64,000 nt of DNA, taken from Candidatus Latescibacterota bacterium (GTDB taxonomy: Bacteria > Latescibacterota > UBA2968 > UBA8231). The notes under the pieces are model-generated. The model searched no databases, was not told the origin of the DNA, and saw nothing but the letters and a program-made list of their open reading frames with translations. A program made the position numbers and the translations under genes. Positions 1-64,000 of this stretch are shown here, piece by piece. The DNA lies in assembly GCA_965217585.1 (NCBI GenBank), contig OZ244561.1, positions 2,816,001-2,880,000 of the forward strand. Reading direction: 5' to 3'. How positions within the stretch are numbered: the first letter of the stretch is position 1; the number at the start of each line of letters is the position of its first letter.

Positions 1-612
1 ACAGAAAAACCCCAACAGGATCATCCGCTCCTGCTGGGTGTGGTTGGCACCGCTGCCGTGCCACGTCGCGCCGTGGAAGACGACAATATCGCCTTTGTGG
101 ACGTCTAGCTGGATGACGTCGTCGTACTCTTTTTCTGGGTCGGGGGCGTACCCGCGCTTGTAGCTGCTCGGCACGATATGCGTGGCCCCGTTTTCAGACG
201 CGAAGTCGTCGAGTACGTAGATGGTGTTGGCGCAGAGGGGTATGGGTGGCGGCGGCTGGGGAAAGCTGCCGAGTGGAAAGTCGATGTGCAGGCGGCCGGC
301 CGGCGCACCCGGGCCGATGAGATTGACGGTGAAGCTGCTCAAGATGCAGTTGTCGCCGAGCAGGTGTTCCTGGAGCGCGAGTACCTGCGGTAGCTGGATC
401 ATTTCCTCGTAAATGCGGCCCTTGTTGACTAGGTTCCACACTCGCTGCGCGCGGCCGTCGAGGTAGACGTGCTCCCCACTGGCCGCCCGCTCCTCGGCGA
501 TCAACTCGGCTGAGCGATCGCGCAAGGCGTTGGCCTGATCCGCAGTCAACGCCCCTTTGAGTACGGCGTAACCGTATTCGTCGATATGGGCGACGGCATC
601 CTCTTTGGTCAT
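1..612 (-). CDS. Phytanoyl-CoA dioxygenase (PhyH) family Fe(II)/2OG dioxygenase, 3' end outside window
   Basis: Hand translation from ATG at 612: MTKEDAVAHIDEYGYAVLKGAL...LHIDFP...ENGATHIVPSS...GDIVVFHGATWHGSGANHT..R. HxD...H...R motif present. RBS GAGGAG upstream. Not in the ORF track because it runs off the edge. Confidence 0.85.
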   Translation of the reverse strand, partial: MTKEDAVAHIDEYGYAVLKGALTADQANALRDRSAELIAEERAASGEHVYLDGRAQRVWNLVNKGRIYEEMIQLPQVLALQEHLLGDNCILSSFTVNLIGPGAPAGRLHIDFPLGSFPQPPPPIPLCANTIYVLDDFASENGATHIVPSSYKRGYAPDPEKEYDDVIQLDVHKGDIVVFHGATWHGSGANHTQQERMILLGFFC

Positions 613-626
613 CTGCGATCCTCCTC

Positions 627-1382
627 TTATCCCCGACCGACAAACGGCATTTTCGTCGCCATGATGGTCATAAACAGCACGTTGGTGTCCAGCGGCAACT
701 CGGCCATTTGCACTATGGCGCGGGCCACGTGTTCGACGTCAAAGCGCGGCTCGACGAGCTTGGAGCCATCGGCCTGCGGCACGCCGTCGTTCATCCGCTG
801 CGTCATATCGGTGGCCGTGTTGCCGATGTCGATCTGACCGCAGGCGATGTCGTATTTGCGTCCATCGAGCGAGGTCGATTTGGTAAGCCCGGTAATGGCG
901 TGTTTGGTGGAGGTATAAGGGGCGGAATTGGGTCGGGGGGCCGCCGCTGAAACCGAGCCGTTGTTGATGATCCGGCCCCCGCGTGGGTCTTGGTTCTTCA
1001 TAATTCGGAAGGCCGCTTGGGTGCAGAGGAAGGTGCCGGTCAGGTTGACGGCGACGACCTTCTGCCACTGTTCGTATTCGAGGTCTTCCAACAGCATGGC
1101 CGGCGCTCCGGCCCCGGCGTTGTTGAACAGCACGTCGAGCCGGCCAAAGTGCTCTTCGATCTGGGCAAACAGCACGTCAACGGCTTGGGGGTCGCCGACG
1201 TCGGTGGGCACCGGCAACATCCGGGCATCCGTTCCCGCCAGCGCGGCCGTTTCCGCTAGGGCCTCTTGACGCCGTCCTGCTAGGGCAACCGCATAGCCGG
1301 CCTCGGCCAACGCCAAGGCACTGTGACGGCCAATGCCGCTACCAGCGCCCGTGACGAGGGCGACTTTTGCACGTGATTCCAT
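627..1382 (-). CDS. Short-chain dehydrogenase/reductase (SDR)
   Basis: TGAGSGIG Rossmann motif, NNAG, catalytic YTSTK; 251 aa. Confidence 0.93.
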
Positions 1383-1412
1383 CTATCGTCTCCTTGAATT
1401 TGAATGGTGATT

Positions 1413-3599
1413 CTAGGCAATGCGGCGGGCGGCCTTCACCTCTCGGTGCCGCTTGTGCAACACGTTTTCTGTATATCCGTTCGGTTCGGTGCGACCGTTG
1501 AACACTAGGTCTAGCGCGGCTTGGAATTCGACGCTGGCGTCGAAGTCGGGTGCCATGGGGCAGTACGCTGGATCGCCGCTGTTTTGCGCATCGACCACGG
1601 CCGCCATTCGCGCAAACGTCGCCCGCACCTGCTCCTCACTGGCGATCCGGTGGTGCAGCCAGTTGGCGATATGCTGGCTCGATATCCGCAAGGTGGCGCG
1701 GTCTTCCATCAGGCCGATGTGGTTGATGTCCGGCACCTTGGAGCAGCCAATGCCCTGGCCGACCCAGCGCACCACGTAGCCGAGGATGCCTTGGACATTG
1801 TTGTCCAGCTCCTGCTGAATAGCCTCCGCACTCAGTGAGCGGTCCAGCATCGGCGGACGCAAGATGTCCCCCAAATGGCCCCAGCCCCGGCCCGCTAGCT
1901 CGTCTAAGCGCTCAAAGACATCGACTTGGTGGTAGTGCAGCGCGTGCAGGGTGGCCGCCGTGGGCGAGGGCACCCAAGCGGTGGTCGCCCCTGCTTGGGG
2001 GTGGCCTATCTTGGTCTCTACCATCTCGCGCATCCGCTCGGGCATCGTCCACATTCCCTTGCCGATCTGCGCCCGTCCCACCAAGCCGGTTGCGATCCCG
2101 ACGTCCACATTCCAGGCCTCATACGCGCGGAGCCAGGGTTGCTCCTTGATTTCCATCTTGGGCAACATGGCCCCCAACTCCATGCTGGTGTGGATCTCGT
2201 CCCCGGTCCGGTCGAGAAAGCCCGTATTGATAAAGACCAGTCGCTCGGTCGCTTGGCGGATGCACTCGACGAGATTGACCGTCGTGCGGCGCTCCTCGTC
2301 CATGATGCCGATTTTCAGCGTATTGCGCGCCAGTCCCAGCGCCTCTTCGACTCGCCCAAACAGCTCGACGGTTGCGGCGACCTCGTCCGGCCCGTGCATT
2401 TTGGGCTTTACCACATAGATGCTGCCGGTCTTGCTGTTGCGGTATCGGCCCTGGCCCTTGAGGTCGTGGATTGCCGCTAGGCTGAGGACCATGGCGTCGA
2501 GGAACCCTTCGGGGATTTCCGCGCCCGCCGCCGTGGTCACCGCGTCCGTGTACATGTGGAGACCCACGTGGCGCACCAGCAACAAGCTGCGCCCCGGCAG
2601 CACAAGACTGCTGCCGTCTGGGGCCGTAAATGCGCGGTCCGCGTTGAGTCGGCGCGTCTGGGTTTGACCGCCTTTGACAAAGGTCGCCTCCAGCGTCCCT
2701 CGCATCAGGCCGTTCCAGTTGCCGTACACCAGCGCCTTGTCCTCGGCATCTACTGCCGCCACCGAGTCCTCGCAGTCTTGGATGGTGGTGATCGCCGCCT
2801 CTAAGACCACGTCTTTAACACCAGCGGGGTGGGCTTGGCCAATGGGGTGGGTGCGGTCGATCTGGATCTCGATGTGCAGGCTGTTGTGCCGCAGCAACGC
2901 ACTCCGCAATTGGCCGCCTTCCTCGCGATAGCCGACAAATTGCCTCTCGTCGGCCAAGCCGACCTCGTCGCCGTCGGCGAGGCGAGCGCACAGCGCCCGG
3001 CGGCCAGCCGTCTCGCGCAAGCCAAACTCCACCACCTGCGCGTAGGTGGTGCGCTCCAGCCCGATCGCTTGGTCGAGAAACGCCTCGCTGCGGGCGATGA
3101 CTTGGGCACCGCGCGCAGCGTCGTACTCCGCGCTTGCCTCGCCGGGAATTGCATCCGTGCCGTAGAGCGCGTCGTACAAACTCCCCCAGCGCGCATTTGC
3201 CGCGTTGAGCGCATAGCGCGCGTTATCCACAGGGACCACCAATTGCGGCCCGGCGATGGTGGCAATTTCTGGATCGACGTTTTCCGGGCGGACTTGGCAC
3301 GGCTCCCCTTCCGGCAGCAAATACCCGATCTCCGCGAGAAAGGCATGATAGGCCGCCGCGTCCAATGGCTCGCCACGCCGCGCCCGATGCCAGTCGTCAA
3401 TCTGTGCTTGGTAGGCGTCTCGCCGCTGTAACAGCGCGCGGTTTTGCGGGGCCAAGTCCTCCACAATGCGGCCCAGCGAGGCCCAAAAATGATCGACGGA
3501 CACGCCGGTTCCCGGCGCGATCTGCTCGGCAACCAGTGAGTATATCCGCTCGTCGATGTGCAAGCCGCCACTGGCGACTCTTTCTTGTAGGTCTGTCAC
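1413..3599 (-). CDS. glcB: Malate synthase G
   Basis: [66 protein letters not shown]. Probable GTG start at 3599 gives 728 aa; the ORF-track extension to 4139 overlaps the cupin gene. Confidence 0.95.
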
Positions 3600-3607
3600 T
3601 GCGCGTC

Positions 3608-3973
3608 CTACCCTGCGACTTGGGCACTGATGATCAAGTGCTCGACCCAATCGTCTCCAGCGTTGCAAAGCTGGTGCTTGACCTTCGGCGGAATGTGTAC
3701 CGCATCTCCCTCGCGCACCTCGTATATCTCCCCGTCGATCTTCATCCGTCCCTTGCCGCTGAGGAAGTAGTACACCTGCTCGGTGGCCTCGTGCTCGTGG
3801 TAATCGCCTTCCAGCCCCCCTTGCAGGCGATGCAGCGTCAGTCCAGAAAACCCCTCGAGTACTGCCTTGTCCGCGCTTAGACCCTCGGCGCTTTGGGCGC
3901 GGAAGATCGACCAGATCAGCTTGGATTGATGCCCGACGACGGGCGTGACGTTGCGCCAATTGCGAATGACCAA
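3608..3973 (-). CDS. Cupin domain protein
   Basis: [17 protein letters not shown]...[14 protein letters not shown] cupin motifs 1 and 2. Confidence 0.85.
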
Positions 3974-4137
3974 AATGCCCTCCTCGCGTTTTAAATCGTG
4001 TTGGGGAAATTCGTCGGCTTAACATACCAAACGGCGGGCGGCAAGCAAAGCGCACCCTGCCGCCGCCGCGCCGTTTGGTTAGATTTGTCCCCAAGTGCTT
4101 ATACAAACAAAAGACAACACCATTGGAGGAGGAGACC

Positions 4138-5049
4138 ATGCACTACGACAAATGCCAACGCACCTTTGACTGCGCGCCGACGCTCACTGATTCTCAAGTC
4201 CTCGAATTCTGCCGCGAGGGCCATCTTTTGCTCAAAGGCGTCGTGTCCGACGAGATCAACCAGCGCACCTGTGCTTGGCTCGACGGCGATATTCCAGCCA
4301 ACCCGAGCTACATCCCCGACGGCCGGACTGGGGCCGACCTCGACCGCATCCGCTTTACCCACGAGCCGAGTTCCATCTTCTTGGAGGACTGGTTCGTCGA
4401 GCACGTCCTGCTCAACCCCCAGTTAGCCGGTGCCATGCGCTCGCTTTTAGGCCCTAACATCGGCCTGCCGATCATAGCCAGCCACCACCGGGTCGAATGC
4501 CCAATGGAACCCCAGGGCTGGCACCAAGACGCCGACCACATCTATGGCCCGGAGCTTCGCTTTTTGGAGGTCTTCTACTTTCCGCAAGACACGCCCGTGG
4601 AACTGGGGCCGACCGAGTTGGTGCCTGGCTCGCACATCCAACCTGGTCGCCGCGACAGCGAAGAAGGGGGCGTGTTTTGCGACGGCCCGGCCGGCACCCT
4701 TGGGATCCACCACCAGAGCATCATGCACCGCCGCGGTAAGTCCACCGCCAAGGGTCTGCGCCGGATGCTCAAGTACAATTACTGGCGCACGGCACCCCCT
4801 CAGCGCGATTGGATCGTCGAGGAGGACTTCGATTTCCAGCGCGCGTATTACGGCGGGCACGGCACGGCGCGCTACTATGCGCACATGTTCTATTGGCTCT
4901 GTGGCAAGGGGGACCAGTTCCGCATCATCGGCGGTCAGGCTTGGCCTTGGCAGACCGCAAACCAGATCGGGCCGTCGTATGGCTTTGACGCCGAGGAAGG
5001 CTACCAGCCCAATTGGCGGCGGGACAATCCCGATGGATATGCGCGTTGA
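4138..5049 (+). CDS. PhyH-family dioxygenase
   Basis: [18 protein letters not shown]; RBS GGAGGAGG before ATG 4138. Confidence 0.8.
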
Positions 5050-5129
5050 TTGGTTGGATGGGTGGCACAAAAACACTTGTCACTAACCGCCGCAGGAAGT
5101 CAGATTGAAAGCATTCGATGGAGTAAGGC

Positions 5130-5222
5130 ATGAGTAAAATTGGCGGCGAGATTATAGACGGGTTACGCGATGCACTGGAGTATGCAAAAGGTGAGACGAA
5201 GGACAACAAGGAGCATCGCGTC
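5130..5222 (+). pseudogene. 5' remnant of a HigA-like/XRE antitoxin gene
   Basis: [31 protein letters not shown] resembles the N-terminus of HigA-like regulators; it has no HTH and runs into the hsdR 3' end. Confidence 0.45.
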
Positions 5223-8200
5223 AGGAACTGGCAGCGATTACCTCCACCAGTTCCGCCACGACTGCCACCTCACCCTCATCGGCGCACGTGAGGACGATGG
5301 GCTCAAACTCGGGATTGGTCGGCTTCAGCGTGATCTTGGCGTGCTGCCATGAGTCACCGTTCTGGATCTTCTTGCTTTCGTATCGCTTGAGGGTGTACCG
5401 CGCCCCGGTTTCGGGGTCGATAGCGTCGTGGAGTTGAACCAATACCGTCTTACCCTGGCGTGTGCCCTCTACGGGAGCGCGGAACAAACCATGTGCTCCG
5501 TCGGGGACCGTGGGTTCCATTGAGCGGCCCACGATCTGTGCGACGAACATCCCCGGTCGCAAGCGGTGTGTAGAATCCACTTCGACCCACTCCCACTCCT
5601 CCTCGGCTGCCACGTTCTGGGGATTGCCGAACTCGCCGGCCGCGATAGCAAGCGGCACGAGCGGGACGCAGGTGACGTAACGCTCGTCGGGCTTGGCGGC
5701 GACGATGCGCAAAGCAGGAGGCTGGGCCGCGTCAAGTTGAGTGGTGGCTGAGACCTCATCCCCATCTCGAAGCCGCTGGTACGCCTGAGACGCTAGCCAC
5801 TCACTCACTAACTGTTGGAACGGTTGGTCGTTCATGTAGCGGACGAAAATCTCCTCGTTCTGGTCCATGCGCTCAACGAAGAGTCGTTCCAGAAGATTCC
5901 TGAACACCAACTCGAACTTGTCCTCCGGGTTCACTGCGGCTGCTTGGCGCAGTCCATCGTCGCTCATGGCCGCCTCGACGATCTGATCAAAAAAGAGCTG
6001 GTCGGCCTGATTGAAGTCGGTACCGAAGCGTTCGTTGACAACGTCAATGAGCTGCGAAAGCGGCACCGACTCCTCGTGTACAGCGCCGCTGCCGACCTCA
6101 GTCGGCCCATCCAAGGCGTGAGCATCATCCCCCGCGAGGGAGATCGAGCCTTCACTGATCTTCTGTAGGCGGTAGTACTCAAGCCGCACCTCGTCATCGA
6201 ATTGATATGCAGGACCGCTCCGCCGCCGTGGTAGCTTTGCCGCCAGATGGCGCAGGAATACGTACAGGCGTTCAAGGTCCGAATCCTGGTACGGGATGAC
6301 TTGGCTCAGGAAGCCGTAGAGATTGCGAAAGGCTTGGACCTTTCCGCGCCAGAGTTCTGCTTCGTCCTCGTCATCTTTCTGCAGGACGATAAAGCGCGAT
6401 ATCGCGGGATCGAGCGCGGCGTGCATCGCTTGGTGATCTTGGACGCTCTGACGCTGTTTTGGCTTGAAGTAAACTTCACAGAACCGCTCAACCTCTTCAT
6501 CGAGATAGATCCCGGACGCGTCGAGTTCTCCCTTGACCGAGTACATTCGGGCGGGATCGACCTCCGCTCCCATCTCCGCCCCTTCGTAATAGACCTTGAA
6601 TGCCTCGCGGATTTCTTCAGGGTCGTTTACAAAGTCGAGAACGAAAGTGTCCTCCTTAAGCCGGTGGGTGCGGTTCAGGCGGGAGAGCGTCTGGACCGCT
6701 TGGATGCCGGCGAGCCGCTTGTCCACGTACATCGTGTGCAGGAGCGGCTGATCGAACCCGGTCTGGTATTTCTCCGCGACCAGCAACACCTGATACTCTG
6801 GAGTTGCGAACTTCTCTGGAAGCTCCTTCTCCCGGATGCCCAGGTTCATCTTCTCCTCGGTGTAAGACTCGTTCGGAAGCTGGTCGTCTCGAACTTCTCC
6901 CGAGAAGGCTACCAGTGTTTTTATTGCGTATTGCTTCTTTTGGATGTAGCGATCAAAGCTCTGCTTGTATCGCACCGCCTCAAGCCGGGAACTGGTGACG
7001 ACCATCGCTTTGGCGCGGCCACCGATCTTGTGGCGCGTGACGGCGTGGAAGTGCTCGACCATTACCTCGGTCTTCTGCGCGATGTTGTGGGGGTGCAGGC
7101 GCAGAAAACGCGCCAGCGCCAGCGCCGCTTTCTTCCGCTCGACGTTTGGATCGTCTTGGCAGGCCTTAAGCAATTTGAAGTAGATCGCATACGTGGTGTA
7201 GTGCTTGAGCACGTCGAGAATGAACCCTTCCTCGATTGCCTGACGCATTGTGTAGCGATGGCCCGGCTCTCCATCTTGGCCGAACACGGCAAGCGTCTTG
7301 TGTTTGGGCGTAGCTGTAAAGGCGAAGAAACTCAGGTTCGCTTGCCGGCCACGCTTGGCCATGCTGCGGAACAGTTCCTCTTGATCTTCGCGGCCTTCCT
7401 CCTCCGCACGTTTCCGAGCTTCCTCCAGCAGATCTTCGCCTCCGAGAACCTCTTTGAGATCCGTCGATGCTTCCCCTCCCTGCGAGCTGTGCGCTTCGTC
7501 GATGATAACGGCGCAACGTCGGGTAGGCAGTACGCCTGTCCCCTCAACGCCCTGCTCCTCGGCCATCTTGAGTAATTGCTGCGACACAAAGGGGAACTTC
7601 TGTAGCGTGGTGATGATAATTGGGACGGCGTTCTCTAAAGCCTCGGCAAGCTGTCGGGAACGCTCGTCGATCTTCTGCACGACACCGAGCTTGTGCTCGA
7701 ACTGGTAGATCGTGTCTTGCAGTTGCTGGTCCAGCACGACGCGATCGGTCACCACGATCACGCTGTCGAAGACGCGCTCGTTTGCCTCGTTGTGCAGGGA
7801 AGCGAGTCGGTGCGCGAGCCAGCCGATCGTATTGCTTTTGCCGCTGCCCGCCGAATGCTCAATGAGGTAGTTGTTGCCGACGCCCTCGCAGCGAGCCTTC
7901 TGCACCAGTAGCCGGACGGCATCAAGCTGGTGGTAGCGCGGGAAGATCATCGTTTCGGCCTTCACCTTGCGGCCGCGGTCGTCGCGCTTCTCTTCGATCT
8001 GCAAGTGGATAAACCGGGCGAGCACATCGAGCAGGCTGTCCCGGGCGAGTACTTCCTCCCAGAGGTAGGCCGTCCGGTAGCTACGGCCCGCCGGATCGTG
8101 CGGATTCCCGGCACCGCCTTCACATCCCTTGTCGAAGGGCAGGAAGTAGGTCGCGTCGCCGGCTAGGCGCGTGGTCATACGCACGCATTCGGTATCGACG

Positions 8201-8778
8201 GCAAAATGGACAAGCGTGCGGCGTTTAAACTCGAAGATCAGCTCTCGGGGGTCGCGGTCTCGCCGATACTGGAGGATCGCATTCTCTACCGTCTGCCCGG
8301 TGAGCGGGTTTTTGAGCTCCATTGTGGCGATGGGGATGCCGTTCAGGCTCAGGGTTATGTCGAGCGATTTCTCCAATTGGGGCGAAAAACGAAGTTGGCG
8401 GGTGAGTCCGAGTCGGTTAGCTGCGTAGCGGGCTTCGAGGTCTGGGTTCAGTTCGTGGGCCGCCTTGAAAAATGCTGCGTGGAGCGTCCGCCCGTAGCAC
8501 TTGAAGCCGTGGCGCAGGGTTGCGAGCGAGCCATTGGCGTCCATCCACTTGCACAGGTCCGTGAGAATCTGCTCGCCGGTTTGTTCGCCGTGAAGGGCTT
8601 CTAGCTTGGCCCATTCCACGGGCTGGGTTTCGCGGATGAAAGCGAGGACGGTGTCGGGAAAGATAGCGCGGTCGCGATCGAAGCCGTCTCCAGCAATGGA
8701 GATGTAGCCGTTCTGAAGCAGGTGTGCTTCGATGACGGTCTCGAAGGCGGCTTCGGAATGCCTGTTGTCACTCGGCAA
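5221..8778 (-). CDS. hsdR: Type I restriction endonuclease subunit R with C-terminal S24/LexA-like domain
   Basis: [14 protein letters not shown] nuclease motif, HSAGSGKS Walker [26 protein letters not shown]; C-terminal AAG...GRSMEP...TLKRY. Confidence 0.93.
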
Positions 8779-8811
8779 GTTATCTGTTCCTCCGCGCGTA
8801 TCTCCTGCGCT

Positions 8812-9492
8812 TTACTGAGGTTTAGTGAGGGTTGCCATATGCTCTTCTAGAGCTGATCGTAGTGCAACGCAGAACACGTAGAAGAGACTATTCCCGTTAC
8901 GGTTGCAAATCGAGTTTCGTGCACGCTGCGCGTCAGCATAAGACATTGGGTTATCACCCGTCGGTCCGTAGATGAACTCCTCAATGAAGAGCTTTCGTTC
9001 CTCGGTAAGACTCCTATGATCGAGACCGAGGACCTCAATCGTGGTTATGGCTTCGGTTCGATTGTTAACTGCCTCAATCTCACCATTAAGCTTGAATCGA
9101 AAGACCTGTTCGCAAGTAGGCTGAAGCGGAGACACGAATTCGGCACCATCGTTATCCCACCAACAATCCTTAAGCCGTGCGCCATAGCGAGGCTGTCCTT
9201 TCACATCGTCTCGTGGGAAACACGCTACCAGATTGGTGTAGTCCAAATCAGATCCATGCAGGTCCTCCCGGCAGCGACTCCGTGGCTTGATATGTTCCAC
9301 ATGCGATGAATTCTTGTCGATTCGACGCATCGTATAGGCACACAACCCGCCTTGGTCTGCAATCATAGCCACCAATATTAGCTCCTTATGGGCCGAAAAC
9401 ACCTCGCGCCAATCAGACTTGTTCGTTCCCGCAACTTCAGCACACCACTCGGAATAAGAGTGCGGGCATCCGGTTTTCTGGATGTACTTCAT
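8812..9492 (-). CDS. HNH endonuclease, PtuB/TIGR02646-like
   Basis: MKYIQK start, QGGLCAYT, HVEHIKPRS, LDYTNLVAC; ATGA overlap with the upstream ATPase. Confidence 0.8.
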   Translation of the reverse strand: MKYIQKTGCPHSYSEWCAEVAGTNKSDWREVFSAHKELILVAMIADQGGLCAYTMRRIDKNSSHVEHIKPRSRCREDLHGSDLDYTNLVACFPRDDVKGQPRYGARLKDCWWDNDGAEFVSPLQPTCEQVFRFKLNGEIEAVNNRTEAITTIEVLGLDHRSLTEERKLFIEEFIYGPTGDNPMSYADAQRARNSICNRNGNSLFYVFCVALRSALEEHMATLTKPQ

Positions 9493-10742
9493 TCGGCCAA
9501 AATCTCCAGTCGAGCTATGCGCGCTTCAAGAACGGACCACTCTGGTAGGTCAAGCCCGTTCTCCTTAGCCTCTGAGATCACGGCACGTGCTTTCTCGAAG
9601 GTTCCTTCCCCAATTAAGCTCTCAACAGATTGAATGGCTGCCATAGCAGCCTCGGGTCGGTCATCGGCCTCCATGAGGTGGCGTAGGATCCAGTTTGAAT
9701 CCATCCCAAGGCTGCGGTCCGGACGGATGATTCCACTAGGATCCAAGAGGTGAACCTGATCGGGCTCGACGGACGCCACGACCTGCGGCGAGTGAGTTGT
9801 CGCGATGAACTGGCAGCGCGGAAAAGTGGTGGTCAGGTTGTGAATGATCTGGCGCTGCCATTTGGGGTGTAGATGCAGGTCAAGCTCGTCAATCAGGACG
9901 ACCGCTTCGGCTTCGGAGGCTGGGTCGGTGAAATTGGGGTTGGCCTGAGCAAATCGCCGGGTCAGGTCCAATATGAAGGCCAGTATCCCTCGTTCGCCAT
10001 CCGAGAGTTGCTGGACAGGAATTGTCGTGGAGTCCCGATCGATCAAGATCTGCGGGTTATCCTCACCTCCCAGCCGCAGATTCGCGTAGCCTGGAAGGAA
10101 GCGCCTCACGGCATCCTCGCAGGCGGCCAGCTTGTGGCCGACTGCTGGATCCTCGTTGCGCATGGATTCTTGGCGCTTCAGCCAATCACCGAAATCGACG
10201 AGCCGAAGCTCGCGCTCCAAGAAAGCATCCGCGAACGCCGTTTCTACACCTCCGGCAGCGAGACCCTTTCGCGGACCCCGCTTAGACGGGATGGCTCGGT
10301 TGGTCGAGAAAAGCACTGCAAGAGGTCGCCCGTCAGGCTCGTGGTCGGATACCGGTAGCGGCGGATCACCGATGAAATCCGCCACTTCCGGCGTATTGTG
10401 AACCTGCTCCCGAGGCATTCCCGCCTTCGCCTTCTGCGGAACACTCGTCTCACGTGGTTTGTGGAGGAGGTAACTGTGCGCTCGCTTGCCAATCCGAACA
10501 TCGCATTCGACGATCATATCTTTGGCTCCGATACGGATGTCGTCGACGGAGAACGCTTCGACCCGGCCTCGGAGCTTGTTTGCCTGTTTCACCGCCGCCG
10601 ACAGGCAAACGCACAGTGCATCTAGAACGCTCGTCTTCCCGACTCCGTTAACCCCGACGATCAGGTTGAATCCCGGCTGGAATCGAAATTCGGCGTTCTC
10701 AATTGCGCGGAGGTTGACGAGCTTCAGCGAGGTAATTTCCAT
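9489..10742 (-). CDS. ABC/AAA ATPase, PtuA-like
   Basis: GVNGVGKTS Walker A, LSDGER signature, VVLIDELDLHLHPKWQ, TTHSP. Confidence 0.85.
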   Translation of the reverse strand: MEITSLKLVNLRAIENAEFRFQPGFNLIVGVNGVGKTSVLDALCVCLSAAVKQANKLRGRVEAFSVDDIRIGAKDMIVECDVRIGKRAHSYLLHKPRETSVPQKAKAGMPREQVHNTPEVADFIGDPPLPVSDHEPDGRPLAVLFSTNRAIPSKRGPRKGLAAGGVETAFADAFLERELRLVDFGDWLKRQESMRNEDPAVGHKLAACEDAVRRFLPGYANLRLGGEDNPQILIDRDSTTIPVQQLSDGERGILAFILDLTRRFAQANPNFTDPASEAEAVVLIDELDLHLHPKWQRQIIHNLTTTFPRCQFIATTHSPQVVASVEPDQVHLLDPSGIIRPDRSLGMDSNWILRHLMEADDRPEAAMAAIQSVESLIGEGTFEKARAVISEAKENGLDLPEWSVLEARIARLEILAE

Positions 10743-12025
10743 GCCATTTGCTCCATGTCAATTTGGCCTGTAACTGCCGCTGAGATGAGTGCCGCTCGGC
10801 GCTCTTTGAGCAACACCGTGGTCCTTTCCGTAGCGTCGCGCAGCCCGTCCAACTTGCAGGTCTCATTCTCTATGTGGGCAACGATTTCGCGCTGCTCACT
10901 GAGCGGGGGTACAGGGAGTGAGACCGCGAAGAAGCCTTCTGGATAGAGGCGCAACCGGGATGACCACACACCCTTTGAGTATCTCGTTACCTCTTGAGCG
11001 AACGCCGACAAACGCACCAAGGCGTCGACATAACTCGGATCGAGGTGCGCTATAGGCTCATAGACGTTATAGGCCGGACTAACGATACCGTCTAAGGACG
11101 ACACACCCATCGCGCCCATCCATGCCCACATTGTATTGATTACGAGATCGCCCGAGAGGCAGATTTTGTATCCCTCTTTTGTCGCCGCCTCGAACATGTT
11201 GACGTCCTTTTCTGAACGAAGAGTCACGCCAGTGAGGTGCGACACAGTGAGGAGATCTTCTTCTCCCGTATCGGAACGTTCATCGCGTTCCCTGAACAAC
11301 CATCTTGCGCGTTCAGTTTCCCAATGCGCTGGAATTTCGCCAAGCCAAGGAATGCCGGAGTCACGGAGCGGGACGTTTGGGTTGATCCCACGGGAGACGG
11401 CGCGGGTGATGAGCGCTCGGCGCTTCTCGGCCAGAAACCTAAGCAGCCGCTCCTTCTCCGTCACCAGTGCATCCAGCCGCGCCGTCTCCCGGTCGAGGTA
11501 GTCGGCGATGGCGTGCTGTTTTGAAAGCGGCGGCACCGGCAACCTGACAGCCCCTATCTCAGATCTCGCTAGCCCAAAGCGAGTTACTCCATTCGCAGCA
11601 AGTTCCAGTTGCGTACATATCGGTTTTGCTTGGAGGCATCGGAGCAGGAATTCGCCTGCCAACTGGTGGCGGCGGGGACGAAGAAGCGCGAGGTGATAAC
11701 CGCATACAAGGTCGTCGGCTGTTTCCCGAACAAGCGCGGGGACACCTATATCATCCCATGATTCTGAATCCTTCGTGATGACAACATCGCCGATTTGTAA
11801 GCCGAACTTCTTGATTTCGTCCTCGGTTGCTGTTGCCTGCATGAAGTCGAGGCTCAAAAAAATAAAATCGTTGTTGTAAACGTCCGTGTAATTGCACAAT
11901 CGAACCGGTATTTCGTGGTCAACCGACAATTTATCGACGTTGCTCACCACATAATCAGTCGTTGCCCGGAGCGGCTGCACCTGCCACGACTCAGGCAGTG
12001 AGTTGACCCAGGCGAGGTGGCTCAC
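10724..12025 (-). CDS. hsdS: Type I RM specificity subunit
   Basis: Two TRDs, PPLSKQ/PPLSEQ conserved repeats, DSGIPWLGEIPAHW, ALISAAVTGQID. Confidence 0.93.
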   Translation of the reverse strand: MSHLAWVNSLPESWQVQPLRATTDYVVSNVDKLSVDHEIPVRLCNYTDVYNNDFIFLSLDFMQATATEDEIKKFGLQIGDVVITKDSESWDDIGVPALVRETADDLVCGYHLALLRPRRHQLAGEFLLRCLQAKPICTQLELAANGVTRFGLARSEIGAVRLPVPPLSKQHAIADYLDRETARLDALVTEKERLLRFLAEKRRALITRAVSRGINPNVPLRDSGIPWLGEIPAHWETERARWLFRERDERSDTGEEDLLTVSHLTGVTLRSEKDVNMFEAATKEGYKICLSGDLVINTMWAWMGAMGVSSLDGIVSPAYNVYEPIAHLDPSYVDALVRLSAFAQEVTRYSKGVWSSRLRLYPEGFFAVSLPVPPLSEQREIVAHIENETCKLDGLRDATERTTVLLKERRAALISAAVTGQIDMEQMAWKLPR

Positions 12026-14010
12026 TCGGTCACCTCTCTCAACAGTCGCATGATCTTCTCCTCCGCCTTCTTCAGATCCGCGTCAATCTGTTCCAGTGGC
12101 CGCGGCGGCGTGTACTTGTAGAAGTGGCGGTTGAAGTTGATCTCGTAGCCGACTTTGTCCTTGTCTCGGTCCATATAGGCGTCGGGGACATGAGGCGCTA
12201 CCTCGCGCTCGAAGTAGGCGTCGATGTCGTCTTTAAGCGGCACGTTCTCGAAGTCGCGCAGCGCGGTGTCAGGTTCGTAGCCTTTCTCCCGGCCATCTTT
12301 CCTGACCCGCTCGGCTTGCGGATCCTTCTCGGTGAAGACATCTCGGAAGAGCTTCTGTTCCGTCTTCTTCCAGCGCGATTGGCGCTCATGCAGGAGATCG
12401 GCGATGCTCTCCCACGTCGCATTCCAGTCGCACTTCGGCTCTCGTCCCAACGCCTTGTCTATGGCCTGCACATCGTCGAGCAAATACGGGCAGGCATCGA
12501 GAAAACGGGACTTGTCTTCTATGGTCATCTGGTAGCGCAAGCGCAGGGGTTGCTCCACGGTCACGCGTGTGTAGCCGAAGTCATCGTTGTCGAAAAGCTT
12601 GGAGCGTTCGCCATCCTCAAAGCGGCCATATAGCCGCACGATCTCCTCAATCTGCTCTGCGGCGATGTGGCGGCGCTTGTCGCCAAGGCTGCGCTTGTTG
12701 TCTTCACTCCCTCCCGCGGTCCACAAGTCGCGGGCGTCGAGAAGCTGGATTTTCCCCTGCCGCCGCTCCTCTTTGCGGTTGGTGACGATCCATACGTAGG
12801 TGCCGATGCCGGTGTTGTAGAACATCTGTTCCGGCAAGGCGATGATGGCTTCGAGCCAATCGTTTTCGATGATCCACTTGCGAATGTCGCTCTCGCCGGA
12901 GCCAGCACCGCCGGTAAAGAGCGGCGAGCCGCTGAACACGATGGCCAAGCGCGAGCCGTGCTTGTGCTCGTCTGGGCGTACTGGCTCAAACTTGTGGGTC
13001 ATATGCTGTAAGAAAAGCAGCGAGCCGTCATTCACTCGCGGGAGTCCAGCGCCGAAGCGGCCCTCGAATCCGAGCTTGTCGTGTTCTCTCTGGATATCAT
13101 TCTTCTGCCTCTTCCAGTCCACGCCGAAGGGCGGATTGGTGAGGAAATAGTCGAAGGTCTCACCCTCGAATTGATCGTCCGTAAGGCTGTCGCCGAAGCG
13201 GATGCTGTCGCCGCCGCCGTTGTGGTCAACCTGCTTCATCAACATGTCGGAGGCTGCGGTGGCAAAGGCGCGGTTGTTATAGTCCTGCCCATAGACGTAG
13301 AGCCGGGCAGCGCCGTGGTGCTCTCGCAGGTAGTTTTGCGCCTCGGCCAACATGCCGCCGGTGCCGCAAGCGGGGTCGAGGAGCTTACGCACGGTGCCGG
13401 GTGTGGCGAGCAGTTCGTCGTCGTGAATGAAGAGGATACTCACCATTAGCCGGATGACTTCGCGTGGCGTGAAGTGATCGCCCGCAGTCTCGTTCGCCAA
13501 CTCGTTGAAGCGGCGGATGAGATTCTCGAAGAGGAGTCCCATTTGCTCATTCGGAACTCTATCGGGGTGCAGGTCCACATCGCAGAACTTCGAGACGACG
13601 AGGTACAGAATGTTGGACTCGCGCATCTTCTCGATTTCGGTCTCAAAATCGAAACAGTCGAAGAAAATGCGGCGCACGTTGGCCGAAAAGCCTTGGATGT
13701 AGCTGACGAGGTGCGGGGCGATGTTGTCTGGATCGCCCTTGAGCTTCTCGAAATCGAGCGGCGAGTGGTTGTGGAAGCGCTGGCCGGCAGCCCTGTTCAG
13801 CCTAACGTCGAGTGCGTCGCCGTGGAGCCTGTCGCTCCAGCGGTCGTACTCGGACAAGACAGCGGACTTGGTCGGAGCGAGTACGCAGTCGAACCGCCGC
13901 AGCACGGTCATAGGCAGCATGACGCGCTCGTACTGCGGTGGGCGGTAGGGACCGCGCAGCAGGTCGGCGATCTGCCAGATCAGGTTGGCGAAGTAGCTGT
14001 GGTCAGGCAT
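12022..14010 (-). CDS. hsdM: Type I RM N6-adenine methyltransferase
   Basis: IWQIADLLRG, GDHFTPREVI, DPACGTGGML, NPPF, FYNTGI. Confidence 0.95.
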   Translation of the reverse strand: MPDHSYFANLIWQIADLLRGPYRPPQYERVMLPMTVLRRFDCVLAPTKSAVLSEYDRWSDRLHGDALDVRLNRAAGQRFHNHSPLDFEKLKGDPDNIAPHLVSYIQGFSANVRRIFFDCFDFETEIEKMRESNILYLVVSKFCDVDLHPDRVPNEQMGLLFENLIRRFNELANETAGDHFTPREVIRLMVSILFIHDDELLATPGTVRKLLDPACGTGGMLAEAQNYLREHHGAARLYVYGQDYNNRAFATAASDMLMKQVDHNGGGDSIRFGDSLTDDQFEGETFDYFLTNPPFGVDWKRQKNDIQREHDKLGFEGRFGAGLPRVNDGSLLFLQHMTHKFEPVRPDEHKHGSRLAIVFSGSPLFTGGAGSGESDIRKWIIENDWLEAIIALPEQMFYNTGIGTYVWIVTNRKEERRQGKIQLLDARDLWTAGGSEDNKRSLGDKRRHIAAEQIEEIVRLYGRFEDGERSKLFDNDDFGYTRVTVEQPLRLRYQMTIEDKSRFLDACPYLLDDVQAIDKALGREPKCDWNATWESIADLLHERQSRWKKTEQKLFRDVFTEKDPQAERVRKDGREKGYEPDTALRDFENVPLKDDIDAYFEREVAPHVPDAYMDRDKDKVGYEINFNRHFYKYTPPRPLEQIDADLKKAEEKIMRLLREVTE

Positions 14011-14090
14011 GAGTGCGTACGCTCAAAACAGGATTCAATCCGTATCAGGTGGGGGCAAAATTTCTTATCCGCGCTTCTGTCCATAGGCCG

Positions 14091-14477
14091 TCAAGGCTCC
14101 GAGAGGGATTCGACCTTTTCTTCAAGCCACGAGTTCAATTCGGTGAATCGGAATGAACTAGCTTCGAACATCCGCATGAAGAAGGCGTATGCCTTATCGT
14201 TGTCGCAGTTGATGAAGTGGCCGTTCATGCGCAGAAAGGTGTCGGTGACGAAAAAGGCGACCCGCTTATTGCCGTCCACGAATGCGTGATTGTTGGCTAG
14301 GCTCTCCATGAGAGCAGCCGCTTCTTGGATAAGCCCGTCGTAGTATCCAAGCTGGGGGCGCATGAGCGCAGAGGCGAGAGCACCTTCATCGCGGAGGCCC
14401 TGTGAGCCGCCAAATGCACTAATCAGGGCGTTGTGCATGGCGATGACTTCCTCGATGGTTGGGAAGTCATGGGTCAT
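14091..14477 (-). CDS. doc: Doc/Fic family toxin
   Basis: HAFVDGNKR motif, GLRDEGALASALMRP; 128 aa. Confidence 0.88.
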   Translation of the reverse strand: MTHDFPTIEEVIAMHNALISAFGGSQGLRDEGALASALMRPQLGYYDGLIQEAAALMESLANNHAFVDGNKRVAFFVTDTFLRMNGHFINCDNDKAYAFFMRMFEASSFRFTELNSWLEEKVESLSEP

Positions 14478-14704
14478 TTGGCCAACAATTCACCTAGGCG
14501 ACGATTTTTCTCGACACTGGCCTGAAAATGGGCCATAACCGAGGCCCGGCGCTTTTCCTGAGCGCGGTTTTCAACGTATTCCCGCATGGCCTCTTCCAGC
14601 ACCGCTTGGAAATGACGACCTTCCTTGCGGGCAATTTCGCGCACTGCGGCCAGCAACTCTGGCGAAGCCTGACTAGAAAATTTCTCTCGTAGCACAGCCA
14701 TCAC
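14474..14704 (-). CDS. Probable antitoxin (RHH-like) of Doc
   Basis: 76 aa, overlaps the doc start, ends RRLGELLAK as Doc partners often do. Confidence 0.7.
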   Translation of the reverse strand: MMAVLREKFSSQASPELLAAVREIARKEGRHFQAVLEEAMREYVENRAQEKRRASVMAHFQASVEKNRRLGELLAK

Positions 14705-14724
14705 TATACCCCCTTTTGTATCGT

Positions 14725-14765
14725 TATATAGAATTGTGGGAGCAATGTGTCAAGAAATATCTTGA
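14725..14765 (-). promoter_or_regulatory. Sigma70-like promoter with palindromic operator for the Doc TA operon
   Basis: Minus strand TTGACA (14753-14748), 17 nt, TATATA (14730-14725); palindrome TCAAGA-AATA-TCTTGA at 14750-14765. Confidence 0.55.
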
Positions 14766-14782
14766 TAGAAATGGGCAGAAAG

Positions 14783-15216
14783 CGTCGCAGAGCACCGCGA
14801 GAACCCGGACTGCGACGAGTGCGCGTGACCGTGCGAGGCCCGGCTGAGTTCCGCGCTGATTATGGCAGGGGCACGGCACCGGCCCGGCGGGTGTGGGGCG
14901 GTACTGATTAAATCCACATTCCCCGTCTAACTACGGGAGCCTCCGCGCTCGTCGAGCGAGCTTTGGCAGAACCCGGGTCTATTCACGGGGGGATACACCG
15001 CGCCCCTGCTGAGAATGGCGAACGGAAGAGACGCGAAGCCCTGTTGCTGATTCGCTGAGGAGCTTCCGGTGCTGAGTGGTTAGCCGCTATGTGGTTGAGC
15101 GGCTTTACCGGATAATTGGGTTATCATCCCTGAGGTCGCGCGTTACAGTGCGCGCCGCGTCTGGGCTATGCGCCGTCACCGGCGCAGTCGCACTTGCTTC
15201 CCTGTCTCTTCCGTTC
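14783..15216 (-). ncRNA. Candidate large structured ncRNA of unknown family downstream of the DIP1984-like gene
   Basis: No ORF. Perfect 13-bp helix 15204-15216/15020-15032; helix 14995-15009/14865-14879 extends via G-U only on the minus strand; 7-bp hairpin with GUGA (GNRA) loop 15169-15186; nested hairpins 15065-15112; terminal helix near 14783-14817. Confidence 0.65.
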
Positions 15217-15225
15217 TAGTTGTCT

Positions 15226-15762
15226 TTACTGTTCGTCAGCATATTCCACCTCTACCTCGAACGACGCGGCGCGGATCTGCCGATTGAGCTGGCGGAACTC
15301 GACGCGCGCCTCGTCGAGACGGGTGCGGCAGTCGTCGTAGGGCAACTCGTTGTCTTCGACGATGTCGCGTTCCTCTTTGTGGAGGACCCGCTCGTACGCG
15401 GAATCGACGACTTGGGTGTGTAGTTCTCCGAGGCGGTCGTTGAGCGCTTTGCGGGTCTCGAGGGCCTCAGTGAGGCTCATGTCGTCGCCCCCGTGTTCAA
15501 CGCGGTGCTCGAAGTTGGCACGCTGGATCGCGGCGTTCAGCTTGCGGCGTTTGAATTCGAGGGTGCGCAACTGGTCGCGTGCCTCGGAGACGCTGAATCC
15601 AGGTGCTGGCCGGCGCGAGAAGTCGTTGTCTCGACGGGGGAACAGATCTCGATTCTGGCGCGCCTCGGGCAGGCAGTCGCGCAGCGTCTTGATGCGGGCG
15701 TCGTACTCGCCGCGCAGTTCGAGGGCTTCGTAGAGTCTGATGGTATTTCTGGCTTCGGTCAT
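15226..15762 (-). CDS. DIP1984/septicolysin-like coiled-coil protein
   Basis: Internal duplication LYEALELR...LNAAIQRANF / LTEALETR...LNRQIRAASF; strong RBS AGGAGGTGA; family recognised by eye. Confidence 0.65.
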   Translation of the reverse strand: MTEARNTIRLYEALELRGEYDARIKTLRDCLPEARQNRDLFPRRDNDFSRRPAPGFSVSEARDQLRTLEFKRRKLNAAIQRANFEHRVEHGGDDMSLTEALETRKALNDRLGELHTQVVDSAYERVLHKEERDIVEDNELPYDDCRTRLDEARVEFRQLNRQIRAASFEVEVEYADEQ

Positions 15763-15986
15763 ACCTCACCTCCTTCTAGTTTCACCGGGAGATGAGTCGA
15801 AATTCGAGGGGACGTAGAACAGTCGCAACAGTTCAGCGACTTTTTTTGCGTGCGGGGGGAAAATTGCAATGCCGAAGAGCTCATTTGAGGGCAAAGAAGC
15901 TGTGATCTAGAAGAAAGGTCGCTAGTCAGCGAATTGTGGCCCGGTGCTCGTCAACCCTGACACGATTATTCCTGCAGAAGATGGTC

Positions 15987-16125
15987 TTATTGGCTTACAT
16001 GGATGAATTTGAACCATACATTGTCCAAGTGTCTGAAAATTGAATTCTGCGCGAGCCCGGATAGCCCACGGTGCTTTCCGGGTGAAACCGAGCAACAGAT
16101 TCGTGTCTAGGAGGAAACGTGTCAT
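15987..16125 (-). pseudogene. Internally deleted PIN-domain (VapC-like) gene
   Basis: N-terminus MTRFLLDTNLLLGF joined out of frame near 16040 to a PIN-like C-terminus FRHLDNVWFKFIHVSQ*. Confidence 0.55.
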
Positions 16126-16136
16126 AAAAATATCGC

Positions 16137-16824
16137 TCAATCGAGTTGGGCTAGGAGATCCTCGATGGGTTCATCGCCAGGCCATGTGCCCGCAAGCTCA
16201 ATAGGGTCAAAGCTCCCGATTTGCTTGCGTTGTACCGAGAACAGGTTATGCGATTTCTGGACCTCTATTGATGGCATTTCTTCGAAAACGACATCCTTTT
16301 CCAGCCGACCACTAATCCGGCGAGCCTCGATCAATCGCGGCTGCCCATTGGCCTTGAAATGCACCATTCCCTCAACGGTGGTCTGCTTGCCCCATAGAGG
16401 ACGCAAAGCCTCTACACTCAATGACGCGTCTAGCCGTCCAAAGAGTGCTGACTTCTGGCTCACTAGAAGGCGAAAGCGACCATTACCATGTTTGATCTCG
16501 ATGTTTGATCTCGTCAAGCCTGCCACTTACGATGAAAGACCTTGGAGTCGGGATGTCATTCAACCGCTCTTTGGCGTATGTGCAAGTAATGTCGTCCAGC
16601 GCGAATTGCCCATGCGCCGTGCCTTGAGGGATCATTTCATAGCGCACACCAGCAACTCCAGCCGCTTGCCTGAACTTGAGAATCGCTTCGAGAACCGAAC
16701 TGTCGAAATAGTCTCCAATTGGATTGTCGGTCTGGGTCTCATTGATCGATTGAGCGACCAGATCGAGCGCAGTTTCGTCTTCTTTCAGGCCGCTGATGCG
16801 GAGTTGGTAGTGTTGTGTTTTCAT
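16137..16824 (-). pseudogene. Hypothetical protein frameshifted by a 13-bp tandem duplication
   Basis: ATGTTTGATCTCG twice (16488-16500, 16501-16513). Removing one copy fuses ORFs 16483-16836 and 16137-16526 into ...SGRLDEIKHGNGRFRLL... Confidence 0.7.
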
Positions 16825-16872
16825 GGCGGGGCTCACTTTCCTAAGTTGCTGAGGTCCATTTCAAGAATAATA

Positions 16873-18633
16873 TCACTCCCGGATCGCTATGTGCAACTCC
16901 CGCAACTGCTCAGGCGACACTTCTCCCGGAGCGCCCATGAGCGGGTCCTGCGCATTCTGGTTCATCGGGAAGGCGATGACCTCCCGTATGTTCGGTTCGT
17001 CCGCCAGCAGCATGACGATACGGTCGATGCCGGGTGCGATGCCGCCGTGAGGCGGAGCGCCGTAGCGCAAGGCGCGGATCATGCCTCCGAACCTGCGATC
17101 CACTTCCCGCCGCGAGTGTCCGGCTATCTCGAACGCCTTGTACATGATGTCTGGTCTGTGATTGCGGATGGCACCGCTCGACAGTTCGAGGCCGTTGCAG
17201 ACGATGTCGTACTGATATGCCTTGATCTCCAGCGGCGGTTGGCTCTCCAGAGTAGCCATGCCACCCTGTGGCATGGAAAACGGATTGTGCGAAAAGGCCA
17301 CGCAAGCGCGTTCTGCGTCCCATTCGTACATGGGAAAATCGACGACCCAGCAGAATTCATAGCAGCCCTCCCGCCGCAAATCGAGCCGGTCTGCCAGGTG
17401 TAGGCGCAACCGTCCCGCTAGGGCCGCGGCCTCGGCTGGTGGCCCGGCTATAAAGAAAATGGCTGATCCCGGAACGGCTGCACACTTTTCGATAATGCGA
17501 CTACGCACGCTTTGTTCTAGGGCCGCGGCGATTGAGCCTGTGGCCTGTGCTCCGTTGATGAGGTACGCCAGTCCCTTGCCGCCCGCTTCTTTGACGAATG
17601 CTTCGAGGCTGTCGAAAAACGAGCGCGGCTGCGCCTCTAGCTCGGGAACGCACAGGGCGCGGACGACCCCTCCTGCTGCGACGATGTCCCTGAACAGCCT
17701 GAACGAAGATTCTGCGAAGATCGCGGAGAGATCTTGGATTTCGAGCCCGAAGCGCAGGTCTGGTTTGTCCGTGCCGAACCGCAGCATGGCGTCGGCGTGG
17801 GAGAGACGCGGGAACGGCGGCGCGGTCACTTCCCAATCGGTGAACTCGCGAAAGAGACCGGAAAAGAGTTCCTCGACCACAGCAAAGACATCCTCCTGCT
17901 CGACAAAGGCCATCTCGAAGTCGAGCTGGTAGAATTCGCCGGGGGAGCGGTCAGCGCGGGCATCTTCGTCGCGGAAGCAGGGCGCGATCTGGAAATAGCG
18001 ATCGAAGCCGGATACCATCAGCAACTGCTTGAACTGCTGCGGTGCCTGCGGCAGCGCGTAGAAGTGGCCGGGATAGAGCCGGCTTGGCACGAGGTAATCG
18101 CGCGCGCCTTCGGGTGAGCTGTTGGTGAGAATGGGCGTCTGGAACTCGGCAAAGCCCATGCCCGTCATGCGCCGTCTGATGCTGGCGATCACGTCCGAGC
18201 GGAGCTGAATGCGGCGGTGCAGCCCGGCCCGACGCAGGTCGAGGAAGCGATAGGACAATCGGGTGCTCTCGCCCACTTCGGGATCTTCGGCCACGGAAAA
18301 GGGGAGCGGCTCCGCCGACGAGAGCACTTCCAACTCGCGGACGGCGATTTCCACCTCTCCGGTTTTCATGGCGCTGTTGATGGTCGCAGGCGACCGTTCG
18401 CGTACGTCGCCTACGATGCGGATTACGGATTCGCGCGGGATTTTTGCCGCGGTTGCCGCAGCGTCATTCTCCGGCGAGATCACGAGCTGGGTGATGCCGT
18501 AGTGGTCGCGCAGATCTAGGAACAGTACGCCTCCGTGGTCCCTGCGGCGGTGGATCCAGCCGCTCAGGCGAATGGTTTGGCCGGCGTGGCGCTGGCGGAG
18601 TTCGCCACAGGTGTGCGTGCGATAGCGGTGCAT
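16873..18633 (-). CDS. aspS: Aspartate--tRNA ligase, probably non-discriminating Asp/Asn type
   Basis: [55 protein letters not shown]. Confidence 0.96.
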
Positions 18634-18644
18634 GGTAATCTCCT

Positions 18645-18686
18645 AAAAACAGAAAACCCGCCGCGATGCGTGTTCGCGACGGGTTT
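18645..18686 (-). terminator. Intrinsic terminator (attenuator 3:4 helix) upstream of aspS
   Basis: Minus strand AAACCCGTCGCGA-ACACGCA-TCGCGGCGGGTTT then TCTGTTTTT, just 5' of the aspS RBS AGGAG. Confidence 0.8.
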
Positions 18687-18715
18687 GGATTCTCAGATTG
18701 GGTTGGAGTCAGTCG

Positions 18716-18784
18716 TCAGAACACGCGCAATGAGGCCAGCGGGTTATTATTATTCTGCGTGCGGTCATTCTGACGAGTCATCAT
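18716..18784 (-). CDS. Asn-rich leader peptide of aspS (MMTRQNDRTQNNNNPLASLRVF)
   Basis: 22-codon ORF with AAT AAT AAT AAC run, followed by antiterminator and terminator. Confidence 0.75.
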   Translation of the reverse strand: MMTRQNDRTQNNNNPLASLRVF

Positions 18785-18792
18785 GGTCGTCT

Positions 18793-18820
18793 AAGATAGA
18801 GGAACGCCGAATTCCGTCAA
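18793..18820 (-). promoter_or_regulatory. Sigma70-like promoter of the aspS leader
   Basis: Minus strand TTGACG, 16 nt, TATCTT, then 8 nt to the leader ATG. Confidence 0.5.
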
Positions 18821-18871
18821 GCCGAGCTAGGCCGCGCTTGCTGGCCCCGTGCGCTTGCTTTGAGAATCCAA

Positions 18872-18901
18872 TGTGACTACAATTATCTCAATGTAGTTAC
18901 A
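18872..18901 (+). promoter_or_regulatory. Inverted-repeat operator of the phd/vapC operon
   Basis: TGTGACTACA-N10-TGTAGTTACA (9/10 match) just before the RBS. Confidence 0.55.
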
Positions 18902-18912
18902 AGGAGATCGCA

Positions 18913-19179
18913 ATGAACGCATCCGTACGCGACCTGAAGAGCAGGTTGTCGCGCTACCTTCAGCAAGTCCAGCGGGGAGAGACGGTCGTCGTAACTTCGA
19001 GGGGGAAGCCCATCGCCCGCCTCGTGCCGCTGCCGTCCCTCCCGTTGGAAGAGCGGCTGGCAACCTTGCCGGGGGTCAATGCCGGGACGGGGGAAAAACC
19101 GAGAGGTGCGACGCACCCCGTGCGCGTCAAACCCGGAGAGAAAAGCGTTGCGGACATCGTGGTGGAAGAGCGACGGTGA
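18913..19179 (+). CDS. Phd/YefM family antitoxin
   Basis: SVRDLKSRLSRYLQQVQRGETVVVTSRGKPIARLVP. Confidence 0.9.
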   Translation: MNASVRDLKSRLSRYLQQVQRGETVVVTSRGKPIARLVPLPSLPLEERLATLPGVNAGTGEKPRGATHPVRVKPGEKSVADIVVEERR

Positions 19180-19676
19180 TCCTCTTTCTCGACACATCGG
19201 CTCTCGTCAAGCTGTACGTCGAGGAGGCCGACTCCGATACGGTGCGTGGCTGGGTGGATGTGGCCGAGGAAATCGCCTGCCAATGGCTCGCATACGTGGA
19301 GGCGCGATCCGCTTTGGCTGCCAAACGGCGTTTGGGCGACCTGTCCGATGCAGAGTTGGCGGGATGCAAGAAGGAGCTGGAGCAGGATTGGGAGCGATAT
19401 CACCGTGTCGCGGTCACCCAGACCCTGCTGCGACGAGCCGGTGCTCTGAGCGAGCAACTCGGCGTACGCGCCTATGACAGTGTTCACCTTGCGGGGGCTG
19501 AGTATCTGCAATCCTCGCTAGGAGTGCCGATAACCTTCGGGTCCTTCGACCGCCGACAGGTCGATGCTGCCGCCCGGCTTGGAATGCCCATCGCACCGGT
19601 CGATGACGATCCGGACAAGGGCGAAGGCAATAGCCAAACCCTAACTAGCCCCCCAACAAAAGGACAACTCCCATGA
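19176..19676 (+). CDS. vapC: VapC/PIN toxin
   Basis: LFLDTSALVKLYVEE, RAYDSVHLA, SFDRR; GTGA overlap with the antitoxin. Confidence 0.88.
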   Translation: MILFLDTSALVKLYVEEADSDTVRGWVDVAEEIACQWLAYVEARSALAAKRRLGDLSDAELAGCKKELEQDWERYHRVAVTQTLLRRAGALSEQLGVRAYDSVHLAGAEYLQSSLGVPITFGSFDRRQVDAAARLGMPIAPVDDDPDKGEGNSQTLTSPPTKGQLP

Positions 19677-20527
19677 GCGGCCTCACCTCCGACCAACTCG
19701 ACTTCTACCGCACCGAAGGCTACCTCCTCGTCGAGGATGTCATCGACCCCGCTGTCTTCGACCTCCTTATCGCCGAAATCGACGCCATTGTCGATACCAC
19801 CGCTCAGCAGGCCCATGCTGCCGGCGAACTGTCCGATCTGCACGCGGACCTGCCCTTTGCCAAGCGCTTGGTCCACATCCACTCCCAGTTGGCCGACCCC
19901 GCCCCGCTGTTGGGCCAAGTCAACGGCAAACTCAAAACCGAGGGCATGTTCGCCATTTTGACCCAACCGGCGCTGCTCGACATTGTCGAATCCGTGATCG
20001 GCCCCGAAATACTGGCGCACCCGCAATTCAATCTGCGCGCCAAATTGCCCAACCAAGACGCCACTGTGGTGCCTTGGCATCAAGACCTGGGCTATTTACA
20101 GCCCGACGCCGAAGAGACCTTCATGGTCAATTTTTGGATTCCCTTGGTCGATGCCACTCCTGAAAATGGCTGCATGGAAGTCATTGCCGGCAGCAACCGC
20201 GCCCCGCTCATCGGCCACGAGCACGGCTTAGGTCCTGGTGCCAATTTCAAAGGCATCACCGATCAGTACCTGCCTCCCGGCGAGCAAGTTAGCTGCCCGG
20301 TCAAAGTCGGCGGCGTGTTGCTCATCCAGCACAAGACCATCCACCGCTCTATCCCCAACCACTCCGACCACATCCGCTGGAGCCTCGACCTGCGCTACAG
20401 CGACCCGGCTCAGCCCAGCGGCCGCGACGGCGTCCCCGGCTTTATCACCCGCAGCCAAGCTCACCCCGATTCAGTGGCCCAAAGCGTGGAGGAGTGGCTG
20501 GCCTTGTTCGAGACCGCTGTTCCATAA
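19673..20527 (+). CDS. PhyH-family dioxygenase
   Basis: FYRTEGYL, VPWHQD, WIPLVDATPENGCM, HRSIPNHSDHIRWSLDLRY. Confidence 0.9.
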   Translation: MSGLTSDQLDFYRTEGYLLVEDVIDPAVFDLLIAEIDAIVDTTAQQAHAAGELSDLHADLPFAKRLVHIHSQLADPAPLLGQVNGKLKTEGMFAILTQPALLDIVESVIGPEILAHPQFNLRAKLPNQDATVVPWHQDLGYLQPDAEETFMVNFWIPLVDATPENGCMEVIAGSNRAPLIGHEHGLGPGANFKGITDQYLPPGEQVSCPVKVGGVLLIQHKTIHRSIPNHSDHIRWSLDLRYSDPAQPSGRDGVPGFITRSQAHPDSVAQSVEEWLALFETAVP

Positions 20528-20608
20528 TCGGAGTGCCAATAGGCTCCACTTGGCACTGGAGCAACTCACAGCGTCTTAAAGAAACCTCACTCCTTTTTGG
20601 AGAATCCC

Positions 20609-21748
20609 ATGCTCTACGATCTGCTTCTCAAAGGCGGCACCCTAGTCGATCCAGCCCAGCAACTGCACGCGGTGCTAGACGTGGCTTTCGCCGACGGCAA
20701 AGTCGCCGCGGTCGGGGCCGACCTGCCCGCGGCCCAGGTGCGCCAAACGCTCGATGTCGCGGGCTACTTGGTGACCCCCGGCCTCATTGACCTGCACGTC
20801 CACGTGTACTACGGGGTCAGCCATTTTGGCGTCGAGCCTGATCCCACTTGCTTGGCCCGGGGCGTCACCACCGCAGTCGATGCTGGCTCGGCTGGTGCCG
20901 ATACCTTCCCCGGCTTTCGCAAATTCATCATCGACGTCAGCGCCACCCGCATCTTGGCCCAGCTCAACATCTCCTCGCAGGGCATGTTGACGAACGAAAT
21001 CGGCGAGTTCGAGATTCCCGAGTACGCAGACGTGGACAAAGCCTGCCGCATGATCGAACAACACCGCGACCTCATCTTGGGAGTCAAGGTGCGGCTCACC
21101 CGCAACAGCATCGTCAGCGAGCGCTCGGGGATGCTCCCCCTGCATCGAGCCCGCGAGGCTGCGGATGCGGCCGGTCTGCCCATTATGGTCCACCCCCAAG
21201 ACGCTTGGTGCGACAGCCTCGATGATGTGCTGGCCGTTATGAAACAGGGCGACATCCTCACCCATTGCTTCCACGGCATGAAGTGCGGCATCCTCGACGA
21301 GGCCGGCCAAGTGCGCCCTGCGGTACACGAGGCTGTGGAGCGAGGCGTGCTCTTTGATGTGGGGCACGGCGCTGGTTCCTTCTCTTGGGAGGTGACCGAG
21401 ACCGCTCTCAGTGCCGGCCTTGCGCCGCATACCATTTCCTCAGACCTGCATGTGTACAACCTCAACGGGCCGGTATATGACTTGGTCAACGTCGTATCCA
21501 AATTCCTCCATTTGGGCATGGACCTCGACACCGCTCTGGCCAAAGTCACTGCCGTGCCGGCCCAAGTCATTGGGATGCCGGACGAGATCGGCACCCTAGC
21601 GGTAGGTGCCTGGGGCGATGCCGTAGTGCTCGATGTGCGCCAAGGTCAGTTCCAGTTGGCCGATTCAGGCGGGGAGATACGCACTGGCCAACAGCAATTG
21701 GAACCGCTAATTGTGGTAAAAGGCGGCCGAATCTACCGCCAGTATTGA
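20609..21748 (+). CDS. Amidohydrolase/deacetylase family metallohydrolase (dihydroorotase-like)
   Basis: PGLIDLHVH, GVTTAVDAGS, THCF, DVGHG, ISSDLH. Confidence 0.88.
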   Translation: MLYDLLLKGGTLVDPAQQLHAVLDVAFADGKVAAVGADLPAAQVRQTLDVAGYLVTPGLIDLHVHVYYGVSHFGVEPDPTCLARGVTTAVDAGSAGADTFPGFRKFIIDVSATRILAQLNISSQGMLTNEIGEFEIPEYADVDKACRMIEQHRDLILGVKVRLTRNSIVSERSGMLPLHRAREAADAAGLPIMVHPQDAWCDSLDDVLAVMKQGDILTHCFHGMKCGILDEAGQVRPAVHEAVERGVLFDVGHGAGSFSWEVTETALSAGLAPHTISSDLHVYNLNGPVYDLVNVVSKFLHLGMDLDTALAKVTAVPAQVIGMPDEIGTLAVGAWGDAVVLDVRQGQFQLADSGGEIRTGQQQLEPLIVVKGGRIYRQY

Positions 21749-21860
21749 GAGACTGCTCGGGCCGACGCGCATACACGAGTTCATCAAGACGTCGGCATGT
21801 GCCGAGCGCTCGCACCGCGCATCGTACCCCCACGCCCGTTCCTTGATTGGGATACAGACC

Positions 21861-23808
21861 ATGAGCGCGAGATACTCATTTTTGGCAGCACTCGTCGCTG
21901 CTGTGGGCGCATTCGCAGGAGAAGAGACGGACGAACGGAAGATATACGAACTCCAAGAGATCACGGTGACCGGCTCCCGCATCAAAAGCGCGGAGACGCT
22001 CGCGCCCGCGCCGATCGTCGTCCTCTCAGCCGAGGAAATCAGGGCGCAGGGCTTGGCCTCCATTGGGGACGTGCTGCAAACGCTCACCGTGCAGTCCAAT
22101 GCGATCAATACCCAAGCCAACAATGGCGGCGATGGCTCTACCCGCGTCAGTCTGCGCGGCCTCGGTGCCCATCGCACCCTCGTGTTGGTCAATGGCCGTC
22201 GCTTCGTGCCGGGCGGGACGGGCGCGAATTCATCCGTTGACTTAAACGCCATTCCCGCCTCCGTCATCGAGCGAGTCGAGGTGCTCAAAGACGGAGCCTC
22301 GGTCGTCTATGGCTCGGACGCCATCGGCGGCGTGGTCAACATCATTACCAAGACCGCGATAGAAGGAGTAGAGATTGACTATTACGCGGGGACTGCGGGC
22401 GCGGGCGACGGCGAAGTCTTGGACCTCAGCGTAACCACCGGCCTACAAAGCGAAAAAGGCCACGTCGCCTTTGCGGCTGGCTACCACAACCGGCGGCCGG
22501 TTTGGACCGGCGACCGGAGTTTTAGCACGGTCAATAAGAATTACGACTGGGAAAAAAACGACGGCTCCTACGGCAAAAACGGCAGCTCGGCGACTCCGGA
22601 AGGCCACATCATTGACCGTTTGGGCGACGAGGGCAACGAAGCTTGGCAGGCGGTGGTTGCCGCGGCTGGCGAGCAGGCCGGGGATTACCACCGCGACCCG
22701 GAGGTTGGCTGGCGTCCCTTTAACTGGTCGGGGATCTCCTCGGACGGCAGCGGCGATATATACAACTACGAGCCGGAAAACTACCTCTACACCCCGCAGA
22801 CGCGCTACAACTCCTTCCTCGCCGGCTCCTATACCCTAGCAGCGGCAGCAAAGACGTATTTCGAGGTATCGTACACCAATAGATTCTACAGTGGAACCTG
22901 ACGGGGGAGGCCGCGTCCTTGCCGGCCGGCCCACTCGCCGTGGCGGCCGGTTTGTCTTCGCGCTGGGAAGCTGGGGCCTATCTTCCCGACCCCATGACTG
23001 CGTCGGGCAATACCACCGGCAGTAAGGCGACGCCCACCGACGGCGCGTACTCGGTCAAGGCGTTGTACGCGGAGGCCCAACTACCTCTGTACAAAGCAGG
23101 AGACGTGGGCCTCGGCGCAATCGCCGCCGGACGCACCTTCCACTACGATACGTTCGGCTCGGGCTTTACCTACGAACTCGGTACTCGCCTCGAACTCCCC
23201 CAAGGGCTGGCCGTGCGCGCCACCTCTTCCAATGCTTTTCGCGCCCCCAGCATCGCGGAACTCTTCCTCGGCACTAGCGATTCCTTCCCCCTCGTCAGCG
23301 ATCCTTGCAGTGTGGTCGATGAAGGGGGCAATCCCCGCGTGTTGACCGATCAACAAAAGCGCCATTGCGCCGCGCAAGGCATCCCCGCCGATTTTGAGGA
23401 CTCCCAGTCCCAACTGCGAACGAAGTTGGGCGGCAGCACCGATCTCGATCCGGAAAAGGCCACCATGCTGACCGCCGGATTGGTGTATCAGCCGCGCTTT
23501 CTAAAGGGATTTGATGTTACATTGGCGGCTTTGAGGAATGCGAGGACGACGACTGCAAGGGCATGTACCGCTCGGACGTAGAAGAAGTACCTCCAAGCCG
23601 CAAGGTCGATCCGCACAGCCTTTTCAATGTGCGTGGATCGTACGAACTGGGGACGACCCTTGGGCATTCCACACTGACCATTGGGATCAACAACCTGCTC
23701 GACCAGCCGCCGGCGGTGATCTTCAATGGGTTCCTCGGCACTTCTGATGCCAGTACCTACGACTTTATGGGCCGCTACCTATACGTGCGCCTGTCCCACG
23801 CTCGATAG
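21861..23808 (+). pseudogene. TonB-dependent receptor in three fragments (two internal deletions with frameshift)
   Basis: EITVTGSRI TonB box and plug motifs [43 protein letters not shown]; middle fragment AFRAPSIAELF; end NNLLDQPP...YDFMGRYLYVRL; frame breaks near 22885 and 23520. Confidence 0.8.
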
Positions 23809-23862
23809 GGCCTCACTTGTTGCGTTGGCCCTATCGAGACGGGGCAAGTGGACTGCTGACCG

Positions 23863-26514
23863 CTAATAGTCGTACGACAGTGAAAGGTGCCAGCGGCGTC
23901 CCAACCCGAGGAATACGTAAGCGCTTGCGGCGTCGTGGCTATTGCCGTCATCGGCATCGGACACGTAGCGTTCGTCGAGCAAATTGAAGACGTGCAGGCG
24001 CAGCTTCATATTGCTAAATGTGGCGCCGGGCAATGTGTACCCCGCGTGTAGATCCACCAGATTGTAATCTGGGAGTTTCCAGGACTGTGCTCGGTCGTCG
24101 GGATCGGTTCGGTTGGCGGGATCAAATTTGGCGTAGTGATCCATGAACCGCCGCAGACCCAGCGAGGCGTAGAGGCCGCGCGTGGGAAACACCGCACCGC
24201 TCAGGGCAAGGGTCTTTTGCGCCGCGTCGCCCACCTTTAGCCCTTTGGCATAGACTTGAAATTCGCCGATGGTCGATGGATCCTCTTCGGGTGAAAAGGT
24301 GGCATCGACATCGTTGAGCCATTCCCAATTGCCCAGCGACACCATGCCGCGCACCTCGAATTTGGCATGAGGCCGCGCCTTCAGATCGAACTCTACGCCC
24401 ATATGCTGCGCGTCAATGCCGTTCAGCAAAAATCGGAAGCTCTGTTCGAGCTCCTCGCTGTAAATGCTCTTAGGCCACGAGCGGTCTATCCAATTGGTGT
24501 AATAGAAGTTTGCATTTCCGGTAAACACGCCGCGTTTGAGATAACCGGCACCCAACTCAAAAGAAGCGACTTTTTCATTGAACGTGGGATCGTAGAGGCT
24601 GTTGTCGTAGTGGTAAACGGAGTCGAATATGGGCGCGGTTGAAAGCGAGCCTAAGTTGGCATACAGATTGATTGTGGGAGTGACGTTGTAGTTGCCACCC
24701 ACTTTCAGGGTGTAGCCTGGGAAGTTCTCCCACGCTGTCTGGTCCCAGTCGCCGTCGACCTTGGCGCGGAAATAGTCGATGCGCTTATAACCCGTTACCG
24801 ATCCCGATGTGCTCAAAAAGGCCGTAAAGTTGTTAAACTGCCCTTCGAGCTGTGCAAAGCCGCCACCCCAGCGCGTAAGACCATCGTTGTGGTAGGCAAC
24901 TCTGTCGCCGAGTCGCTTGATGGAGGTCGTGGCATTGTTATCCCAGTCAAAGACGTAGTAATCGGCACCGAGTAAATTGCGCACTTCGCGCCAATGCTGC
25001 CCTTTGTAATAGCGCAAATCCGTGCCAAAGGTCAGCTTGTAGATGTCGCTCAAACGGTATTCGGCCGTGCCCAAATACCCATACCAGAAATGCTGATTGA
25101 CCGAGTTGCGGACAATGGTCTGTGCCGCAATTTCATTGGCACCCACTTCGCCGGCAGCCACTAATGCGGAATCGGCTTGGGTATTCAACTCATCGGCCAC
25201 GCGTTGCCAGTTGATGCTACCATCGTCTAGCGTACCCGGATTGCTACCCAAACGCCCGGTGCCGCCGCCTTTCCCGCGCGAAAAATAGAATACATTGGAC
25301 AAAATGAATTGCGTGTTGGGGGTCCAGTACCAGTTCAAGTTGGCCTGGGGTTTGTGGTAATAATTTTCGCGCTCCATGATGATCGCGCTGTCGCGTGCAT
25401 CGTGGGTGTTGCCGTTGTAATACTCCTGATAGGACGAAAATGGCGAGCGCCCCCAGTTGGGATTGTAATTGACGCCGTAGTTTCTTGCGTCCGCAACGTC
25501 AATGCCTAGGGATTGGGCGTAATCGGCATCAAAGGTTGCAATGGATTGCTTGTAGAGACGGTGCCCGTGGCGCTGTGGTGCGCCGGTGACAAACAGATCA
25601 ATTTTGTGTGTGTCGGAGGCCAAAAAGCTCAACGCACCAAAATAGGCCCACGCTGAGGACCACGCCTGAGCGGGCAAGCCCTCGCCGCTTTTGCGCGCCA
25701 TGCCCAGCGTGAAAGCCGTTTTTTTATTTATCAAACCCGATGAAAAATTGAGCGTGGTTTTGTAAAAGGCGTTGTTCCCGGCTTCCTGTTTTATTTTCCA
25801 GCCGCGCTGTTGACGGGCAATATCGGTGATAATGTTCAGCGTGCCTCCCACCGAGGCAATCGCCAGATTGGAGGCCCCCAATCCGCGCTGCACCTGCATT
25901 GACGACGCGACATCGCTCAGCCCATCCCAGTTGGACCAATAGACCCAGCCGTTTTCCATATCGTTGACCGGTACGCCGTTGATCATGACGGCGACGTTGC
26001 GCTGGTCGAAGCCCCGCACATTGATGCGGGAGTCGCCGGCTCCCCCGCCCTGCGCGGTCGCATACACTCCCGGCGTATCATTTAAAATCAGCGGCAGATC
26101 GCGCGAGCCGAGTTTGCGCTGCATATCGGCTTTGAGCACATCGGAAAAAGCAACGGGTGTTTCGCGCAATTTGGCCCGATCGGCGACGATGATGATTTCT
26201 TTGCCGCGAAATATCTCGGGCATAAGCTCGACGAACAATTCGGCCGCATCCGCTCCGACGACAACGGGACTGCGATGTTCTTTGTAGCCCATAAAACTCA
26301 CGACGAGCGTGTGGCTGCCTGCGCCGACATTGGCGATTACAAATTGTCCATCGAGATCTGTAGAAGCTCCTCGCCTAGCACCTTCTATATATACGTTGGC
26401 ACCCGGCAGTGATTCGCCGGTCTCGGCATCGCGCACTGTGCCTTTTAACTCGGCGGCAGACAGAGCTGAATGGGCGAGGAATAAGAGAGAAAAAAGCGTG
26501 AGCATTGGCTTCAT
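23863..26514 (-). CDS. TonB-dependent receptor with N-terminal carboxypeptidase-regulatory-like domain
   Basis: Signal peptide, GTVRDAETGESLPGANV, RINVRGFDQRNVAVMINGVPVND, FNLLDERY, C-terminal aromatic residue. Confidence 0.9.
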   Translation of the reverse strand: MKPMLTLFSLLFLAHSALSAAELKGTVRDAETGESLPGANVYIEGARRGASTDLDGQFVIANVGAGSHTLVVSFMGYKEHRSPVVVGADAAELFVELMPEIFRGKEIIIVADRAKLRETPVAFSDVLKADMQRKLGSRDLPLILNDTPGVYATAQGGGAGDSRINVRGFDQRNVAVMINGVPVNDMENGWVYWSNWDGLSDVASSMQVQRGLGASNLAIASVGGTLNIITDIARQQRGWKIKQEAGNNAFYKTTLNFSSGLINKKTAFTLGMARKSGEGLPAQAWSSAWAYFGALSFLASDTHKIDLFVTGAPQRHGHRLYKQSIATFDADYAQSLGIDVADARNYGVNYNPNWGRSPFSSYQEYYNGNTHDARDSAIIMERENYYHKPQANLNWYWTPNTQFILSNVFYFSRGKGGGTGRLGSNPGTLDDGSINWQRVADELNTQADSALVAAGEVGANEIAAQTIVRNSVNQHFWYGYLGTAEYRLSDIYKLTFGTDLRYYKGQHWREVRNLLGADYYVFDWDNNATTSIKRLGDRVAYHNDGLTRWGGGFAQLEGQFNNFTAFLSTSGSVTGYKRIDYFRAKVDGDWDQTAWENFPGYTLKVGGNYNVTPTINLYANLGSLSTAPIFDSVYHYDNSLYDPTFNEKVASFELGAGYLKRGVFTGNANFYYTNWIDRSWPKSIYSEELEQSFRFLLNGIDAQHMGVEFDLKARPHAKFEVRGMVSLGNWEWLNDVDATFSPEEDPSTIGEFQVYAKGLKVGDAAQKTLALSGAVFPTRGLYASLGLRRFMDHYAKFDPANRTDPDDRAQSWKLPDYNLVDLHAGYTLPGATFSNMKLRLHVFNLLDERYVSDADDGNSHDAASAYVFLGLGRRWHLSLSYDY

Positions 26515-26607
26515 AAGACACCTCCGTGGGGGGAATGGGGACGCAGCAGTGCGTTAGAGTATTAATGAGGTGATGATACTCTCCAATATTCTCGCTCTCG
26601 ATTGATG

Positions 26608-26675
26608 ATATATAATTTTTATATAAAATTTAATTAATATATATTTAATTTAATGAATCGCTGGTGCTCCGTCAA
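26608..26675 (-). promoter_or_regulatory. Sigma70-like promoter and AT-only operator region of the TBDR
   Basis: Minus strand TTGACG (26675-26670), 17 nt, TAAATT (26652-26647); A/T-only run 26608-26654 containing palindrome TTTTATATAAAA. Confidence 0.55.
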
Positions 26676-26823
26676 GCTCCGTCGCCGTTCGGGGTAGCGA
26701 TACTGCCTAGCGACAGCATGCGTCGAGCGCTCACATCGCGTAGCGTCGCATGCTCGTTCCTTGATTGACTCTCGATCAGGCCCTTTATTTGCGCTATGCG
26801 AAACCATGATGGAGAGAAAGCCG

Positions 26824-27051
26824 ATGAACTGGCGAGACTACATTACCGTTGATCCCGAAATATGCCATGGGAGAGCCTGCTTCAAGGGCACCCGAGTATT
26901 GGTGTCCACGGTCCTCGACAACCTCGCGGCTGGATTGGATTCAGACGAAATCACGACAAGCTACCCGTCGATTTCCCATGAGTCCGTCCAAGCGGCGGTG
27001 GGCTATGCTGCGGAGTTGGCCAAGGACCGGGTAGTCTCGTTGTCTGGATAG
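26824..27051 (+). CDS. DUF433 family protein (putative antitoxin)
   Basis: ITVDPEICHGRACFKGTRVLVSTVLDNLAAG...YP. Confidence 0.85.
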   Translation: MNWRDYITVDPEICHGRACFKGTRVLVSTVLDNLAAGLDSDEITTSYPSISHESVQAAVGYAAELAKDRVVSLSG

Positions 27052-27057
27052 GAGCTA

Positions 27058-27354
27058 ATGCGATTCAAACTAGACGAGAACTTGCCTCAACTTTTGGAAG
27101 ATAACGACGAAGAGGCCGTGAACATCTTTGAGACTGACTGGTATCGGAATGTCAAATCGAAGATGACGCCGGGTGACAATCTGAGGATCTACCGGGAGAA
27201 TCGCGGTTTGACTCAGGCCAAGTTGGGTGAGATGCTTGGCGATGTCCCTCGTCAGCATATCTCAAACATGGAGAGAGGGGTACGGTCGATTAGCTTAAAA
27301 ACAGCCCGGAAATTGGCCGCGCTATTTAAGGTATCCCCTGAGAAATTCATTTGA
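27058..27354 (+). CDS. Chimeric ORF: DUF5615/PIN-like N-terminus fused to an XRE HTH
   Basis: MRFKLDENLP followed by TPGDNLRIYRENRGLTQAKLGEMLG..RQHISNMERG. Confidence 0.65.
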   Translation: MRFKLDENLPQLLEDNDEEAVNIFETDWYRNVKSKMTPGDNLRIYRENRGLTQAKLGEMLGDVPRQHISNMERGVRSISLKTARKLAALFKVSPEKFI

Positions 27355-27460
27355 ACACTGAAATTGTCGATACTCTCCAATATCCTCGCCCACCATCGAA
27401 ACGGTCCATTCGCAGTGAAGTAGAACTGCGAATGCTCTACGACCGTACTCGCTAATCCCC

Positions 27461-28816
27461 TCAAAACCGCAACGCGAACACCGTCCGCACTCCCGGTTCC
27501 GAGCGGGCGGAGATGGCCCCTCGGTGGAGCCGCATGATCTGGCGGCACAGGCTCAGCCCAATGCCGGAGCCATCCCGTTTGGTCGTAAAAAAGGGAATGA
27601 ACACCTTGCCGAGCGCTTCTTCGACGATGCCCGCCCCATTGTCCGCGACCTCGACGACGACCTTGTCGTGCGCCAGGTGCGCGGTCAAGTCAACGCGGCC
27701 CCCGGCGCGGCCGGCAGTAGCTTCGCGGGCATTGCTCAGTAGGTTGATGAGGATCTGCTCGACTTGCTCGGGGTCGGCGGTCAATTCGAGGCTGGGGGGA
27801 TTGACCTCGGTATGCAACTCGACCGCAGACTCGGCGAATTGGGACCGCATTAGCTGCTCCACTCGGGCGAATAGACCAGCCACCGGGACGATCTCAAAGG
27901 ACGGCGCTGGTACGCGAGTGAGGTCGCGGTAGGCTTCGACGAAGTGCAGCAGGCCCTCGCTGCGGCGCTGGATGGTGCTCACCGCGATGCGGATGTCTGC
28001 GGTGGTCTCGGCATCGAGGACATCGTCTTTTAGCATTCCGTCTGCGGTGGCGGCCAGCGAAGCAATGGGGGTGATGGAATTCATGATCTCGTGGGTGAGC
28101 ACGCGGATCAGGTTTTGCCAAGCCTCCATTTCTTTTTCGTCGAGGTCGGGGCCAATGTCGTGGAGGGCCACTAGGGTGTGCTGGCGGTCGCCTATATGGA
28201 ACACTGATGCGTGCAGGGCGAGTCGGACCTCTTCCAAACTCACTAGGTCGCGGCCTCGAGGACCGAGGCTTTGCAGGGTGGTGGTTAGGATGGGATTGAC
28301 GCGGTCTAGATCGGCGATGTGGCCCAAGCGGGGCACCCCCAAAAGGCGCTTGGCCGCGTTGTTGATCAGCGACACCTCGCCAGCGTTGTCGAACACAATC
28401 AAGCCGACGCCAATGTGCTGCACCACGGTTTGCAGGTAGCGCCCTTGTTCCTCCTTCTCGGCCCGCGCTTGGCGAAAGGCGTCGAGGACCTCGTTGAACG
28501 CGGTCTTGAGTTCGTCGAAAGAGGAGCCGAGGCCGCCGGTGACAAAGGTCTGCGAAAAGTCGGCGTAGCGGATGGCAGCCAAAAAACGCGCTAAATCGCG
28601 GTTGGTGCGCTCGACGTAGTGAACGAGGGAGTAGAGTTGGTAGAGCAGGACGAAGCCGACGACGATGGGGACGGCCGGATGGTTCATTCTTTCTACTACT
28701 ATTATATAGAACAGCAGCCACAAAGTGGCACCGAGGAAGGCGACGCGCAGCACGACCCGCGTGCGGAAAGCGCGGTACCCTTGTATTAGGCGATGTAGGA
28801 CTCCATCAGAGGCCAT
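27461..28816 (-). CDS. Sensor histidine kinase (PAS, NtrY/NtrB-like)
   Basis: Two N-terminal TM segments, LTHEIMNSITPI H-box, NLLSNA, DNGAG, FFTTK, GSGIGL. Confidence 0.92.
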   Translation of the reverse strand: MASDGVLHRLIQGYRAFRTRVVLRVAFLGATLWLLFYIIVVERMNHPAVPIVVGFVLLYQLYSLVHYVERTNRDLARFLAAIRYADFSQTFVTGGLGSSFDELKTAFNEVLDAFRQARAEKEEQGRYLQTVVQHIGVGLIVFDNAGEVSLINNAAKRLLGVPRLGHIADLDRVNPILTTTLQSLGPRGRDLVSLEEVRLALHASVFHIGDRQHTLVALHDIGPDLDEKEMEAWQNLIRVLTHEIMNSITPIASLAATADGMLKDDVLDAETTADIRIAVSTIQRRSEGLLHFVEAYRDLTRVPAPSFEIVPVAGLFARVEQLMRSQFAESAVELHTEVNPPSLELTADPEQVEQILINLLSNAREATAGRAGGRVDLTAHLAHDKVVVEVADNGAGIVEEALGKVFIPFFTTKRDGSGIGLSLCRQIMRLHRGAISARSEPGVRTVFALRF

Positions 28817-30182
28817 ACTTCTCCATGCGGCGATAGAGAGCCGTGCGGGTCAATCCGAGTTCCCGCGCAGTTTGGCTGACGTTGCCTTGGTGCCTGCGCA
28901 GCACGCGGGCGATGACCTCTTGCTCGACGTCTTCGAGGTTGTAGCTGTCAAAGGCGACAGCCTCCTCGGATGATGGGGTCGCAGTCAGCAGGAAATCGTC
29001 TGCGGTTAATCGGTTCCCTTCGCTCATAATGACGGCGCGCTCCACCGCGTGCTGCAATTCCCGCACATTACCCGGCCAGGCGTACGCGCGTAAGTGGGCG
29101 AGCGCCTCGGCGGTCAGACTGGTCAGAGCCTTGCGGTATTTGGTCCGGTACAGGCCGAGGAAGTGACGGGCCAACAGCGCGATGTCCTCGGGGCGCTCGC
29201 GCAGGGGGGGTAGGTGGATTTCCACGGTGTTGATGCGGTAGAGGAGGTCTTGGCGGAAGGTGCCGGCTGTGGCCATTTCGTGGATGGGCTGATTGGTGGC
29301 GCATATGAGGCGCACATCCACGGACACGGGCTGGTTGGCGCCGACGCGGACGACCTGCTGGTTTTGCAGGACCGCGAGCAGCTTGACCTGCAAAACCAGC
29401 GGCAGGTTGCCGATCTCGTCGAGGAATAGGGTGCCCCCGGAGGCGATTTCAAAGCGGCCGGCGCGGTCGCTGCGGGCGTCGGTGAAGGCGCCTTTGACGT
29501 GGCCGAAGAGTTCGCTCTCGAACAGGGTTTCGCTCAGGGAACCCATATCGACGGCGATGAAGACTTCGTCGGCGCGCGCCGAGCGGCGGTGAACCTCGCG
29601 CGCCACCAGTTCCTTGCCCGTGCCGTTCTCGCCGAGGATGAGGACACTGGCGTCGGTGGCGGCCACCTTGGCCATTGTCTGGAAAACCTCCTGTAGAATT
29701 GGGGCCTCGCCGATGAGGTCGCCAAAGGGCTGGTCGAGGTCTGCGGACAGCCGCTGCTGGCGGGAGCGGAGGTGGTGGGCTTCCCGGCGCGAGCGGTGCA
29801 ATTCCACGGCCGCGGACACGGTGGCGAGCAGCTTCTCGTTCTGCCAGGGTTTGAGCACAAAATCGACGGCCCCCTCCTTGACGGCGCGCACGGCCATTTC
29901 GACGTCGCCGTATGCGGTGATCAGCAAGACGACGGCGGTCGGGTCCAGGTCGCGGATTTGCTGGAGCCAGTAGAAGCCCTCCCGGCCGCTGGTCGCCTCC
30001 TGAGTGAAGTTCATGTCGAGGAGGACGACTGCCGGCGACTCCTGTTTGAGGGCGCTGGGAATGGCTTGGGGATCGGTCTCGGTGCGGACTTGGTAGCCCT
30101 GCTGCTTGAGGAGCAAGCGGGCGGCGACGAGGACGTCTTGGTTGTCGTCCACGACGAGGATGCGGGCGGCTTCAGCAGACAT
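28806..30182 (-). CDS. Sigma54-dependent response regulator (NtrC family)
   Basis: Receiver domain, GENGTGKE, ESELFGHVKGAFTDA, WPGNVREL, Fis-type HTH; start may be 30197. Confidence 0.93.
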   Translation of the reverse strand: MSAEAARILVVDDNQDVLVAARLLLKQQGYQVRTETDPQAIPSALKQESPAVVLLDMNFTQEATSGREGFYWLQQIRDLDPTAVVLLITAYGDVEMAVRAVKEGAVDFVLKPWQNEKLLATVSAAVELHRSRREAHHLRSRQQRLSADLDQPFGDLIGEAPILQEVFQTMAKVAATDASVLILGENGTGKELVAREVHRRSARADEVFIAVDMGSLSETLFESELFGHVKGAFTDARSDRAGRFEIASGGTLFLDEIGNLPLVLQVKLLAVLQNQQVVRVGANQPVSVDVRLICATNQPIHEMATAGTFRQDLLYRINTVEIHLPPLRERPEDIALLARHFLGLYRTKYRKALTSLTAEALAHLRAYAWPGNVRELQHAVERAVIMSEGNRLTADDFLLTATPSSEEAVAFDSYNLEDVEQEVIARVLRRHQGNVSQTARELGLTRTALYRRMEKYGL

Positions 30183-30248
30183 GGGAGTCGCTTTCAAGTG
30201 TACCGCCAGCGGATAGTGGCGATGGGCCGGCGAGGAGGGTGATTCGAC

Positions 30249-30656
30249 TCATGTCAACTTGAATGGATCCAGTATTTCCACACCGAGTTGGGCAAAATCG
30301 TCGACGTTGCGGGTCACGACGATCAGTCTGTGAACCACGGCGGTCGCCGCGATCAGGGCGTCTTCCATCAAGGTGTCCGACCGCTTGTGCTTGAGCCGGG
30401 CCCACACTCGAAAGGTCGCCGCGTCCACCGACAATATGTTGTAGGAGTCGAGCACCCGGCTGAGCCAGACTTCCAGTTCTTCCGCCTTGGTGGAATCCTG
30501 CTCGCGGGTGATCTCGATGCCTGCCTGAATCTCGCCTACAGTCACCGCGGAAAGGAAAAGCTGCTCGGCGGCTACTCCCGAGAGCCAGTTTAGGACGCTC
30601 TGATGAGGTTTGGGGCGGCGTAGTTCCGAAACGACATTGGTATCGAGAAGATACAC
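30249..30656 (-). CDS. vapC: VapC/PIN toxin
   Basis: YLLDTNVVSELR, DALIAATA, VTRNVDDF. Confidence 0.9.
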   Translation of the reverse strand: MYLLDTNVVSELRRPKPHQSVLNWLSGVAAEQLFLSAVTVGEIQAGIEITREQDSTKAEELEVWLSRVLDSYNILSVDAATFRVWARLKHKRSDTLMEDALIAATAVVHRLIVVTRNVDDFAQLGVEILDPFKLT

Positions 30657-30660
30657 CAGT

Positions 30661-30921
30661 TTACTCGAAGTTCAGTGACCTGCGGTGACGGCGTTTCTCT
30701 CGCGGTGGTGTCAGGGCATCGGTCCGCGCTTCGGGCGAGAGCAGCAGTTCCTTAAGATTGGGCTTGGTCATCTGCTCTAATCGCCGCCACTGAGCAATTG
30801 GTACTAGAACCGCCGCCTCCACCCCCCGTTTGGTCACGATTTGCGGCCCTTCGGCAAGGCTCGTTTCAAGGAATTCGCTGAACCGCGCCTTCGCGTCCTG
30901 TACCTGCCATGTTTTGCTCAT
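30661..30921 (-). CDS. Phd/YefM family antitoxin
   Basis: MSKTWQVQDAKARFSE...GPQIVTKRGVEAAVLV. Confidence 0.88.
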   Translation of the reverse strand: MSKTWQVQDAKARFSEFLETSLAEGPQIVTKRGVEAAVLVPIAQWRRLEQMTKPNLKELLLSPEARTDALTPPREKRRHRRSLNFE

Positions 30922-30995
30922 CCATTCTCCAGACGTTTGTGGTTCATTCTGACTAGATTTATAACCAGTCCGTATCCTAAAGTCAATGTAGCGAG

Positions 30996-31113
30996 TGTAC
31001 GCCAGCGGACACCCCTGTATCACCAGCGGACAGTGGCGACGAGCCGGGCAAGGAGGCGATTCGACTCATCTTCTTTTTTATCAAGGGGTTAGAAATGTGG
31101 CATATATCTTGCT
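30996..31113 (+). promoter_or_regulatory. Sigma54 promoter with two enhancer sites and an IHF site
   Basis: TGGCAT-N5-TTGCT at 31098-31113; TATCAA-GGGG-TTA IHF consensus 31079-31091; TGTA..CCAGCGGACA at 30996-31011 and 31016-31032. Confidence 0.8.
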
Positions 31114-31193
31114 ATTTCTGGAGAAAAGGCTGCGACAAGATAAGGTAGCAAATGCTATGCCCGCAAATATTCGACTTTTCAGGAGCAGGCACC

Positions 31194-33674
31194 ATGAGAA
31201 TGATCGGTAATTACTTGCAGATCGCTATCCGCATCCTGCGGCGGAACAAGCTGTTGAGTGCCATTGAAGTGTGCAGTCTGTCGCTGGCCTTTGGCTTCTG
31301 TGTCTTAGCCTATGTGCTGGTGTCGCACGAGTGGAGCTACGACCGCTTCCACGAGAACGGGGCGCACCTGTATCGAGTGGTGCTCAACTTCAAGTTGCCG
31401 GGTCGGGATCGTATAAAGCGGGGGGATGGCACTCCGGTCGCCATGGCCGAGGCGATCCAGAACGCCGTGCCCCAAGTCGAAGAAACAGTCCGATTGGTTT
31501 CCGGCCGGCACGAGAGCTTGGACATGCGGCGAATTCGCGTGCGGCTAGGCGATACGTGGAACGACGAGCCGTTTTTGCTGGTCGATGAGAATTTCTTCGA
31601 GGTATTCACCTTCCCCTTTGAAGCGGGTGATCCGCGATCGGCCCTGAAGACAAAAGATGGCGTCGTCGTCAGCAGCACCTTTGCCCGCCGCTACTTCGGC
31701 GACGAGCCAGCGGTGGGGCAAACCGTGCGGATCGATGTGGGGTGGCCCAAATCCGAGCGCAAGGAATACACTATCCAAGCAGTGGTTGCCTCGCCGCCGG
31801 CCAACTCGTCGATCCAATTGAATATCCTGTTGCCTCTTCACAACGCGGAGATCCTGTGGCGCTGGATTGATCGCTTCTGGGATAAAAGAAAATGCACTCT
31901 ATTCGTCCGGCTGGGGGAGGACGCCAACGAGGGCGATCTGAAGCAGGCCGAAGCACTGATAAGGCAGTTGTATATTGAAAACGTACCCGGTTTCAGCGAC
32001 CAAATGGCGGCCTACAAGGGGGAGTTTAGCGTGGAGTTGCAACCCCTGTCGGCTCTGCACACGGATCCCGACGTGACGCAGGGGAAAGGATACGACGGCA
32101 TCGCACCGCCGCGCGAGCCCTTAGAAACCTATATCGTCTTAGCCATCGCCGTGCTCCTGCTCGCTGTGGCCGTGGTCAACTACGTCAACTTGGCCACCGC
32201 CCGGGCAAGTGCTCGGGGCCTAGAAATCGGGGTGCGCGTCGCCTTGGGAGCCACGCGTCGGCAACTGCCGGTGCAGTTCTGGATGGAGACGATGGTGGTA
32301 TGTGGCGTGTCGCTGCTGATCGGCTTGGGTCTCGGCGGGGTCCTGCTGCCGGCGTTCAACTCGGTGTTGGGGCAAGACCTGCGTCTCGACTATACAGACC
32401 CCTCCTTCATTATTGGCGGGTTGGTGCTGTTGGTGCTGACTAGTCTGCTGGCCGCCGCCTATCCGGGCTTGGTTATGGCGCGGATCAATCCCAGCGAGGC
32501 CGTGCGGGGCACCAGCCTGCTCAGCCGTCGGTCGGTGCTGGGCAGTGCCTTGGTGATGGTGCAGTTTGCCGCCTGCGCTGGGCTGGCGGGTATGAGCTTG
32601 GTGATGGCTCGTCAACTGCACCATCTACAATCATTCGATCTGGGCTTTGCACCCGACGATGTGCTGATGCTCAGAATTGACGAGTTGTCGGGGTACGTCA
32701 ACAGCACACAGCAGCAGCAGCTCAAGGAGGGGTTGCTCGCCCATAGTGGAATCAAGGCGGTGGCTACGAGTAAGGACCATTTCTTAGAGGCGGAAACGCC
32801 GTGGCTGCCAAAGACGACATTGCCCGGTGAGGATCGCACCATCCGGGCGCAATGCTTGCGCGTGGGGCCGCACTTCGTCGAGACGCTCGGCCTCCAACTA
32901 GTACAAGGCTCAGATTTGGGGTCGGTCCAAGCGGGCATCTTGGTCAATGAGACCTATGTCGCTCGAGCCGGTTGGGATCAACCCATCGGCCAAGTCGTGC
33001 AGTTTACTAAATATCTAGGCCGTCGTTTGCCCAATAGAGAGGGCCGCGTCGTAGGTGTGCTGAGCGATTACTACTTCTATTCGTTGAAAAGCGGCGTCGA
33101 ACCGGGTGTGTTCTTACCCGACTCCAACATAAGAGATCACGACTTGCTGTTCGTGCGCCTCGATCCGAGGGCCGGCCACGAGGTGATTGAGCACATCGAG
33201 CGCGAGTGGAAAGCCGTCGCCCCAGACGGCGTGCTGTATCTGTCCTGGCTCGAAGACCACTTGGCCGCTTACTACCGAGACGACATAGTCTGGCTGCGGA
33301 TCGTCGGCGGGTCGGCTCTCTTGGCCGTGTTCATCGCGGCGCTGGGAGCCTATGGTCTGACGGCGATCACGGTGTCCCATCAGCGGCGCAACATCGCCTT
33401 CATGCGGACCTTGGGCGCTCAGGGTCGGCATGTGGCCGGCCTGTTGGCGCGGCGGCTGTTGTGGCTGGTGCTGGCGGGGTGCCTGCTGATAGGGCCCTTA
33501 GCACACTTGGGTGTCGAAGAGTGGCTGAGCCAGTTTTCGCAGCGGATAGACGATGGCTGGGTGTTCCTAGGCTTGGGAAGTTTGGCCGCGGCGGCCACGG
33601 CCTGCGCGGGCGTATTGTTGCACACAGTGGCCCTTATGCGGGAACCGCTCACCAAAGGCTTGCAGAGCGAGTAG
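31194..33674 (+). CDS. ABC permease, duplicated MacB/FtsX type (copy 1, divergent)
   Basis: SYDRFHEN, NYVNLATARASARGLEIGVRVALGA, two periplasmic plus TM modules. Confidence 0.9.
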   Translation: MRMIGNYLQIAIRILRRNKLLSAIEVCSLSLAFGFCVLAYVLVSHEWSYDRFHENGAHLYRVVLNFKLPGRDRIKRGDGTPVAMAEAIQNAVPQVEETVRLVSGRHESLDMRRIRVRLGDTWNDEPFLLVDENFFEVFTFPFEAGDPRSALKTKDGVVVSSTFARRYFGDEPAVGQTVRIDVGWPKSERKEYTIQAVVASPPANSSIQLNILLPLHNAEILWRWIDRFWDKRKCTLFVRLGEDANEGDLKQAEALIRQLYIENVPGFSDQMAAYKGEFSVELQPLSALHTDPDVTQGKGYDGIAPPREPLETYIVLAIAVLLLAVAVVNYVNLATARASARGLEIGVRVALGATRRQLPVQFWMETMVVCGVSLLIGLGLGGVLLPAFNSVLGQDLRLDYTDPSFIIGGLVLLVLTSLLAAAYPGLVMARINPSEAVRGTSLLSRRSVLGSALVMVQFAACAGLAGMSLVMARQLHHLQSFDLGFAPDDVLMLRIDELSGYVNSTQQQQLKEGLLAHSGIKAVATSKDHFLEAETPWLPKTTLPGEDRTIRAQCLRVGPHFVETLGLQLVQGSDLGSVQAGILVNETYVARAGWDQPIGQVVQFTKYLGRRLPNREGRVVGVLSDYYFYSLKSGVEPGVFLPDSNIRDHDLLFVRLDPRAGHEVIEHIEREWKAVAPDGVLYLSWLEDHLAAYYRDDIVWLRIVGGSALLAVFIAALGAYGLTAITVSHQRRNIAFMRTLGAQGRHVAGLLARRLLWLVLAGCLLIGPLAHLGVEEWLSQFSQRIDDGWVFLGLGSLAAAATACAGVLLHTVALMREPLTKGLQSE

Positions 33675-33732
33675 GAAAGGCCGACAGAGAAGGAATCAAT
33701 GAGGTCATAACAAGACAAGGACGCGATTAGCC

Positions 33733-35085
33733 ATGCCCGCAAATATCCAAGTTTTCTCCAAAAAGCGCGCCACCGCTGCTGAGCCTGACCCCGGCAGCAC
33801 CCGTCCCGGCGGCGGCGTTGGCATGGACCGCAAAATCGAAAAGCCGCGGTTCACGCCCAAGCGCATCGCTATAGGCGCGGCTGTTTTGCTGTTGGGCGGG
33901 CTATTCGGATACGCCCTGCTCGCGGATTTCGGGGTGCGCAAACTGAATGTGGATCGCGACCGGCTGACGATCTCGATGGTCGAGTTCGGCCCGTTTCAGG
34001 AATACATCCCCGTGCGCGGTACGGTGCTGCCGCTGCACACCGTGTACCTCGACGCCCTAGAGAGGGGCCAAGTGGAGCAGGTGTTCGTCGAAGAGGGGGC
34101 CTCCGTGGCCGAGGGCGATCCACTGCTGCGGCTGGCCAACCCCGATCTGGAACTGACCGTCCTGCAACAGGAAGCCGAACTCGAGCGCAGCCGGGAGGCG
34201 TTGCGCTATGGCCGGCTGACCATGGAGCAGGAGTTGCTGCGCTCGCGGAAAGCACTAATGGAGATCGAGTACCAGCTAGCCATCAACAAGCGCAACTTCG
34301 AGCGCTACGAGCGCCTGTCGACGGAAGATTTGACGGCCATTCTGTCTCGGCAGGAGCAGGAGCGGCTGCGCGACGAGTACCAGTACAGCGTCCGCCGCAT
34401 GGCCCTGACCGAGGAGACCCAGACCCAGGACTCGCTGCTGGCGGCGAGCAAGGTGGTGCAGCTCGTCTCGGCGGTGGAGCGCATGGAACGCAATCTGGAA
34501 ATCGTCGGCCGCCGGCTCGACAATCTGACGGTGCGAGCCCCCGTGCCCGGGCAGCTAACCACGCTGAGAGCGGAGGTCGGCGAGAGCAAGGGAACGGGTG
34601 TGCGCCTCGGCCAGATCGACATGATCGACGGCTTCAAGGTGCGCGCCGCCATCGACGAGCACTACATCGACCGCGTGGGCCGGGGGCAGCGCGGCCAGTT
34701 CGACAATGGCGACGAGCCATACAGCTTGGTAATCCGCAAGGTCTATCCAGAGGTAAAGGAGGGCCGTTTTGAGGTTGATCTGATATTTGAGGGAGAAGAA
34801 CCCGAGGGCATCCGGCGCGGCCAGACCCTGCACATCCGCTTGGAGTTGGGCGATCTGGATGAAGCAATGCAAGTGGCGCGGGGCGGGTTCTATCAAGCGA
34901 CCGGAGGCCACTGGGCCTATGTGCTCGACGCTGCTGGCGACCGGGCCACGCGGCGCTCTATCGCACTGGGACGCCAGAATCCCCGGGTGTACGAAGTGCT
35001 GGAGGGGCTTGAGCCGGGTGAGCAGGTGATTACTTCGAGCTACGAGACCTTTGGCGAAGACATGGACATGTTGGTATTGCGCTAG
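33733..35085 (+). CDS. HlyD/MacA-family periplasmic adaptor
   Basis: MDRKIEK, single TM, lipoyl halves (VEEGASVAEGDPLL; VRAPVPG), coiled coil, GLEPGEQVITS; alternative start at the MDRK Met. Confidence 0.9.
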   Translation: MPANIQVFSKKRATAAEPDPGSTRPGGGVGMDRKIEKPRFTPKRIAIGAAVLLLGGLFGYALLADFGVRKLNVDRDRLTISMVEFGPFQEYIPVRGTVLPLHTVYLDALERGQVEQVFVEEGASVAEGDPLLRLANPDLELTVLQQEAELERSREALRYGRLTMEQELLRSRKALMEIEYQLAINKRNFERYERLSTEDLTAILSRQEQERLRDEYQYSVRRMALTEETQTQDSLLAASKVVQLVSAVERMERNLEIVGRRLDNLTVRAPVPGQLTTLRAEVGESKGTGVRLGQIDMIDGFKVRAAIDEHYIDRVGRGQRGQFDNGDEPYSLVIRKVYPEVKEGRFEVDLIFEGEEPEGIRRGQTLHIRLELGDLDEAMQVARGGFYQATGGHWAYVLDAAGDRATRRSIALGRQNPRVYEVLEGLEPGEQVITSSYETFGEDMDMLVLR

Positions 35086-35112
35086 CAATGCCCTAAACAA
35101 GGAGCAAAAATC

Positions 35113-35847
35113 ATGACCGAACACGCACCGAACACTGAAAACGGCCACGCACCCCTGATCCGTACCGTCGGGCTGTGCAAGCTGTACACGACCGAGGAGG
35201 TGGAGACGACCGCCTTGGACAACGTCAACCTCGAAATCGCCGAAGGCGAATTTGCCGCCATTATGGGGCCGTCGGGCTGCGGCAAGTCAACGCTGCTCAA
35301 TCTGCTCGGCCTGCTCGACAACCCGAGCGAGGGAGAATACTGGCTGCTGGACGAGGAGGTAGCGACCTACTCGGAGCGCCTGCGGGCAAATCTGCGCAAG
35401 GGGACGATCGGCTTTGTCTTTCAGTCGTTCAACCTGATCAACGAATTGACGGTACACGAGAATGTCGAGTTGCCTCTGCTCTACATGGGTATGCCGGCTA
35501 CGGAGCGCAAGCAGCGGGTGCGGTCGATCCTCGACCACATGCAGATCACCCACCGCGAGAAGCACTTTCCGCTCCAGCTTTCCGGCGGCCAGCAGCAGCG
35601 CGTGGCCGTGGCGCGGGCCTTGGTCGCGGAGCCGAAGCTGGTGCTGGCGGATGAGCCGACCGGCAACCTCGACTCGCGTCACGGCGACGAGGTCATGGAG
35701 ATGCTCACCGAGATGAATAAAAACGGCACGACGGTGGTGATGGTGACGCACTCGCCGGCCTACGCCGACTATGCGCACCGGATCATTCACCTGTTTGACG
35801 GCAAGGTCGTGAGCGAGAACATCGAGCGGGACCAGGAAGCGTCGTAA
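35113..35847 (+). CDS. ABC ATP-binding protein (LolD/MacB-like)
   Basis: [32 protein letters not shown]. Confidence 0.95.
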
Positions 35848-35872
35848 GCACTACGAGACGAAAGGAACCATC

Positions 35873-38266
35873 ATGCTGGGCAACTACCTGACGACGGCGC
35901 TGCGGCTTCTGTGGCGGGAGCGCGGCTACGCGGCGATCAACATCTTCGGCTTGGCCATCGGCTTTGCCCTGTGTCTGCTGATCGTCCAGTTCTCCGCCTA
36001 TCAACTCGTGATTGGCGACTTCCACGAGAAAAAAGACCGGGTTTACCGCGTGCTGGGACCAAATTTTTGGACACCTGGGTACACGGGAGCACTGCCAATA
36101 CCTCTGGGGCCGGCCCTTGAGGAGCAACTGCCCGAAGTCGAAGAGGCGGTCCGCTTCACTGCGAGTTGGCCGAGTCTGCTCCGGGTCGGGTCCAAGGACG
36201 GGATCTCCGAGAAAGTGCTGACCGCGGAAGCAGGCGTTTTCGACGTGTTTAGCTTGCCGCTCCTGCGCGGCGACCCCAAGACGGCCCTGACGCGCCCCTA
36301 CACCATGGTGCTGACCGAGCCGCTCGCCCGTCGGCTGTTCGGCGAGAGCGATCCCATCGGACAGGTCGTCCGCTACGAAGAAAAATTTGATTGCGAGGTC
36401 ACCGGCATAGTCGGCCAGCCACCCACCAGCTCGTTGCTCCAGTTCTCGGCACTGCTCTCTTTTGCAACAGAGTACAAGGAGACCCCGGGAATGATGGCGT
36501 CTGGTTGGAACGCTTCAGCCTTCACGACCTTCGTGCAGCTAACGCCCGGTGCCGACCCGGCTGCGGTAGCCGGGCGCATCCCCAGTATTGTCGAGGCGAA
36601 CAGGGGGGTATCAGACGCTGATAGGGCCGAGGCGATCACAGGATCGCGAGAGACTGCTTTTTCCTACGCACTGCAACCCTTGAAATCGATCTACTTCGAC
36701 ACCGAGGTGTCCAGCAACATTGGCCCGAGTGGCAATCCCCTCTACTTGACGCTGTGCGCCATCTTAGCAGCCGTGATTCTGACGATCGCCGGGGTCAACT
36801 ACGTGAACTTGGCGACGGCGCGGGCCGGGCGGCGGACTCACGAGATCGGCGTCCGCAAGACCCTCGGCGCACATCGCGGCCAGCTCATTGGCCAGCTCCT
36901 GAGCGAGTCGGTGCTGTTGAGCGCTGGGGCGACCGTGCTGGGCGTTGCCATGGCCGAGGGTGTGATTCTGCTCATACCCGTGATTACGGGATTCGATTTT
37001 GAATTGTCCTTTCTGCGCTGGACCCTCCCGGTCTGCGCCGGGGCTGTGGTGCTGGCGGTGGGGGTCGGGTTGGCCGCGGGTGCGTACCCGGCGTGGGTAG
37101 TGGCGCGCTTTCAGCCGGCGACTGCGGTGCGCGGGGGCCGCGTGGGCGGTGCGCGTCTGCGCCGAGGTTTAGTGGTGGCGCAGTTCACGGTCACCGCGGC
37201 GTTGATGAGCATGACGCTGCTGATATGGCACCAGCTCGATTACGTCCAAAACCTCCTCCGCGAGGACTCGGCCTTGGGGTTCGAGCCAGAACAGGTAGTG
37301 GTGATCAGGAATAGTGCTTTGAGCATAGATCGCGCCCGAACCTTCAAGACGGAGTTGCTTCAAGACAGCCGCATTGCTGCGGTGAGTCTCGCTGCGACAG
37401 TGCCTGGTGAAGGTTCGAGTACGAAGTACGGCGTCAAGCCAGAGGGCGTGGAAGATCAAGTAATGATGAGAACTTATGGCGTGGATGGCGACTTCGTCGA
37501 AATCATGGGCTTGCGCATGGCCGAGGGACGCGATTTTACCGACGAAGCGACCGGCGCAGTTGTCATCAACGAGACCGCGATGCGGATGTTGGAGTGGACC
37601 GAACCGCTGGGCAAGAGGATTGCCGTCGGCGGTCAGGACCTGCGCGTCGTGGGCGTGATTGCGGACTTCCACTTCGACGGTCCGCACCGGAAGGTAGAGC
37701 CCCTGATCATGGTGCCGGTCGCCCACTGGTCGAGCCTCATTATCGTGCGGGTGCAACCCGGTCATCTCGACGCGGCCCTCAAAATGATTGACGCCAAGTG
37801 GGAGGCGGTCGCACCCTACCGCCCCATCCAGCGTCAGCCTCTCGAAGAGGTCTTCGCCGGGCTTTATTTTCAAGAGTTGTTGATAGGACGCGCCCTCACG
37901 GTCTTCCTCGTTTTATCTCTCGTCGTCGCCTCAATAGGACTTTTCGGCATGGCGGCACACGCCGCTCAAGAGCGCACGAAGGAGATCGGCATCCGCAAGG
38001 TGTTCGGCGCTTCCCCCGGCGGCCTCACTGCCATGCTGCTGCGCGACTTTGCCAAGCCCGTTGCCATCGCCTTCCTCCTCAGCGTGCCCATCGCCTATTG
38101 GTTGGCTAACCAATGGCTGCAAGACTTTGCCTATCACGTGGAAGTCGGCGTGGGCCTGTTCTTGGTGTCGGGAGCCCTGTCCTTCGCCATCGCTGGACTG
38201 ACGGTGGGCCATCAGGCGATGCGAGCGGCCCTAACCAATCCGATAGACACGCTGCACACTGAATAA
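35873..38266 (+). CDS. ABC permease MacB/FtsX type (copy 2)
   Basis: NYVNLATARA..R..EIGVRK, ERTKEIGIRKVFGA, AALTNP. Confidence 0.92.
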   Translation: MLGNYLTTALRLLWRERGYAAINIFGLAIGFALCLLIVQFSAYQLVIGDFHEKKDRVYRVLGPNFWTPGYTGALPIPLGPALEEQLPEVEEAVRFTASWPSLLRVGSKDGISEKVLTAEAGVFDVFSLPLLRGDPKTALTRPYTMVLTEPLARRLFGESDPIGQVVRYEEKFDCEVTGIVGQPPTSSLLQFSALLSFATEYKETPGMMASGWNASAFTTFVQLTPGADPAAVAGRIPSIVEANRGVSDADRAEAITGSRETAFSYALQPLKSIYFDTEVSSNIGPSGNPLYLTLCAILAAVILTIAGVNYVNLATARAGRRTHEIGVRKTLGAHRGQLIGQLLSESVLLSAGATVLGVAMAEGVILLIPVITGFDFELSFLRWTLPVCAGAVVLAVGVGLAAGAYPAWVVARFQPATAVRGGRVGGARLRRGLVVAQFTVTAALMSMTLLIWHQLDYVQNLLREDSALGFEPEQVVVIRNSALSIDRARTFKTELLQDSRIAAVSLAATVPGEGSSTKYGVKPEGVEDQVMMRTYGVDGDFVEIMGLRMAEGRDFTDEATGAVVINETAMRMLEWTEPLGKRIAVGGQDLRVVGVIADFHFDGPHRKVEPLIMVPVAHWSSLIIVRVQPGHLDAALKMIDAKWEAVAPYRPIQRQPLEEVFAGLYFQELLIGRALTVFLVLSLVVASIGLFGMAAHAAQERTKEIGIRKVFGASPGGLTAMLLRDFAKPVAIAFLLSVPIAYWLANQWLQDFAYHVEVGVGLFLVSGALSFAIAGLTVGHQAMRAALTNPIDTLHTE

Positions 38267-38280
38267 CCTAGTCATTTATC

Positions 38281-38310
38281 CGTAGGGGTGGTTCGCGAAC
38301 CGCCCCCACG
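38281..38310. repeat. GTAG-type REP-like palindrome
   Basis: CGTAGGGGTGGTTCGCGAACCGCCCCCACG hairpin in the intergenic region. Confidence 0.55.
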
Positions 38311-38327
38311 ACGCGAAAGGAACTATC

Positions 38328-40715
38328 ATGCTGGGCAACTATCTGACGACGGCGCTGCGCCTGCTGTGGCGGGAGCGCGGGTACGCGGCGATCAACATCT
38401 TTGGACTGGCCATTGGCTTGGCTCTATGCCTGCTGATCGTCCAGTTCTCCACCTATCAGCTCTCCGTTGGCGACTTCCACGAGAAAAAAGACCGGGTTTT
38501 TCGCGTACTGGGACCAAACTTTCGGATTGCCGAGGACGGAGAAATGGTGAGTGCCGGGCACGGAACAAGTGTGCCAATAGAGTTGGGACCGACCCTCAAA
38601 GAGCAACTGCCCGAAGTCGAGGAGGCGGTTCGCTTCAGTTCGAGGAGGCCGATTCCGCTCCGAGTCGGGGACAAGGACGCGATCTCTGAAGAAGTGCTGA
38701 CGGCGGAAGCCGGCGTTTTCGACGTGTTCAGCTTTCCGCTCCTGCGCGGCGATCCCAAAACGGCTCTGACCCGCCCCTACACCATGGTGCTGACCGAGCC
38801 GTTGGCCCGTCGGCTTTTCGGCGATAGCGATCCCATCGGACAGGTCGTCCGCTACGGCGAAAGATTCGATTGCGAGGTCACTGGTATCGTCGGCCAGCCG
38901 CCCGCTAGCTCGTTGCTCCAGTTCTCGGCGCTGCTCTCCTTTGAGACGGAGTACGAGGAGAGTCGGGCCATGATGGAAACGAGAACCGCTAGGGCCTTCA
39001 TCACCTTCGTGGAGCTAACACCCGGTGCCGACCCGGCTGCGCTAGCCGTGCGCATCCCCAGCTTCGCCGAGAAGATCACGGGGATGCCCGAACCGCCCGG
39101 TTCTTCCTACATGCTACAGCCCCTCGAAGCGATCCGCTTTGATGCGGAAGTGCCCAACAACCTCGGCCCGACTAGCAACCCCATGTACTTGGCGGTGTGC
39201 GCCATCTTAGCCGTGGTAATTCTGACGATCGCCGGCGTCAACTACGTGAACTTGGCGACGGCACGAGCCGGGCAGCGGACGCACGAGATCGGCGTGCGCA
39301 AGACCCTCGGTGCTCATCGCGGCCAGCTCATTGGCCAACTCCTGAGCGAGTCGGTGCTGTTGAGCACTGCGGCGACAGTCTTGGGCACGGTCTTAACAAA
39401 GGGTTTGGTTCTGCTGGTACCCGTGATTACGGGATTCGATATCGAGATACCTTTTCTGGACTGGACGCTCTCGGCCTGCGCCGGGGCTGCAGCGCTGGCG
39501 GTGGGGGTCGGATTGGTCGCAGGCGCGTACCCGGCTTGGGTCGTGGCGCGCTTTCAGCCGACGGTCGCCGTGAGCAGGGGCCGCGTGGGTGGTGCGCGTC
39601 TGCGCCAAGGCTTGGTGGTGGCGCAGTTCACGATTACCGCGGCGTTGATGACGATGACGCTGCTGATATGGCACCAAATCGATTTCATCCAAAACCTCGC
39701 CTTTGAGAACTCCCCCCTAGAGTTTGAGCCGGAACAGGTGGTCGTCGTCCACAACCACGGAATGACCGGGGATGAAGCCCAAGTTTTTAAGACAGAGCTG
39801 CTTCAGGACAGCCGCATCGCCGCGGTGAGTCTCGCTGAGACCGTACCTGGTGCGTTTTCGGAGGTGTCGTACAGTGCCGAGCCAGAGGGAGCCGGGGAAG
39901 TAATGATGAGAGTGTATGGCGTGGATGGCGACTTCGTCGAAATCATGGGCTTGCGCATGGCCCAAGGGCGCACCCTGACCGACGATCCGGCCGATGACCG
40001 AGCTATCGTCATCAACGAGGCCGCTGTGCAGATGCTGGGGTGGGAAGAACCGCTGGGCAAGATGATCTACAACTTCAAAGGCCAAAACTGGCGCGTCGTG
40101 GGCGTGATTGAGGACTTCCACTTCGACGGCCCGCACCGGAAGATACAGCCGCTGCTCATGGGACCGGTCACTGGCTGGGTGGGCGTCATTATCGTGCGGG
40201 TACAGCCCGGGCACCTCGACGAAGCCCTCAAGGTAATCGACGACAAGTGGGCCGCCGTTAAGCCCTACCGCCCCATCAAACGCCAACCCCTCGAAGAGGT
40301 CTCCGCCGGGTTTTACGCACAGGAACTGTTGATAGGACGCGCCCTCACGGTCTTCCTCGTTTTATCGCTCGTCGTCGCCTCGGTAGGGCTTTTCGGCATG
40401 GCGGCACACGCCGCCCAAGAGCGCACCAAAGAGATCGGCATCCGCAAGGTGTTCGGCGCTTCTCCTGGCGGCCTCACCGCCATGCTGCTGCGCGATTTCG
40501 CCAAGCCCGTTGCCATCGCCTTCCTCCTCAGCGTACCGATCGCCTATTGGTTGGCTAACCAGTGGCTGCAAGACTTTGCCTATCACGTGGAAGTCGGCGT
40601 GGGTCTGTTCTTGGTGTCGGGCGCTTTGTCCTTCGCCATCGCCGGGCTGACAGTGGGGCACCAAGCGATGCGAGCGGCGCTGACCAATCCGATAGAAACG
40701 CTGCGCACCGAGTAG
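38328..40715 (+). CDS. ABC permease MacB/FtsX type (copy 3)
   Basis: Same motifs; close paralog of copy 2. Confidence 0.92.
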   Translation: MLGNYLTTALRLLWRERGYAAINIFGLAIGLALCLLIVQFSTYQLSVGDFHEKKDRVFRVLGPNFRIAEDGEMVSAGHGTSVPIELGPTLKEQLPEVEEAVRFSSRRPIPLRVGDKDAISEEVLTAEAGVFDVFSFPLLRGDPKTALTRPYTMVLTEPLARRLFGDSDPIGQVVRYGERFDCEVTGIVGQPPASSLLQFSALLSFETEYEESRAMMETRTARAFITFVELTPGADPAALAVRIPSFAEKITGMPEPPGSSYMLQPLEAIRFDAEVPNNLGPTSNPMYLAVCAILAVVILTIAGVNYVNLATARAGQRTHEIGVRKTLGAHRGQLIGQLLSESVLLSTAATVLGTVLTKGLVLLVPVITGFDIEIPFLDWTLSACAGAAALAVGVGLVAGAYPAWVVARFQPTVAVSRGRVGGARLRQGLVVAQFTITAALMTMTLLIWHQIDFIQNLAFENSPLEFEPEQVVVVHNHGMTGDEAQVFKTELLQDSRIAAVSLAETVPGAFSEVSYSAEPEGAGEVMMRVYGVDGDFVEIMGLRMAQGRTLTDDPADDRAIVINEAAVQMLGWEEPLGKMIYNFKGQNWRVVGVIEDFHFDGPHRKIQPLLMGPVTGWVGVIIVRVQPGHLDEALKVIDDKWAAVKPYRPIKRQPLEEVSAGFYAQELLIGRALTVFLVLSLVVASVGLFGMAAHAAQERTKEIGIRKVFGASPGGLTAMLLRDFAKPVAIAFLLSVPIAYWLANQWLQDFAYHVEVGVGLFLVSGALSFAIAGLTVGHQAMRAALTNPIETLRTE

Positions 40716-40747
40716 CGCACACCCATTGCATGAGAGGAGACGCCATT

Positions 40748-42073
40748 ATGAACACTTTCATTTACCAAATGCAACGCGTCCTGATTGTGGTTGCAATGTC
40801 GGCTATGATGGGATATGGTGAGGATTCGAACTCCGAGGGAAGTGCCTCATCGCCCACAATTGAGAAGACGCTCGTCGCACATCCCGGCGAAACGCTGCAA
40901 GTCAACTCTAGGTATGCCTCGCAGACCATCGACTCCCAAGCGGGAAACCAAGTCAGAGTGGTCGTGACTCGCAGTGTCCTTGAGAAGTACGAGCACGACG
41001 CCGATCGCATTCTCCGGGAACACAAGGTCGAAATCTCGCGCCACGATCACGGTATCACCATTTACACCGATGTGGATGACTCCGTCTTGGAGCGATGGCA
41101 AGCCGATTATAAGACCGTTCCTCCGCTGCGCGTTCACGTAAAAGCACTGGTGCCAAAGCAGGGTTACGACGTAAATGCGACGACGACGTTTGGCAGTCAG
41201 GACATCCAGAACATCAATGGATCGGTCAATGCCCAAGCCCGCCAAGACGCAATTATCATTAACGCCCTCGGCGACGTTCAGGTACGCTCAATTTTCGGTG
41301 GCCTGACCATACGCGATGTCGCCGGTAGCGTCTTGCGCGCCGAGGCCCGTGGAAAGGTCGATATCAAGCACGTAAAAGGTTCCCACGTCAACGCTGCGTC
41401 GAGTTTTGGCTCTTTGGTACTGGATGACATTGCCGGTTTCGCCAATGTCAGTGCCCGTGGGGATGTGAACATCAGCAATGTAGGCGGCGACCTCGAAGTG
41501 TCGTCGAGCTTCGGCGGCGTGACCATACGCGATGTTGTCGGTAGAGTTTTGCGCGCCGAGGCCCGTGGAAAAGTTGATATCAAGCACGTAAAAGGTTCCC
41601 ACGTCAACGCTGCGTCGAGTTTTGGCTCTTTAGTACTGGATGACATTGCCGGTTTCGCCAATGTCAGTGCCCGTGGGGATGTGAACATCAGCAATGTAGG
41701 CGGCGACCTCGAAGTGTCGTCGAGCTTCGGCGGCGTGACCATACGCGATGTCGCTGGTAGTGTCTTGCACGCCAAGGCCCGCGAAAAGGTCGATATCAAG
41801 ACGGTGCGACGCGACATCTTAGACGCGCGTTCCAGCTTTGGGGGCCTTGTACTTGATGATGTTACTGGTGTCGCCTACGCACATGCGCGTCAAGCCATCA
41901 CAGTCAGCAATGTAGGCGGCGACCTCTCAGCATCCTCTAGCTTCGGCAGCGTGACAATTCATCATGTCGGTGGTTCCGTGCGCGCTGAGGCCCGGGGTGA
42001 TATTGAGCTGAAGGATGTAGCAAAAGAGGCGAGCATCCATTCGTCATTTGGCAAGGTCCGCCGGGTGGAGTAG
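40748..42073 (+). CDS. Exported DUF4097-like beta-strand repeat protein
   Basis: Signal peptide, repeated SSFG-x-V/L-x-I/L-x-D/N-V-x-G units; RBS GAGGAG before ATG 40748. Confidence 0.75.
   Translation: MNTFIYQMQRVLIVVAMSAMMGYGEDSNSEGSASSPTIEKTLVAHPGETLQVNSRYASQTIDSQAGNQVRVVVTRSVLEKYEHDADRILREHKVEISRHDHGITIYTDVDDSVLERWQADYKTVPPLRVHVKALVPKQGYDVNATTTFGSQDIQNINGSVNAQARQDAIIINALGDVQVRSIFGGLTIRDVAGSVLRAEARGKVDIKHVKGSHVNAASSFGSLVLDDIAGFANVSARGDVNISNVGGDLEVSSSFGGVTIRDVVGRVLRAEARGKVDIKHVKGSHVNAASSFGSLVLDDIAGFANVSARGDVNISNVGGDLEVSSSFGGVTIRDVAGSVLHAKAREKVDIKTVRRDILDARSSFGGLVLDDVTGVAYAHARQAITVSNVGGDLSASSSFGSVTIHHVGGSVRAEARGDIELKDVAKEASIHSSFGKVRRVE
41304..41760 (+). repeat. 216-bp (72 aa) near-perfect intragenic tandem duplication
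   Basis: GCGCGCCGAGGCCCGTGGAAA at 41335 and 41551; identical peptide AEARGKVDIKHVKGSH...VTIRDV twice. Confidence 0.9.
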
Positions 42074-42099
42074 GGGCACCCACAAGGGACGCCCCTACG
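42070..42099. repeat. GTAG-type REP-like palindrome (identical copy at 48146-48175)
   Basis: GTAGGGGCACCCACAAGGGACGCCCCTACG overlapping the stop codon. Confidence 0.6.
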
Positions 42100-42157
42100 G
42101 AAACGAATTCGTTGATACAAATGGTTTGAAACCTGCTTCGACGCGAAAGGAACTATC

Positions 42158-44509
42158 ATGCTGGGTAACTATCTGACGACGTCGCTGCGCCTTTTGTGGC
42201 GGGAGCGCGGTTATGCGGCGATCAACATCTTCGGCTTGGCGGTCGGTTTTGCTCTATGCCTGCTGGTCATCCAGCTCGCTGCCTATCAGCTCTCGGTTGG
42301 CGATTTCCACGAGAAAAAAGACCGGGTTTTCCGCGTGATGGGGCCAATCAGTCATCCAAGAATTCATACTACGTCCGGGTACACCTCAAGTATGCCAGTA
42401 CCGCTTGGACCGACCCTCAAGGAGCAATTGCCCGAAGTCGAGGAGGCGGTCCGCTTTAGCTGGAATTATCCGCGTCTGCTGCGGGTCGGGGACAAGGAGG
42501 GAATATATGAAAAGGTTGGTGGGGTGGAAGCTGGCGTTTTCGACATGTTTAGCTTGCCACTCCTGCGCGGCGATCCCAAGACGGCCTTGGCGCGTCCCCA
42601 CACCTTAGTGCTGACCGAGCCGTTGGCCCGCCGGCTCTTTGGCGAAAGCGATCCCATTGGACAGGTCGTCCGGGTCAATGAGGAGTTCGATTGCGAGGTT
42701 ACTGGCATCGTCGGCCAGCCGCCCTCCAATTCATTGCTCCAGTTCTCGGCGCTGCTTTCGCTCGCCACAGAGTCAATGGCAGCGTATGGCTGGGGCTTTT
42801 CAGGCTTCTCAGTCTTCGTGCAGCTAACGCCCGGTGCCGACCCTGCTGCGGTAGCTGCGCGCATTGCCGACATCGTCAAGGAAGCTAAGGGGTTGCCCGA
42901 AGCGTCCGATTCCTACGCGCTGCAACCCCTGAAAGCGATTTACTTCGACACGGAGGCACCTAACCACTTTGGCCCGAGGGGCAACACCATGCACCTCGCT
43001 CTGTGCGCCATCTTGGCGGTGGTGATCCTGACAATCGCCGGTTTCAACTATGTGAACTTGGCGACGGCGCGGGCGGGGCGACGAATTCACGAGATCGGTG
43101 TGCGCAAGGCCCTCGGCGCTCATCGCGGCCAGCTCATGCGCCAACTTTTGAGCGAGTCGGTACTGTTGAGCACTGCGGCGACGGTGCTAGGCGCAGCCTT
43201 AACAGAGGTCTTGACTCCGCTTATACCCGTCATTGCGGGAGCCAATTTCGAGTTGCCTCAGTTGCACTGGACGATCTCGACCTACGCTGGGGCTACGGCC
43301 TTGGCGGTGGGGGTTGGACTGATCGCGGGCGCGTACCCGGCTTGGGTCGTGGCGCGCTTTCAGCCGGCGACCGTAGCGCAGGGGGGGCGCATGGGCGGTG
43401 TGCGCCTGCGTCGGGGTTTGGTGGTGGCGCAGTTCACGGTTACGGCGGCGTTGATGACGCTGACGCTGCTGATATGGCACCAAGTCGATTACTTCCAAAA
43501 CCTCCTCCGCGAGGACTCCATCTTGGGGGCAAAGCCGGAACAGGTTGTGGTGATCGAGAACCGCAGTCTGACCGAGGATCAGGCTCGTGCCTTCAAGACG
43601 GAGCTGCTTCAGGACAGCCGCATCGCCGCGGTGAGTATCTCTAATACAATACCTGGTGGGGGTTCGGGAATGGTGTTTCTGAGCGGGGAAGAGCAAATGA
43701 AGATAAATGTGTATAAAGCAGATAGCGACTTCGTCGAAATCATGGGCTTGCGCATGGCCCAAGGACGCGCCTTGACCGACGAACCGGCCGATGCCGACGC
43801 GGTCGTCATCAACGAGACCGCCGCACGGATAATGGGATTGGAGGAACCACTGGGCAAGACGATCAGCGCCTCTAGGGGAGACTCGCGCGTCGTGGGCGTG
43901 ATCAAGGACTTCCACTTCCACGGCCCGCGAAGTAAGATAGAGCCGCTGGTTATACTGCAGGGCGATGAAAGAGGGGGCGTCATTCTCGTGAGGGTGCAAC
44001 CCGGGCATCTCGACGCAGCCCTCAAAGTGATCGACGACCAGTGGGCCGCCGTTGAGCCCCACCGCCCCATCCAGCGCAATTCCCTCGAAGAAGTCACCGC
44101 CAGCCTCTACTCCCAAGACCTGATGGTGGGGCGCGCACTCTCGCTCTTCCTCTTTTTAGCTATCGCCGTCGCCTCGGTGGGACTTTTCGGCATGGCCGCG
44201 CACGCCGCCCATGAGCGCACGAAAGAAATCGGCATCCGCAAGGTGTTCGGCGCTTCTCCCGGCGGCCTCACCGCTATGATGATGCGCGACTTCGCCAAAC
44301 CCATTGCCATCGCTTTCCTGCTCAGCGTGCCGATCGCCTACGGGTTGGCCAACCACTGGTTACAGGAGTTTGCCTATCGCGTGGAAATCGGCGTGGGCCT
44401 GTTCTTGGTGTCGGGCGCTTTGTCTTTCGCCATCGCCGGGCTGACGGTGGGTCACCAAGCGATGCGAGCGGCGCTGACCAATCCGATAGAAACGCTGCGG
44501 GCTGAGTAG
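42158..44509 (+). CDS. ABC permease MacB/FtsX type (copy 4)
   Basis: Paralog motifs as in copy 2. Confidence 0.92.
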   Translation: MLGNYLTTSLRLLWRERGYAAINIFGLAVGFALCLLVIQLAAYQLSVGDFHEKKDRVFRVMGPISHPRIHTTSGYTSSMPVPLGPTLKEQLPEVEEAVRFSWNYPRLLRVGDKEGIYEKVGGVEAGVFDMFSLPLLRGDPKTALARPHTLVLTEPLARRLFGESDPIGQVVRVNEEFDCEVTGIVGQPPSNSLLQFSALLSLATESMAAYGWGFSGFSVFVQLTPGADPAAVAARIADIVKEAKGLPEASDSYALQPLKAIYFDTEAPNHFGPRGNTMHLALCAILAVVILTIAGFNYVNLATARAGRRIHEIGVRKALGAHRGQLMRQLLSESVLLSTAATVLGAALTEVLTPLIPVIAGANFELPQLHWTISTYAGATALAVGVGLIAGAYPAWVVARFQPATVAQGGRMGGVRLRRGLVVAQFTVTAALMTLTLLIWHQVDYFQNLLREDSILGAKPEQVVVIENRSLTEDQARAFKTELLQDSRIAAVSISNTIPGGGSGMVFLSGEEQMKINVYKADSDFVEIMGLRMAQGRALTDEPADADAVVINETAARIMGLEEPLGKTISASRGDSRVVGVIKDFHFHGPRSKIEPLVILQGDERGGVILVRVQPGHLDAALKVIDDQWAAVEPHRPIQRNSLEEVTASLYSQDLMVGRALSLFLFLAIAVASVGLFGMAAHAAHERTKEIGIRKVFGASPGGLTAMMMRDFAKPIAIAFLLSVPIAYGLANHWLQEFAYRVEIGVGLFLVSGALSFAIAGLTVGHQAMRAALTNPIETLRAE

Positions 44510-44528
44510 CGACGCGGAAGGAACTATC

Positions 44529-46889
44529 ATGCTGGGCAATTATCTGACGACGGCGCTACGCCTCCTGTGGCGGGAGCGCAGCTATACGGCGATCAACATC
44601 TTCGGTCTGGCGGTCGGCTTTGCCCTGTGCCTGCTGATCATCCAACTCGCCGACTATCAGCTCGCCGTTGGCGATTTCCACGAGAAAAAAGACCGGGTTT
44701 ACCGCGTGCTGGGGCCAAAGTTTTTGCAGACACCTGGGTACTCGGCAACGTTGCTGATACCGCTGGGGCCGACCCTCAAGGAGCAATTGCCCGAAGTCGA
44801 GGAGGCGGTCCGCTTCAGCGGGCGTGTGCCGCGTCTGCTGCGGGTCGGGGCCAAGGACGGGATCTCCGAAGAAATGCTGACCGCGGAAGCCGGCGTTTTC
44901 GACATGTTCAGCTTTCCGCTCTTGCGCGGCGACCCGAAGACGGCCCTGACGCGCCCCTACACCATAGTGCTGACCGAGCCGTTGGCCCGTCGGCTGTTCG
45001 GAGATAACGATCCCATCGGACAGGTCGTCCGCTACGACGAAAGATTTGATTGCGAGATCACCGGCATCGTCGGTCAGCCACCCTCCAGTTCATTGCTCCA
45101 GTTCTCGGCGCTGCTCTCCTTTGCCACGGAGTACAAGGAGAATCGGGAAATGATGGAGTCGAAGGGTACGAGTGCCTTCAGGACCTTTGTGCAGTTAACG
45201 CCCGGTGCCGACCCTGCTGCGGTAGCCGCGCGCATTCCCGGCATTATCGAGGCGACGGGGATGTCGTCGGATGCTGCCGGGCCCTATGCACTGCAACCTC
45301 TGAAATCGGTTTACTTCGACACGGAGGTGTCCAGCTACCTCGGCCCGAGGGGCAATCCCTTCTACTTGACGCTGTGCGCCATTTTAGCGGCGGTGGTCCT
45401 GACAATCGCCGGGGTCAACTACGTGAATTTGGCGACGGCGCGGGCGGGGCACCGGATTCACGAAATCGGCGTGCGCAAGGCCCTTGGCGCTCACCGCGGC
45501 CAGCTTATGCGCCAGCTTTTGAGCGAGTCGATGCTGCTGAGCGTTGGGGCGACGGTGCTAGGCGCTGTCTTAACAGAGGTCTTGATTCTGCTCATACCCG
45601 TCATTACGGGGTCCGATTTCCAGTTGCCTTACTTGCACTGGACGATCTGGACCTGCGCTGGGGTTGTGGCGCTGGCGGTGGGGGTCGGACTGGCTGCGGG
45701 TATGTACCCGGCGTGGGTCGTGGCGCGCTTTCAGCCGGCGACTGCGGTGCGCGGGGGCCGCGTGGGTGGTGCGCTTCTGCGTCGAGGCTTAGTAGTGGCG
45801 CAGTTTACGGTCACGGCGGCGTTGATGACGATGACGCTGCTGATATGGCACCAACTCGATTACTTCCAAAACCTCTTCCGCGAGAACTCGACCCTAGGGT
45901 TCGAGCCGGAACAGGTAGTGGTGATCAGAAATCTCGCTTTAACCATGGATCAAGCTCGAGTCTTTAAGACGGAGCTTCTTCGGGACAGCCGCATCACCGC
46001 AGTGAGTCTCTCTGAGACAGTACCTGGTGGGTGGTCGCGGGGGATGTACGGTTTCAGGCCGGAGGGCGTGGAAGAGCAAATAAAGGTGAGAGTGTATGAA
46101 GTAGATGGCGATTTCGTCGAAATCATGGGATTGCGCATGAGCGAGGGACGCGACCTAAATGACGAAGCGACCGGCGAAATTGTCATCAACGAGGCCGCCG
46201 CGCGGATGTTAGGGCGGACCGAGCCGCTGGATGAGATGATCAACTTCAAGGGCCAGCGGCGCATCGTCGGCGTGATTGAGGACTTCCACTTCGACGGTCC
46301 GCACAGCAAGATAGAGCCACTGTTCATGGTACCATTTAGTCCATGGCACTGGGCGGGCGTCATTATCGTGCGGGTGCAACCTGGGCATCTCGACGCGGCT
46401 CTCAAAGTGATCGACGACAAGTGGGCCGCCGCCGCGCCCTATCACCCCATCCTGCGCAATCCTCTCGAAGAAGTCTTCGCCAGACTCTATTCCGAGGAGC
46501 TGCTGATGGGACGCGCGCTCACGCTCTTTCTCTTTTTAGCCATCGCCGTCGCCTCGGTGGGACTTTTCGGCATGGCCGCACACGCCGCCCATGAGCGCAC
46601 GAAGGAAATCGGCATCCGCAAGGTGTTCGGCGCTTCTCCTGGCGGCCTCACCGCCATGCTGCTGCGCGACTTCGCCAAACCCGTTGCCATCGCCTTCCTG
46701 CTCAGCGTGCCCATCGCCTACTGGTTGGCTAACCAGTGGTTGCAAGACTTTGCCTATCGCGCGGAAATCGGCGCGGGTCTGTTCCTGTTGTCGGGTGCTT
46801 TGTCCTTCGCCATCGCTGGACTGACGGTGGGGCACCAAGCGATGCGGGCGGCGCTGACTAATCCGATAGAAACGCTGCGCACCGAGTAG
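44529..46889 (+). CDS. ABC permease MacB/FtsX type (copy 5)
   Basis: Paralog motifs as in copy 2. Confidence 0.92.
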   Translation: MLGNYLTTALRLLWRERSYTAINIFGLAVGFALCLLIIQLADYQLAVGDFHEKKDRVYRVLGPKFLQTPGYSATLLIPLGPTLKEQLPEVEEAVRFSGRVPRLLRVGAKDGISEEMLTAEAGVFDMFSFPLLRGDPKTALTRPYTIVLTEPLARRLFGDNDPIGQVVRYDERFDCEITGIVGQPPSSSLLQFSALLSFATEYKENREMMESKGTSAFRTFVQLTPGADPAAVAARIPGIIEATGMSSDAAGPYALQPLKSVYFDTEVSSYLGPRGNPFYLTLCAILAAVVLTIAGVNYVNLATARAGHRIHEIGVRKALGAHRGQLMRQLLSESMLLSVGATVLGAVLTEVLILLIPVITGSDFQLPYLHWTIWTCAGVVALAVGVGLAAGMYPAWVVARFQPATAVRGGRVGGALLRRGLVVAQFTVTAALMTMTLLIWHQLDYFQNLFRENSTLGFEPEQVVVIRNLALTMDQARVFKTELLRDSRITAVSLSETVPGGWSRGMYGFRPEGVEEQIKVRVYEVDGDFVEIMGLRMSEGRDLNDEATGEIVINEAAARMLGRTEPLDEMINFKGQRRIVGVIEDFHFDGPHSKIEPLFMVPFSPWHWAGVIIVRVQPGHLDAALKVIDDKWAAAAPYHPILRNPLEEVFARLYSEELLMGRALTLFLFLAIAVASVGLFGMAAHAAHERTKEIGIRKVFGASPGGLTAMLLRDFAKPVAIAFLLSVPIAYWLANQWLQDFAYRAEIGAGLFLLSGALSFAIAGLTVGHQAMRAALTNPIETLRTE

Positions 46890-46922
46890 CTAGCACACCC
46901 ATTTCGTGAGAGGAGACGCATT

Positions 46923-48149
46923 ATGAACACTTTCATTTACCAAGTGCAACGCGTCCTGATTATGGTCGCGATGTCGGCTATGATGGGATATGGTGAGGAT
47001 CTGAACCCCGAGGGAGATGCCTCATCGCCTACAATTGAGAAGACGCTCGTCGCCCATCCCGGCGAAACGCTGCAAGTCAACTCTAGGTATGCCTCGCAGA
47101 CAATCGACTCCCAAGCGGGGAACCAAGTCAGCGTGGTAGTAACCCGCAGTGTCCTTGAGCAATACAAGCACGACGCCAATCGCATCCTCAATGAACACAA
47201 AGTCGAAATCTCGAGCCCCGACCAAGGTATCACCATTTACACCCACGTGGATGACTCCGTCTTGGAGCGATGGCAATCCGATTATGACACTGCTTCTCCG
47301 CTGCGCGTTCACGTGAAAGTGCTGGTGCCAAAGCAGGGTTACGATGTAGTTGCGAGGACGATGTTTGGCAGTCAGGACATCCAGAACATCGATGGTTCAG
47401 TCCATGCAAGTGCCCGTAAGGACATAACTATCAATAATGTAGACGGCGACCTCGACATATCGTCGAGCTATGGTGGCCTGACTATACGCAATGTCACCGG
47501 TGATGGCGTCTTGCGGGCCTCGGCGCGCAAAACGGTCGATATCAGACACGTAAAAGGCCCCCACGTCAACGCTCGGTCGAGTTATGGCTCTCTGACGCTG
47601 GATGACATTGACGGTTCAGTCCATACAAGTGCCCGTAAGGACATCAATATCAGCAATGTAGACGGCGATCTTAACGTATCGTCGAGCTATGGTGGCCTGA
47701 CCATAAGCAACGTCGCTGGTAATGACAATTCAGTCCATGCAAGTGCCCGTAAGGACATCAATATCAGCAATATAGACGGCGACCTCGACATGTCGTCGAG
47801 CTATGGTGGCCTGACTATACGCAATGTCGCTGGTAGCGTTTTGCGCGCCGAGGCTCGCAAAACGGTCGATATCAAGGCGGTGCGACGCGACATCTTCGAC
47901 GCGCGTTCCAGCTATGGTGGCCTTGTACTTGATGATGTTAGTGGTGCCGCCCACGCACATGCGCGCAAAGCTATCACAGTCAGCAATGTAGGCGGCGACC
48001 TCTCGGCTTACTCTAGCTTCGGCAGCGTGACAATTCATCATGTTGGTGGTTCCGTGCGCGCTGAAGCCCGGGGTGATATTGAGCTGAAGGATGTAGCAAA
48101 AGAGGCGAGCATCAGGTCGTCATTTGGCAAGGTCCGCCGGGTGCAGTAG
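46923..48149 (+). CDS. Exported DUF4097-like beta-strand repeat protein (paralog 2)
   Basis: Paralog of 40748-42073 with SSYGG and ARK repeat variants. Confidence 0.75.
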   Translation: MNTFIYQVQRVLIMVAMSAMMGYGEDLNPEGDASSPTIEKTLVAHPGETLQVNSRYASQTIDSQAGNQVSVVVTRSVLEQYKHDANRILNEHKVEISSPDQGITIYTHVDDSVLERWQSDYDTASPLRVHVKVLVPKQGYDVVARTMFGSQDIQNIDGSVHASARKDITINNVDGDLDISSSYGGLTIRNVTGDGVLRASARKTVDIRHVKGPHVNARSSYGSLTLDDIDGSVHTSARKDINISNVDGDLNVSSSYGGLTISNVAGNDNSVHASARKDINISNIDGDLDMSSSYGGLTIRNVAGSVLRAEARKTVDIKAVRRDIFDARSSYGGLVLDDVSGAAHAHARKAITVSNVGGDLSAYSSFGSVTIHHVGGSVRAEARGDIELKDVAKEASIRSSFGKVRRVQ

Positions 48150-48233
48150 GGGCACCCACAAGGGACGCCCCTACGGAAACGAATTCGTTGATACAAATGG
48201 TTTGAAACCTGCTACGACGCGAAAGGAACTATC

Positions 48234-50558
48234 ATGCTGGGTAACTATCTGACGACGACGCTGCGTCTTCTGTGGCGGGAGCGCGGCTACGCGGCGATCA
48301 ACATCTTCGGTCTGGCGGTCGGCTTTTGCCTGTGTCTGCTGACCGTCCAGCTCGCCGCCTATCAGCTCTCGGTTGGCGACTTCCACGAGAAAAAAGACCG
48401 GGTTTTCCGCGTGTTGGTATCAGACACGCAGAATACCGAGTACACAGCGGGGGTACGAATACCACTGGGGCCGACCCTCAAGGAGCAATTGCCCGAAGTC
48501 GAGGAGGCGGTACGCTTTGGCTGGACTTTTCTTAGTCCGCTTCGGGTCGGGGACAAGGACGGAATATATGAAGAGGTTAGTCAGGTGGAGACTGGCGTTT
48601 TCGACATGTTTAGCTTGCCGCTTCTGCACGGTGACCCCAAGACGGCTTTGTCGCGCCCCTACACCATAGTGCTGACTGAGCCATTGGCCCGTCGGCTCTT
48701 CGGCGAGAGCGATCCCATCGGACAGGTCGTCCACGCCGGGACGTTCGATTACGAGGTTACCGGCATCGTCGGCCAGCCGCCCGCCAACTCGCTGCTCCAG
48801 TTCTCGGCGCTGACCTCCTTCGCCACGAATTACATAATAAATCAGAGCTTGATGGAGTCTGGTTGGGACGTTTCAAGCTTTACGACCTTCGTGCAGCTAA
48901 CGCCTGATGCTGACGCGGCTGCGGTAGTCGCGCACATTTCCGACACCGTCAAGGAGGCCACGGGGTTGACCGATTCCTACGCGCTACAGCCGCTGAAATC
49001 GATCTACTTCGACACGGAGGTGCTCAGCACCATTGGCCCGAGGGGCAACCCCGTGTACCTCGCTCTGTGTGCCATCTTAGCGGTGATAATCCTGACGATC
49101 GCCGGGGTCAACTACGTGAATTTGGCGACGGCGCGGGCGGGGCGACGGATTCACGAGATCGGCGTGCGCAAGGCCCTCGGCGCTCATCGCGGCCAGCTTA
49201 TTGGCCAACTTCTGAGCGAGTCGGTGCTGTTGAGTACTGCGGCGACGGTGCTGGGCGTTGCCATGGCAGAGATTATGATTCTGCTCCTACCCGCGATTGT
49301 GGGATTCGATTTTGAATGGTCATCCCTGCGCTGGACGATCTCGACTTACGCCGGGGCTGTGGTGCTGGCGGTGGGGGTTGGACTGGTCGCAGGTGCGTAC
49401 CCGGCGTGGGTCGTGGCGCGCTTTCAGCCGACGGCTGCGGTGCGCGAAGGCCGCGTAGGCGGTGTACTCCTGCGTCGGGGTTTGGTGGTGACGCAGTTCA
49501 CGGCCACTACGGCGTTGCTGACGATGACGCTGCTGATATGGCACCAGATTGATTACATCCAAGACCGCTTCCGCGAGAACTCCATCTTGGGAGCGGAGCC
49601 GGAACAGGTTGTCGTCGTCCAGAACCGCGGTTTGACCGTGGATCAGGCTCAAGCCTTCAAGACAGAGCTGCTTCAGGACAGCCACATCGCCGCGGTGAGT
49701 CTCTCTATGACAGTACCGGGTGAGGGTTCGGGAGCGTCGAGTTTTACAGCGGAAGGGCAAAGGATAAACAAGTATCAAGTAGATGGCGACTTCGTCGAAA
49801 TCATGGGCTTGCGCATGATCCAGGGACGCGCCCTGACCGACGAACCGGCCGACGCCTATGCGGTCGTCATCAACGAGGCCACCGCGAGGATAATGGGGCC
49901 AGGCAAGACGATCCCCCCTTGGGGGGTAGAAAAGCGCGTCGTGGGCGTGATCGAGGACTTTCACTTCTACGGTCCGCGCCATGAGATAGAGCCACTGGTC
50001 ATGGAACAGGTCGCTGGATGGGTCGGCGTTATTATCGTGCGGGTGCGCCCCGGCCATCTCGACGCAGCTCTCAAAGTGATTGACGACAAGTGGGCCGCCG
50101 TCGCGCCCTACAACCTCATCCAGCGCAACTCCCTCGAAGAGGTCACCACCAAACTCTACTCCGAGGACCTGATGATGGGCCGCGCACTCGCGGTCTTTCT
50201 CTTTTTAGCCATCGCCGTCGCCTCGGTAGGACTCTTCGGCATGGCCGCGCACGCCGCCCATGAGCGCACCAAGGAAATCGGCATCCGCAAGGTGTTCGGC
50301 GCTTCTCCCGGCGGTCTCACCGCTATGATGCTGCGGGACTTTGCCAAACCCGTTGCCATCGCCTTCCTGCTCAGCGTGCCCATCGCCTACGGCTTGGCCA
50401 CCCACTGGCTACAGGAGTTTGCCTATCGCGTGGAAATCGGCGTGGGCCTGTTCTTGGTGTCGGGAGCCTTGTCCTTCGTCATTGCCGGGCTGACGGTGGG
50501 CCACCAAGCGATGCGAGCGGCCCTGACCAATCCGATAGAAACGCTGCGCACTGAATGA
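48234..50558 (+). CDS. ABC permease MacB/FtsX type (copy 6)
   Basis: Paralog motifs as in copy 2. Confidence 0.92.
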   Translation: MLGNYLTTTLRLLWRERGYAAINIFGLAVGFCLCLLTVQLAAYQLSVGDFHEKKDRVFRVLVSDTQNTEYTAGVRIPLGPTLKEQLPEVEEAVRFGWTFLSPLRVGDKDGIYEEVSQVETGVFDMFSLPLLHGDPKTALSRPYTIVLTEPLARRLFGESDPIGQVVHAGTFDYEVTGIVGQPPANSLLQFSALTSFATNYIINQSLMESGWDVSSFTTFVQLTPDADAAAVVAHISDTVKEATGLTDSYALQPLKSIYFDTEVLSTIGPRGNPVYLALCAILAVIILTIAGVNYVNLATARAGRRIHEIGVRKALGAHRGQLIGQLLSESVLLSTAATVLGVAMAEIMILLLPAIVGFDFEWSSLRWTISTYAGAVVLAVGVGLVAGAYPAWVVARFQPTAAVREGRVGGVLLRRGLVVTQFTATTALLTMTLLIWHQIDYIQDRFRENSILGAEPEQVVVVQNRGLTVDQAQAFKTELLQDSHIAAVSLSMTVPGEGSGASSFTAEGQRINKYQVDGDFVEIMGLRMIQGRALTDEPADAYAVVINEATARIMGPGKTIPPWGVEKRVVGVIEDFHFYGPRHEIEPLVMEQVAGWVGVIIVRVRPGHLDAALKVIDDKWAAVAPYNLIQRNSLEEVTTKLYSEDLMMGRALAVFLFLAIAVASVGLFGMAAHAAHERTKEIGIRKVFGASPGGLTAMMLRDFAKPVAIAFLLSVPIAYGLATHWLQEFAYRVEIGVGLFLVSGALSFVIAGLTVGHQAMRAALTNPIETLRTE

Positions 50559-50634
50559 CCAAGACGCGGAAGCACATCGTGATCGAGATGCACGACATGG
50601 AGAAGATGCTCACTACGAAACGAAAGGAACGATC

Positions 50635-52968
50635 ATGCTGGGTAATTACCTGACGACGGCGCTGCGGCTTCTGTGGCGGGAGCGCGGCTATGCGGCGATC
50701 AACATTTTCGGTCTGGCGGTCGGCTTTTGCCTATGCTTGCTGGTCGTCCAACTCGCCGCCTATCAGCTTTCTGTTGGCGACTTTCACGAGAAAAAAGACC
50801 GGGTATTCCGCGTGTTGGTATCAGACACGCAGAATACCGAGTACACGGCGGGGGTACGAATACCACTGGGGCCAACCCTCAAGGAGCAATTGCCCGAAGT
50901 CGAGGAGGCGGTCCGCTTTAGCCCGGGTTGGCCGGTTCTGCTTCGGGTCGGAGACGAGGACGGAAGATATGAAAAGGTTAGTGAGGCGGAAGCCGGCGTT
51001 TTCGACATGTTTAGCTTGCCGCTCCTACGCGGCGACCCGAAGACGGCCTTGGCGCGCCCTTACACCATGGTGCTGACCGAGCCGTTGGCCCGTCGACTCT
51101 TCGGCGAGAGCGATCCCATCGGACAGGTCGTCCACGTCGAGAAGCTCGATTACGAGGTTACCGGCATCGTCGGCCAGTTGCCCGCCAACTCGCTGCTCCA
51201 GTTCTCGGCGCTGCGTTCGCTTTCCACCGCCACAAACCCAATGTTGGCGTCTGGTTGGAACGCTTCAGGCTTCAGGACCTTCGTGCAGCTAACGCCCGGT
51301 GCCGACGCGGCTGCGGTAGCCGCGCGCATTTCCGGCATCGTCAAGGAGGTTAGGGGGTTGCCCGAAGCGCCCGGTTCCTACGCGCTACAGCCGCTGAAAT
51401 CGATCTACTTCGACACCGAAGTGCCCAACAGCGTCGGCCCAAAAGGCAATCCCGTGTACCTCGCTGTGTGCGCCATTTTAGCGGTGGTGATCCTGACAAT
51501 CGCCGGGGTCAACTATGTGAACTTGGCGACGGCACGGGCCGGGCGACGGATTCGCGAAATCGGCGTGCGCAAGGCCCTCGGTGCTCATCGCGGCCAGCTC
51601 ATGCGCCAACTTTTGAGCGAGTCACTACTGTTGAGTACTGCGGCGACGGTGCTAGGCGTTGCCATGGCAGAGGTTATGGTTCTGCTCCTACCTGCGATGG
51701 TGGGATTCGATTTTGAATGGTCATCCCTGCGCTGGACGATCTCGACCTACGCTGGGGCTGCGGTGCTGGCGATAGGGGTCGGACTGGCTGCGGGCGCGTA
51801 CCCGGCTTGGGTCGTGGCGCGTTTTCAGCCGACGGCTGCCGTGCGCGGGGGCCGCGTGGGCGGTGTACTCCTGCGTCGGGGTTTGGTGGTGACGCAGTTC
51901 ACGGCCACTACGGCGTTGCTGACGATGACACTGCTGATGTGGCACCAACTCGATTACATCCAAGACCTTCTCCGCGAAGACTCCATCTTGGGGTCGAAGC
52001 CGGAACAGGTTGTCGTCGTCGAGAACCGCGGTCTGACCATGGATCAGGCTCGAGCCTTCAAGACGGAGTTGCTTCAGGACAGTCGCATCGCCGCAGTGAG
52101 TCTCTCTACGACAGTACGTGGTCAGGGTTTCGGAATGACTTCGAGAGGGGAAGATCAAATAGAGATAAATGTGTATCAAGCAGATAGCGACTTCGTCGAA
52201 ATCATGGGCTTGCGCATGGCCCAAGGACGCGCCCTGACCGACGAACCGGCCGACGCCCGAGCGGTCGTCATCAACGAGACCGCCGCGAGGATAATGGAAT
52301 GGGCGGAGCCGCTGGGCGAGACGATCGCCGTCCAAGGAGGAAAGCGCGTCGTCGGCGTGATTGAGGACTTCCACTTCCACGGCCCGCGCCATGAGATAGA
52401 GCCACTGATTATAGAACAGGTCGCTGGATGGGCGGGCGTCATTCTCGTGCGAGTGCGCCCCGGCCATCTCGACGCAGCCCTCAAAGTGATCGACGACAAG
52501 TGGGCCGCGGTCGCGCCCTACCGCCCCATTCAGCGCAATTCCCTCGAAGAGGTCACCACCAAACTCTACTCCGAGGACCTGATGGTGGGCCGTGCACTCA
52601 CTCTCTTTCTCTTCTTAGCCATCGCCGTCGCCTCGGTAGGACTCTTCGGCATGGCCGCACACGCCGCCCATGAGCGCACCAAGGAGATCGGCATCCGCAA
52701 GGTGTTCGGTGCTTCTCCCGGCGGTCTCACCGCTATGCTGATGCGGGACTTCGCCAAACCCGTTTCCATTGCCTTCCTGCTCAGCGTGCCGATCGCCTAT
52801 GGGCTGGCCACCCACTGGCTACAGGAGTTTGTCTATCGCGTGGAAATCGGCGCGGGCCTGTTCTTGGTGTCGGGCGCTCTGTCCTTCGTCATCGCCGGGC
52901 TGACGGTGGGGCACCAAGCGATGCGAGCGGCCCTGACCAATCCGATAGAAACGCTGCGCACTGAGTAG
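50635..52968 (+). CDS. ABC permease MacB/FtsX type (copy 7)
   Basis: Paralog motifs as in copy 2. Confidence 0.92.
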   Translation: MLGNYLTTALRLLWRERGYAAINIFGLAVGFCLCLLVVQLAAYQLSVGDFHEKKDRVFRVLVSDTQNTEYTAGVRIPLGPTLKEQLPEVEEAVRFSPGWPVLLRVGDEDGRYEKVSEAEAGVFDMFSLPLLRGDPKTALARPYTMVLTEPLARRLFGESDPIGQVVHVEKLDYEVTGIVGQLPANSLLQFSALRSLSTATNPMLASGWNASGFRTFVQLTPGADAAAVAARISGIVKEVRGLPEAPGSYALQPLKSIYFDTEVPNSVGPKGNPVYLAVCAILAVVILTIAGVNYVNLATARAGRRIREIGVRKALGAHRGQLMRQLLSESLLLSTAATVLGVAMAEVMVLLLPAMVGFDFEWSSLRWTISTYAGAAVLAIGVGLAAGAYPAWVVARFQPTAAVRGGRVGGVLLRRGLVVTQFTATTALLTMTLLMWHQLDYIQDLLREDSILGSKPEQVVVVENRGLTMDQARAFKTELLQDSRIAAVSLSTTVRGQGFGMTSRGEDQIEINVYQADSDFVEIMGLRMAQGRALTDEPADARAVVINETAARIMEWAEPLGETIAVQGGKRVVGVIEDFHFHGPRHEIEPLIIEQVAGWAGVILVRVRPGHLDAALKVIDDKWAAVAPYRPIQRNSLEEVTTKLYSEDLMVGRALTLFLFLAIAVASVGLFGMAAHAAHERTKEIGIRKVFGASPGGLTAMLMRDFAKPVSIAFLLSVPIAYGLATHWLQEFVYRVEIGAGLFLVSGALSFVIAGLTVGHQAMRAALTNPIETLRTE

Positions 52969-53035
52969 CAACACCGGCTTCGTCGGGAGACTTCCAATGC
53001 CGCCCGCCGTGGGCGTTTGCTGAAAGGAAATACCA

Positions 53036-54289
53036 ATGAATAGATCATTCGCAGTAGCGGCCGTGTTCTTGCTGGCGTCGCATCCATTATGGGCCGAGGA
53101 GAAGCGGGGCCTTTGGGACAGCAAGAGATATTCGGGATGGGAGCAAAAGTGGGGTGTGGGCGATTCGCATTTATACCAATACCAAGACGACGTAAATCCC
53201 TTGGTGCGGTACAACCGGGTGGAGGGTTTGCTGGTGGGTGCTCGGGTGCCGCGCTCCTACCGCGACTGCGAGGGCATGGCCCCCTATGGGGAATTGGCCT
53301 ATAGCTTTGGCAACCGCGCATGGCACTACCAAGCCGGCACCCAAGTATTCACGTTCCAAGCCTGCCACCGCGATAACCCTCACTTCGCCAGCTTGGGGGC
53401 CGAGTTGCACGATCTGACCGCCACGCAGGACAACTATCTAGTGCCCGAGGAGGTGAACTCGGTGTATGCGGCGCTGTTCCGGCGCGACCTGCGCGATTAC
53501 TACCGCCGTGTCGGCTGGAGCGTCTATGCGGGGCAGAACTTAGCCGGCGTAGTGCAGCTTACCGGGCGCTTGGCTCACGACGAATTCTTCAACTTGGAGA
53601 ACGCAGTCCATTGGATCTTGCTGGGCAACCGCTTGGCCCGCGATCAGTTCCGCGCCAATCCGGCGATAGACGAGGGCACGGCGGTCCGGTTGCAAGCCGA
53701 GGTACAGCTCGACACCCGGTCCAACGGAGACCAGCGGCAGGGGTGGCTGGTCAATGCCTTGGCCGAACGCGCCGGCGACTTGGGCGGCGAATTCGCCTTC
53801 CGGCGCTATCTAATAGATCTCCGCCGCTACCAGCTCATCGCCCGTGGCACCCAGATAGACTTGCGGCTCCGTCTTGGACGGGGAGATGGGGGTGTGGGGC
53901 GGTGTATAGGAGACGGCGATACATGCCCGTCTCAAGGGGGTTTGCCGCGGCAGTACTTGTTCGATCTGGGGGGCTATTCGACGCTGCGGGGGTATTCGTA
54001 CAAGGCATTTACCGGAGACCGGATGATTCTCCTCAATGCCGAATACTGGATTGCCCCGGACCACTCCGACGGATGGCGCGCTGGCGTCCTCTTTGATGTG
54101 GGTTCCGCTTGGTTTGCCCGGCCAGAGGACGCCGCAAAGATCGCGGACGGGGAATCGCTCGACACTGACTTAAAGGCCAGCCTCGGTTTTGGGATAGGCG
54201 ACGACGAGTGCCAATTCGAGTTGGCCAAGCCCTTTGGGCAACGCGACGCCGATTGGCACTATGCGATCCGGTTCAGCGAGACGTTCTAG
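53036..54289 (+). CDS. Omp85/BamA-TamA-like outer-membrane beta-barrel without an obvious POTRA region
   Basis: Signal peptide, RYNRVEG, LGGYSTLRGY (VRGY-like loop 6), NAEY, LFDVGSAW, C-terminal F; 417 aa. Confidence 0.7.
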   Translation: MNRSFAVAAVFLLASHPLWAEEKRGLWDSKRYSGWEQKWGVGDSHLYQYQDDVNPLVRYNRVEGLLVGARVPRSYRDCEGMAPYGELAYSFGNRAWHYQAGTQVFTFQACHRDNPHFASLGAELHDLTATQDNYLVPEEVNSVYAALFRRDLRDYYRRVGWSVYAGQNLAGVVQLTGRLAHDEFFNLENAVHWILLGNRLARDQFRANPAIDEGTAVRLQAEVQLDTRSNGDQRQGWLVNALAERAGDLGGEFAFRRYLIDLRRYQLIARGTQIDLRLRLGRGDGGVGRCIGDGDTCPSQGGLPRQYLFDLGGYSTLRGYSYKAFTGDRMILLNAEYWIAPDHSDGWRAGVLFDVGSAWFARPEDAAKIADGESLDTDLKASLGFGIGDDECQFELAKPFGQRDADWHYAIRFSETF

Positions 54290-54321
54290 GGACCCTCACT
54301 ACGAGACGAGAGGAATTATCC

Positions 54322-56691
54322 ATGCTGAGCAATTACCTGACGACGGCGCTGCGGCTTTTGTGGCGAGAGCGTGGCTACGCGGCGATCAACATCTTCGGTT
54401 TGGCCGTCGGCTTTTGCCTGTGCCTGTTGATCGTCCAATTCGCCGCCTATCAGCTCTCGGTTGGCGACTTTCACGAGAAAAAGGACCGGGTTTACCGCGT
54501 GCTCGAGAAAGAAGATCGGATCGATCACCTGCTAGCCAGTTGGGAATGGTCCGAGTACTCGGCAAGTATGCCGATACCGCTGGGGCCGACCCTTGAGGAG
54601 CAATTGCCCGAAGTCGAGGAAGCGGTCCGCTTCAGACCGGGGGGGGAGCCGAGGCTGCTTCGGGTCGGGGACAAGGACGGAGTATCTGAAAAGGTTATTT
54701 GGACGGAAGCCAGCGTTTTCGACGTGTTTAGCTTCCAGCTTCTACGCGGCGACCCCAAGACGGCTCTAACGCGCCCCTACACCATGGTGCTGACCGAGCC
54801 GTTGGCCCGTCGGCTCTTTGGCGAGAGCGATCCCATCGGACAGGTCGTTCGGGTCAATGAGGAGTTCGATTGCGAGGTTACCGGCATCGTCGGCCAGCCG
54901 CCCTCCAGTTCATTGATTCAGTTCTCGGCGCTGCTCTCCTTTGCCACAGAGTACACGGTGAATCGGACAAAGGTGTCGTCTAGCTGGATCTTCGTGCAAC
55001 TAACGCCCGGTGCCGACCCTGCTGCGGTAGCTGCACGCATCCCTAGCATCTTCGAGGAGGCTTGGTTGTCCGGTTCCTACGCGCTGCAACCCCTGAAATC
55101 GATCTACTTCGACACGGAGTTGGGCAACTTCCTTGGCCCAAGGGGCAACCCCCTCTATTTGACGCTAGGCACCATTTTAGCGGCAGTGGTCTTGATGATC
55201 GCCGGCGTCAACTACGTGAACTTGGCGACGGCACGGGCGGGGCGACGGATTCACGAGATCGGCGTGCGCAAGGCCCTCGGCGCTCATCGCGGCCAGCTCA
55301 TGCGCCAATTTCTGAGCGAGTCGGTGCTGTTGAGCGCTGCGGCGACCGTGCTGGGCGCGGTCTTAACAGAGGTCTTGAGTCTGCTCCTGCCCGTCATTGC
55401 GGGATCCGGTTTCGAGTTGCCTCAGTTGCGCTGGACGAGTTCGACCTACGCCGGGGCGGCGGCGCTGGCGGTAGGGGTTGGACTGGTCGCGGGTGCCTAT
55501 CCGGCTTGGGTCGTGGCGCGCTTTCAGCCGACGGTCGCGGTGCGCGGAGGGCGCGTAGGCGGTGGGCGCTTGCGTCAGGGTTTGGTAGTGGCGCAGTTCA
55601 CGGTTACGGCGGCGCTGCTGACGGTGACGCTGCTGATGTGGCACCAAGTTGATTACATCCAAAATCTCCTCCGCAAGGACTCTGTCTTGGGGTTGGAGTC
55701 GGAACAGGTTGTCGTCGTCCATAATAACAACAGCGTCCTGACCGTAGATCAGGCTCGAGCCTTCAAGACAGAACTTCTTCAGGACAGCCGCATCGCCGCG
55801 GTAAGCCTTTCTACGTCAGTACCTGGTGAGGATTCGAGATTAGGGAATTCGTTCGAGGGAGAGGGAGTGGAAGGGGAAACAGAGATGAACGTGTTTGAAG
55901 CGGATGGCGACTTCGTCGAAATCCTAGGATTGCGCATGGTCCAAGGACGCGCCCTGACCGACGAACCGGCCGACGACCGAGCGGTTGTCATCAACGAGAC
56001 CACCGCGAAGCAGATGGGATGGGCGGAGCCGCTGGGCAAGACGCTCTCCAACTACTGGGGAGACTTGCGCGTCGTGGGCGTGGTTGAAGACTTCCACTTC
56101 GACGGTCCGCGCTATGAGGTAGAGCCACTGGTCATAGCACAGGTCGATGACTGGGTGGAAGTCATTCTCGTGCAGGTGCAACCCGGCCATCTCGACGCAG
56201 CCCTCAAAGTGATTGACGACAAGTGGGCTGCCGTCTCGCCCCATCACCCCATCCAGCGCAACTCCCTCCAAGAGGTCGTCGCCCATCTCTATTCCGAGGA
56301 TCTGCTGATGGGCCGTGCACTCACGCTCTTTCTCTTTTTAGCCATCGCCGTCGCCTCGGTGGGACTCTTCGGCATGGCGGCGTACGCCGCCAATGAGCGC
56401 ACGAAAGAGATCGGCATCCGCAAGGTGTTCGGCGCTTCTCCCGGCGGCCTCACCGCCATGCTGCTACGCGACTTCGCCAAGCCCGTTGCCATCGCCTTCC
56501 TCCTCAGCGTGCCCATCGCCTACGGCTTGGCCACCCACTGGCTACAGGAGTTTGTCTATCGCGTGGAAATCGGCGTGGGCCTGTTCCTGCTGTCGGGAGC
56601 CTTGTCCTTCGCCATTGCCGGGTTGACGGTGGGCCACCAAGCGATGCGAGCGGCCCTGACCAATCCAATAGAAACGCTGCGCACTGAATAA
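54322..56691 (+). CDS. ABC permease MacB/FtsX type (copy 8)
   Basis: Start MLSNYLTTALR at 54322 by comparison with paralogs. Confidence 0.92.
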   Translation: MLSNYLTTALRLLWRERGYAAINIFGLAVGFCLCLLIVQFAAYQLSVGDFHEKKDRVYRVLEKEDRIDHLLASWEWSEYSASMPIPLGPTLEEQLPEVEEAVRFRPGGEPRLLRVGDKDGVSEKVIWTEASVFDVFSFQLLRGDPKTALTRPYTMVLTEPLARRLFGESDPIGQVVRVNEEFDCEVTGIVGQPPSSSLIQFSALLSFATEYTVNRTKVSSSWIFVQLTPGADPAAVAARIPSIFEEAWLSGSYALQPLKSIYFDTELGNFLGPRGNPLYLTLGTILAAVVLMIAGVNYVNLATARAGRRIHEIGVRKALGAHRGQLMRQFLSESVLLSAAATVLGAVLTEVLSLLLPVIAGSGFELPQLRWTSSTYAGAAALAVGVGLVAGAYPAWVVARFQPTVAVRGGRVGGGRLRQGLVVAQFTVTAALLTVTLLMWHQVDYIQNLLRKDSVLGLESEQVVVVHNNNSVLTVDQARAFKTELLQDSRIAAVSLSTSVPGEDSRLGNSFEGEGVEGETEMNVFEADGDFVEILGLRMVQGRALTDEPADDRAVVINETTAKQMGWAEPLGKTLSNYWGDLRVVGVVEDFHFDGPRYEVEPLVIAQVDDWVEVILVQVQPGHLDAALKVIDDKWAAVSPHHPIQRNSLQEVVAHLYSEDLLMGRALTLFLFLAIAVASVGLFGMAAYAANERTKEIGIRKVFGASPGGLTAMLLRDFAKPVAIAFLLSVPIAYGLATHWLQEFVYRVEIGVGLFLLSGALSFAIAGLTVGHQAMRAALTNPIETLRTE

Positions 56692-56711
56692 CCAAGACGT
56701 GGAGACACATC

Positions 56712-57386
56712 ATGATCGAAATGCATGACATCGAAAAGTACCACCAATCCGGTCCTCGCAAGACCTACGTGCTGCGCTACGTACACCTGAACGTCGCCGA
56801 GGGCGAGTTCGTGTCGATTATGGGGCCGAGCGGCGCGGGCAAATCGACGCTTTTGCACATCATGGGGATGCTCGATGAGCCGACGGCTGGGTCGTATCAC
56901 TTTCTCGGCGAAGAGGTGGGCGGAATGGGGGAGAAGGAACGCACCGAGATCCATCGGGGGCACATTGGTTTTGTCTTTCAAGCCTATCACCTGATTGACG
57001 AGCAGACGGTGTACGAAAACTTGGAGATGCCGCTGCTCTACCAAAAGGTGAAGGGTTCCGAGCGCAAGGCGCGGGTGAGCGAGTTGCTCGACCGCTTCCA
57101 GATGGTGGCCAAAAAGGACCTGTTCCCGCACCAGCTTTCCGGCGGCGAGCAACAGCGCGTCGGCGTGGCGCGCGCTTTGATCGGCCAGCCGACGCTGATT
57201 CTCGCCGACGAGCCTACGGGCAACCTCAACTCCAAGCAGGGAGAAGAGGTGATGGACATGCTGCGGGAGTTGAACGGCGAGGGCACGACGATTGTGCAGG
57301 TGACGCACTCGGAGAAGAACGCTGGTTACGGTAGCCGGGTGGTGCATCTGTTGGACGGCAAGATAGAGCAAGAGGGAAGGTACTAA
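56712..57386 (+). CDS. ABC ATP-binding protein (LolD/MacB-like)
   Basis: [30 protein letters not shown]. Confidence 0.95.
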
Positions 57387-57387
57387 C

Positions 57388-57590
57388 TGATGTTACGCAG
57401 CCCCTGCCTTCTCAGGGCAGGCTCTTATGCCACGTCTGCCGCTTGCGGCCTGTGGCCCCGTCGCCCGCCGTCATTCCCGCGCACGCGGGAATCCAGCCTA
57501 ACGCACTAGCCTCAAAAGGGCATCTCTGGATGCCTGCTTTCGCAGGCATGACACTGGGGCCGCGGCGGCTTTACACAGTGCCTAACATCA
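57388..57590. mobile_element. MITE-like element with TIRs, target duplication and an internal REP pair
   Basis: TGATGTTACGCA...TGCCTAACATCA (11/12 TIR) flanked by GGTACTAAC at 57379-57387 and 57591-57599; internal GTCATTCCCGCGCACGCGGGAATCCAG...CTGGATGCCTGCTTTCGCAGGCATGAC. Confidence 0.7.
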
Positions 57591-57619
57591 GGTACTAACC
57601 AGGAAGGAAGGTACTAACC

Positions 57620-59977
57620 ATGCTACTCAATAACCTGATCGTTGCTTGGCGCAATCTGCGCCGCTATCGGATGTACACCGCGATCAACATGGGTGGGCTG
57701 GCCACGGCCTTTGCGGTGGCCATCTTCGTCGGCCTGTACGTGCATAGTGCGCTGACGTGGGACCGCTTCCACGCCAAAGGTGAGCAGATCTACCAGGTCT
57801 GCATGATATGGTCGGCCGCATCATCGGAAAGGGCCCATACGTCGGTGCCGGGAGGCCTCGGTCCGGAGATGGTAGCCACACTCCCCTCTGTGCTGCGCTC
57901 GGTGCGTACGGAAGATGAGTCCGGACTGCTGAGCTACGGGGGGCAAGAGACCAAGGCGACGGGACGGTTCGCCGACCCCGGATTCTTCGAGTTGTTCAGC
58001 TTCCCGCTGATCGCGGGCGATCCGGGCACGACCCTCGACGAGCCGAACTCGATTGTGCTATCGAGGCGGCTGGCGCAGCGGCTGTTCGGCGACGCCGACC
58101 CCATGGGCCAGACCCTGCTGCTGGGGGGCCGTGGTATCAGCGGATACTTCGTCGTCACCGGGGTCGCCGCCGACGTGCCGTACGAGTCCAGCCTGAAGTT
58201 CGACTGGGTGATCCCCTTCGCCCACCGGGAAGCCCAGACTGCGTGGGCCGGCGATTTCAAGGCTGGCCCAGGCGAGACCTACCTACAGATCGCCGATGCC
58301 GCGGGCGTGGAGTCGGCCTTGGCCTTTGATCTGGAACGGTACATGGAGGTGGAGGAGGGTGCTAGGCTCGTTATCGTGCCGCTGTTCGACAAGCGGCTGC
58401 ACCCCCAACTCAGCGGAGGGAGGGGGATGATGGCGGCACTCTACACCTTCGGATTCGTCGCCGGCCTCGTGCTGCTGCTGGCGTGTATCAACTACGCCAA
58501 TCTGGCCGCGGGCATGTCGCTAACGAGGGCGCACGAAGTGGGTGTGCGCAAGGTGGTTGGTGCTGGACGGGGACAGCTAATGCGCCAGTACTTTGCCGAG
58601 TCTCTGCTACTCAGCTTCGCCGCCCTAGCGCTCGCCGTGCTGCTGACGGAGGTCTTGCTACCGGGCCTGAATCGTCTGATGACGTTGCCCGGAGAGTTCG
58701 AACTGCGCCTCGACCTACAGTACACGCCGTGGACGGTGGTGGCCCTAGCTGGGTTCGGCGTGGTCATGGGGCTGGTGGCGGGCGCGTACCCGGCGCTGGT
58801 GCAGTCGCGGATGCAGCCGGTCGAGATTATGCAGGACAGGCTCCAGGTGCGAGGCCGCGCCGGCCGCATCCTAGTAGTCGTGCAGTTTGTGGCCTCCACG
58901 GTGTTCCTGACCACGGCCCTCGTTGTGGACCGGCAGGTCGATCATTGGGAGTCCCTAGAGCAGGGCTACGACTCGCGGCTCGTGGTCTGCATCCCGACGT
59001 TTGCGGGCTCCTCGAAAGGGGAAGGCGTGGACAAGTCGCAGCGCTTCCTCGAGATCTTCCGCCGGGAGGTCCTCCCACTTTCAGGCGTGCTCGCCGTGTC
59101 CGGCTCCAGCGAATTCCCCGACAGAGTCAGTGACTTTCGCTTCGACGACCATGAACGGCCGGAGGTCTCGCTGATTGAGGTTGATCCATACTTCCTGCGT
59201 ACCCTCGGCTTGGAACTGGTCGAGGGTGAGGACTTTCCCCCGGACCTGCTGGCCAGTGGTCGCGTAGCACTCGTCAACCAGCAGCTAGCGGCCACGCTGG
59301 AGGGACCGGTCGTCGGCTCCTACCTCGAAGGCGGGTACCGGCCGCGGATTATTGGCGTGGTCTCCGACTTCCAGCACGATGATCCCAGTTCCAGAGGCTT
59401 CGTGCCGGAACTCGTGCTCAGCGTCCTACCGGATCGTCCCATTGAGACGGTGCTGGTGCGGGTGCGACCCGAAGGGGTGCCCGAGACCCTCGCTGAGCTA
59501 CGCGAGGCTTGGGACCGGCTGTCGCCTAGGGTGCCCTTTAGTTATCGCTTCCTCGACGACCATATCGCCGAGCGCTTCTTTATCCGCGCCATCACCATTA
59601 GCCTGCTGCGCTGGGTGACCGGGTTTCTTGTGCTAATCGCCTGTCTCGGCGTCTTCGGCATGGCCTCCCTCGCCGTCAGCCGACGCACCAAGGAGGTGGC
59701 CGTGCGCAAGGTTCTCGGTGCCTCGACAGCGAGCGTGGCCGTGCTGCTGTCGTCGCAGTCCACGCGGCTCGTGCTGATCGCCGTGGTCATCGCCATGCCC
59801 CTGACCTACCGGCTCTCGGAGATGTTACTCCGCAGTGAGGTGGACCGCATTGAGCTCGACCTGCTCAGCTACTCGGCTGGCGGCCTGATCGCCCTGGGAC
59901 TGACTTGGCTGGTGTCGGGTTATCACGCGATTCGAGCGGCGACGGCGAATCCGGTGGACTCGCTGCGCAGCGAGTAG
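57620..59977 (+). CDS. ABC permease MacB/FtsX type (copy 9, second subfamily)
   Basis: WDRFHAK, ACINYANL, RRTKEVAVRKVLGAS, ANPVDSLRSE. Confidence 0.92.
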   Translation: MLLNNLIVAWRNLRRYRMYTAINMGGLATAFAVAIFVGLYVHSALTWDRFHAKGEQIYQVCMIWSAASSERAHTSVPGGLGPEMVATLPSVLRSVRTEDESGLLSYGGQETKATGRFADPGFFELFSFPLIAGDPGTTLDEPNSIVLSRRLAQRLFGDADPMGQTLLLGGRGISGYFVVTGVAADVPYESSLKFDWVIPFAHREAQTAWAGDFKAGPGETYLQIADAAGVESALAFDLERYMEVEEGARLVIVPLFDKRLHPQLSGGRGMMAALYTFGFVAGLVLLLACINYANLAAGMSLTRAHEVGVRKVVGAGRGQLMRQYFAESLLLSFAALALAVLLTEVLLPGLNRLMTLPGEFELRLDLQYTPWTVVALAGFGVVMGLVAGAYPALVQSRMQPVEIMQDRLQVRGRAGRILVVVQFVASTVFLTTALVVDRQVDHWESLEQGYDSRLVVCIPTFAGSSKGEGVDKSQRFLEIFRREVLPLSGVLAVSGSSEFPDRVSDFRFDDHERPEVSLIEVDPYFLRTLGLELVEGEDFPPDLLASGRVALVNQQLAATLEGPVVGSYLEGGYRPRIIGVVSDFQHDDPSSRGFVPELVLSVLPDRPIETVLVRVRPEGVPETLAELREAWDRLSPRVPFSYRFLDDHIAERFFIRAITISLLRWVTGFLVLIACLGVFGMASLAVSRRTKEVAVRKVLGASTASVAVLLSSQSTRLVLIAVVIAMPLTYRLSEMLLRSEVDRIELDLLSYSAGGLIALGLTWLVSGYHAIRAATANPVDSLRSE

Positions 59978-60041
59978 AGACTAATGATCGTTATTGCCCT
60001 ACAAATCGCATCGATTTAACGCGAGAAGGAAGGTACTAGCC

Positions 60042-62375
60042 ATGCTACGCAATAACCTGATCGTTGCTTGGCGCAATTTGCGCCGCTATCGGATGTACAC
60101 CGCGATCAACGTGGGTGGGCTGGCCGCGGCCTTTGTGGTGGCCATCTTCGTCGGCCTGTACGTGTATAGGGCGCTGACGTGGGACCGCTTCCACGCCAAG
60201 GGCGAGCAGATCTACCAAGTCTGCATGACACATCCGGCCGGGAAAGGGCGGGCCCATACGTCGACGCCGGGAGACCTCGGCCCGGAGATGGTCGCCACAC
60301 TCCCCGCTGTGCTGCGCTCAGTGCGTACGGACGATACGTCCGGGCTGTTGAGCTACGGGGATCAAGTGACCGAGGCGAGGGGACGGTTCGCCGACCCTAA
60401 CTTCTTTGATCTGTTTAGCTTCCCGCTGATCGCGGGCGATCCGGGCACGGCCCTTGACGGGCCGAACTCGATCGTGCTGTCGAGGCGGCTGGCGCAGCGG
60501 CTGTTCGGCTCCGCCGACCCCATGGGCCAGACCCTGCAGTTAGGGGACCGCGGTATCAGCGGAGACTTCGTCGTCTCCGGGATCGCCGCCGACGTGCCGT
60601 ACGAATCCAGCCTGAAGTTCGACTGGGTGATCCCCTTCGTCCAGCGGGAAATCCAGACTGGGGGGCGCGGCGCAGGCGAGACCTACTTACAGATCGCCGA
60701 TGCTGCGGGCGTGGAATCTGCCTTGGCCTTCGATCCGGACCGGTACTGGGAGGATTCTCAACTCGTCATCGTGCCGCTGTTCGACAAGCGGCTACACCCC
60801 CAACTCAGCAGAGGGAGGGGGATGAAGAGCGCGCTCTACAGCTACGGATTCGTCGCCTGCCTCGTGCTGCTGCTAGCGTGCATCAACTACGCCAACTTGG
60901 CCGCGGGCATGTCGCTGATTAGGGCGCACGAAGTGGGTGTGCGCAAGGTGGTCGGTGCCGGACGGGGACAGCTAATGCGCCAGTACTTCGCCGAGTCCCT
61001 GCTGCTCAGCTTCGCCGCCCTAGCGCTCGCCGTGCTGCTGACGGAGACCTTGCTGCCGGGCCTGAATCGTCTGCTGACGTTGCCCGGAGCGTTTGAACAG
61101 CAGCGCCTCGACCTGCAGTACACGCCGTGGACGGTGATGGCCTTGGCCGGATTCGGCGTGGTCATGGGGCTCGTGGCGGGCGCGTACCCGGCGCTGGTGC
61201 AGTCGCGGATGCAGCCGGTCGAGATTATGCAAGACAGACTCCAGGTGCGAAGCCGTGCCAGCCGCATCTTAGTAGTCGTTCAGTTCGTGGCCTCCACGGT
61301 GTTCCTGACCACGGCTCTCGTCATGGATCGGCAGGTTGATCATTGGGAGTCCCTAGATCAGGGCTACGACCCGCAGCTCGTGGTCTGTATCCCGACGTTT
61401 GCGGGCTCCTCGAAAGAGGAAGGCGTGCATGAGTCGCAGCGCTTCCTTGAGATTTTCCGCCAGGAGGTGCTCCCGCTTCCGGGTGTGCTCGCCGTGTCCG
61501 GCTCCAGAGGCTTCCCCGACAAAGTCAGTGACTTTCGCTTCGACGACCGGGAACGGCCGGAGGCCTCGCTGATGGAGGTCGATCCGTACTTCCTGCGCAC
61601 TCTTGGCCTGGAGCTGGTCGAGGGTGAGGACTTCCCCCCGGACCTGCTAGCCAGCGGTCGTGTAGCGCTCGTCAACCAGCATCTAGCGGCCACGCTGGAG
61701 GGACCGGTCGTTGGCTCCTACCTCGAAGGCAGGCACCGGCCGCAGATTATTGGCGTGGTCTCCGACTTCCAGCACGATGATCCCAGCTCTAGGGGCTTCG
61801 TGCCGGAACTCGTGCTCAGCGTCCGACCGGAGTATCGCATTGCGACGGTGCTGGTGCGGGTGCGACCCGAGGGGGTGCCCGAGACACTCGCCGAGCTGCG
61901 CGAGGCTTGGGAACGGCTGTCGCCTGGGGTGCCCTTTACTTATCGCTTTCTCGAAGACCATATCGCCGAGCGCTTCTTTTATCACGCCAGCATCATTAGC
62001 CGGCTGCGCTGGGCGACCGGGTTCCTTGTGCTAATCGCCTGTCTTGGCGTCTTCGGCATGGCCTCCCTCGCCATTAGCCGACGCACCAAGGAGGTGGCCG
62101 TGCGCAAGGTTCTCGGTGCCTCGACGGCGAGCGTGGCCGTGCTGCTATCGTCGCAGTCCACGCGGCTCGTGCTGATCGCCGTGGTCATCGCCATGCCCCT
62201 GACCTACCGGCTCTCGGAGATGTTACTCCGCAGTGAGGTGGACCGCATTGAGCTCGACCTGCTCAGCTACTCGGCTGGTGGCCTGATCGCCCTGGGACTG
62301 ACTTGGCTGGTGTCGGGATATCACGCGGTTCGAGCGGCGCTGGCGAATCCGGTGGACTCGCTGCGCAGCGAGTAG
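60042..62375 (+). CDS. ABC permease MacB/FtsX type (copy 10, close paralog of copy 9)
   Basis: Start MLRNNLIVAWR at 60042; near-identical C-terminus to copy 9. Confidence 0.92.
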   Translation: MLRNNLIVAWRNLRRYRMYTAINVGGLAAAFVVAIFVGLYVYRALTWDRFHAKGEQIYQVCMTHPAGKGRAHTSTPGDLGPEMVATLPAVLRSVRTDDTSGLLSYGDQVTEARGRFADPNFFDLFSFPLIAGDPGTALDGPNSIVLSRRLAQRLFGSADPMGQTLQLGDRGISGDFVVSGIAADVPYESSLKFDWVIPFVQREIQTGGRGAGETYLQIADAAGVESALAFDPDRYWEDSQLVIVPLFDKRLHPQLSRGRGMKSALYSYGFVACLVLLLACINYANLAAGMSLIRAHEVGVRKVVGAGRGQLMRQYFAESLLLSFAALALAVLLTETLLPGLNRLLTLPGAFEQQRLDLQYTPWTVMALAGFGVVMGLVAGAYPALVQSRMQPVEIMQDRLQVRSRASRILVVVQFVASTVFLTTALVMDRQVDHWESLDQGYDPQLVVCIPTFAGSSKEEGVHESQRFLEIFRQEVLPLPGVLAVSGSRGFPDKVSDFRFDDRERPEASLMEVDPYFLRTLGLELVEGEDFPPDLLASGRVALVNQHLAATLEGPVVGSYLEGRHRPQIIGVVSDFQHDDPSSRGFVPELVLSVRPEYRIATVLVRVRPEGVPETLAELREAWERLSPGVPFTYRFLEDHIAERFFYHASIISRLRWATGFLVLIACLGVFGMASLAISRRTKEVAVRKVLGASTASVAVLLSSQSTRLVLIAVVIAMPLTYRLSEMLLRSEVDRIELDLLSYSAGGLIALGLTWLVSGYHAVRAALANPVDSLRSE

Positions 62376-62439
62376 AGACTAATGATCGTTATTTCCCTAC
62401 GAGTCGTATCGATTTAGAGCGAGAAAGAAAATAGAAACC

Positions 62440-64000
62440 ATGCTACGCAATAACCTGACCATCGCTTGGCGCAATTTGATGCGCCACCGTCTGCATACGG
62501 TCATCAACCTCGCCGGGCTGAGCCTAGGTATAGCATTTTGCCTGCTCGCTTGGCGCTTTGCTTCTCAGGAGTGGTCGTTTGATCGCTTCCACAGCAAAGC
62601 GGACCGGATCTATCGCGTTTGCCTCGAGATCATGAGTCCAGAGGGGCAAATGCACACGGCCGACGCGATTGAATTTGCTTTCGCGCCTGAGTTGGAGGCC
62701 CTCTCTCCGCATGTGGAGCGCACGGTACGCCTCAACGCAGCGGAAGGGAGTGCCAGAGATGACCGCGTCGTGCGCACGACCTTTGCGGGTAGCTCGTCCG
62801 ACGAAGAATTCTTGCTCGTCGATCCGGCGTTTTTCGAGGTCTTCGACTTTCCGCTCCTGCTAGGAGACGTCTCCACGGCGTTGGCCGAGCGCAACTCCGT
62901 CGTCCTGAGCTATGAAATGGCTCAACGCCTATTCGGCGACGCCGATCCGCTGGGACAGCACTTGACGATCGCTTCGATGAAAGGGTCTGGTGTCGAGGAC
63001 TTTACCATCACTGGGGTGACCGCGCCGGTTCCGCGCACATCGTCGATTCAGTTCAACATGCTGCTACCGTTTGAGAACACGGAGTTCCTCTTCCGCGAGT
63101 CCTCGGATGCGTGGGAAGGTTCGTGCAATGCCTACGTCCTGCTCGCGCCCGGCGCGGACCCGGCCGACGTAGCACCGGCCTTCGTACAGATCGCGCAGAT
63201 CCTGCTTCAACACTGGGGAGATAAAGCTCCAAAAGGCCTTCCGGAGGATTTCTCTCCGTATCGGTTGCAGCCGCTGACTGATCTGCGCTCGGATACCGGC
63301 CTACTGAGCTTGTACGGGCACGGCGTGGTAGAGCCGAGAGATCCGTATATCTCGTACGTGCTTGTCAGCATGGCCTTGGCGGTCTTGTTAATGGGGAGCA
63401 TCAACTTCGTCAACTTGGCCATTGGCCGGGCCTCGCTGCGGATGGCGGAGGTCGGCGTGCGCAAGACGGTGGGTGCCGGACATGGCCAGTTGATGCGCCA
63501 GTTCATCGTCGAGGCGGCGGTACTCTCTGTTCTCGGGTTGGGTGCTGGGTGTGCCTTGGCAGAGCTGCTACTGCCAGCGTTCAATGCCATCTTCTCGCAG
63601 GAGCTTTCGCTTGGTCTGAGTGAGCCGAGTATGCTGGGTGCATTAGTGGTGTTGCTGCTGCTCGTCAGCCTAGGTGCCGGTTGGTATCCGGCGCTTGTGC
63701 TCTCCCGTCTGACGCCCCTGAGTGCGATTCGGCGCAGCGTGTCCATGACCGGAATCACTCGGCTTAGTCGTGTACTCGTGGGTGTGCAGTTGGCCATTTC
63801 TGTAGGATTGATCACCTGCACGCTGGTCATGTATCACCAGTTAGAGCACTTAATGACTCGGCACGGGTTCGATCAGGGGCGCATCATCGCGGTGAATACG
63901 GACCCTGTCAGCGGTATGGATGATCTGAATCTCCTTGTGGAGACCTTTCTGCAGCACAGTCGCCTCGCCTCGATCACCCTGCTGGATGAAGATTATGAAG
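62440..64000 (+). CDS. ABC permease MacB/FtsX type (copy 11), runs off the window
   Basis: Hand translation MLRNNLTIAWRNLMRHRLHTVINLAGLSLGIAFC...SFDRFHSKADRIYR...INFVNLAIGRASLRMAEVGVRK. Confidence 0.88.
   Translation, partial: MLRNNLTIAWRNLMRHRLHTVINLAGLSLGIAFCLLAWRFASQEWSFDRFHSKADRIYRVCLEIMSPEGQMHTADAIEFAFAPELEALSPHVERTVRLNAAEGSARDDRVVRTTFAGSSSDEEFLLVDPAFFEVFDFPLLLGDVSTALAERNSVVLSYEMAQRLFGDADPLGQHLTIASMKGSGVEDFTITGVTAPVPRTSSIQFNMLLPFENTEFLFRESSDAWEGSCNAYVLLAPGADPADVAPAFVQIAQILLQHWGDKAPKGLPEDFSPYRLQPLTDLRSDTGLLSLYGHGVVEPRDPYISYVLVSMALAVLLMGSINFVNLAIGRASLRMAEVGVRKTVGAGHGQLMRQFIVEAAVLSVLGLGAGCALAELLLPAFNAIFSQELSLGLSEPSMLGALVVLLLLVSLGAGWYPALVLSRLTPLSAIRRSVSMTGITRLSRVLVGVQLAISVGLITCTLVMYHQLEHLMTRHGFDQGRIIAVNTDPVSGMDDLNLLVETFLQHSRLASITLLDEDYE

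Follow-up and report, generated by a model that had tools for sequence, protein, structure and literature searches.

In the window analyzed here, a stretch of 64,000 nucleotides from the genome of a Candidatus Latescibacterota bacterium, the gene for a 178-aa protein (15226..15762 on the minus strand, stop codon included) is followed on the same strand by a conserved structured RNA of ~197 nt (15020..15216), which begins a few bases past the stop codon. This RNA is real, structured, encoded on the strand of the gene and obligately linked to this protein subfamily. A periodic array of short motifs exists within it, and the motif differs between two clades of the protein. An earlier note on this DNA had claimed a ~435-nt RNA of three domains at this place, and all the helices that it listed were found upon inspection of the window sequence. 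Its extent had to be reduced, with domain 1 corresponding to the conserved ~197-nt RNA, whereas domain 2 is restricted to the genus and domain 3 is not conserved.

Extent of the RNA and its coupling to the gene

Folding against shuffled sequences gave z = -2.98 for the minus strand of the region 14770-15225, with 2/100 shuffles as good, and z = -0.93 for its plus strand; the G-U pairs, too, fit the strand of the gene only, in agreement with the co-orientation of RNA and gene that had been proposed. Domain 1 alone gave z = -5.73, with none of 200 shuffles as good, and is further delimited by covariance-model matches and covariation counts. Scans against Rfam 15 yielded no family for this RNA, as the earlier note had supposed: positions 14000-16500 searched at E up to 10 gave nothing relevant (two chance-level matches of 15-17 nt), the whole window gave no match at the gathering score, and five diverse members of the family gave nothing on the RNA.

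Using the covariance model, the RNA was recovered at 78 of the 80 loci with a homologous gene in about a dozen phyla (67/69 loci plus all 11 loci of the same genus), always on the strand of the gene. In all cases but one the last aligned residue of the protein lies 8-23 nt ahead of the RNA core. Locus L087 retains the 3' 90 nt of the RNA, comprising the array and the 3' core, and at locus L119 the gene is truncated and the RNA is absent. Starting from the RNA, all 80 loci found by its core carry a covariance-model match, and among metagenome contigs found via the core alone, 56 of the 65 with at least 560 nt upstream of it encode a near-full gene. Four of the remaining nine contigs keep only the C-terminal end of the gene and five lack a tblastn match in place; translation revealed gene remnants on three of these five, bringing the contigs with remnants to 7/65. 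RNA-only copies and gene remnants exist, and in one genome a lone gene is accompanied by three copies of the RNA. The central claim of the earlier note, a structured RNA directly 3' of the gene and on its strand, is thus borne out across phyla from either direction of search.

The phyla with the gene-RNA pair include the Latescibacterota, Desulfobacterota, Spirochaetota, the PVC group and the Acidobacteriota, and are mostly uncultured. The 7.3-Mb genome studied here has one copy of the RNA, 26 of the 151 genomes of the phylum have one match each, and the module is present in 11 of the 30 genomes of the genus. Among the outcomes that would undo its proposal, besides a match to a known Rfam family, the earlier note had named homologs without conserved or covarying downstream structure and a MITE recurring independently of the gene. 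The first is at odds with the matches of the RNA model at 78/80 loci and the compensatory changes that support the fold, and the second with a gene-linked RNA that is single-copy per genome.

On the 5' side of the module, aligning the upstream regions of 11 loci of the genus revealed conservation reaching ~85 nt upstream of the ATG, beyond which the sequences diverge into at least four contexts. This flank (15763..15847, minus strand) comprises a ribosome-binding site and a GTCGC-N9-GCGAC palindrome and may have promoter function; a promoter and terminator scan of 14400-16200 returned nothing resembling a promoter, and neither the RNA nor domain 3 was flagged as a terminator. On the 3' side lies domain 2 (14864..15010, minus strand), a genus-specific extension outside the conserved RNA, which is closed by a 12-bp helix (15009-14998 with 14876-14865). 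It is missing from 2/11 loci of the genus and from all other lineages; it gave z = -2.74 when folded alone (2/200 shuffles as good), and its closing helix shows, as read by eye, one C-G to G-C exchange. Domain 3 (14783..14817, minus strand) is a local hairpin situated ahead of the neighbouring RHH-Doc operon.

Contigs from sponge metatranscriptomes of two studies cover 15031-15219, 15023-15204 and 15022-15444, with ends at the foot of the outer helix P1 (see below); being assemblies from RNA libraries, they are no proof of transcription, of transcript ends or of abundance. Two such contigs bridge the coding sequence and the RNA. One run has an RNA-sized contig (15031-15219) apart from a contig of the coding sequence (15225-15510), a break that is due to strain differences at 15220-15221. 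Domain 2 is covered in one of four runs, by a contig of depth 3.8 beside one of depth 195.6, and the stretches 14720-14827 and 15746-16050 have no contig in the four runs, a gap that proves nothing.

Helical scaffold and periodic motif array

The RNA is closed by two helices, P1 on the outside and P1a on the inside, within which lie the GNRA hairpin P2, a helix P3 enclosing the hairpin P3a, the hairpin P4 and then the motif array. P1 is a 13-bp helix pairing 15204..15216 with 15020..15032, the latter strand forming the 3' end of the conserved RNA. A U-tract often comes next in other lineages: TTTT follows within 18 nt of P1 in 29 of the 59 representatives and is absent from the copy in the window, where the terminator scan flags nothing. 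The sequence further provides a GAAGC/GCUUC helix (15200-15196 with 15039-15035). P2 occupies 15169..15186 and has a GUGA loop of the GNRA type, whereas P3 with the enclosed P3a, followed by P4, takes up 15111..15168.

Compensatory changes were seen in five helices. In an alignment of 44 diverse sequences, 97.7% of the cells in P1 are paired and 5/7 of its pairs show double changes; a comparison of two bacterial families shows all of its outer 6 bp exchanged. Compensatory changes affect all seven pairs of P2 (94% of cells paired), three core pairs of P3a and all four pairs of P4. P3 pairs an invariant UAGCCC with GGG.U (90.5% paired), and its changes are solely from G-C to G-U. Overall, 89.5% of the cells are paired, whereas shuffles reach 79.1% and slid partners 35-44%, and double changes occur in 26 of the 37 pairs, a second covariation count giving a similar result. 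Both core sequences, 5' and 3', hardly vary, and the first 50 nt of the RNA share 92% identity in two families with proteins of ~60% identity.

Some further pairings are less general. The double stem noticed earlier in domain 1 (CCGGU.. / AGCCGCU..) does form in this lineage, but is not conserved in others. A long-range GYGC/GCRC helix, with 72-85% of cells paired and one covarying position, is tentatively kept as a candidate. Four helices suggested by RNAalifold for the 3' half (helices 6-9 of model R1) have 66-86% of cells paired, with many broken, and were dropped because they are poorly kept.

The array makes up the 3' third of the RNA (15038..15104, minus strand), where nine A-(G/A)-C triplets are spaced 8 nt apart over ~65 nt, their first bases being at 15104, 15096, 15088, 15081, 15073, 15064, 15056, 15048 and 15040. 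The last of these reads GGC and enters P1a. Across the family, adjacent AGC motifs are separated by 8 nt in 137 of the 350 intervals, by 9 nt in 33 and by 15-17 nt in 115, and peaks of information recur every 8 columns of this region. Covariation counts on the family alignments detected no covarying helix here, and the TRF program found no tandem repeat array in 14700-15900. The predicted probability of being unpaired is only moderately higher in the array (0.51-0.58) than in the scaffold (0.40); the triplets are no more exposed than the spacers in the predicted ensembles, and part of the array can pair locally in the fold predicted for this lineage.

In a divergent clade of the protein, UUAC repeats ~7 nt apart replace the A-(G/A)-C triplets. 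The AGC type is found at 132/138 loci and the UUAC type at 6/138; all five UUAC loci that keep a gene encode the ~35%-identical protein, and the three full-length proteins of this type form one branch with a support of 100. A single evolutionary split underlies this association of motif type with protein clade.

The protein and its genomic neighbourhood

The protein matches PF20935 (DUF6847) with 45.1 bits, above the gathering cut-off of 27, and NF038048 (DIP1984 family) with 41.4, below the cut-off of 70. The PF20935 match comes in two stretches, the better of which aligns residues 93-171 with model positions 63-140. Instead of presenting one full-length domain of ~141 positions, both halves of the protein match only the C-terminal part of the model (positions ~58-140), a pattern that points to an internal duplication; the two halves are 25% identical to each other (E = 0.013). 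Judged from these profile matches, the protein is a divergent, internally duplicated relative of the DUF6847/DIP1984 family. Arg or Lys accounts for 15 of its 47 invariant columns, and its AlphaFold2 model (pLDDT 87.2, pTM 0.71) displays four helices of 21-28 residues along with short strands.

Canonical full-length matches to DUF6847 (positions 1-141; 176 and 174 bits) are present in the same phylum, and these two genes, as well as one partial one, occur without the RNA. Members of the DUF6847/DIP1984 family are often annotated as "septicolysin". Among literature listings and abstracts, no paper on the protein family and no published function was found, the entries for DIP1984, DUF6847, PF20935/NF038048 and septicolysin being annotation listings at most. 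A sequence search of solved structures with the protein produced chance-level matches only (E = 0.37 and 0.41), and no defence model of PADLOC matches it.

The surroundings of the module vary. No cluster of neighbouring genes is common to more than 10 of the 80 loci, and the flanking Pfam families are heterogeneous, with housekeeping genes among them. MazF/PemK-type and other toxin genes are common neighbours, and in this window restriction-modification and toxin-antitoxin genes surround the module, consistent with the island setting that had been described for it. Some lineages have a conserved third gene, so that in places the module may extend beyond its two parts; these lineage-specific genes comprise an upstream ORF of 139 aa and a downstream ORF of ~380 aa, and PADLOC has no model for the lineage-specific neighbour genes. 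Viral contigs gave no match to the RNA core, and tblastn against plasmid and phage collections gave none either, a blank that constitutes weak evidence because these collections are poor in uncultured lineages.

Candidate roles of the module

We assign a probability of about 0.5 to the reading that gene and RNA constitute a self-contained module, with several copies of the protein docking on the array and with a type III toxin-antitoxin-like or defence role; here it is the binding of protein to RNA, its stoichiometry and the biological role that we infer. Under this proposal, the gene and the ~197-nt RNA would be transcribed together, with the RNA forming the 3' end of the transcript. P1/P1a and the nearly invariant scaffold of the GNRA hairpin, P3/P3a and P4 would hold out the ~65-nt stretch that lacks conserved pairing, upon which several protein copies would dock, possibly with one triplet per half-protein, to give a defined ribonucleoprotein. 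A type III toxin-antitoxin-like or defence pair, with the RNA holding or controlling the protein, would be its most likely role, because the cassette is patchy, single-copy and context-changing, and is lodged among toxin-antitoxin and restriction genes. Counting against a toxin or defence function are the lack of a known toxin-like domain in the protein, the absence of a PADLOC match and the housekeeping neighbours.

A more ambitious version, which we put forward tentatively and consider somewhat improbable, envisages an undescribed class of ribonucleoproteins. In these, a scaffold RNA derived from the 3' end of the mRNA would bear a phased "barcode" (A-R-C every 8 nt or UUAC every ~7 nt) that sets the number and register of helical-repeat protein units; the RNA-templated oligomer might be a new RNA-held toxin or phage sensor, encoded by a ~0.8-kb cassette that moves between phyla.

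Several known systems share individual features with the module. In type III toxin-antitoxin systems (ToxIN, CptIN and TenpIN) the RNA antitoxin consists of tandem direct repeats with units of ~35-45 nt and lies upstream of the toxin, an endoribonuclease of a ToxN/AbiQ-like family that is toxic by itself and is neutralized when the RNA binds it. The present module resembles them as a two-part cassette of protein and RNA with repeated RNA units and no other conserved gene, in its patchy and mobile occurrence in regions rich in toxin-antitoxin and defence genes, and in RNA copies that can outnumber or outlive the gene. It differs in that the RNA is downstream of the gene, the repeats are 7-8-nt units sharing 3-4 bases inside a large folded scaffold instead of long tandem units, of which TRF found none, and the protein has no match of the ToxN/AbiQ type (DUF6847 is its only Pfam match, and PADLOC returns nothing). 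The leaders recognized by TRAP (trp) and HutP (hut) have (G/U)AG triplets with spacers of 2-4 nt in a 5' attenuator. They are likewise phased rows of short RNA triplets, there read by several identical protein units; the triplets here, however, are A-R-C with 5-nt spacers in a 3' RNA closed by helices, and the protein, predicted to be mainly helical, is unrelated to either family by its sole Pfam match to DUF6847. A conserved structured RNA adjoining the gene of its presumed partner is also seen in the pairs Rsr (Ro60)/Y RNA, OLE RNA/Oap and IscB/omega RNA, but there is no sequence or family relation to these, and the phased array is peculiar to the present RNA.

Other explanations place the activity of the RNA elsewhere. 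It could be a purely cis-acting 3' untranslated element, serving as a terminator, in 3'-end protection or in autoregulatory mRNA stability, with no stable particle and no role in trans. Such an element would account for an RNA that invariably follows the stop codon at a distance of a few bases in one transcript, for the U-tract after P1 in 29/59 representatives and for the RNA contigs that end at the P1 foot. We nevertheless regard it as unlikely: ~200 nt comprising an almost unvarying scaffold and phased motifs are more than a terminator needs, conservation is higher in the RNA core than in the protein, RNA copies outlast the intact gene (with three copies per gene in one genome), and the array motif changes along with the protein clade. 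The last observation also bears on the notion, which we hold to be rather unlikely as well, that the array acts as a sponge or decoy whose target is not the encoded protein but some host RNA-binding protein, a ribonuclease with sequence specificity or the anticodon loops of tRNAs; the encoded protein would then be a chaperone or effector. Short phased motifs are typical of sponge RNAs such as CsrB/RsmZ, in which a short motif recurs many times along a single small RNA and could titrate a protein; a motif that differs between clades and the MazF/PemK-type and other toxin genes common nearby would suit a decoy too, and AGC and UAC can be read as Ser and Tyr codons in the tRNA variant. However, cognate recognition is a simpler account of a motif that switches together with the protein clade, and no second gene is conserved across the loci, whereas the protein gene is almost always there. 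Moreover, unlike in CsrB/RsmZ, the motifs keep strict phasing and lie outside hairpin loops, the RNA belongs to the very transcript that encodes the protein and there is no CsrA-family protein; the tRNA variant is without support in any analysis here.

The near invariance of the 5' and 3' core sequences, together with the separation of the contigs 15031-15219 and 15225-15510 in one run, might instead suggest a self-cleaving or catalytic RNA that frees itself from the mRNA, with the array being incidental. This appears very improbable, in that Rfam scans with E up to 10 recovered no ribozyme family, the coding sequence and the RNA are joined on contigs from other runs, and strain differences at 15220-15221 explain the break. 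The occurrence of the cassette in differing genomic contexts could also speak for an element acting as DNA rather than RNA, such as a recombination site, a transposon end or a MITE. Its probability is close to negligible, given one copy per genome, a strand-specific fold, many G-U pairs that the opposite strand would turn into A-C mismatches, a constant orientation and spacing relative to the gene, its presence in RNA libraries and the lack of a transposase or integrase common to the neighbours.

Even on the most conservative reading, the RNA defines a new structured family for which a curated covariance model is warranted. If the protein-RNA module is as proposed, it would represent a new class of RNAs, widespread in many phyla (most of them uncultured) and obligately paired with a protein. 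A motif and period that change with the protein clade would predict a readable code of protein-RNA recognition and an RNA-templated assembly of fixed size. The module would also offer the first functional handle on the uncharacterized DUF6847/DIP1984 ("septicolysin") family, and may extend the known RNA-protein toxin-antitoxin or defence modules by a new type.

A structured RNA 3' of the DUF6847-like gene

On the minus strand, the ORF at 15226-15762, which encodes a 178-aa divergent relative of DUF6847/DIP1984, ends in TAA, and a 13-bp helix, P1 (15216-15204 with 15032-15020), can be read in the sequence starting 10 bases further on. An earlier note had proposed here a three-domain RNA transcribed with the gene, and all the helices it named were found on this strand where it had placed them. 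Taken as a whole, the ORF-free region has a better fold than shuffled sequence when read as the minus strand (z = -2.98) and no better one when read as the plus strand (z = -0.93); domain 1 alone (15020-15216, ~197 nt) reaches z = -5.73, equalled by 0 of 200 shuffles, and domain 2 alone z = -2.74. The proposed co-orientation with the gene is borne out by a strand-specific fold and by frequent G-U pairs, which fix the RNA on the gene's strand. The suggested check against known RNA classes, an Rfam 15 scan, likewise favored the note's view that none applies: nothing relevant was returned for the region at E up to 10, for the entire window at the gathering score or for five diverse family members. 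A repeat element of the MITE type was considered as an alternative and rejected, since the genome (7.3 Mb) contains a single copy of the 466-nt stretch and a single copy of the gene; TRF detected no tandem array at the module.

To place the RNA among close relatives, we searched 60 related genomes for the gene and found it in full length at 94-97% identity in 11, of which 10 belong to the genus and one to a sister genus, and at ~60% identity in six more, all of one different family. The DNA 3' of the gene travels with it in related genomes, and the first ~50 nt of the RNA are 90-92% identical in the other family, exceeding the identity of the protein. When 17 downstream regions from the genus, sister genus and other family were aligned, the outer six pairs of P1 proved to be fully swapped between families with pairing preserved; the adjoining closing helix P1a changes from GAAGC/GCUUC to GGAGC/GCUCC, and two base pairs of the GNRA hairpin differ. 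The claimed three-domain extent stood only in part: domain 1 is common to all 17 regions, but domain 2 (14864-15010, minus strand), a genus-specific extension, is present at 9 of the 11 loci of the genus and sister genus, with unrelated sequence in its place in the other family, and domain 3 shows no conservation among the aligned regions. The closing helix of domain 2 displays one C-G to G-C exchange, and by BLAST two further genomes of the genus (G026, query 194-362 only; G019, 47-362) contain domain 2 but not the gene.

In a model-fitted alignment of 70 matches, 90.8% of the cells pair; shuffles give 77.9% and slid partners 35-50%. For 44 diverse sequences, aligned independently with MAFFT and given a structure drawn by hand, the figure is 89.5%, versus 79.1% and 35-44%, with double changes in 26 of 37 pairs. 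Helices P1, P1a, P4 and the core of P3a are well supported, and the GNRA hairpin P2 covaries in 7/7 pairs; P3 (invariant UAGCCC with GGG.U) is kept at 90.5%, its only variation being G-C versus G-U, and a long-range GYGC/GCRC helix is proposed tentatively. A U-tract follows P1 in 29 of 59 representatives, about half of the lineages, and in none of the window's own lineage.

Words of this region recur in 14 RNA-library runs from sponge and other metagenomes. Contigs from four RNA-library runs of two studies were aligned to the window and cover 15031-15219 (189 nt), 15023-15204, 15062-15384 and 15022-15444, the last from a relative ~94% identical. Two contigs join coding sequence to RNA, and contigs of both studies end at the foot of P1; there is a weak hint that a transcript ends at P1 and that domain 2 lies outside the main RNA. 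Contig depths (29.5 versus 3.5 and 3.1; 12.7 versus 3; 195.6 versus 2.2-3.8) cannot rank parts of a gene, and one contig break is explained by strain differences at 15220-15221.

Linkage of gene and RNA across phyla

From the gene side, searching one genome per species with a profile yielded 107 confirmed loci, of which 80 were kept; they come from the window's own Latescibacterota and from Desulfobacterota, Spirochaetota, Verrucomicrobiota/Lentisphaerota/Kiritimatiellota, Acidobacteriota, Nitrospinota, SAR324, Planctomycetota and others. A covariance model built from the 17 near-home sequences matches 67 of the 69 loci in the cross-phylum set and 11/11 of those in the genus itself, every time on the gene's strand and directly 3' of its stop codon (59-238 bits). 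The two exceptions are L119, with a truncated gene, and L087, which retains only the last ~90 nt of the RNA, i.e., its triplet array and 3' core; at L103 the gene is truncated and the RNA partial. A chromosome of Candidatus Uabimicrobium (Planctomycetota; L113:3517-4473) carries three RNA copies after one gene, each ending in a U-tract, with copies 2 and 3 preceded by a remnant of the gene's last codons. "Archaeal" carriers are limited to two short contigs, L092 (binned as Thermoplasmata) and L070 (binned as Bathyarchaeota), and both assignments are doubtful, that of L092 because its score is identical to that of a Desulfobacterota contig with which it groups in the tree. Within the phylum, canonical DUF6847 genes, of which two score 176 and 174 bits and a third is partial, are followed by no such RNA.

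From the RNA side, searching metagenomes with a degenerate 21-base pattern drawn from its 5' core recovered at least 118 stretches; 80 were taken as loci, and the covariance model confirmed the RNA in all 80. Among the 65 with at least 560 nt upstream, to which the gene check was restricted, 56 have a near-full-length gene ending 8-23 nt before the core (46 nt in one case), four retain no more of it than the last 44-54 codons, and five gave no tblastn match at the expected position; on translation, three of these five proved to contain a rearranged gene or short C-terminal remnants, and two contained nothing. The linkage therefore holds both ways. As decay products, RNA-only copies are commoner than gene-only copies, and the loci examined include no intact gene lacking the array. 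Together, we consider it nearly certain (probability about 0.95) that the RNA is real, absent from Rfam and obligately tied to this protein subfamily.

The triplet array and the protein

The segment that separates P4 from the 3' strand of P1a (modal length 63 nt) contains no covarying helix, and AGC is by far its most frequent triplet. Of 350 intervals between adjacent AGCs, 137 measure 8 nt, 33 measure 9 nt and 115 measure 15-17 nt, and the information content of the columns has its maxima at nine A-(G/A)-C triplets, one every 8 columns; in the window their first bases are 15104, 15096, 15088, 15081, 15073, 15064, 15056, 15048 and 15040 (minus strand). The spacers vary freely between lineages, and in predicted ensembles the array is somewhat more open than the scaffold (0.51-0.58 versus 0.40 unpaired). 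A second subfamily of six metagenome loci (L157, L162, L173, L177, L193, L156) has the same scaffold with a UUAC array of period 7 (sometimes 8) nt in an RNA of ~224 nt. Five of the six retain the gene, and all five proteins are only ~35% identical to that of the window. A quick maximum-likelihood tree, computed from 106 distinct proteins, unites the three UUAC-type proteins of full length on one long branch (support 100); this match of motif to clade is suggestive and carries no statistical test, since it reflects a single evolutionary event.

The gene product scores above the cut-off of PF20935 (DUF6847) and below that of the DIP1984 family model. Its family, which numbers 206 cluster representatives at E up to 0.001 among 1.84 billion, is small and highly conserved, with ~60% identity across phyla, and 15 of its 47 invariant positions are Arg or Lys. 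Each half of the protein matches the C-terminal half of the DUF6847 model, and also the other half. A confident AlphaFold2 model (pLDDT 87.2, pTM 0.71) has four helices, each 21-28 residues long, short strands at the helix ends and a disordered loop at residues 39-57. A PDB sequence search with the protein found nothing; the listings and abstracts of literature on DIP1984, DUF6847, PF20935/NF038048 and septicolysin offer annotation mentions at most, and broader literature searching found nothing related to the module.

Genomic context and possible role

The module is flanked by aspS (16873-18633) on one side and by a minus-strand RHH-Doc pair (14091-14704; RHH antitoxin-like ORF 14474-14704, Doc/Fic toxin 14091-14477) on the other. 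Beyond the latter lies a type I restriction-modification system (5221-14010, minus; HsdR 5221-8778, HsdS 10724-12025, HsdM 12022-14010), with an AAA_15/AAA_21 ATPase gene (9489-10742, minus) and a 226-aa ORF unassigned to a family (8812-9492, minus) inserted between hsdR and hsdS. The earlier placement in a defence island is thus apt for the window, but the flanks of other loci are heterogeneous: the 111 nearest flanking ORFs of 59 loci fall into 64 Pfam families, the most frequent (AAA_14, HTH_31, HTH_3) with just four ORFs each, and PIN, TacA, UPF0175 and MqsA-type toxin-antitoxin parts are seen alongside housekeeping genes. No neighbor cluster is common to more than 10 of 80 loci, and the sharers are close relatives.

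Within the genus, the conserved cassette has its 5' edge ~85 nt upstream of the ATG and occurs in at least four distinct upstream contexts. This edge (15763-15847, minus) holds a GTCGC-N9-GCGAC palindrome, a possible operator or promoter element. Near the RHH-Doc pair, a promoter-like site (TTGACA-N17-TATATA) can be made out by eye at ~14724-14752, which a scan did not report. Three small ORFs between the module and aspS (72, 129 and 117 aa; 15922-16836, minus) have no Pfam or NCBIfam match; the first resembles, by eye only, a truncated PIN-type N-terminus, and part of this region is common to some genomes of the genus. Elsewhere in the window, at least eight consecutive ORFs of ~775-800 aa occupy 35873-62375 (plus), of which 35873-38266 is a MacB/FtsX-type duplicated permease, the rest being judged by size alone.

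Two clades have a third gene, either abutting the gene's start or just past the RNA. In a Desulfobacterota-type clade, an ORF of 139-154 aa with no family match lies directly upstream (L084:2580-2996, L075:2057-2518 and ~11 more loci), its stop codon falling within the ribosome-binding region of the gene; in that clade this ORF could encode a third component. On PVC-group contigs, a same-strand ORF of ~380 aa begins 9-35 nt past the RNA (L107:3773-4912, L112:2285-3421, L114:1066-2202, L115:3743-4879), and two other contigs, L118 and L120, have one of 339 aa 5 nt past it (~3752-4770); neither ORF has a Pfam, NCBIfam or PADLOC match. L109 has a different 367-aa ORF with a weak nucleotidyltransferase match.

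For comparison we considered ToxIN, TRAP, HutP, CsrB, Y RNA and OLE. The simplest account of the phased array, to which we give even odds, is that it serves several copies of the Arg/Lys-rich repeat protein as a docking track: the array is periodic, its motif switches with the protein clade, the sole partly deleted RNA beside an intact gene retains it, and no other partner is conserved. Defining features of type III toxin-antitoxin systems were tested and are lacking in the module, which is therefore not classed with them. A type III-like or defence role, though less probable than the docking track, is plausible and would fit the mobility and patchiness of the cassette, its surroundings, its RNA-only remnants and its extra RNA copies.

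Follow-up and report, generated by a model that had tools for sequence, protein, structure and literature searches.

A conserved leader-peptide attenuator with asparagine codons is predicted to control an accessory aspartyl-tRNA synthetase gene in a lineage of Latescibacterota

Why should a short open reading frame rich in asparagine codons, followed by a strong terminator, lie immediately upstream of a gene for an aspartyl-tRNA synthetase (AspRS)? This question is raised by a locus in a stretch of 64,000 nt (hereafter the window, with positions counted from its first letter) from a Candidatus Latescibacterota bacterium, whose genome consists of one 7.3-Mb contig with 59.5% GC and whose lineage is known only from metagenome assemblies. 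On the minus strand, the 280 nt that separate the synthetase gene, here called aspS2, from a divergent Phd/PIN toxin-antitoxin pair contain all the elements of the putative attenuator (Table 1). An earlier note on this DNA had described a promoter, a 22-codon Asn ORF, three helices and a 13-bp terminator before aspS, and all of these coordinates were found to be right by sequence inspection, consensus scans and folding.

Table 1. Features of the predicted attenuator and its target gene (positions in the window)
Feature	Positions	Strand	Basis
Promoter: -35 TTGACG (18820-18815), 16-nt spacer, -10 TATCTT (18798-18793)	18793..18820	minus	sequence and consensus scan
Leader ORF, 22 codons and stop, encoding MMTRQNDRTQNNNNPLASLRVF*	18716..18784	minus	conserved upstream of orthologs
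Regulatory codons AAU AAU AAU AAC (Asn 11-14)	18743..18754	minus	sequence
Region 1, UCGUCAGAA, 5' strand of the 1:2 helix (anti-antiterminator or pause hairpin)	18768..18776	minus	predicted fold
Region 2, partner of region 1 (via 18721-18713) or of region 3 (via 18726-18714)	18713..18726	minus	predicted fold
Region 3, antiterminator 3' strand, overlapping the terminator 5' arm and loop	18668..18681	minus	predicted fold, -19.1 kcal/mol
Intrinsic terminator 3:4, 13-bp stem (18686-18674 / 18666-18654), 7-nt loop, tract UUUUCUGUUUUU	18645..18686	minus	fold and scan
aspS2, with Shine-Dalgarno AGGAG (18644-18640) and ATG at 18633	16873..18644	minus	domain searches

In the consensus scans, two promoter-like sites were seen against 0.2 expected, and three terminator-like sites against 0.7 expected. 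The leader ATG (18784-18782) begins 8 nt past the -10 hexamer, the ORF ends at a TGA (18718-18716), and no Shine-Dalgarno sequence precedes it. The promoter pattern TTGAC[AG], 16 to 18 nt, xAxxxT was found in 23 of 26 distinct contexts of type-1 attenuators, in most of which the distance from the -10 to the leader ATG is also 8 nt. Since the -10 ends so close to the start codon, the mRNA would be leaderless or nearly so, and the leader ORF is probably translated from a leaderless transcript. Asparagine accounts for 5 of the 22 codons in the window's leader, which carries an additional Asn-Asp pair at codons 6-7 besides the main run. When the 7.3-Mb genome was scanned in six frames, 47 runs with at least four Asn/Asp codons including at least three Asn were found, of which 17 lay in short frames, and just the one in the window has a start codon and is then followed by a strong terminator. 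This genome-wide scan of Asn/Asp runs revealed no second attenuator in the same genome; a look-alike at genome position 3918708 was rejected, being without a start codon and situated within a promoter region rich in AT.

The 159-nt leader folds as helices 1:2 and 3:4 with -46.8 kcal/mol (z = -2.93), and only 1 of 200 shuffled sequences folded as well. In the 1:2 pairing, UCGUCAGAA (18776-18768) is complementary to UUCUGACGA (18721-18713), and the Asn codons are placed in the loop of this hairpin. The core of the alternative 2:3 pairing joins GCGUGUUC (18726-18719) to GAACACGC (18675-18668), as the earlier note had proposed, although the helix extends further than was claimed there: the minimum-energy fold pairs GCGUGUUCUGACG (18726-18714) with CGUCG-C-GAACACGC (18681-18668) over 13 bp with one bulge, at -19.1 kcal/mol. 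This fold was computed on 18731-18667, under the assumption that a ribosome sits on the Asn run and that region 4 is still to be transcribed. Of the 13 nt in the 5' arm of the terminator, 8 are taken up by the 2:3 helix; the terminator on its own has -21.4 kcal/mol. The leader stop codon sits within region 2, and in silico a ribosome at this codon would mask the antiterminator 5' strand. The antiterminator and the terminator are thus predicted to be mutually exclusive, in a modelled geometry that fits the classical scheme of attenuation. An Rfam cmscan of 18300-19200 with E-values up to 10 returned just three chance-level matches (mir-1182, CrfA as a fragment over the terminator, and HOXA11-AS1_5), and no T-box was detected by this search.

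The sequence elements and the extent to which they are conserved, together with some covariation, the folding energies and the set of genes present, form the basis on which it is considered quite likely that a ribosome-mediated leader-peptide transcription attenuator with Asn regulatory codons controls the accessory aspS2. In the proposed mechanism, transcription would start at the leader AUG or a few nucleotides from it. If the leader were left untranslated, the 1:2 pairing would permit the 3:4 terminator, and transcription would stop about 15 nt before the aspS2 ribosome-binding site. With plentiful Asn-tRNA(Asn), the ribosome would reach the UGA in region 2 and mask this region, so that the terminator would again form. 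When Asn-tRNA(Asn) is scarce, the ribosome would stall on AAU AAU AAU AAC and leave region 2 free, the free region 2 would pair with region 3, the terminator 5' arm would be blocked, and RNA polymerase would enter aspS2. The enzyme, AspRS2, would then put Asp on tRNA(Asn), GatCAB would amidate the product, and inducing aspS2 would in this way increase Asn-tRNA(Asn) without recourse to free asparagine, in a genome devoid of asparagine synthetases; this tRNA(Asn) pay-off of aspS2 induction is regarded as reasonably probable. That the leader is translated and that the switch responds to Asn is what we infer from these elements. Indirectly, translation is supported by the conserved promoter, whose -10 lies 8 nt ahead of the ATG, and by an AGGAG that precedes the second leader of tandem loci. 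Against the model stand the location of the Asn codons in the 1:2 loop and the leader's want of a Shine-Dalgarno sequence, the latter meaning that leaderless initiation has to be presumed for this lineage.

The conservation of the element was assessed across the order, in which aspS2 was found in 33 of 76 genomes and 8 of 18 genera (64-96% identity), including 21 of the 31 genomes of the genus. The gene is decayed in G022 (two TGA codons) and G091 (5'-truncated), and in G076 it contains a single TAG. For each aspS2 ortholog, as much as 520 nt of upstream sequence was extracted and searched for an ATG-initiated ORF of 10-60 codons having an 8-codon window with at least three Asn and at least four Asn plus Asp. 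Such an Asn-rich short ORF was found in every one of the 31 distinct upstream regions of full length, which come from 8 genera, with a strong terminator after each leader; in two other aspS2 genomes, left outside the 31, the upstream region was cut by contig ends. No ORF of this kind was found upstream of the housekeeping AspRS (0/13), of asnS even under a looser criterion (0/30), or of AspRS genes from other phyla with 53-62% identity (0/73), and only 8 of 5000 random 520-nt segments of the genome satisfied the same definition. The 31/31 overstates the number of independent events, as the sequences are kin, and the independent support comes from the few leader types that are unrelated to one another. 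At least four such types of leader peptide were distinguished, with nothing in common but the Asn runs, one type being ...QNNNNPL..LRVF; other examples are MTFRHKHTARAFSHNNDDNNPAIRARWRWP (from a second attenuator), MTQIRANNNQDHNRTSTGGTAPAG, MTNHKNRALNNSNSTNNDNSPMALLRVL and MRTTYFTSLIHDDNNPNTHVTRTRFRVP, and Asn runs are kept in the divergent MLTRQKDRTCNNQANSGNNNPLAPLRVF, MMTRQNACTHNNPANPGDNNPPAPLRVF and MQTLRNTLNNRLNADANRRRAGRSVF. A type-1 covariance model found one copy per genome in 32 of the 76 genomes, and all of its strong matches adjoin aspS2 or its remnant, as with the decayed gene of G091.

The attenuators are often duplicated. Tandem pairs were observed in 15 genomes and single units in 15, and G005 retains the second attenuator with a remnant of the first. 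The second attenuator has an unlike leader, such as MTFRHKHTARAFSHNNDDNNPAIRARWRWP mentioned above, and possesses its own 1:2, 2:3 and 3:4 helices in the same architecture (z = -3.77). An AGGAG follows terminator 1, where it precedes and serves the second leader in tandem loci and serves aspS2 directly in the window, so that the window's locus looks as if it were a tandem locus from which the second unit had been deleted.

Across 24 distinct sequences of type 1, pairing in the antiterminator reaches 98.3%, with two compensatory U-A to C-G pairs (L020, L135); 5 of 500 shuffles reach the same, and slid controls pair at 9-55%. The type-1 1:2 helix is 87.5% paired and has no compensatory change, and the stem of the type-1 terminator hardly varies. 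Among 16 sequences of type 2, the antiterminator (98.1% paired) and the terminator (98.2% paired) each show one compensatory pair, and the 1:2 helix again has no compensatory change, its pairing being 86-88% across types. For the type-3 locus L138, no clear antiterminator could be recognized convincingly by eye. Covarying helices, which had been suggested as a check of the model, were therefore seen in the antiterminators and in the type-2 terminator, at few pairs, and not in the 1:2 helices. This thin covariation results from helices that are almost invariant at low divergence; modest as it is, it is located where an attenuator would need compensatory changes. The trp/his/pheST-type layout that had been read from the window alone is thus supported by the Asn-rich ORFs and terminators of all 31 upstream regions, the clean controls, the compensatory changes in the antiterminators and the ribosome geometry.

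Another synthetase gene of the lineage helps to interpret the Asn codons. Two weak matches of the covariance model, in genomes without aspS2, sit just upstream of glnS, where a leader reading MNALYQQQRQRSYDNARRRFLHW or MNALYQQQRQQQRIYDNARRRFLHW is followed by a terminator with a similar loop. Among 60 further glnS upstream regions, 12 satisfied a crude Gln criterion and 7 of these were convincing on inspection, with terminators, namely those of G018 and G023 (of the same genus) and of five genomes of another genus; the other five candidates are longer ORFs without a Gln run, four of them also without a terminator. Gln-codon leaders with terminators therefore occur on glnS in at least 9 genomes of the lineage, and none is present upstream of the window genome's own glnS. 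This comparison shows leader codons that, as far as predicted leaders can tell, track the tRNA served by the downstream synthetase, and the Gln runs on the glnS leaders make the Asn identity of the aspS2 leaders meaningful.

Other explanations concern the specificity of the sensor. The element could be a real ribosome-dependent attenuator that is not Asn-specific, slow decoding reporting general translation capacity or transcription-translation coupling; in a variant of this explanation, it would report NAY codons read by tRNAs with GUN anticodons (Asn, Asp, His, Tyr), for example through a modification at position 34. Codons for His, Asp, Tyr, Ser and Thr do often stand beside the Asn runs (SHNNDDNN, IHDDNN, NNNQDHN, QYNPTN), His accounts for 4.1% of the codons in leaders compared with 2.2% genome-wide, and AAU, the less used Asn codon, is over-represented, with 54% of Asn codons in the leaders versus 35% in the genome. 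However, across 45 distinct leader ORFs only Asn is strongly and consistently enriched, at 17.6% of codons versus 3.0% in the long ORFs of the genome, whereas Asp is not enriched (5.1% versus 6.4%) and Tyr is under-represented, with 13 of 1259 codons. The H, D, Y, S and T codons are one base from AAY and are expected from the turnover of Asn codons, and the Gln runs in glnS leaders of the same family point to amino-acid-specific sensing. A non-specific sensor is accordingly held to be unlikely.

A related explanation assumes a dual sensor of Asp and Asn, which would match both tRNA substrates of a non-discriminating AspRS. Asp codons do occur within the runs of the second type (NNDDNN, NNNDNN, HDDNN) and beside an Asn codon in type 1 (QND). 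Their frequency, given above, shows no enrichment in the leaders, GAY is a single mutation from AAY, and the main run is free of Asp in a number of leaders, the window's NNNN among them. Asp as a second regulatory codon was thus left unsupported by leader codon composition; in the Asn/Asp-rich upstream ORFs that the earlier note had proposed to look for in relatives, enrichment concerns Asn and not Asp. Dual sensing is considered distinctly improbable.

It may also be asked whether the short ORF and the hairpin constitute an independent small gene, which would yield an sRNA or a peptide rich in Asn and end at a terminator of its own, with aspS2 being transcribed separately. The element has a conserved promoter of its own, and terminated attenuator RNAs and leader peptides are described as able to act in trans in other bacteria in the portions of PMC7968998 and PMC7298713 that deal with them. 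Yet the roughly 20 nt between the U-tract and the aspS2 start contain just the AGGAG and are too short to house a promoter, the element occurs beside aspS2 only, in one copy per genome, the peptide sequence varies between types while the Asn runs and the switch architecture are kept, and the antiterminator covaries, all of which makes a separate gene very unlikely. That a terminator-like hairpin and an ORF came together by chance between divergent genes, an explanation which could appeal to the abundance of hairpins in GC-rich genomes and to the 1:2 helix without covariation, is effectively refuted by an element that accompanies every ortholog, occurs once in the genome and is missing from the control sets.

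If an Asn-responsive attenuator is the preferred reading, the nature of its target has to be considered. The product of aspS2 is a bacterial-type AspRS of 586 aa with OB anticodon-binding, GAD and class II catalytic domains. The earlier note had taken this gene for the aspS of the cell; it is an accessory second copy, not the cell's housekeeping gene, as a 595-aa AspRS (AspRS1), 45% identical to AspRS2 and likewise bacterial-type with a GAD domain, is encoded elsewhere in the genome. The nearest AspRS outside the order are alphaproteobacterial and planctomycete enzymes, to which AspRS2 is much closer (57-62% identity) than to AspRS1. A quick tree, read for 31 of its 39 rows (L132, L108, L025, L061, L105, L112, L117 and L120 being left out as translated in the wrong frame), gave three separate clades: AspRS2 (8 rows, support 100), AspRS1 (9 rows, support 99, on a long stem) and the alphaproteobacterial and planctomycete enzymes (13 rows, support 98). 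The fork joining the three clades is unresolved in this tree, and no donor is therefore claimed for aspS2.

As a side observation, two contigs from a set of four metatranscriptome runs correspond to this locus. One of 193 nt is identical to 18003-18195 (depth 2-3), and one of 168 nt covers 18501-18668 with one difference (depth 2-3), extending fewer than 31 letters upstream of the U-tract and hence not taken as a bridging contig. Such contigs cannot show ends or strand and may derive from DNA carry-over, and no conclusion on expression or habitat is drawn from them.

Whether AspRS2 serves tRNA(Asn) was approached through its anticodon-binding domain and through the gene inventory. His in the RRDHGG motif had been cited in the earlier note as typical of non-discriminating AspRS, and we take His in the RRRDxGG motif of the anticodon-binding domain to be a mark of Asp/Asn enzymes. 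The best match of this domain in AspRS2 is the solved Asp/Asn enzyme of P. aeruginosa, and RRRDHGG is common to AspRS2 and the solved Asp/Asn enzymes of P. aeruginosa and mycobacteria (4wj3, 4rmf, 4o2d), the discriminating AspRS of T. thermophilus (6hhv/1efw) having RRRDLGG, with Leu for His. AspRS1 carries the same His, by which the motif is ruled out as a mark of AspRS2. A second position, presumably bearing on tRNA(Asn) recognition, has Gly in the solved Asp/Asn enzymes and in AspRS1, and Ala in AspRS2, which counts against the proposal. It is from the Asn leader codons and the gene inventory, then, that we infer AspRS2 to be non-discriminating and active on tRNA(Asn).

In the genome, gatB was found (564.6 bits, the search for GatCAB having covered gatB), as the earlier note would predict, together with GlnRS (glnS, 695 bits). 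The same note had anticipated a genome without asnS; asnS is present (AsnRS, 470.7 bits versus a cut-off of 342.6), and it is asnA and asnB that are absent instead. No AsnB-type enzyme reached the cut-off in the genome (best 52.9 bits versus 267.1), AsnA was not found in the genome search, and the Asn_synthase Pfam model matched just stretches of 57-83 residues within other proteins. The sole tRNA-Asn(GUU) has U1-A72, and tRNA-Asp has G1-C72; in the relevant passage of PMC4206432, U1-A72 is named as a requirement for two-step, GatCAB-dependent formation of Asn-tRNA.

Across the order, GatB (73 of 76 genomes), GlnRS (72) and AsnRS (66 above its cut-off) are near-universal, GatB and GlnRS also in genomes without aspS2. 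Since these genomes keep both, AspRS1 may already supply Asp-tRNA(Asn) and may also be non-discriminating, so the need for aspS2 is not obvious, and AspRS2 is best seen as an inducible booster. Genomes with aspS2 comprise 8 with and 25 without an AsnB-family match, and those lacking aspS2 comprise 28 with and 15 without; aspS2 is thus commoner where the match is missing (25/40) than where it is present (8/36), a comparison that is descriptive only, as the genomes are kin and the model, TIGR01536, also matches non-AsnB paralogs.

These observations altogether make us incline slightly toward a broader view, in which synthetase genes of the lineage would be under home-grown leader-peptide attenuators whose codons name the tRNA served, Gln for glnS and Asn for the spare AspRS. 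The Asn leader would then be an in vivo label of the work of AspRS2 on tRNA(Asn), and tRNA-dependent asparagine synthesis would have AspRS2 as its committed step, open to induction, with the cell possessing AsnRS and no asparagine synthetase. If true, this would be the first asparagine-sensing attenuator and the first on aspS, acting on a leaderless ORF and often duplicated in tandem. The locus bears on how the indirect (AspRS and GatCAB) and direct (AsnRS) routes are balanced in bacteria keeping both, and a passage of PMC2330236 states that understanding these pathways requires knowing their regulation. It offers a testable regulatory link, in which a ribosome stalled on Asn codons would turn on an extra AspRS. 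Leader codon content could also serve to forecast, from sequence alone, which tRNA a synthetase paralog acts on.

Regarding precedents, the earlier note knew of no Asn-codon attenuator on aspS, and full-text literature searches, which took in few of the subscription journals, likewise returned nothing relevant on Asn-codon leaders or aspS attenuation. The closest wording met was a predicted 'tRNA synthetase leader' listed for Shewanella aspS in one paper, an entry that makes no leader-peptide claim. With the classical attenuators of E. coli trp and his and, as described in the pertinent part of PMC13236596, of mycobacterial ilvB1, the present element shares a short ORF in the leader whose regulatory codons stand in a row, a stop codon within or adjacent to the 5' strand of the antiterminator, 1:2, 2:3 and 3:4 helices that are predicted to exclude one another, and a Rho-independent terminator directly ahead of the gene. 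Unlike these systems, the regulatory amino acid would be asparagine, no Rfam family matches, the target is a tRNA synthetase paralog instead of a biosynthetic operon, the leader ORF, which is not preceded by a Shine-Dalgarno sequence, opens 8 nt past the -10, and about half of the genomes have two unlike attenuators in series. In trpL, moreover, the regulatory codons lie inside region 1, whereas the Asn codons here occupy the 1:2 loop.

In E. coli, a leader peptide with Phe codons stands ahead of the pheST synthetase operon. The present locus resembles it as leader-peptide attenuation of an aminoacyl-tRNA synthetase gene. The pheST codons specify the cognate amino acid of the enzyme, whereas an aspartyl enzyme here has a leader with Asn codons, which make sense only if the enzyme serves tRNA(Asn). 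Saad et al. are said to have reported, in 2012 and 2013, T-box control of the indirect Asn pathway in an operon of Clostridium acetobutylicum. This T-box work, as it is described in one section of PMC4574755, is the closest functional analogue that can be named, for in both cases an indirect route to Asn-tRNA(Asn) would be coupled to the state of tRNA(Asn) in a cell with redundant routes; the clostridial sensor is a tRNA-binding riboswitch, whereas here it would be a ribosome translating Asn codons.

Thermus, Deinococcus and Bdellovibrio share with this genome the set of GlnRS, AsnRS and GatCAB, the absence of AsnA and AsnB, and the U1-A72 pair of tRNA-Asn, according to the passages of PMC4206432 and PMC2330236 on these organisms, which report no attenuator for them. 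Thermus and Deinococcus also have two AspRS genes, as here, although the same passages give their extra AspRS as archaeal-type, whereas both copies are bacterial-type with GAD in the present genome. As for leaderless leaders, the mycobacterial polycysteine short ORFs, presented as cysteine-responsive attenuators in the part of bioRxiv 10.1101/834739 concerned, likewise place a leaderless run of a single amino acid in control of a downstream gene; they differ in amino acid and phylum, and an intrinsic terminator and antiterminator are evident in the locus described here. The reach of classical attenuation would in this way come to include an amino acid new to it, a synthetase regulated through codons other than those for the amino acid it is named after, and a phylum known from metagenomes only. 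The mechanism appears to be a known one with a new specificity, target and context, namely a conserved, lineage-specific Asn-codon leader-peptide attenuator, often in tandem, on an accessory aspS.

The genes neighbouring aspS2, the accessory second aspartyl-tRNA synthetase gene of the window, were found to be of mobile or defence type on both sides (12022-16836 and 18913-19676), and included a toxin-antitoxin pair and a restriction-modification methylase. Such surroundings fit the patchy, accessory distribution of aspS2. Decayed copies were also observed among the genomes of the same order. In G091, an intact attenuator of the window's type (Asn-codon leader, alternative helices and terminator), with the leader MNNNPTKTGDNNPPDLLRVF, was retained upstream of an aspS2 remnant that had no anticodon-binding domain and lost its frame further on, and another aspS2 fragment, carrying two TGA codons, was present in G022.

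A different arrangement of the Asn-rich leader was found in two genomes of genus g19 (loci L136 and L137), in which the Asn-rich stretch, ..VDNNGDNNNQGNNNRTS.., continued the reading frame of a LysRS-like gene at that gene's 3′ end. This gene was full-length and ran ~45 codons beyond the usual ...IRDVIPFP terminus, so that ribosomes completing it would decode the regulatory codons. In a third g19 genome, the leader was free-standing.

Four genomes (G015, G017, G023 and G050) encoded an AsnRS of a different, longer type, scoring 515-607 bits versus ~470 elsewhere; the first three also belonged to the genomes without aspS2 in which glnS carried a Gln leader. In some relatives, glnS was preceded by a Gln-codon leader peptide, such as MNALYQQQRQQQRIYDNARRRFLHW, MMTMQPQQQQPQPIQGNPQRRFSHR or MTVCQRQQQQQPMPPPAGG, followed by an intrinsic terminator. 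This layout resembles that of an attenuator that senses Gln and controls glutaminyl-tRNA synthetase; we know of no description of such an attenuator. The glnS gene of the window genome itself had no Gln-codon leader in front of it.

Features around aspS2 and related loci in other genomes
Feature	Location	Strand
HsdM, type I restriction-modification methylase	window 12022-14010	-
Fic/DOC protein	window 14091-14477	-
Phd/YefM antitoxin and PIN toxin	window 18913-19676	+
DUF6847 protein	among aspS2 neighbours	
Rfam match, attenuator terminator hairpin	window 18654-18686	
Attenuator with aspS2 remnant (L155)	G091:C1:3148300-3151800	
Asn-rich leader joined to LysRS-like gene	L136 (1-1414), L137	
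Gln-leader glnS locus L153	G017:C94:9600-10400	
Gln-leader glnS locus L154	G015:C149:2750-3550	
Further Gln-leader glnS loci	L206, L196, L204, L208, L210, L200, L215	

Regarding known RNA families, the sole Rfam match over the window's element was a 33-nt similarity between its terminator hairpin and the 3′ end of the Caulobacter sRNA CrfA, which scored below threshold (20.1 bits versus a gathering score of 38) and was taken to be generic terminator similarity.
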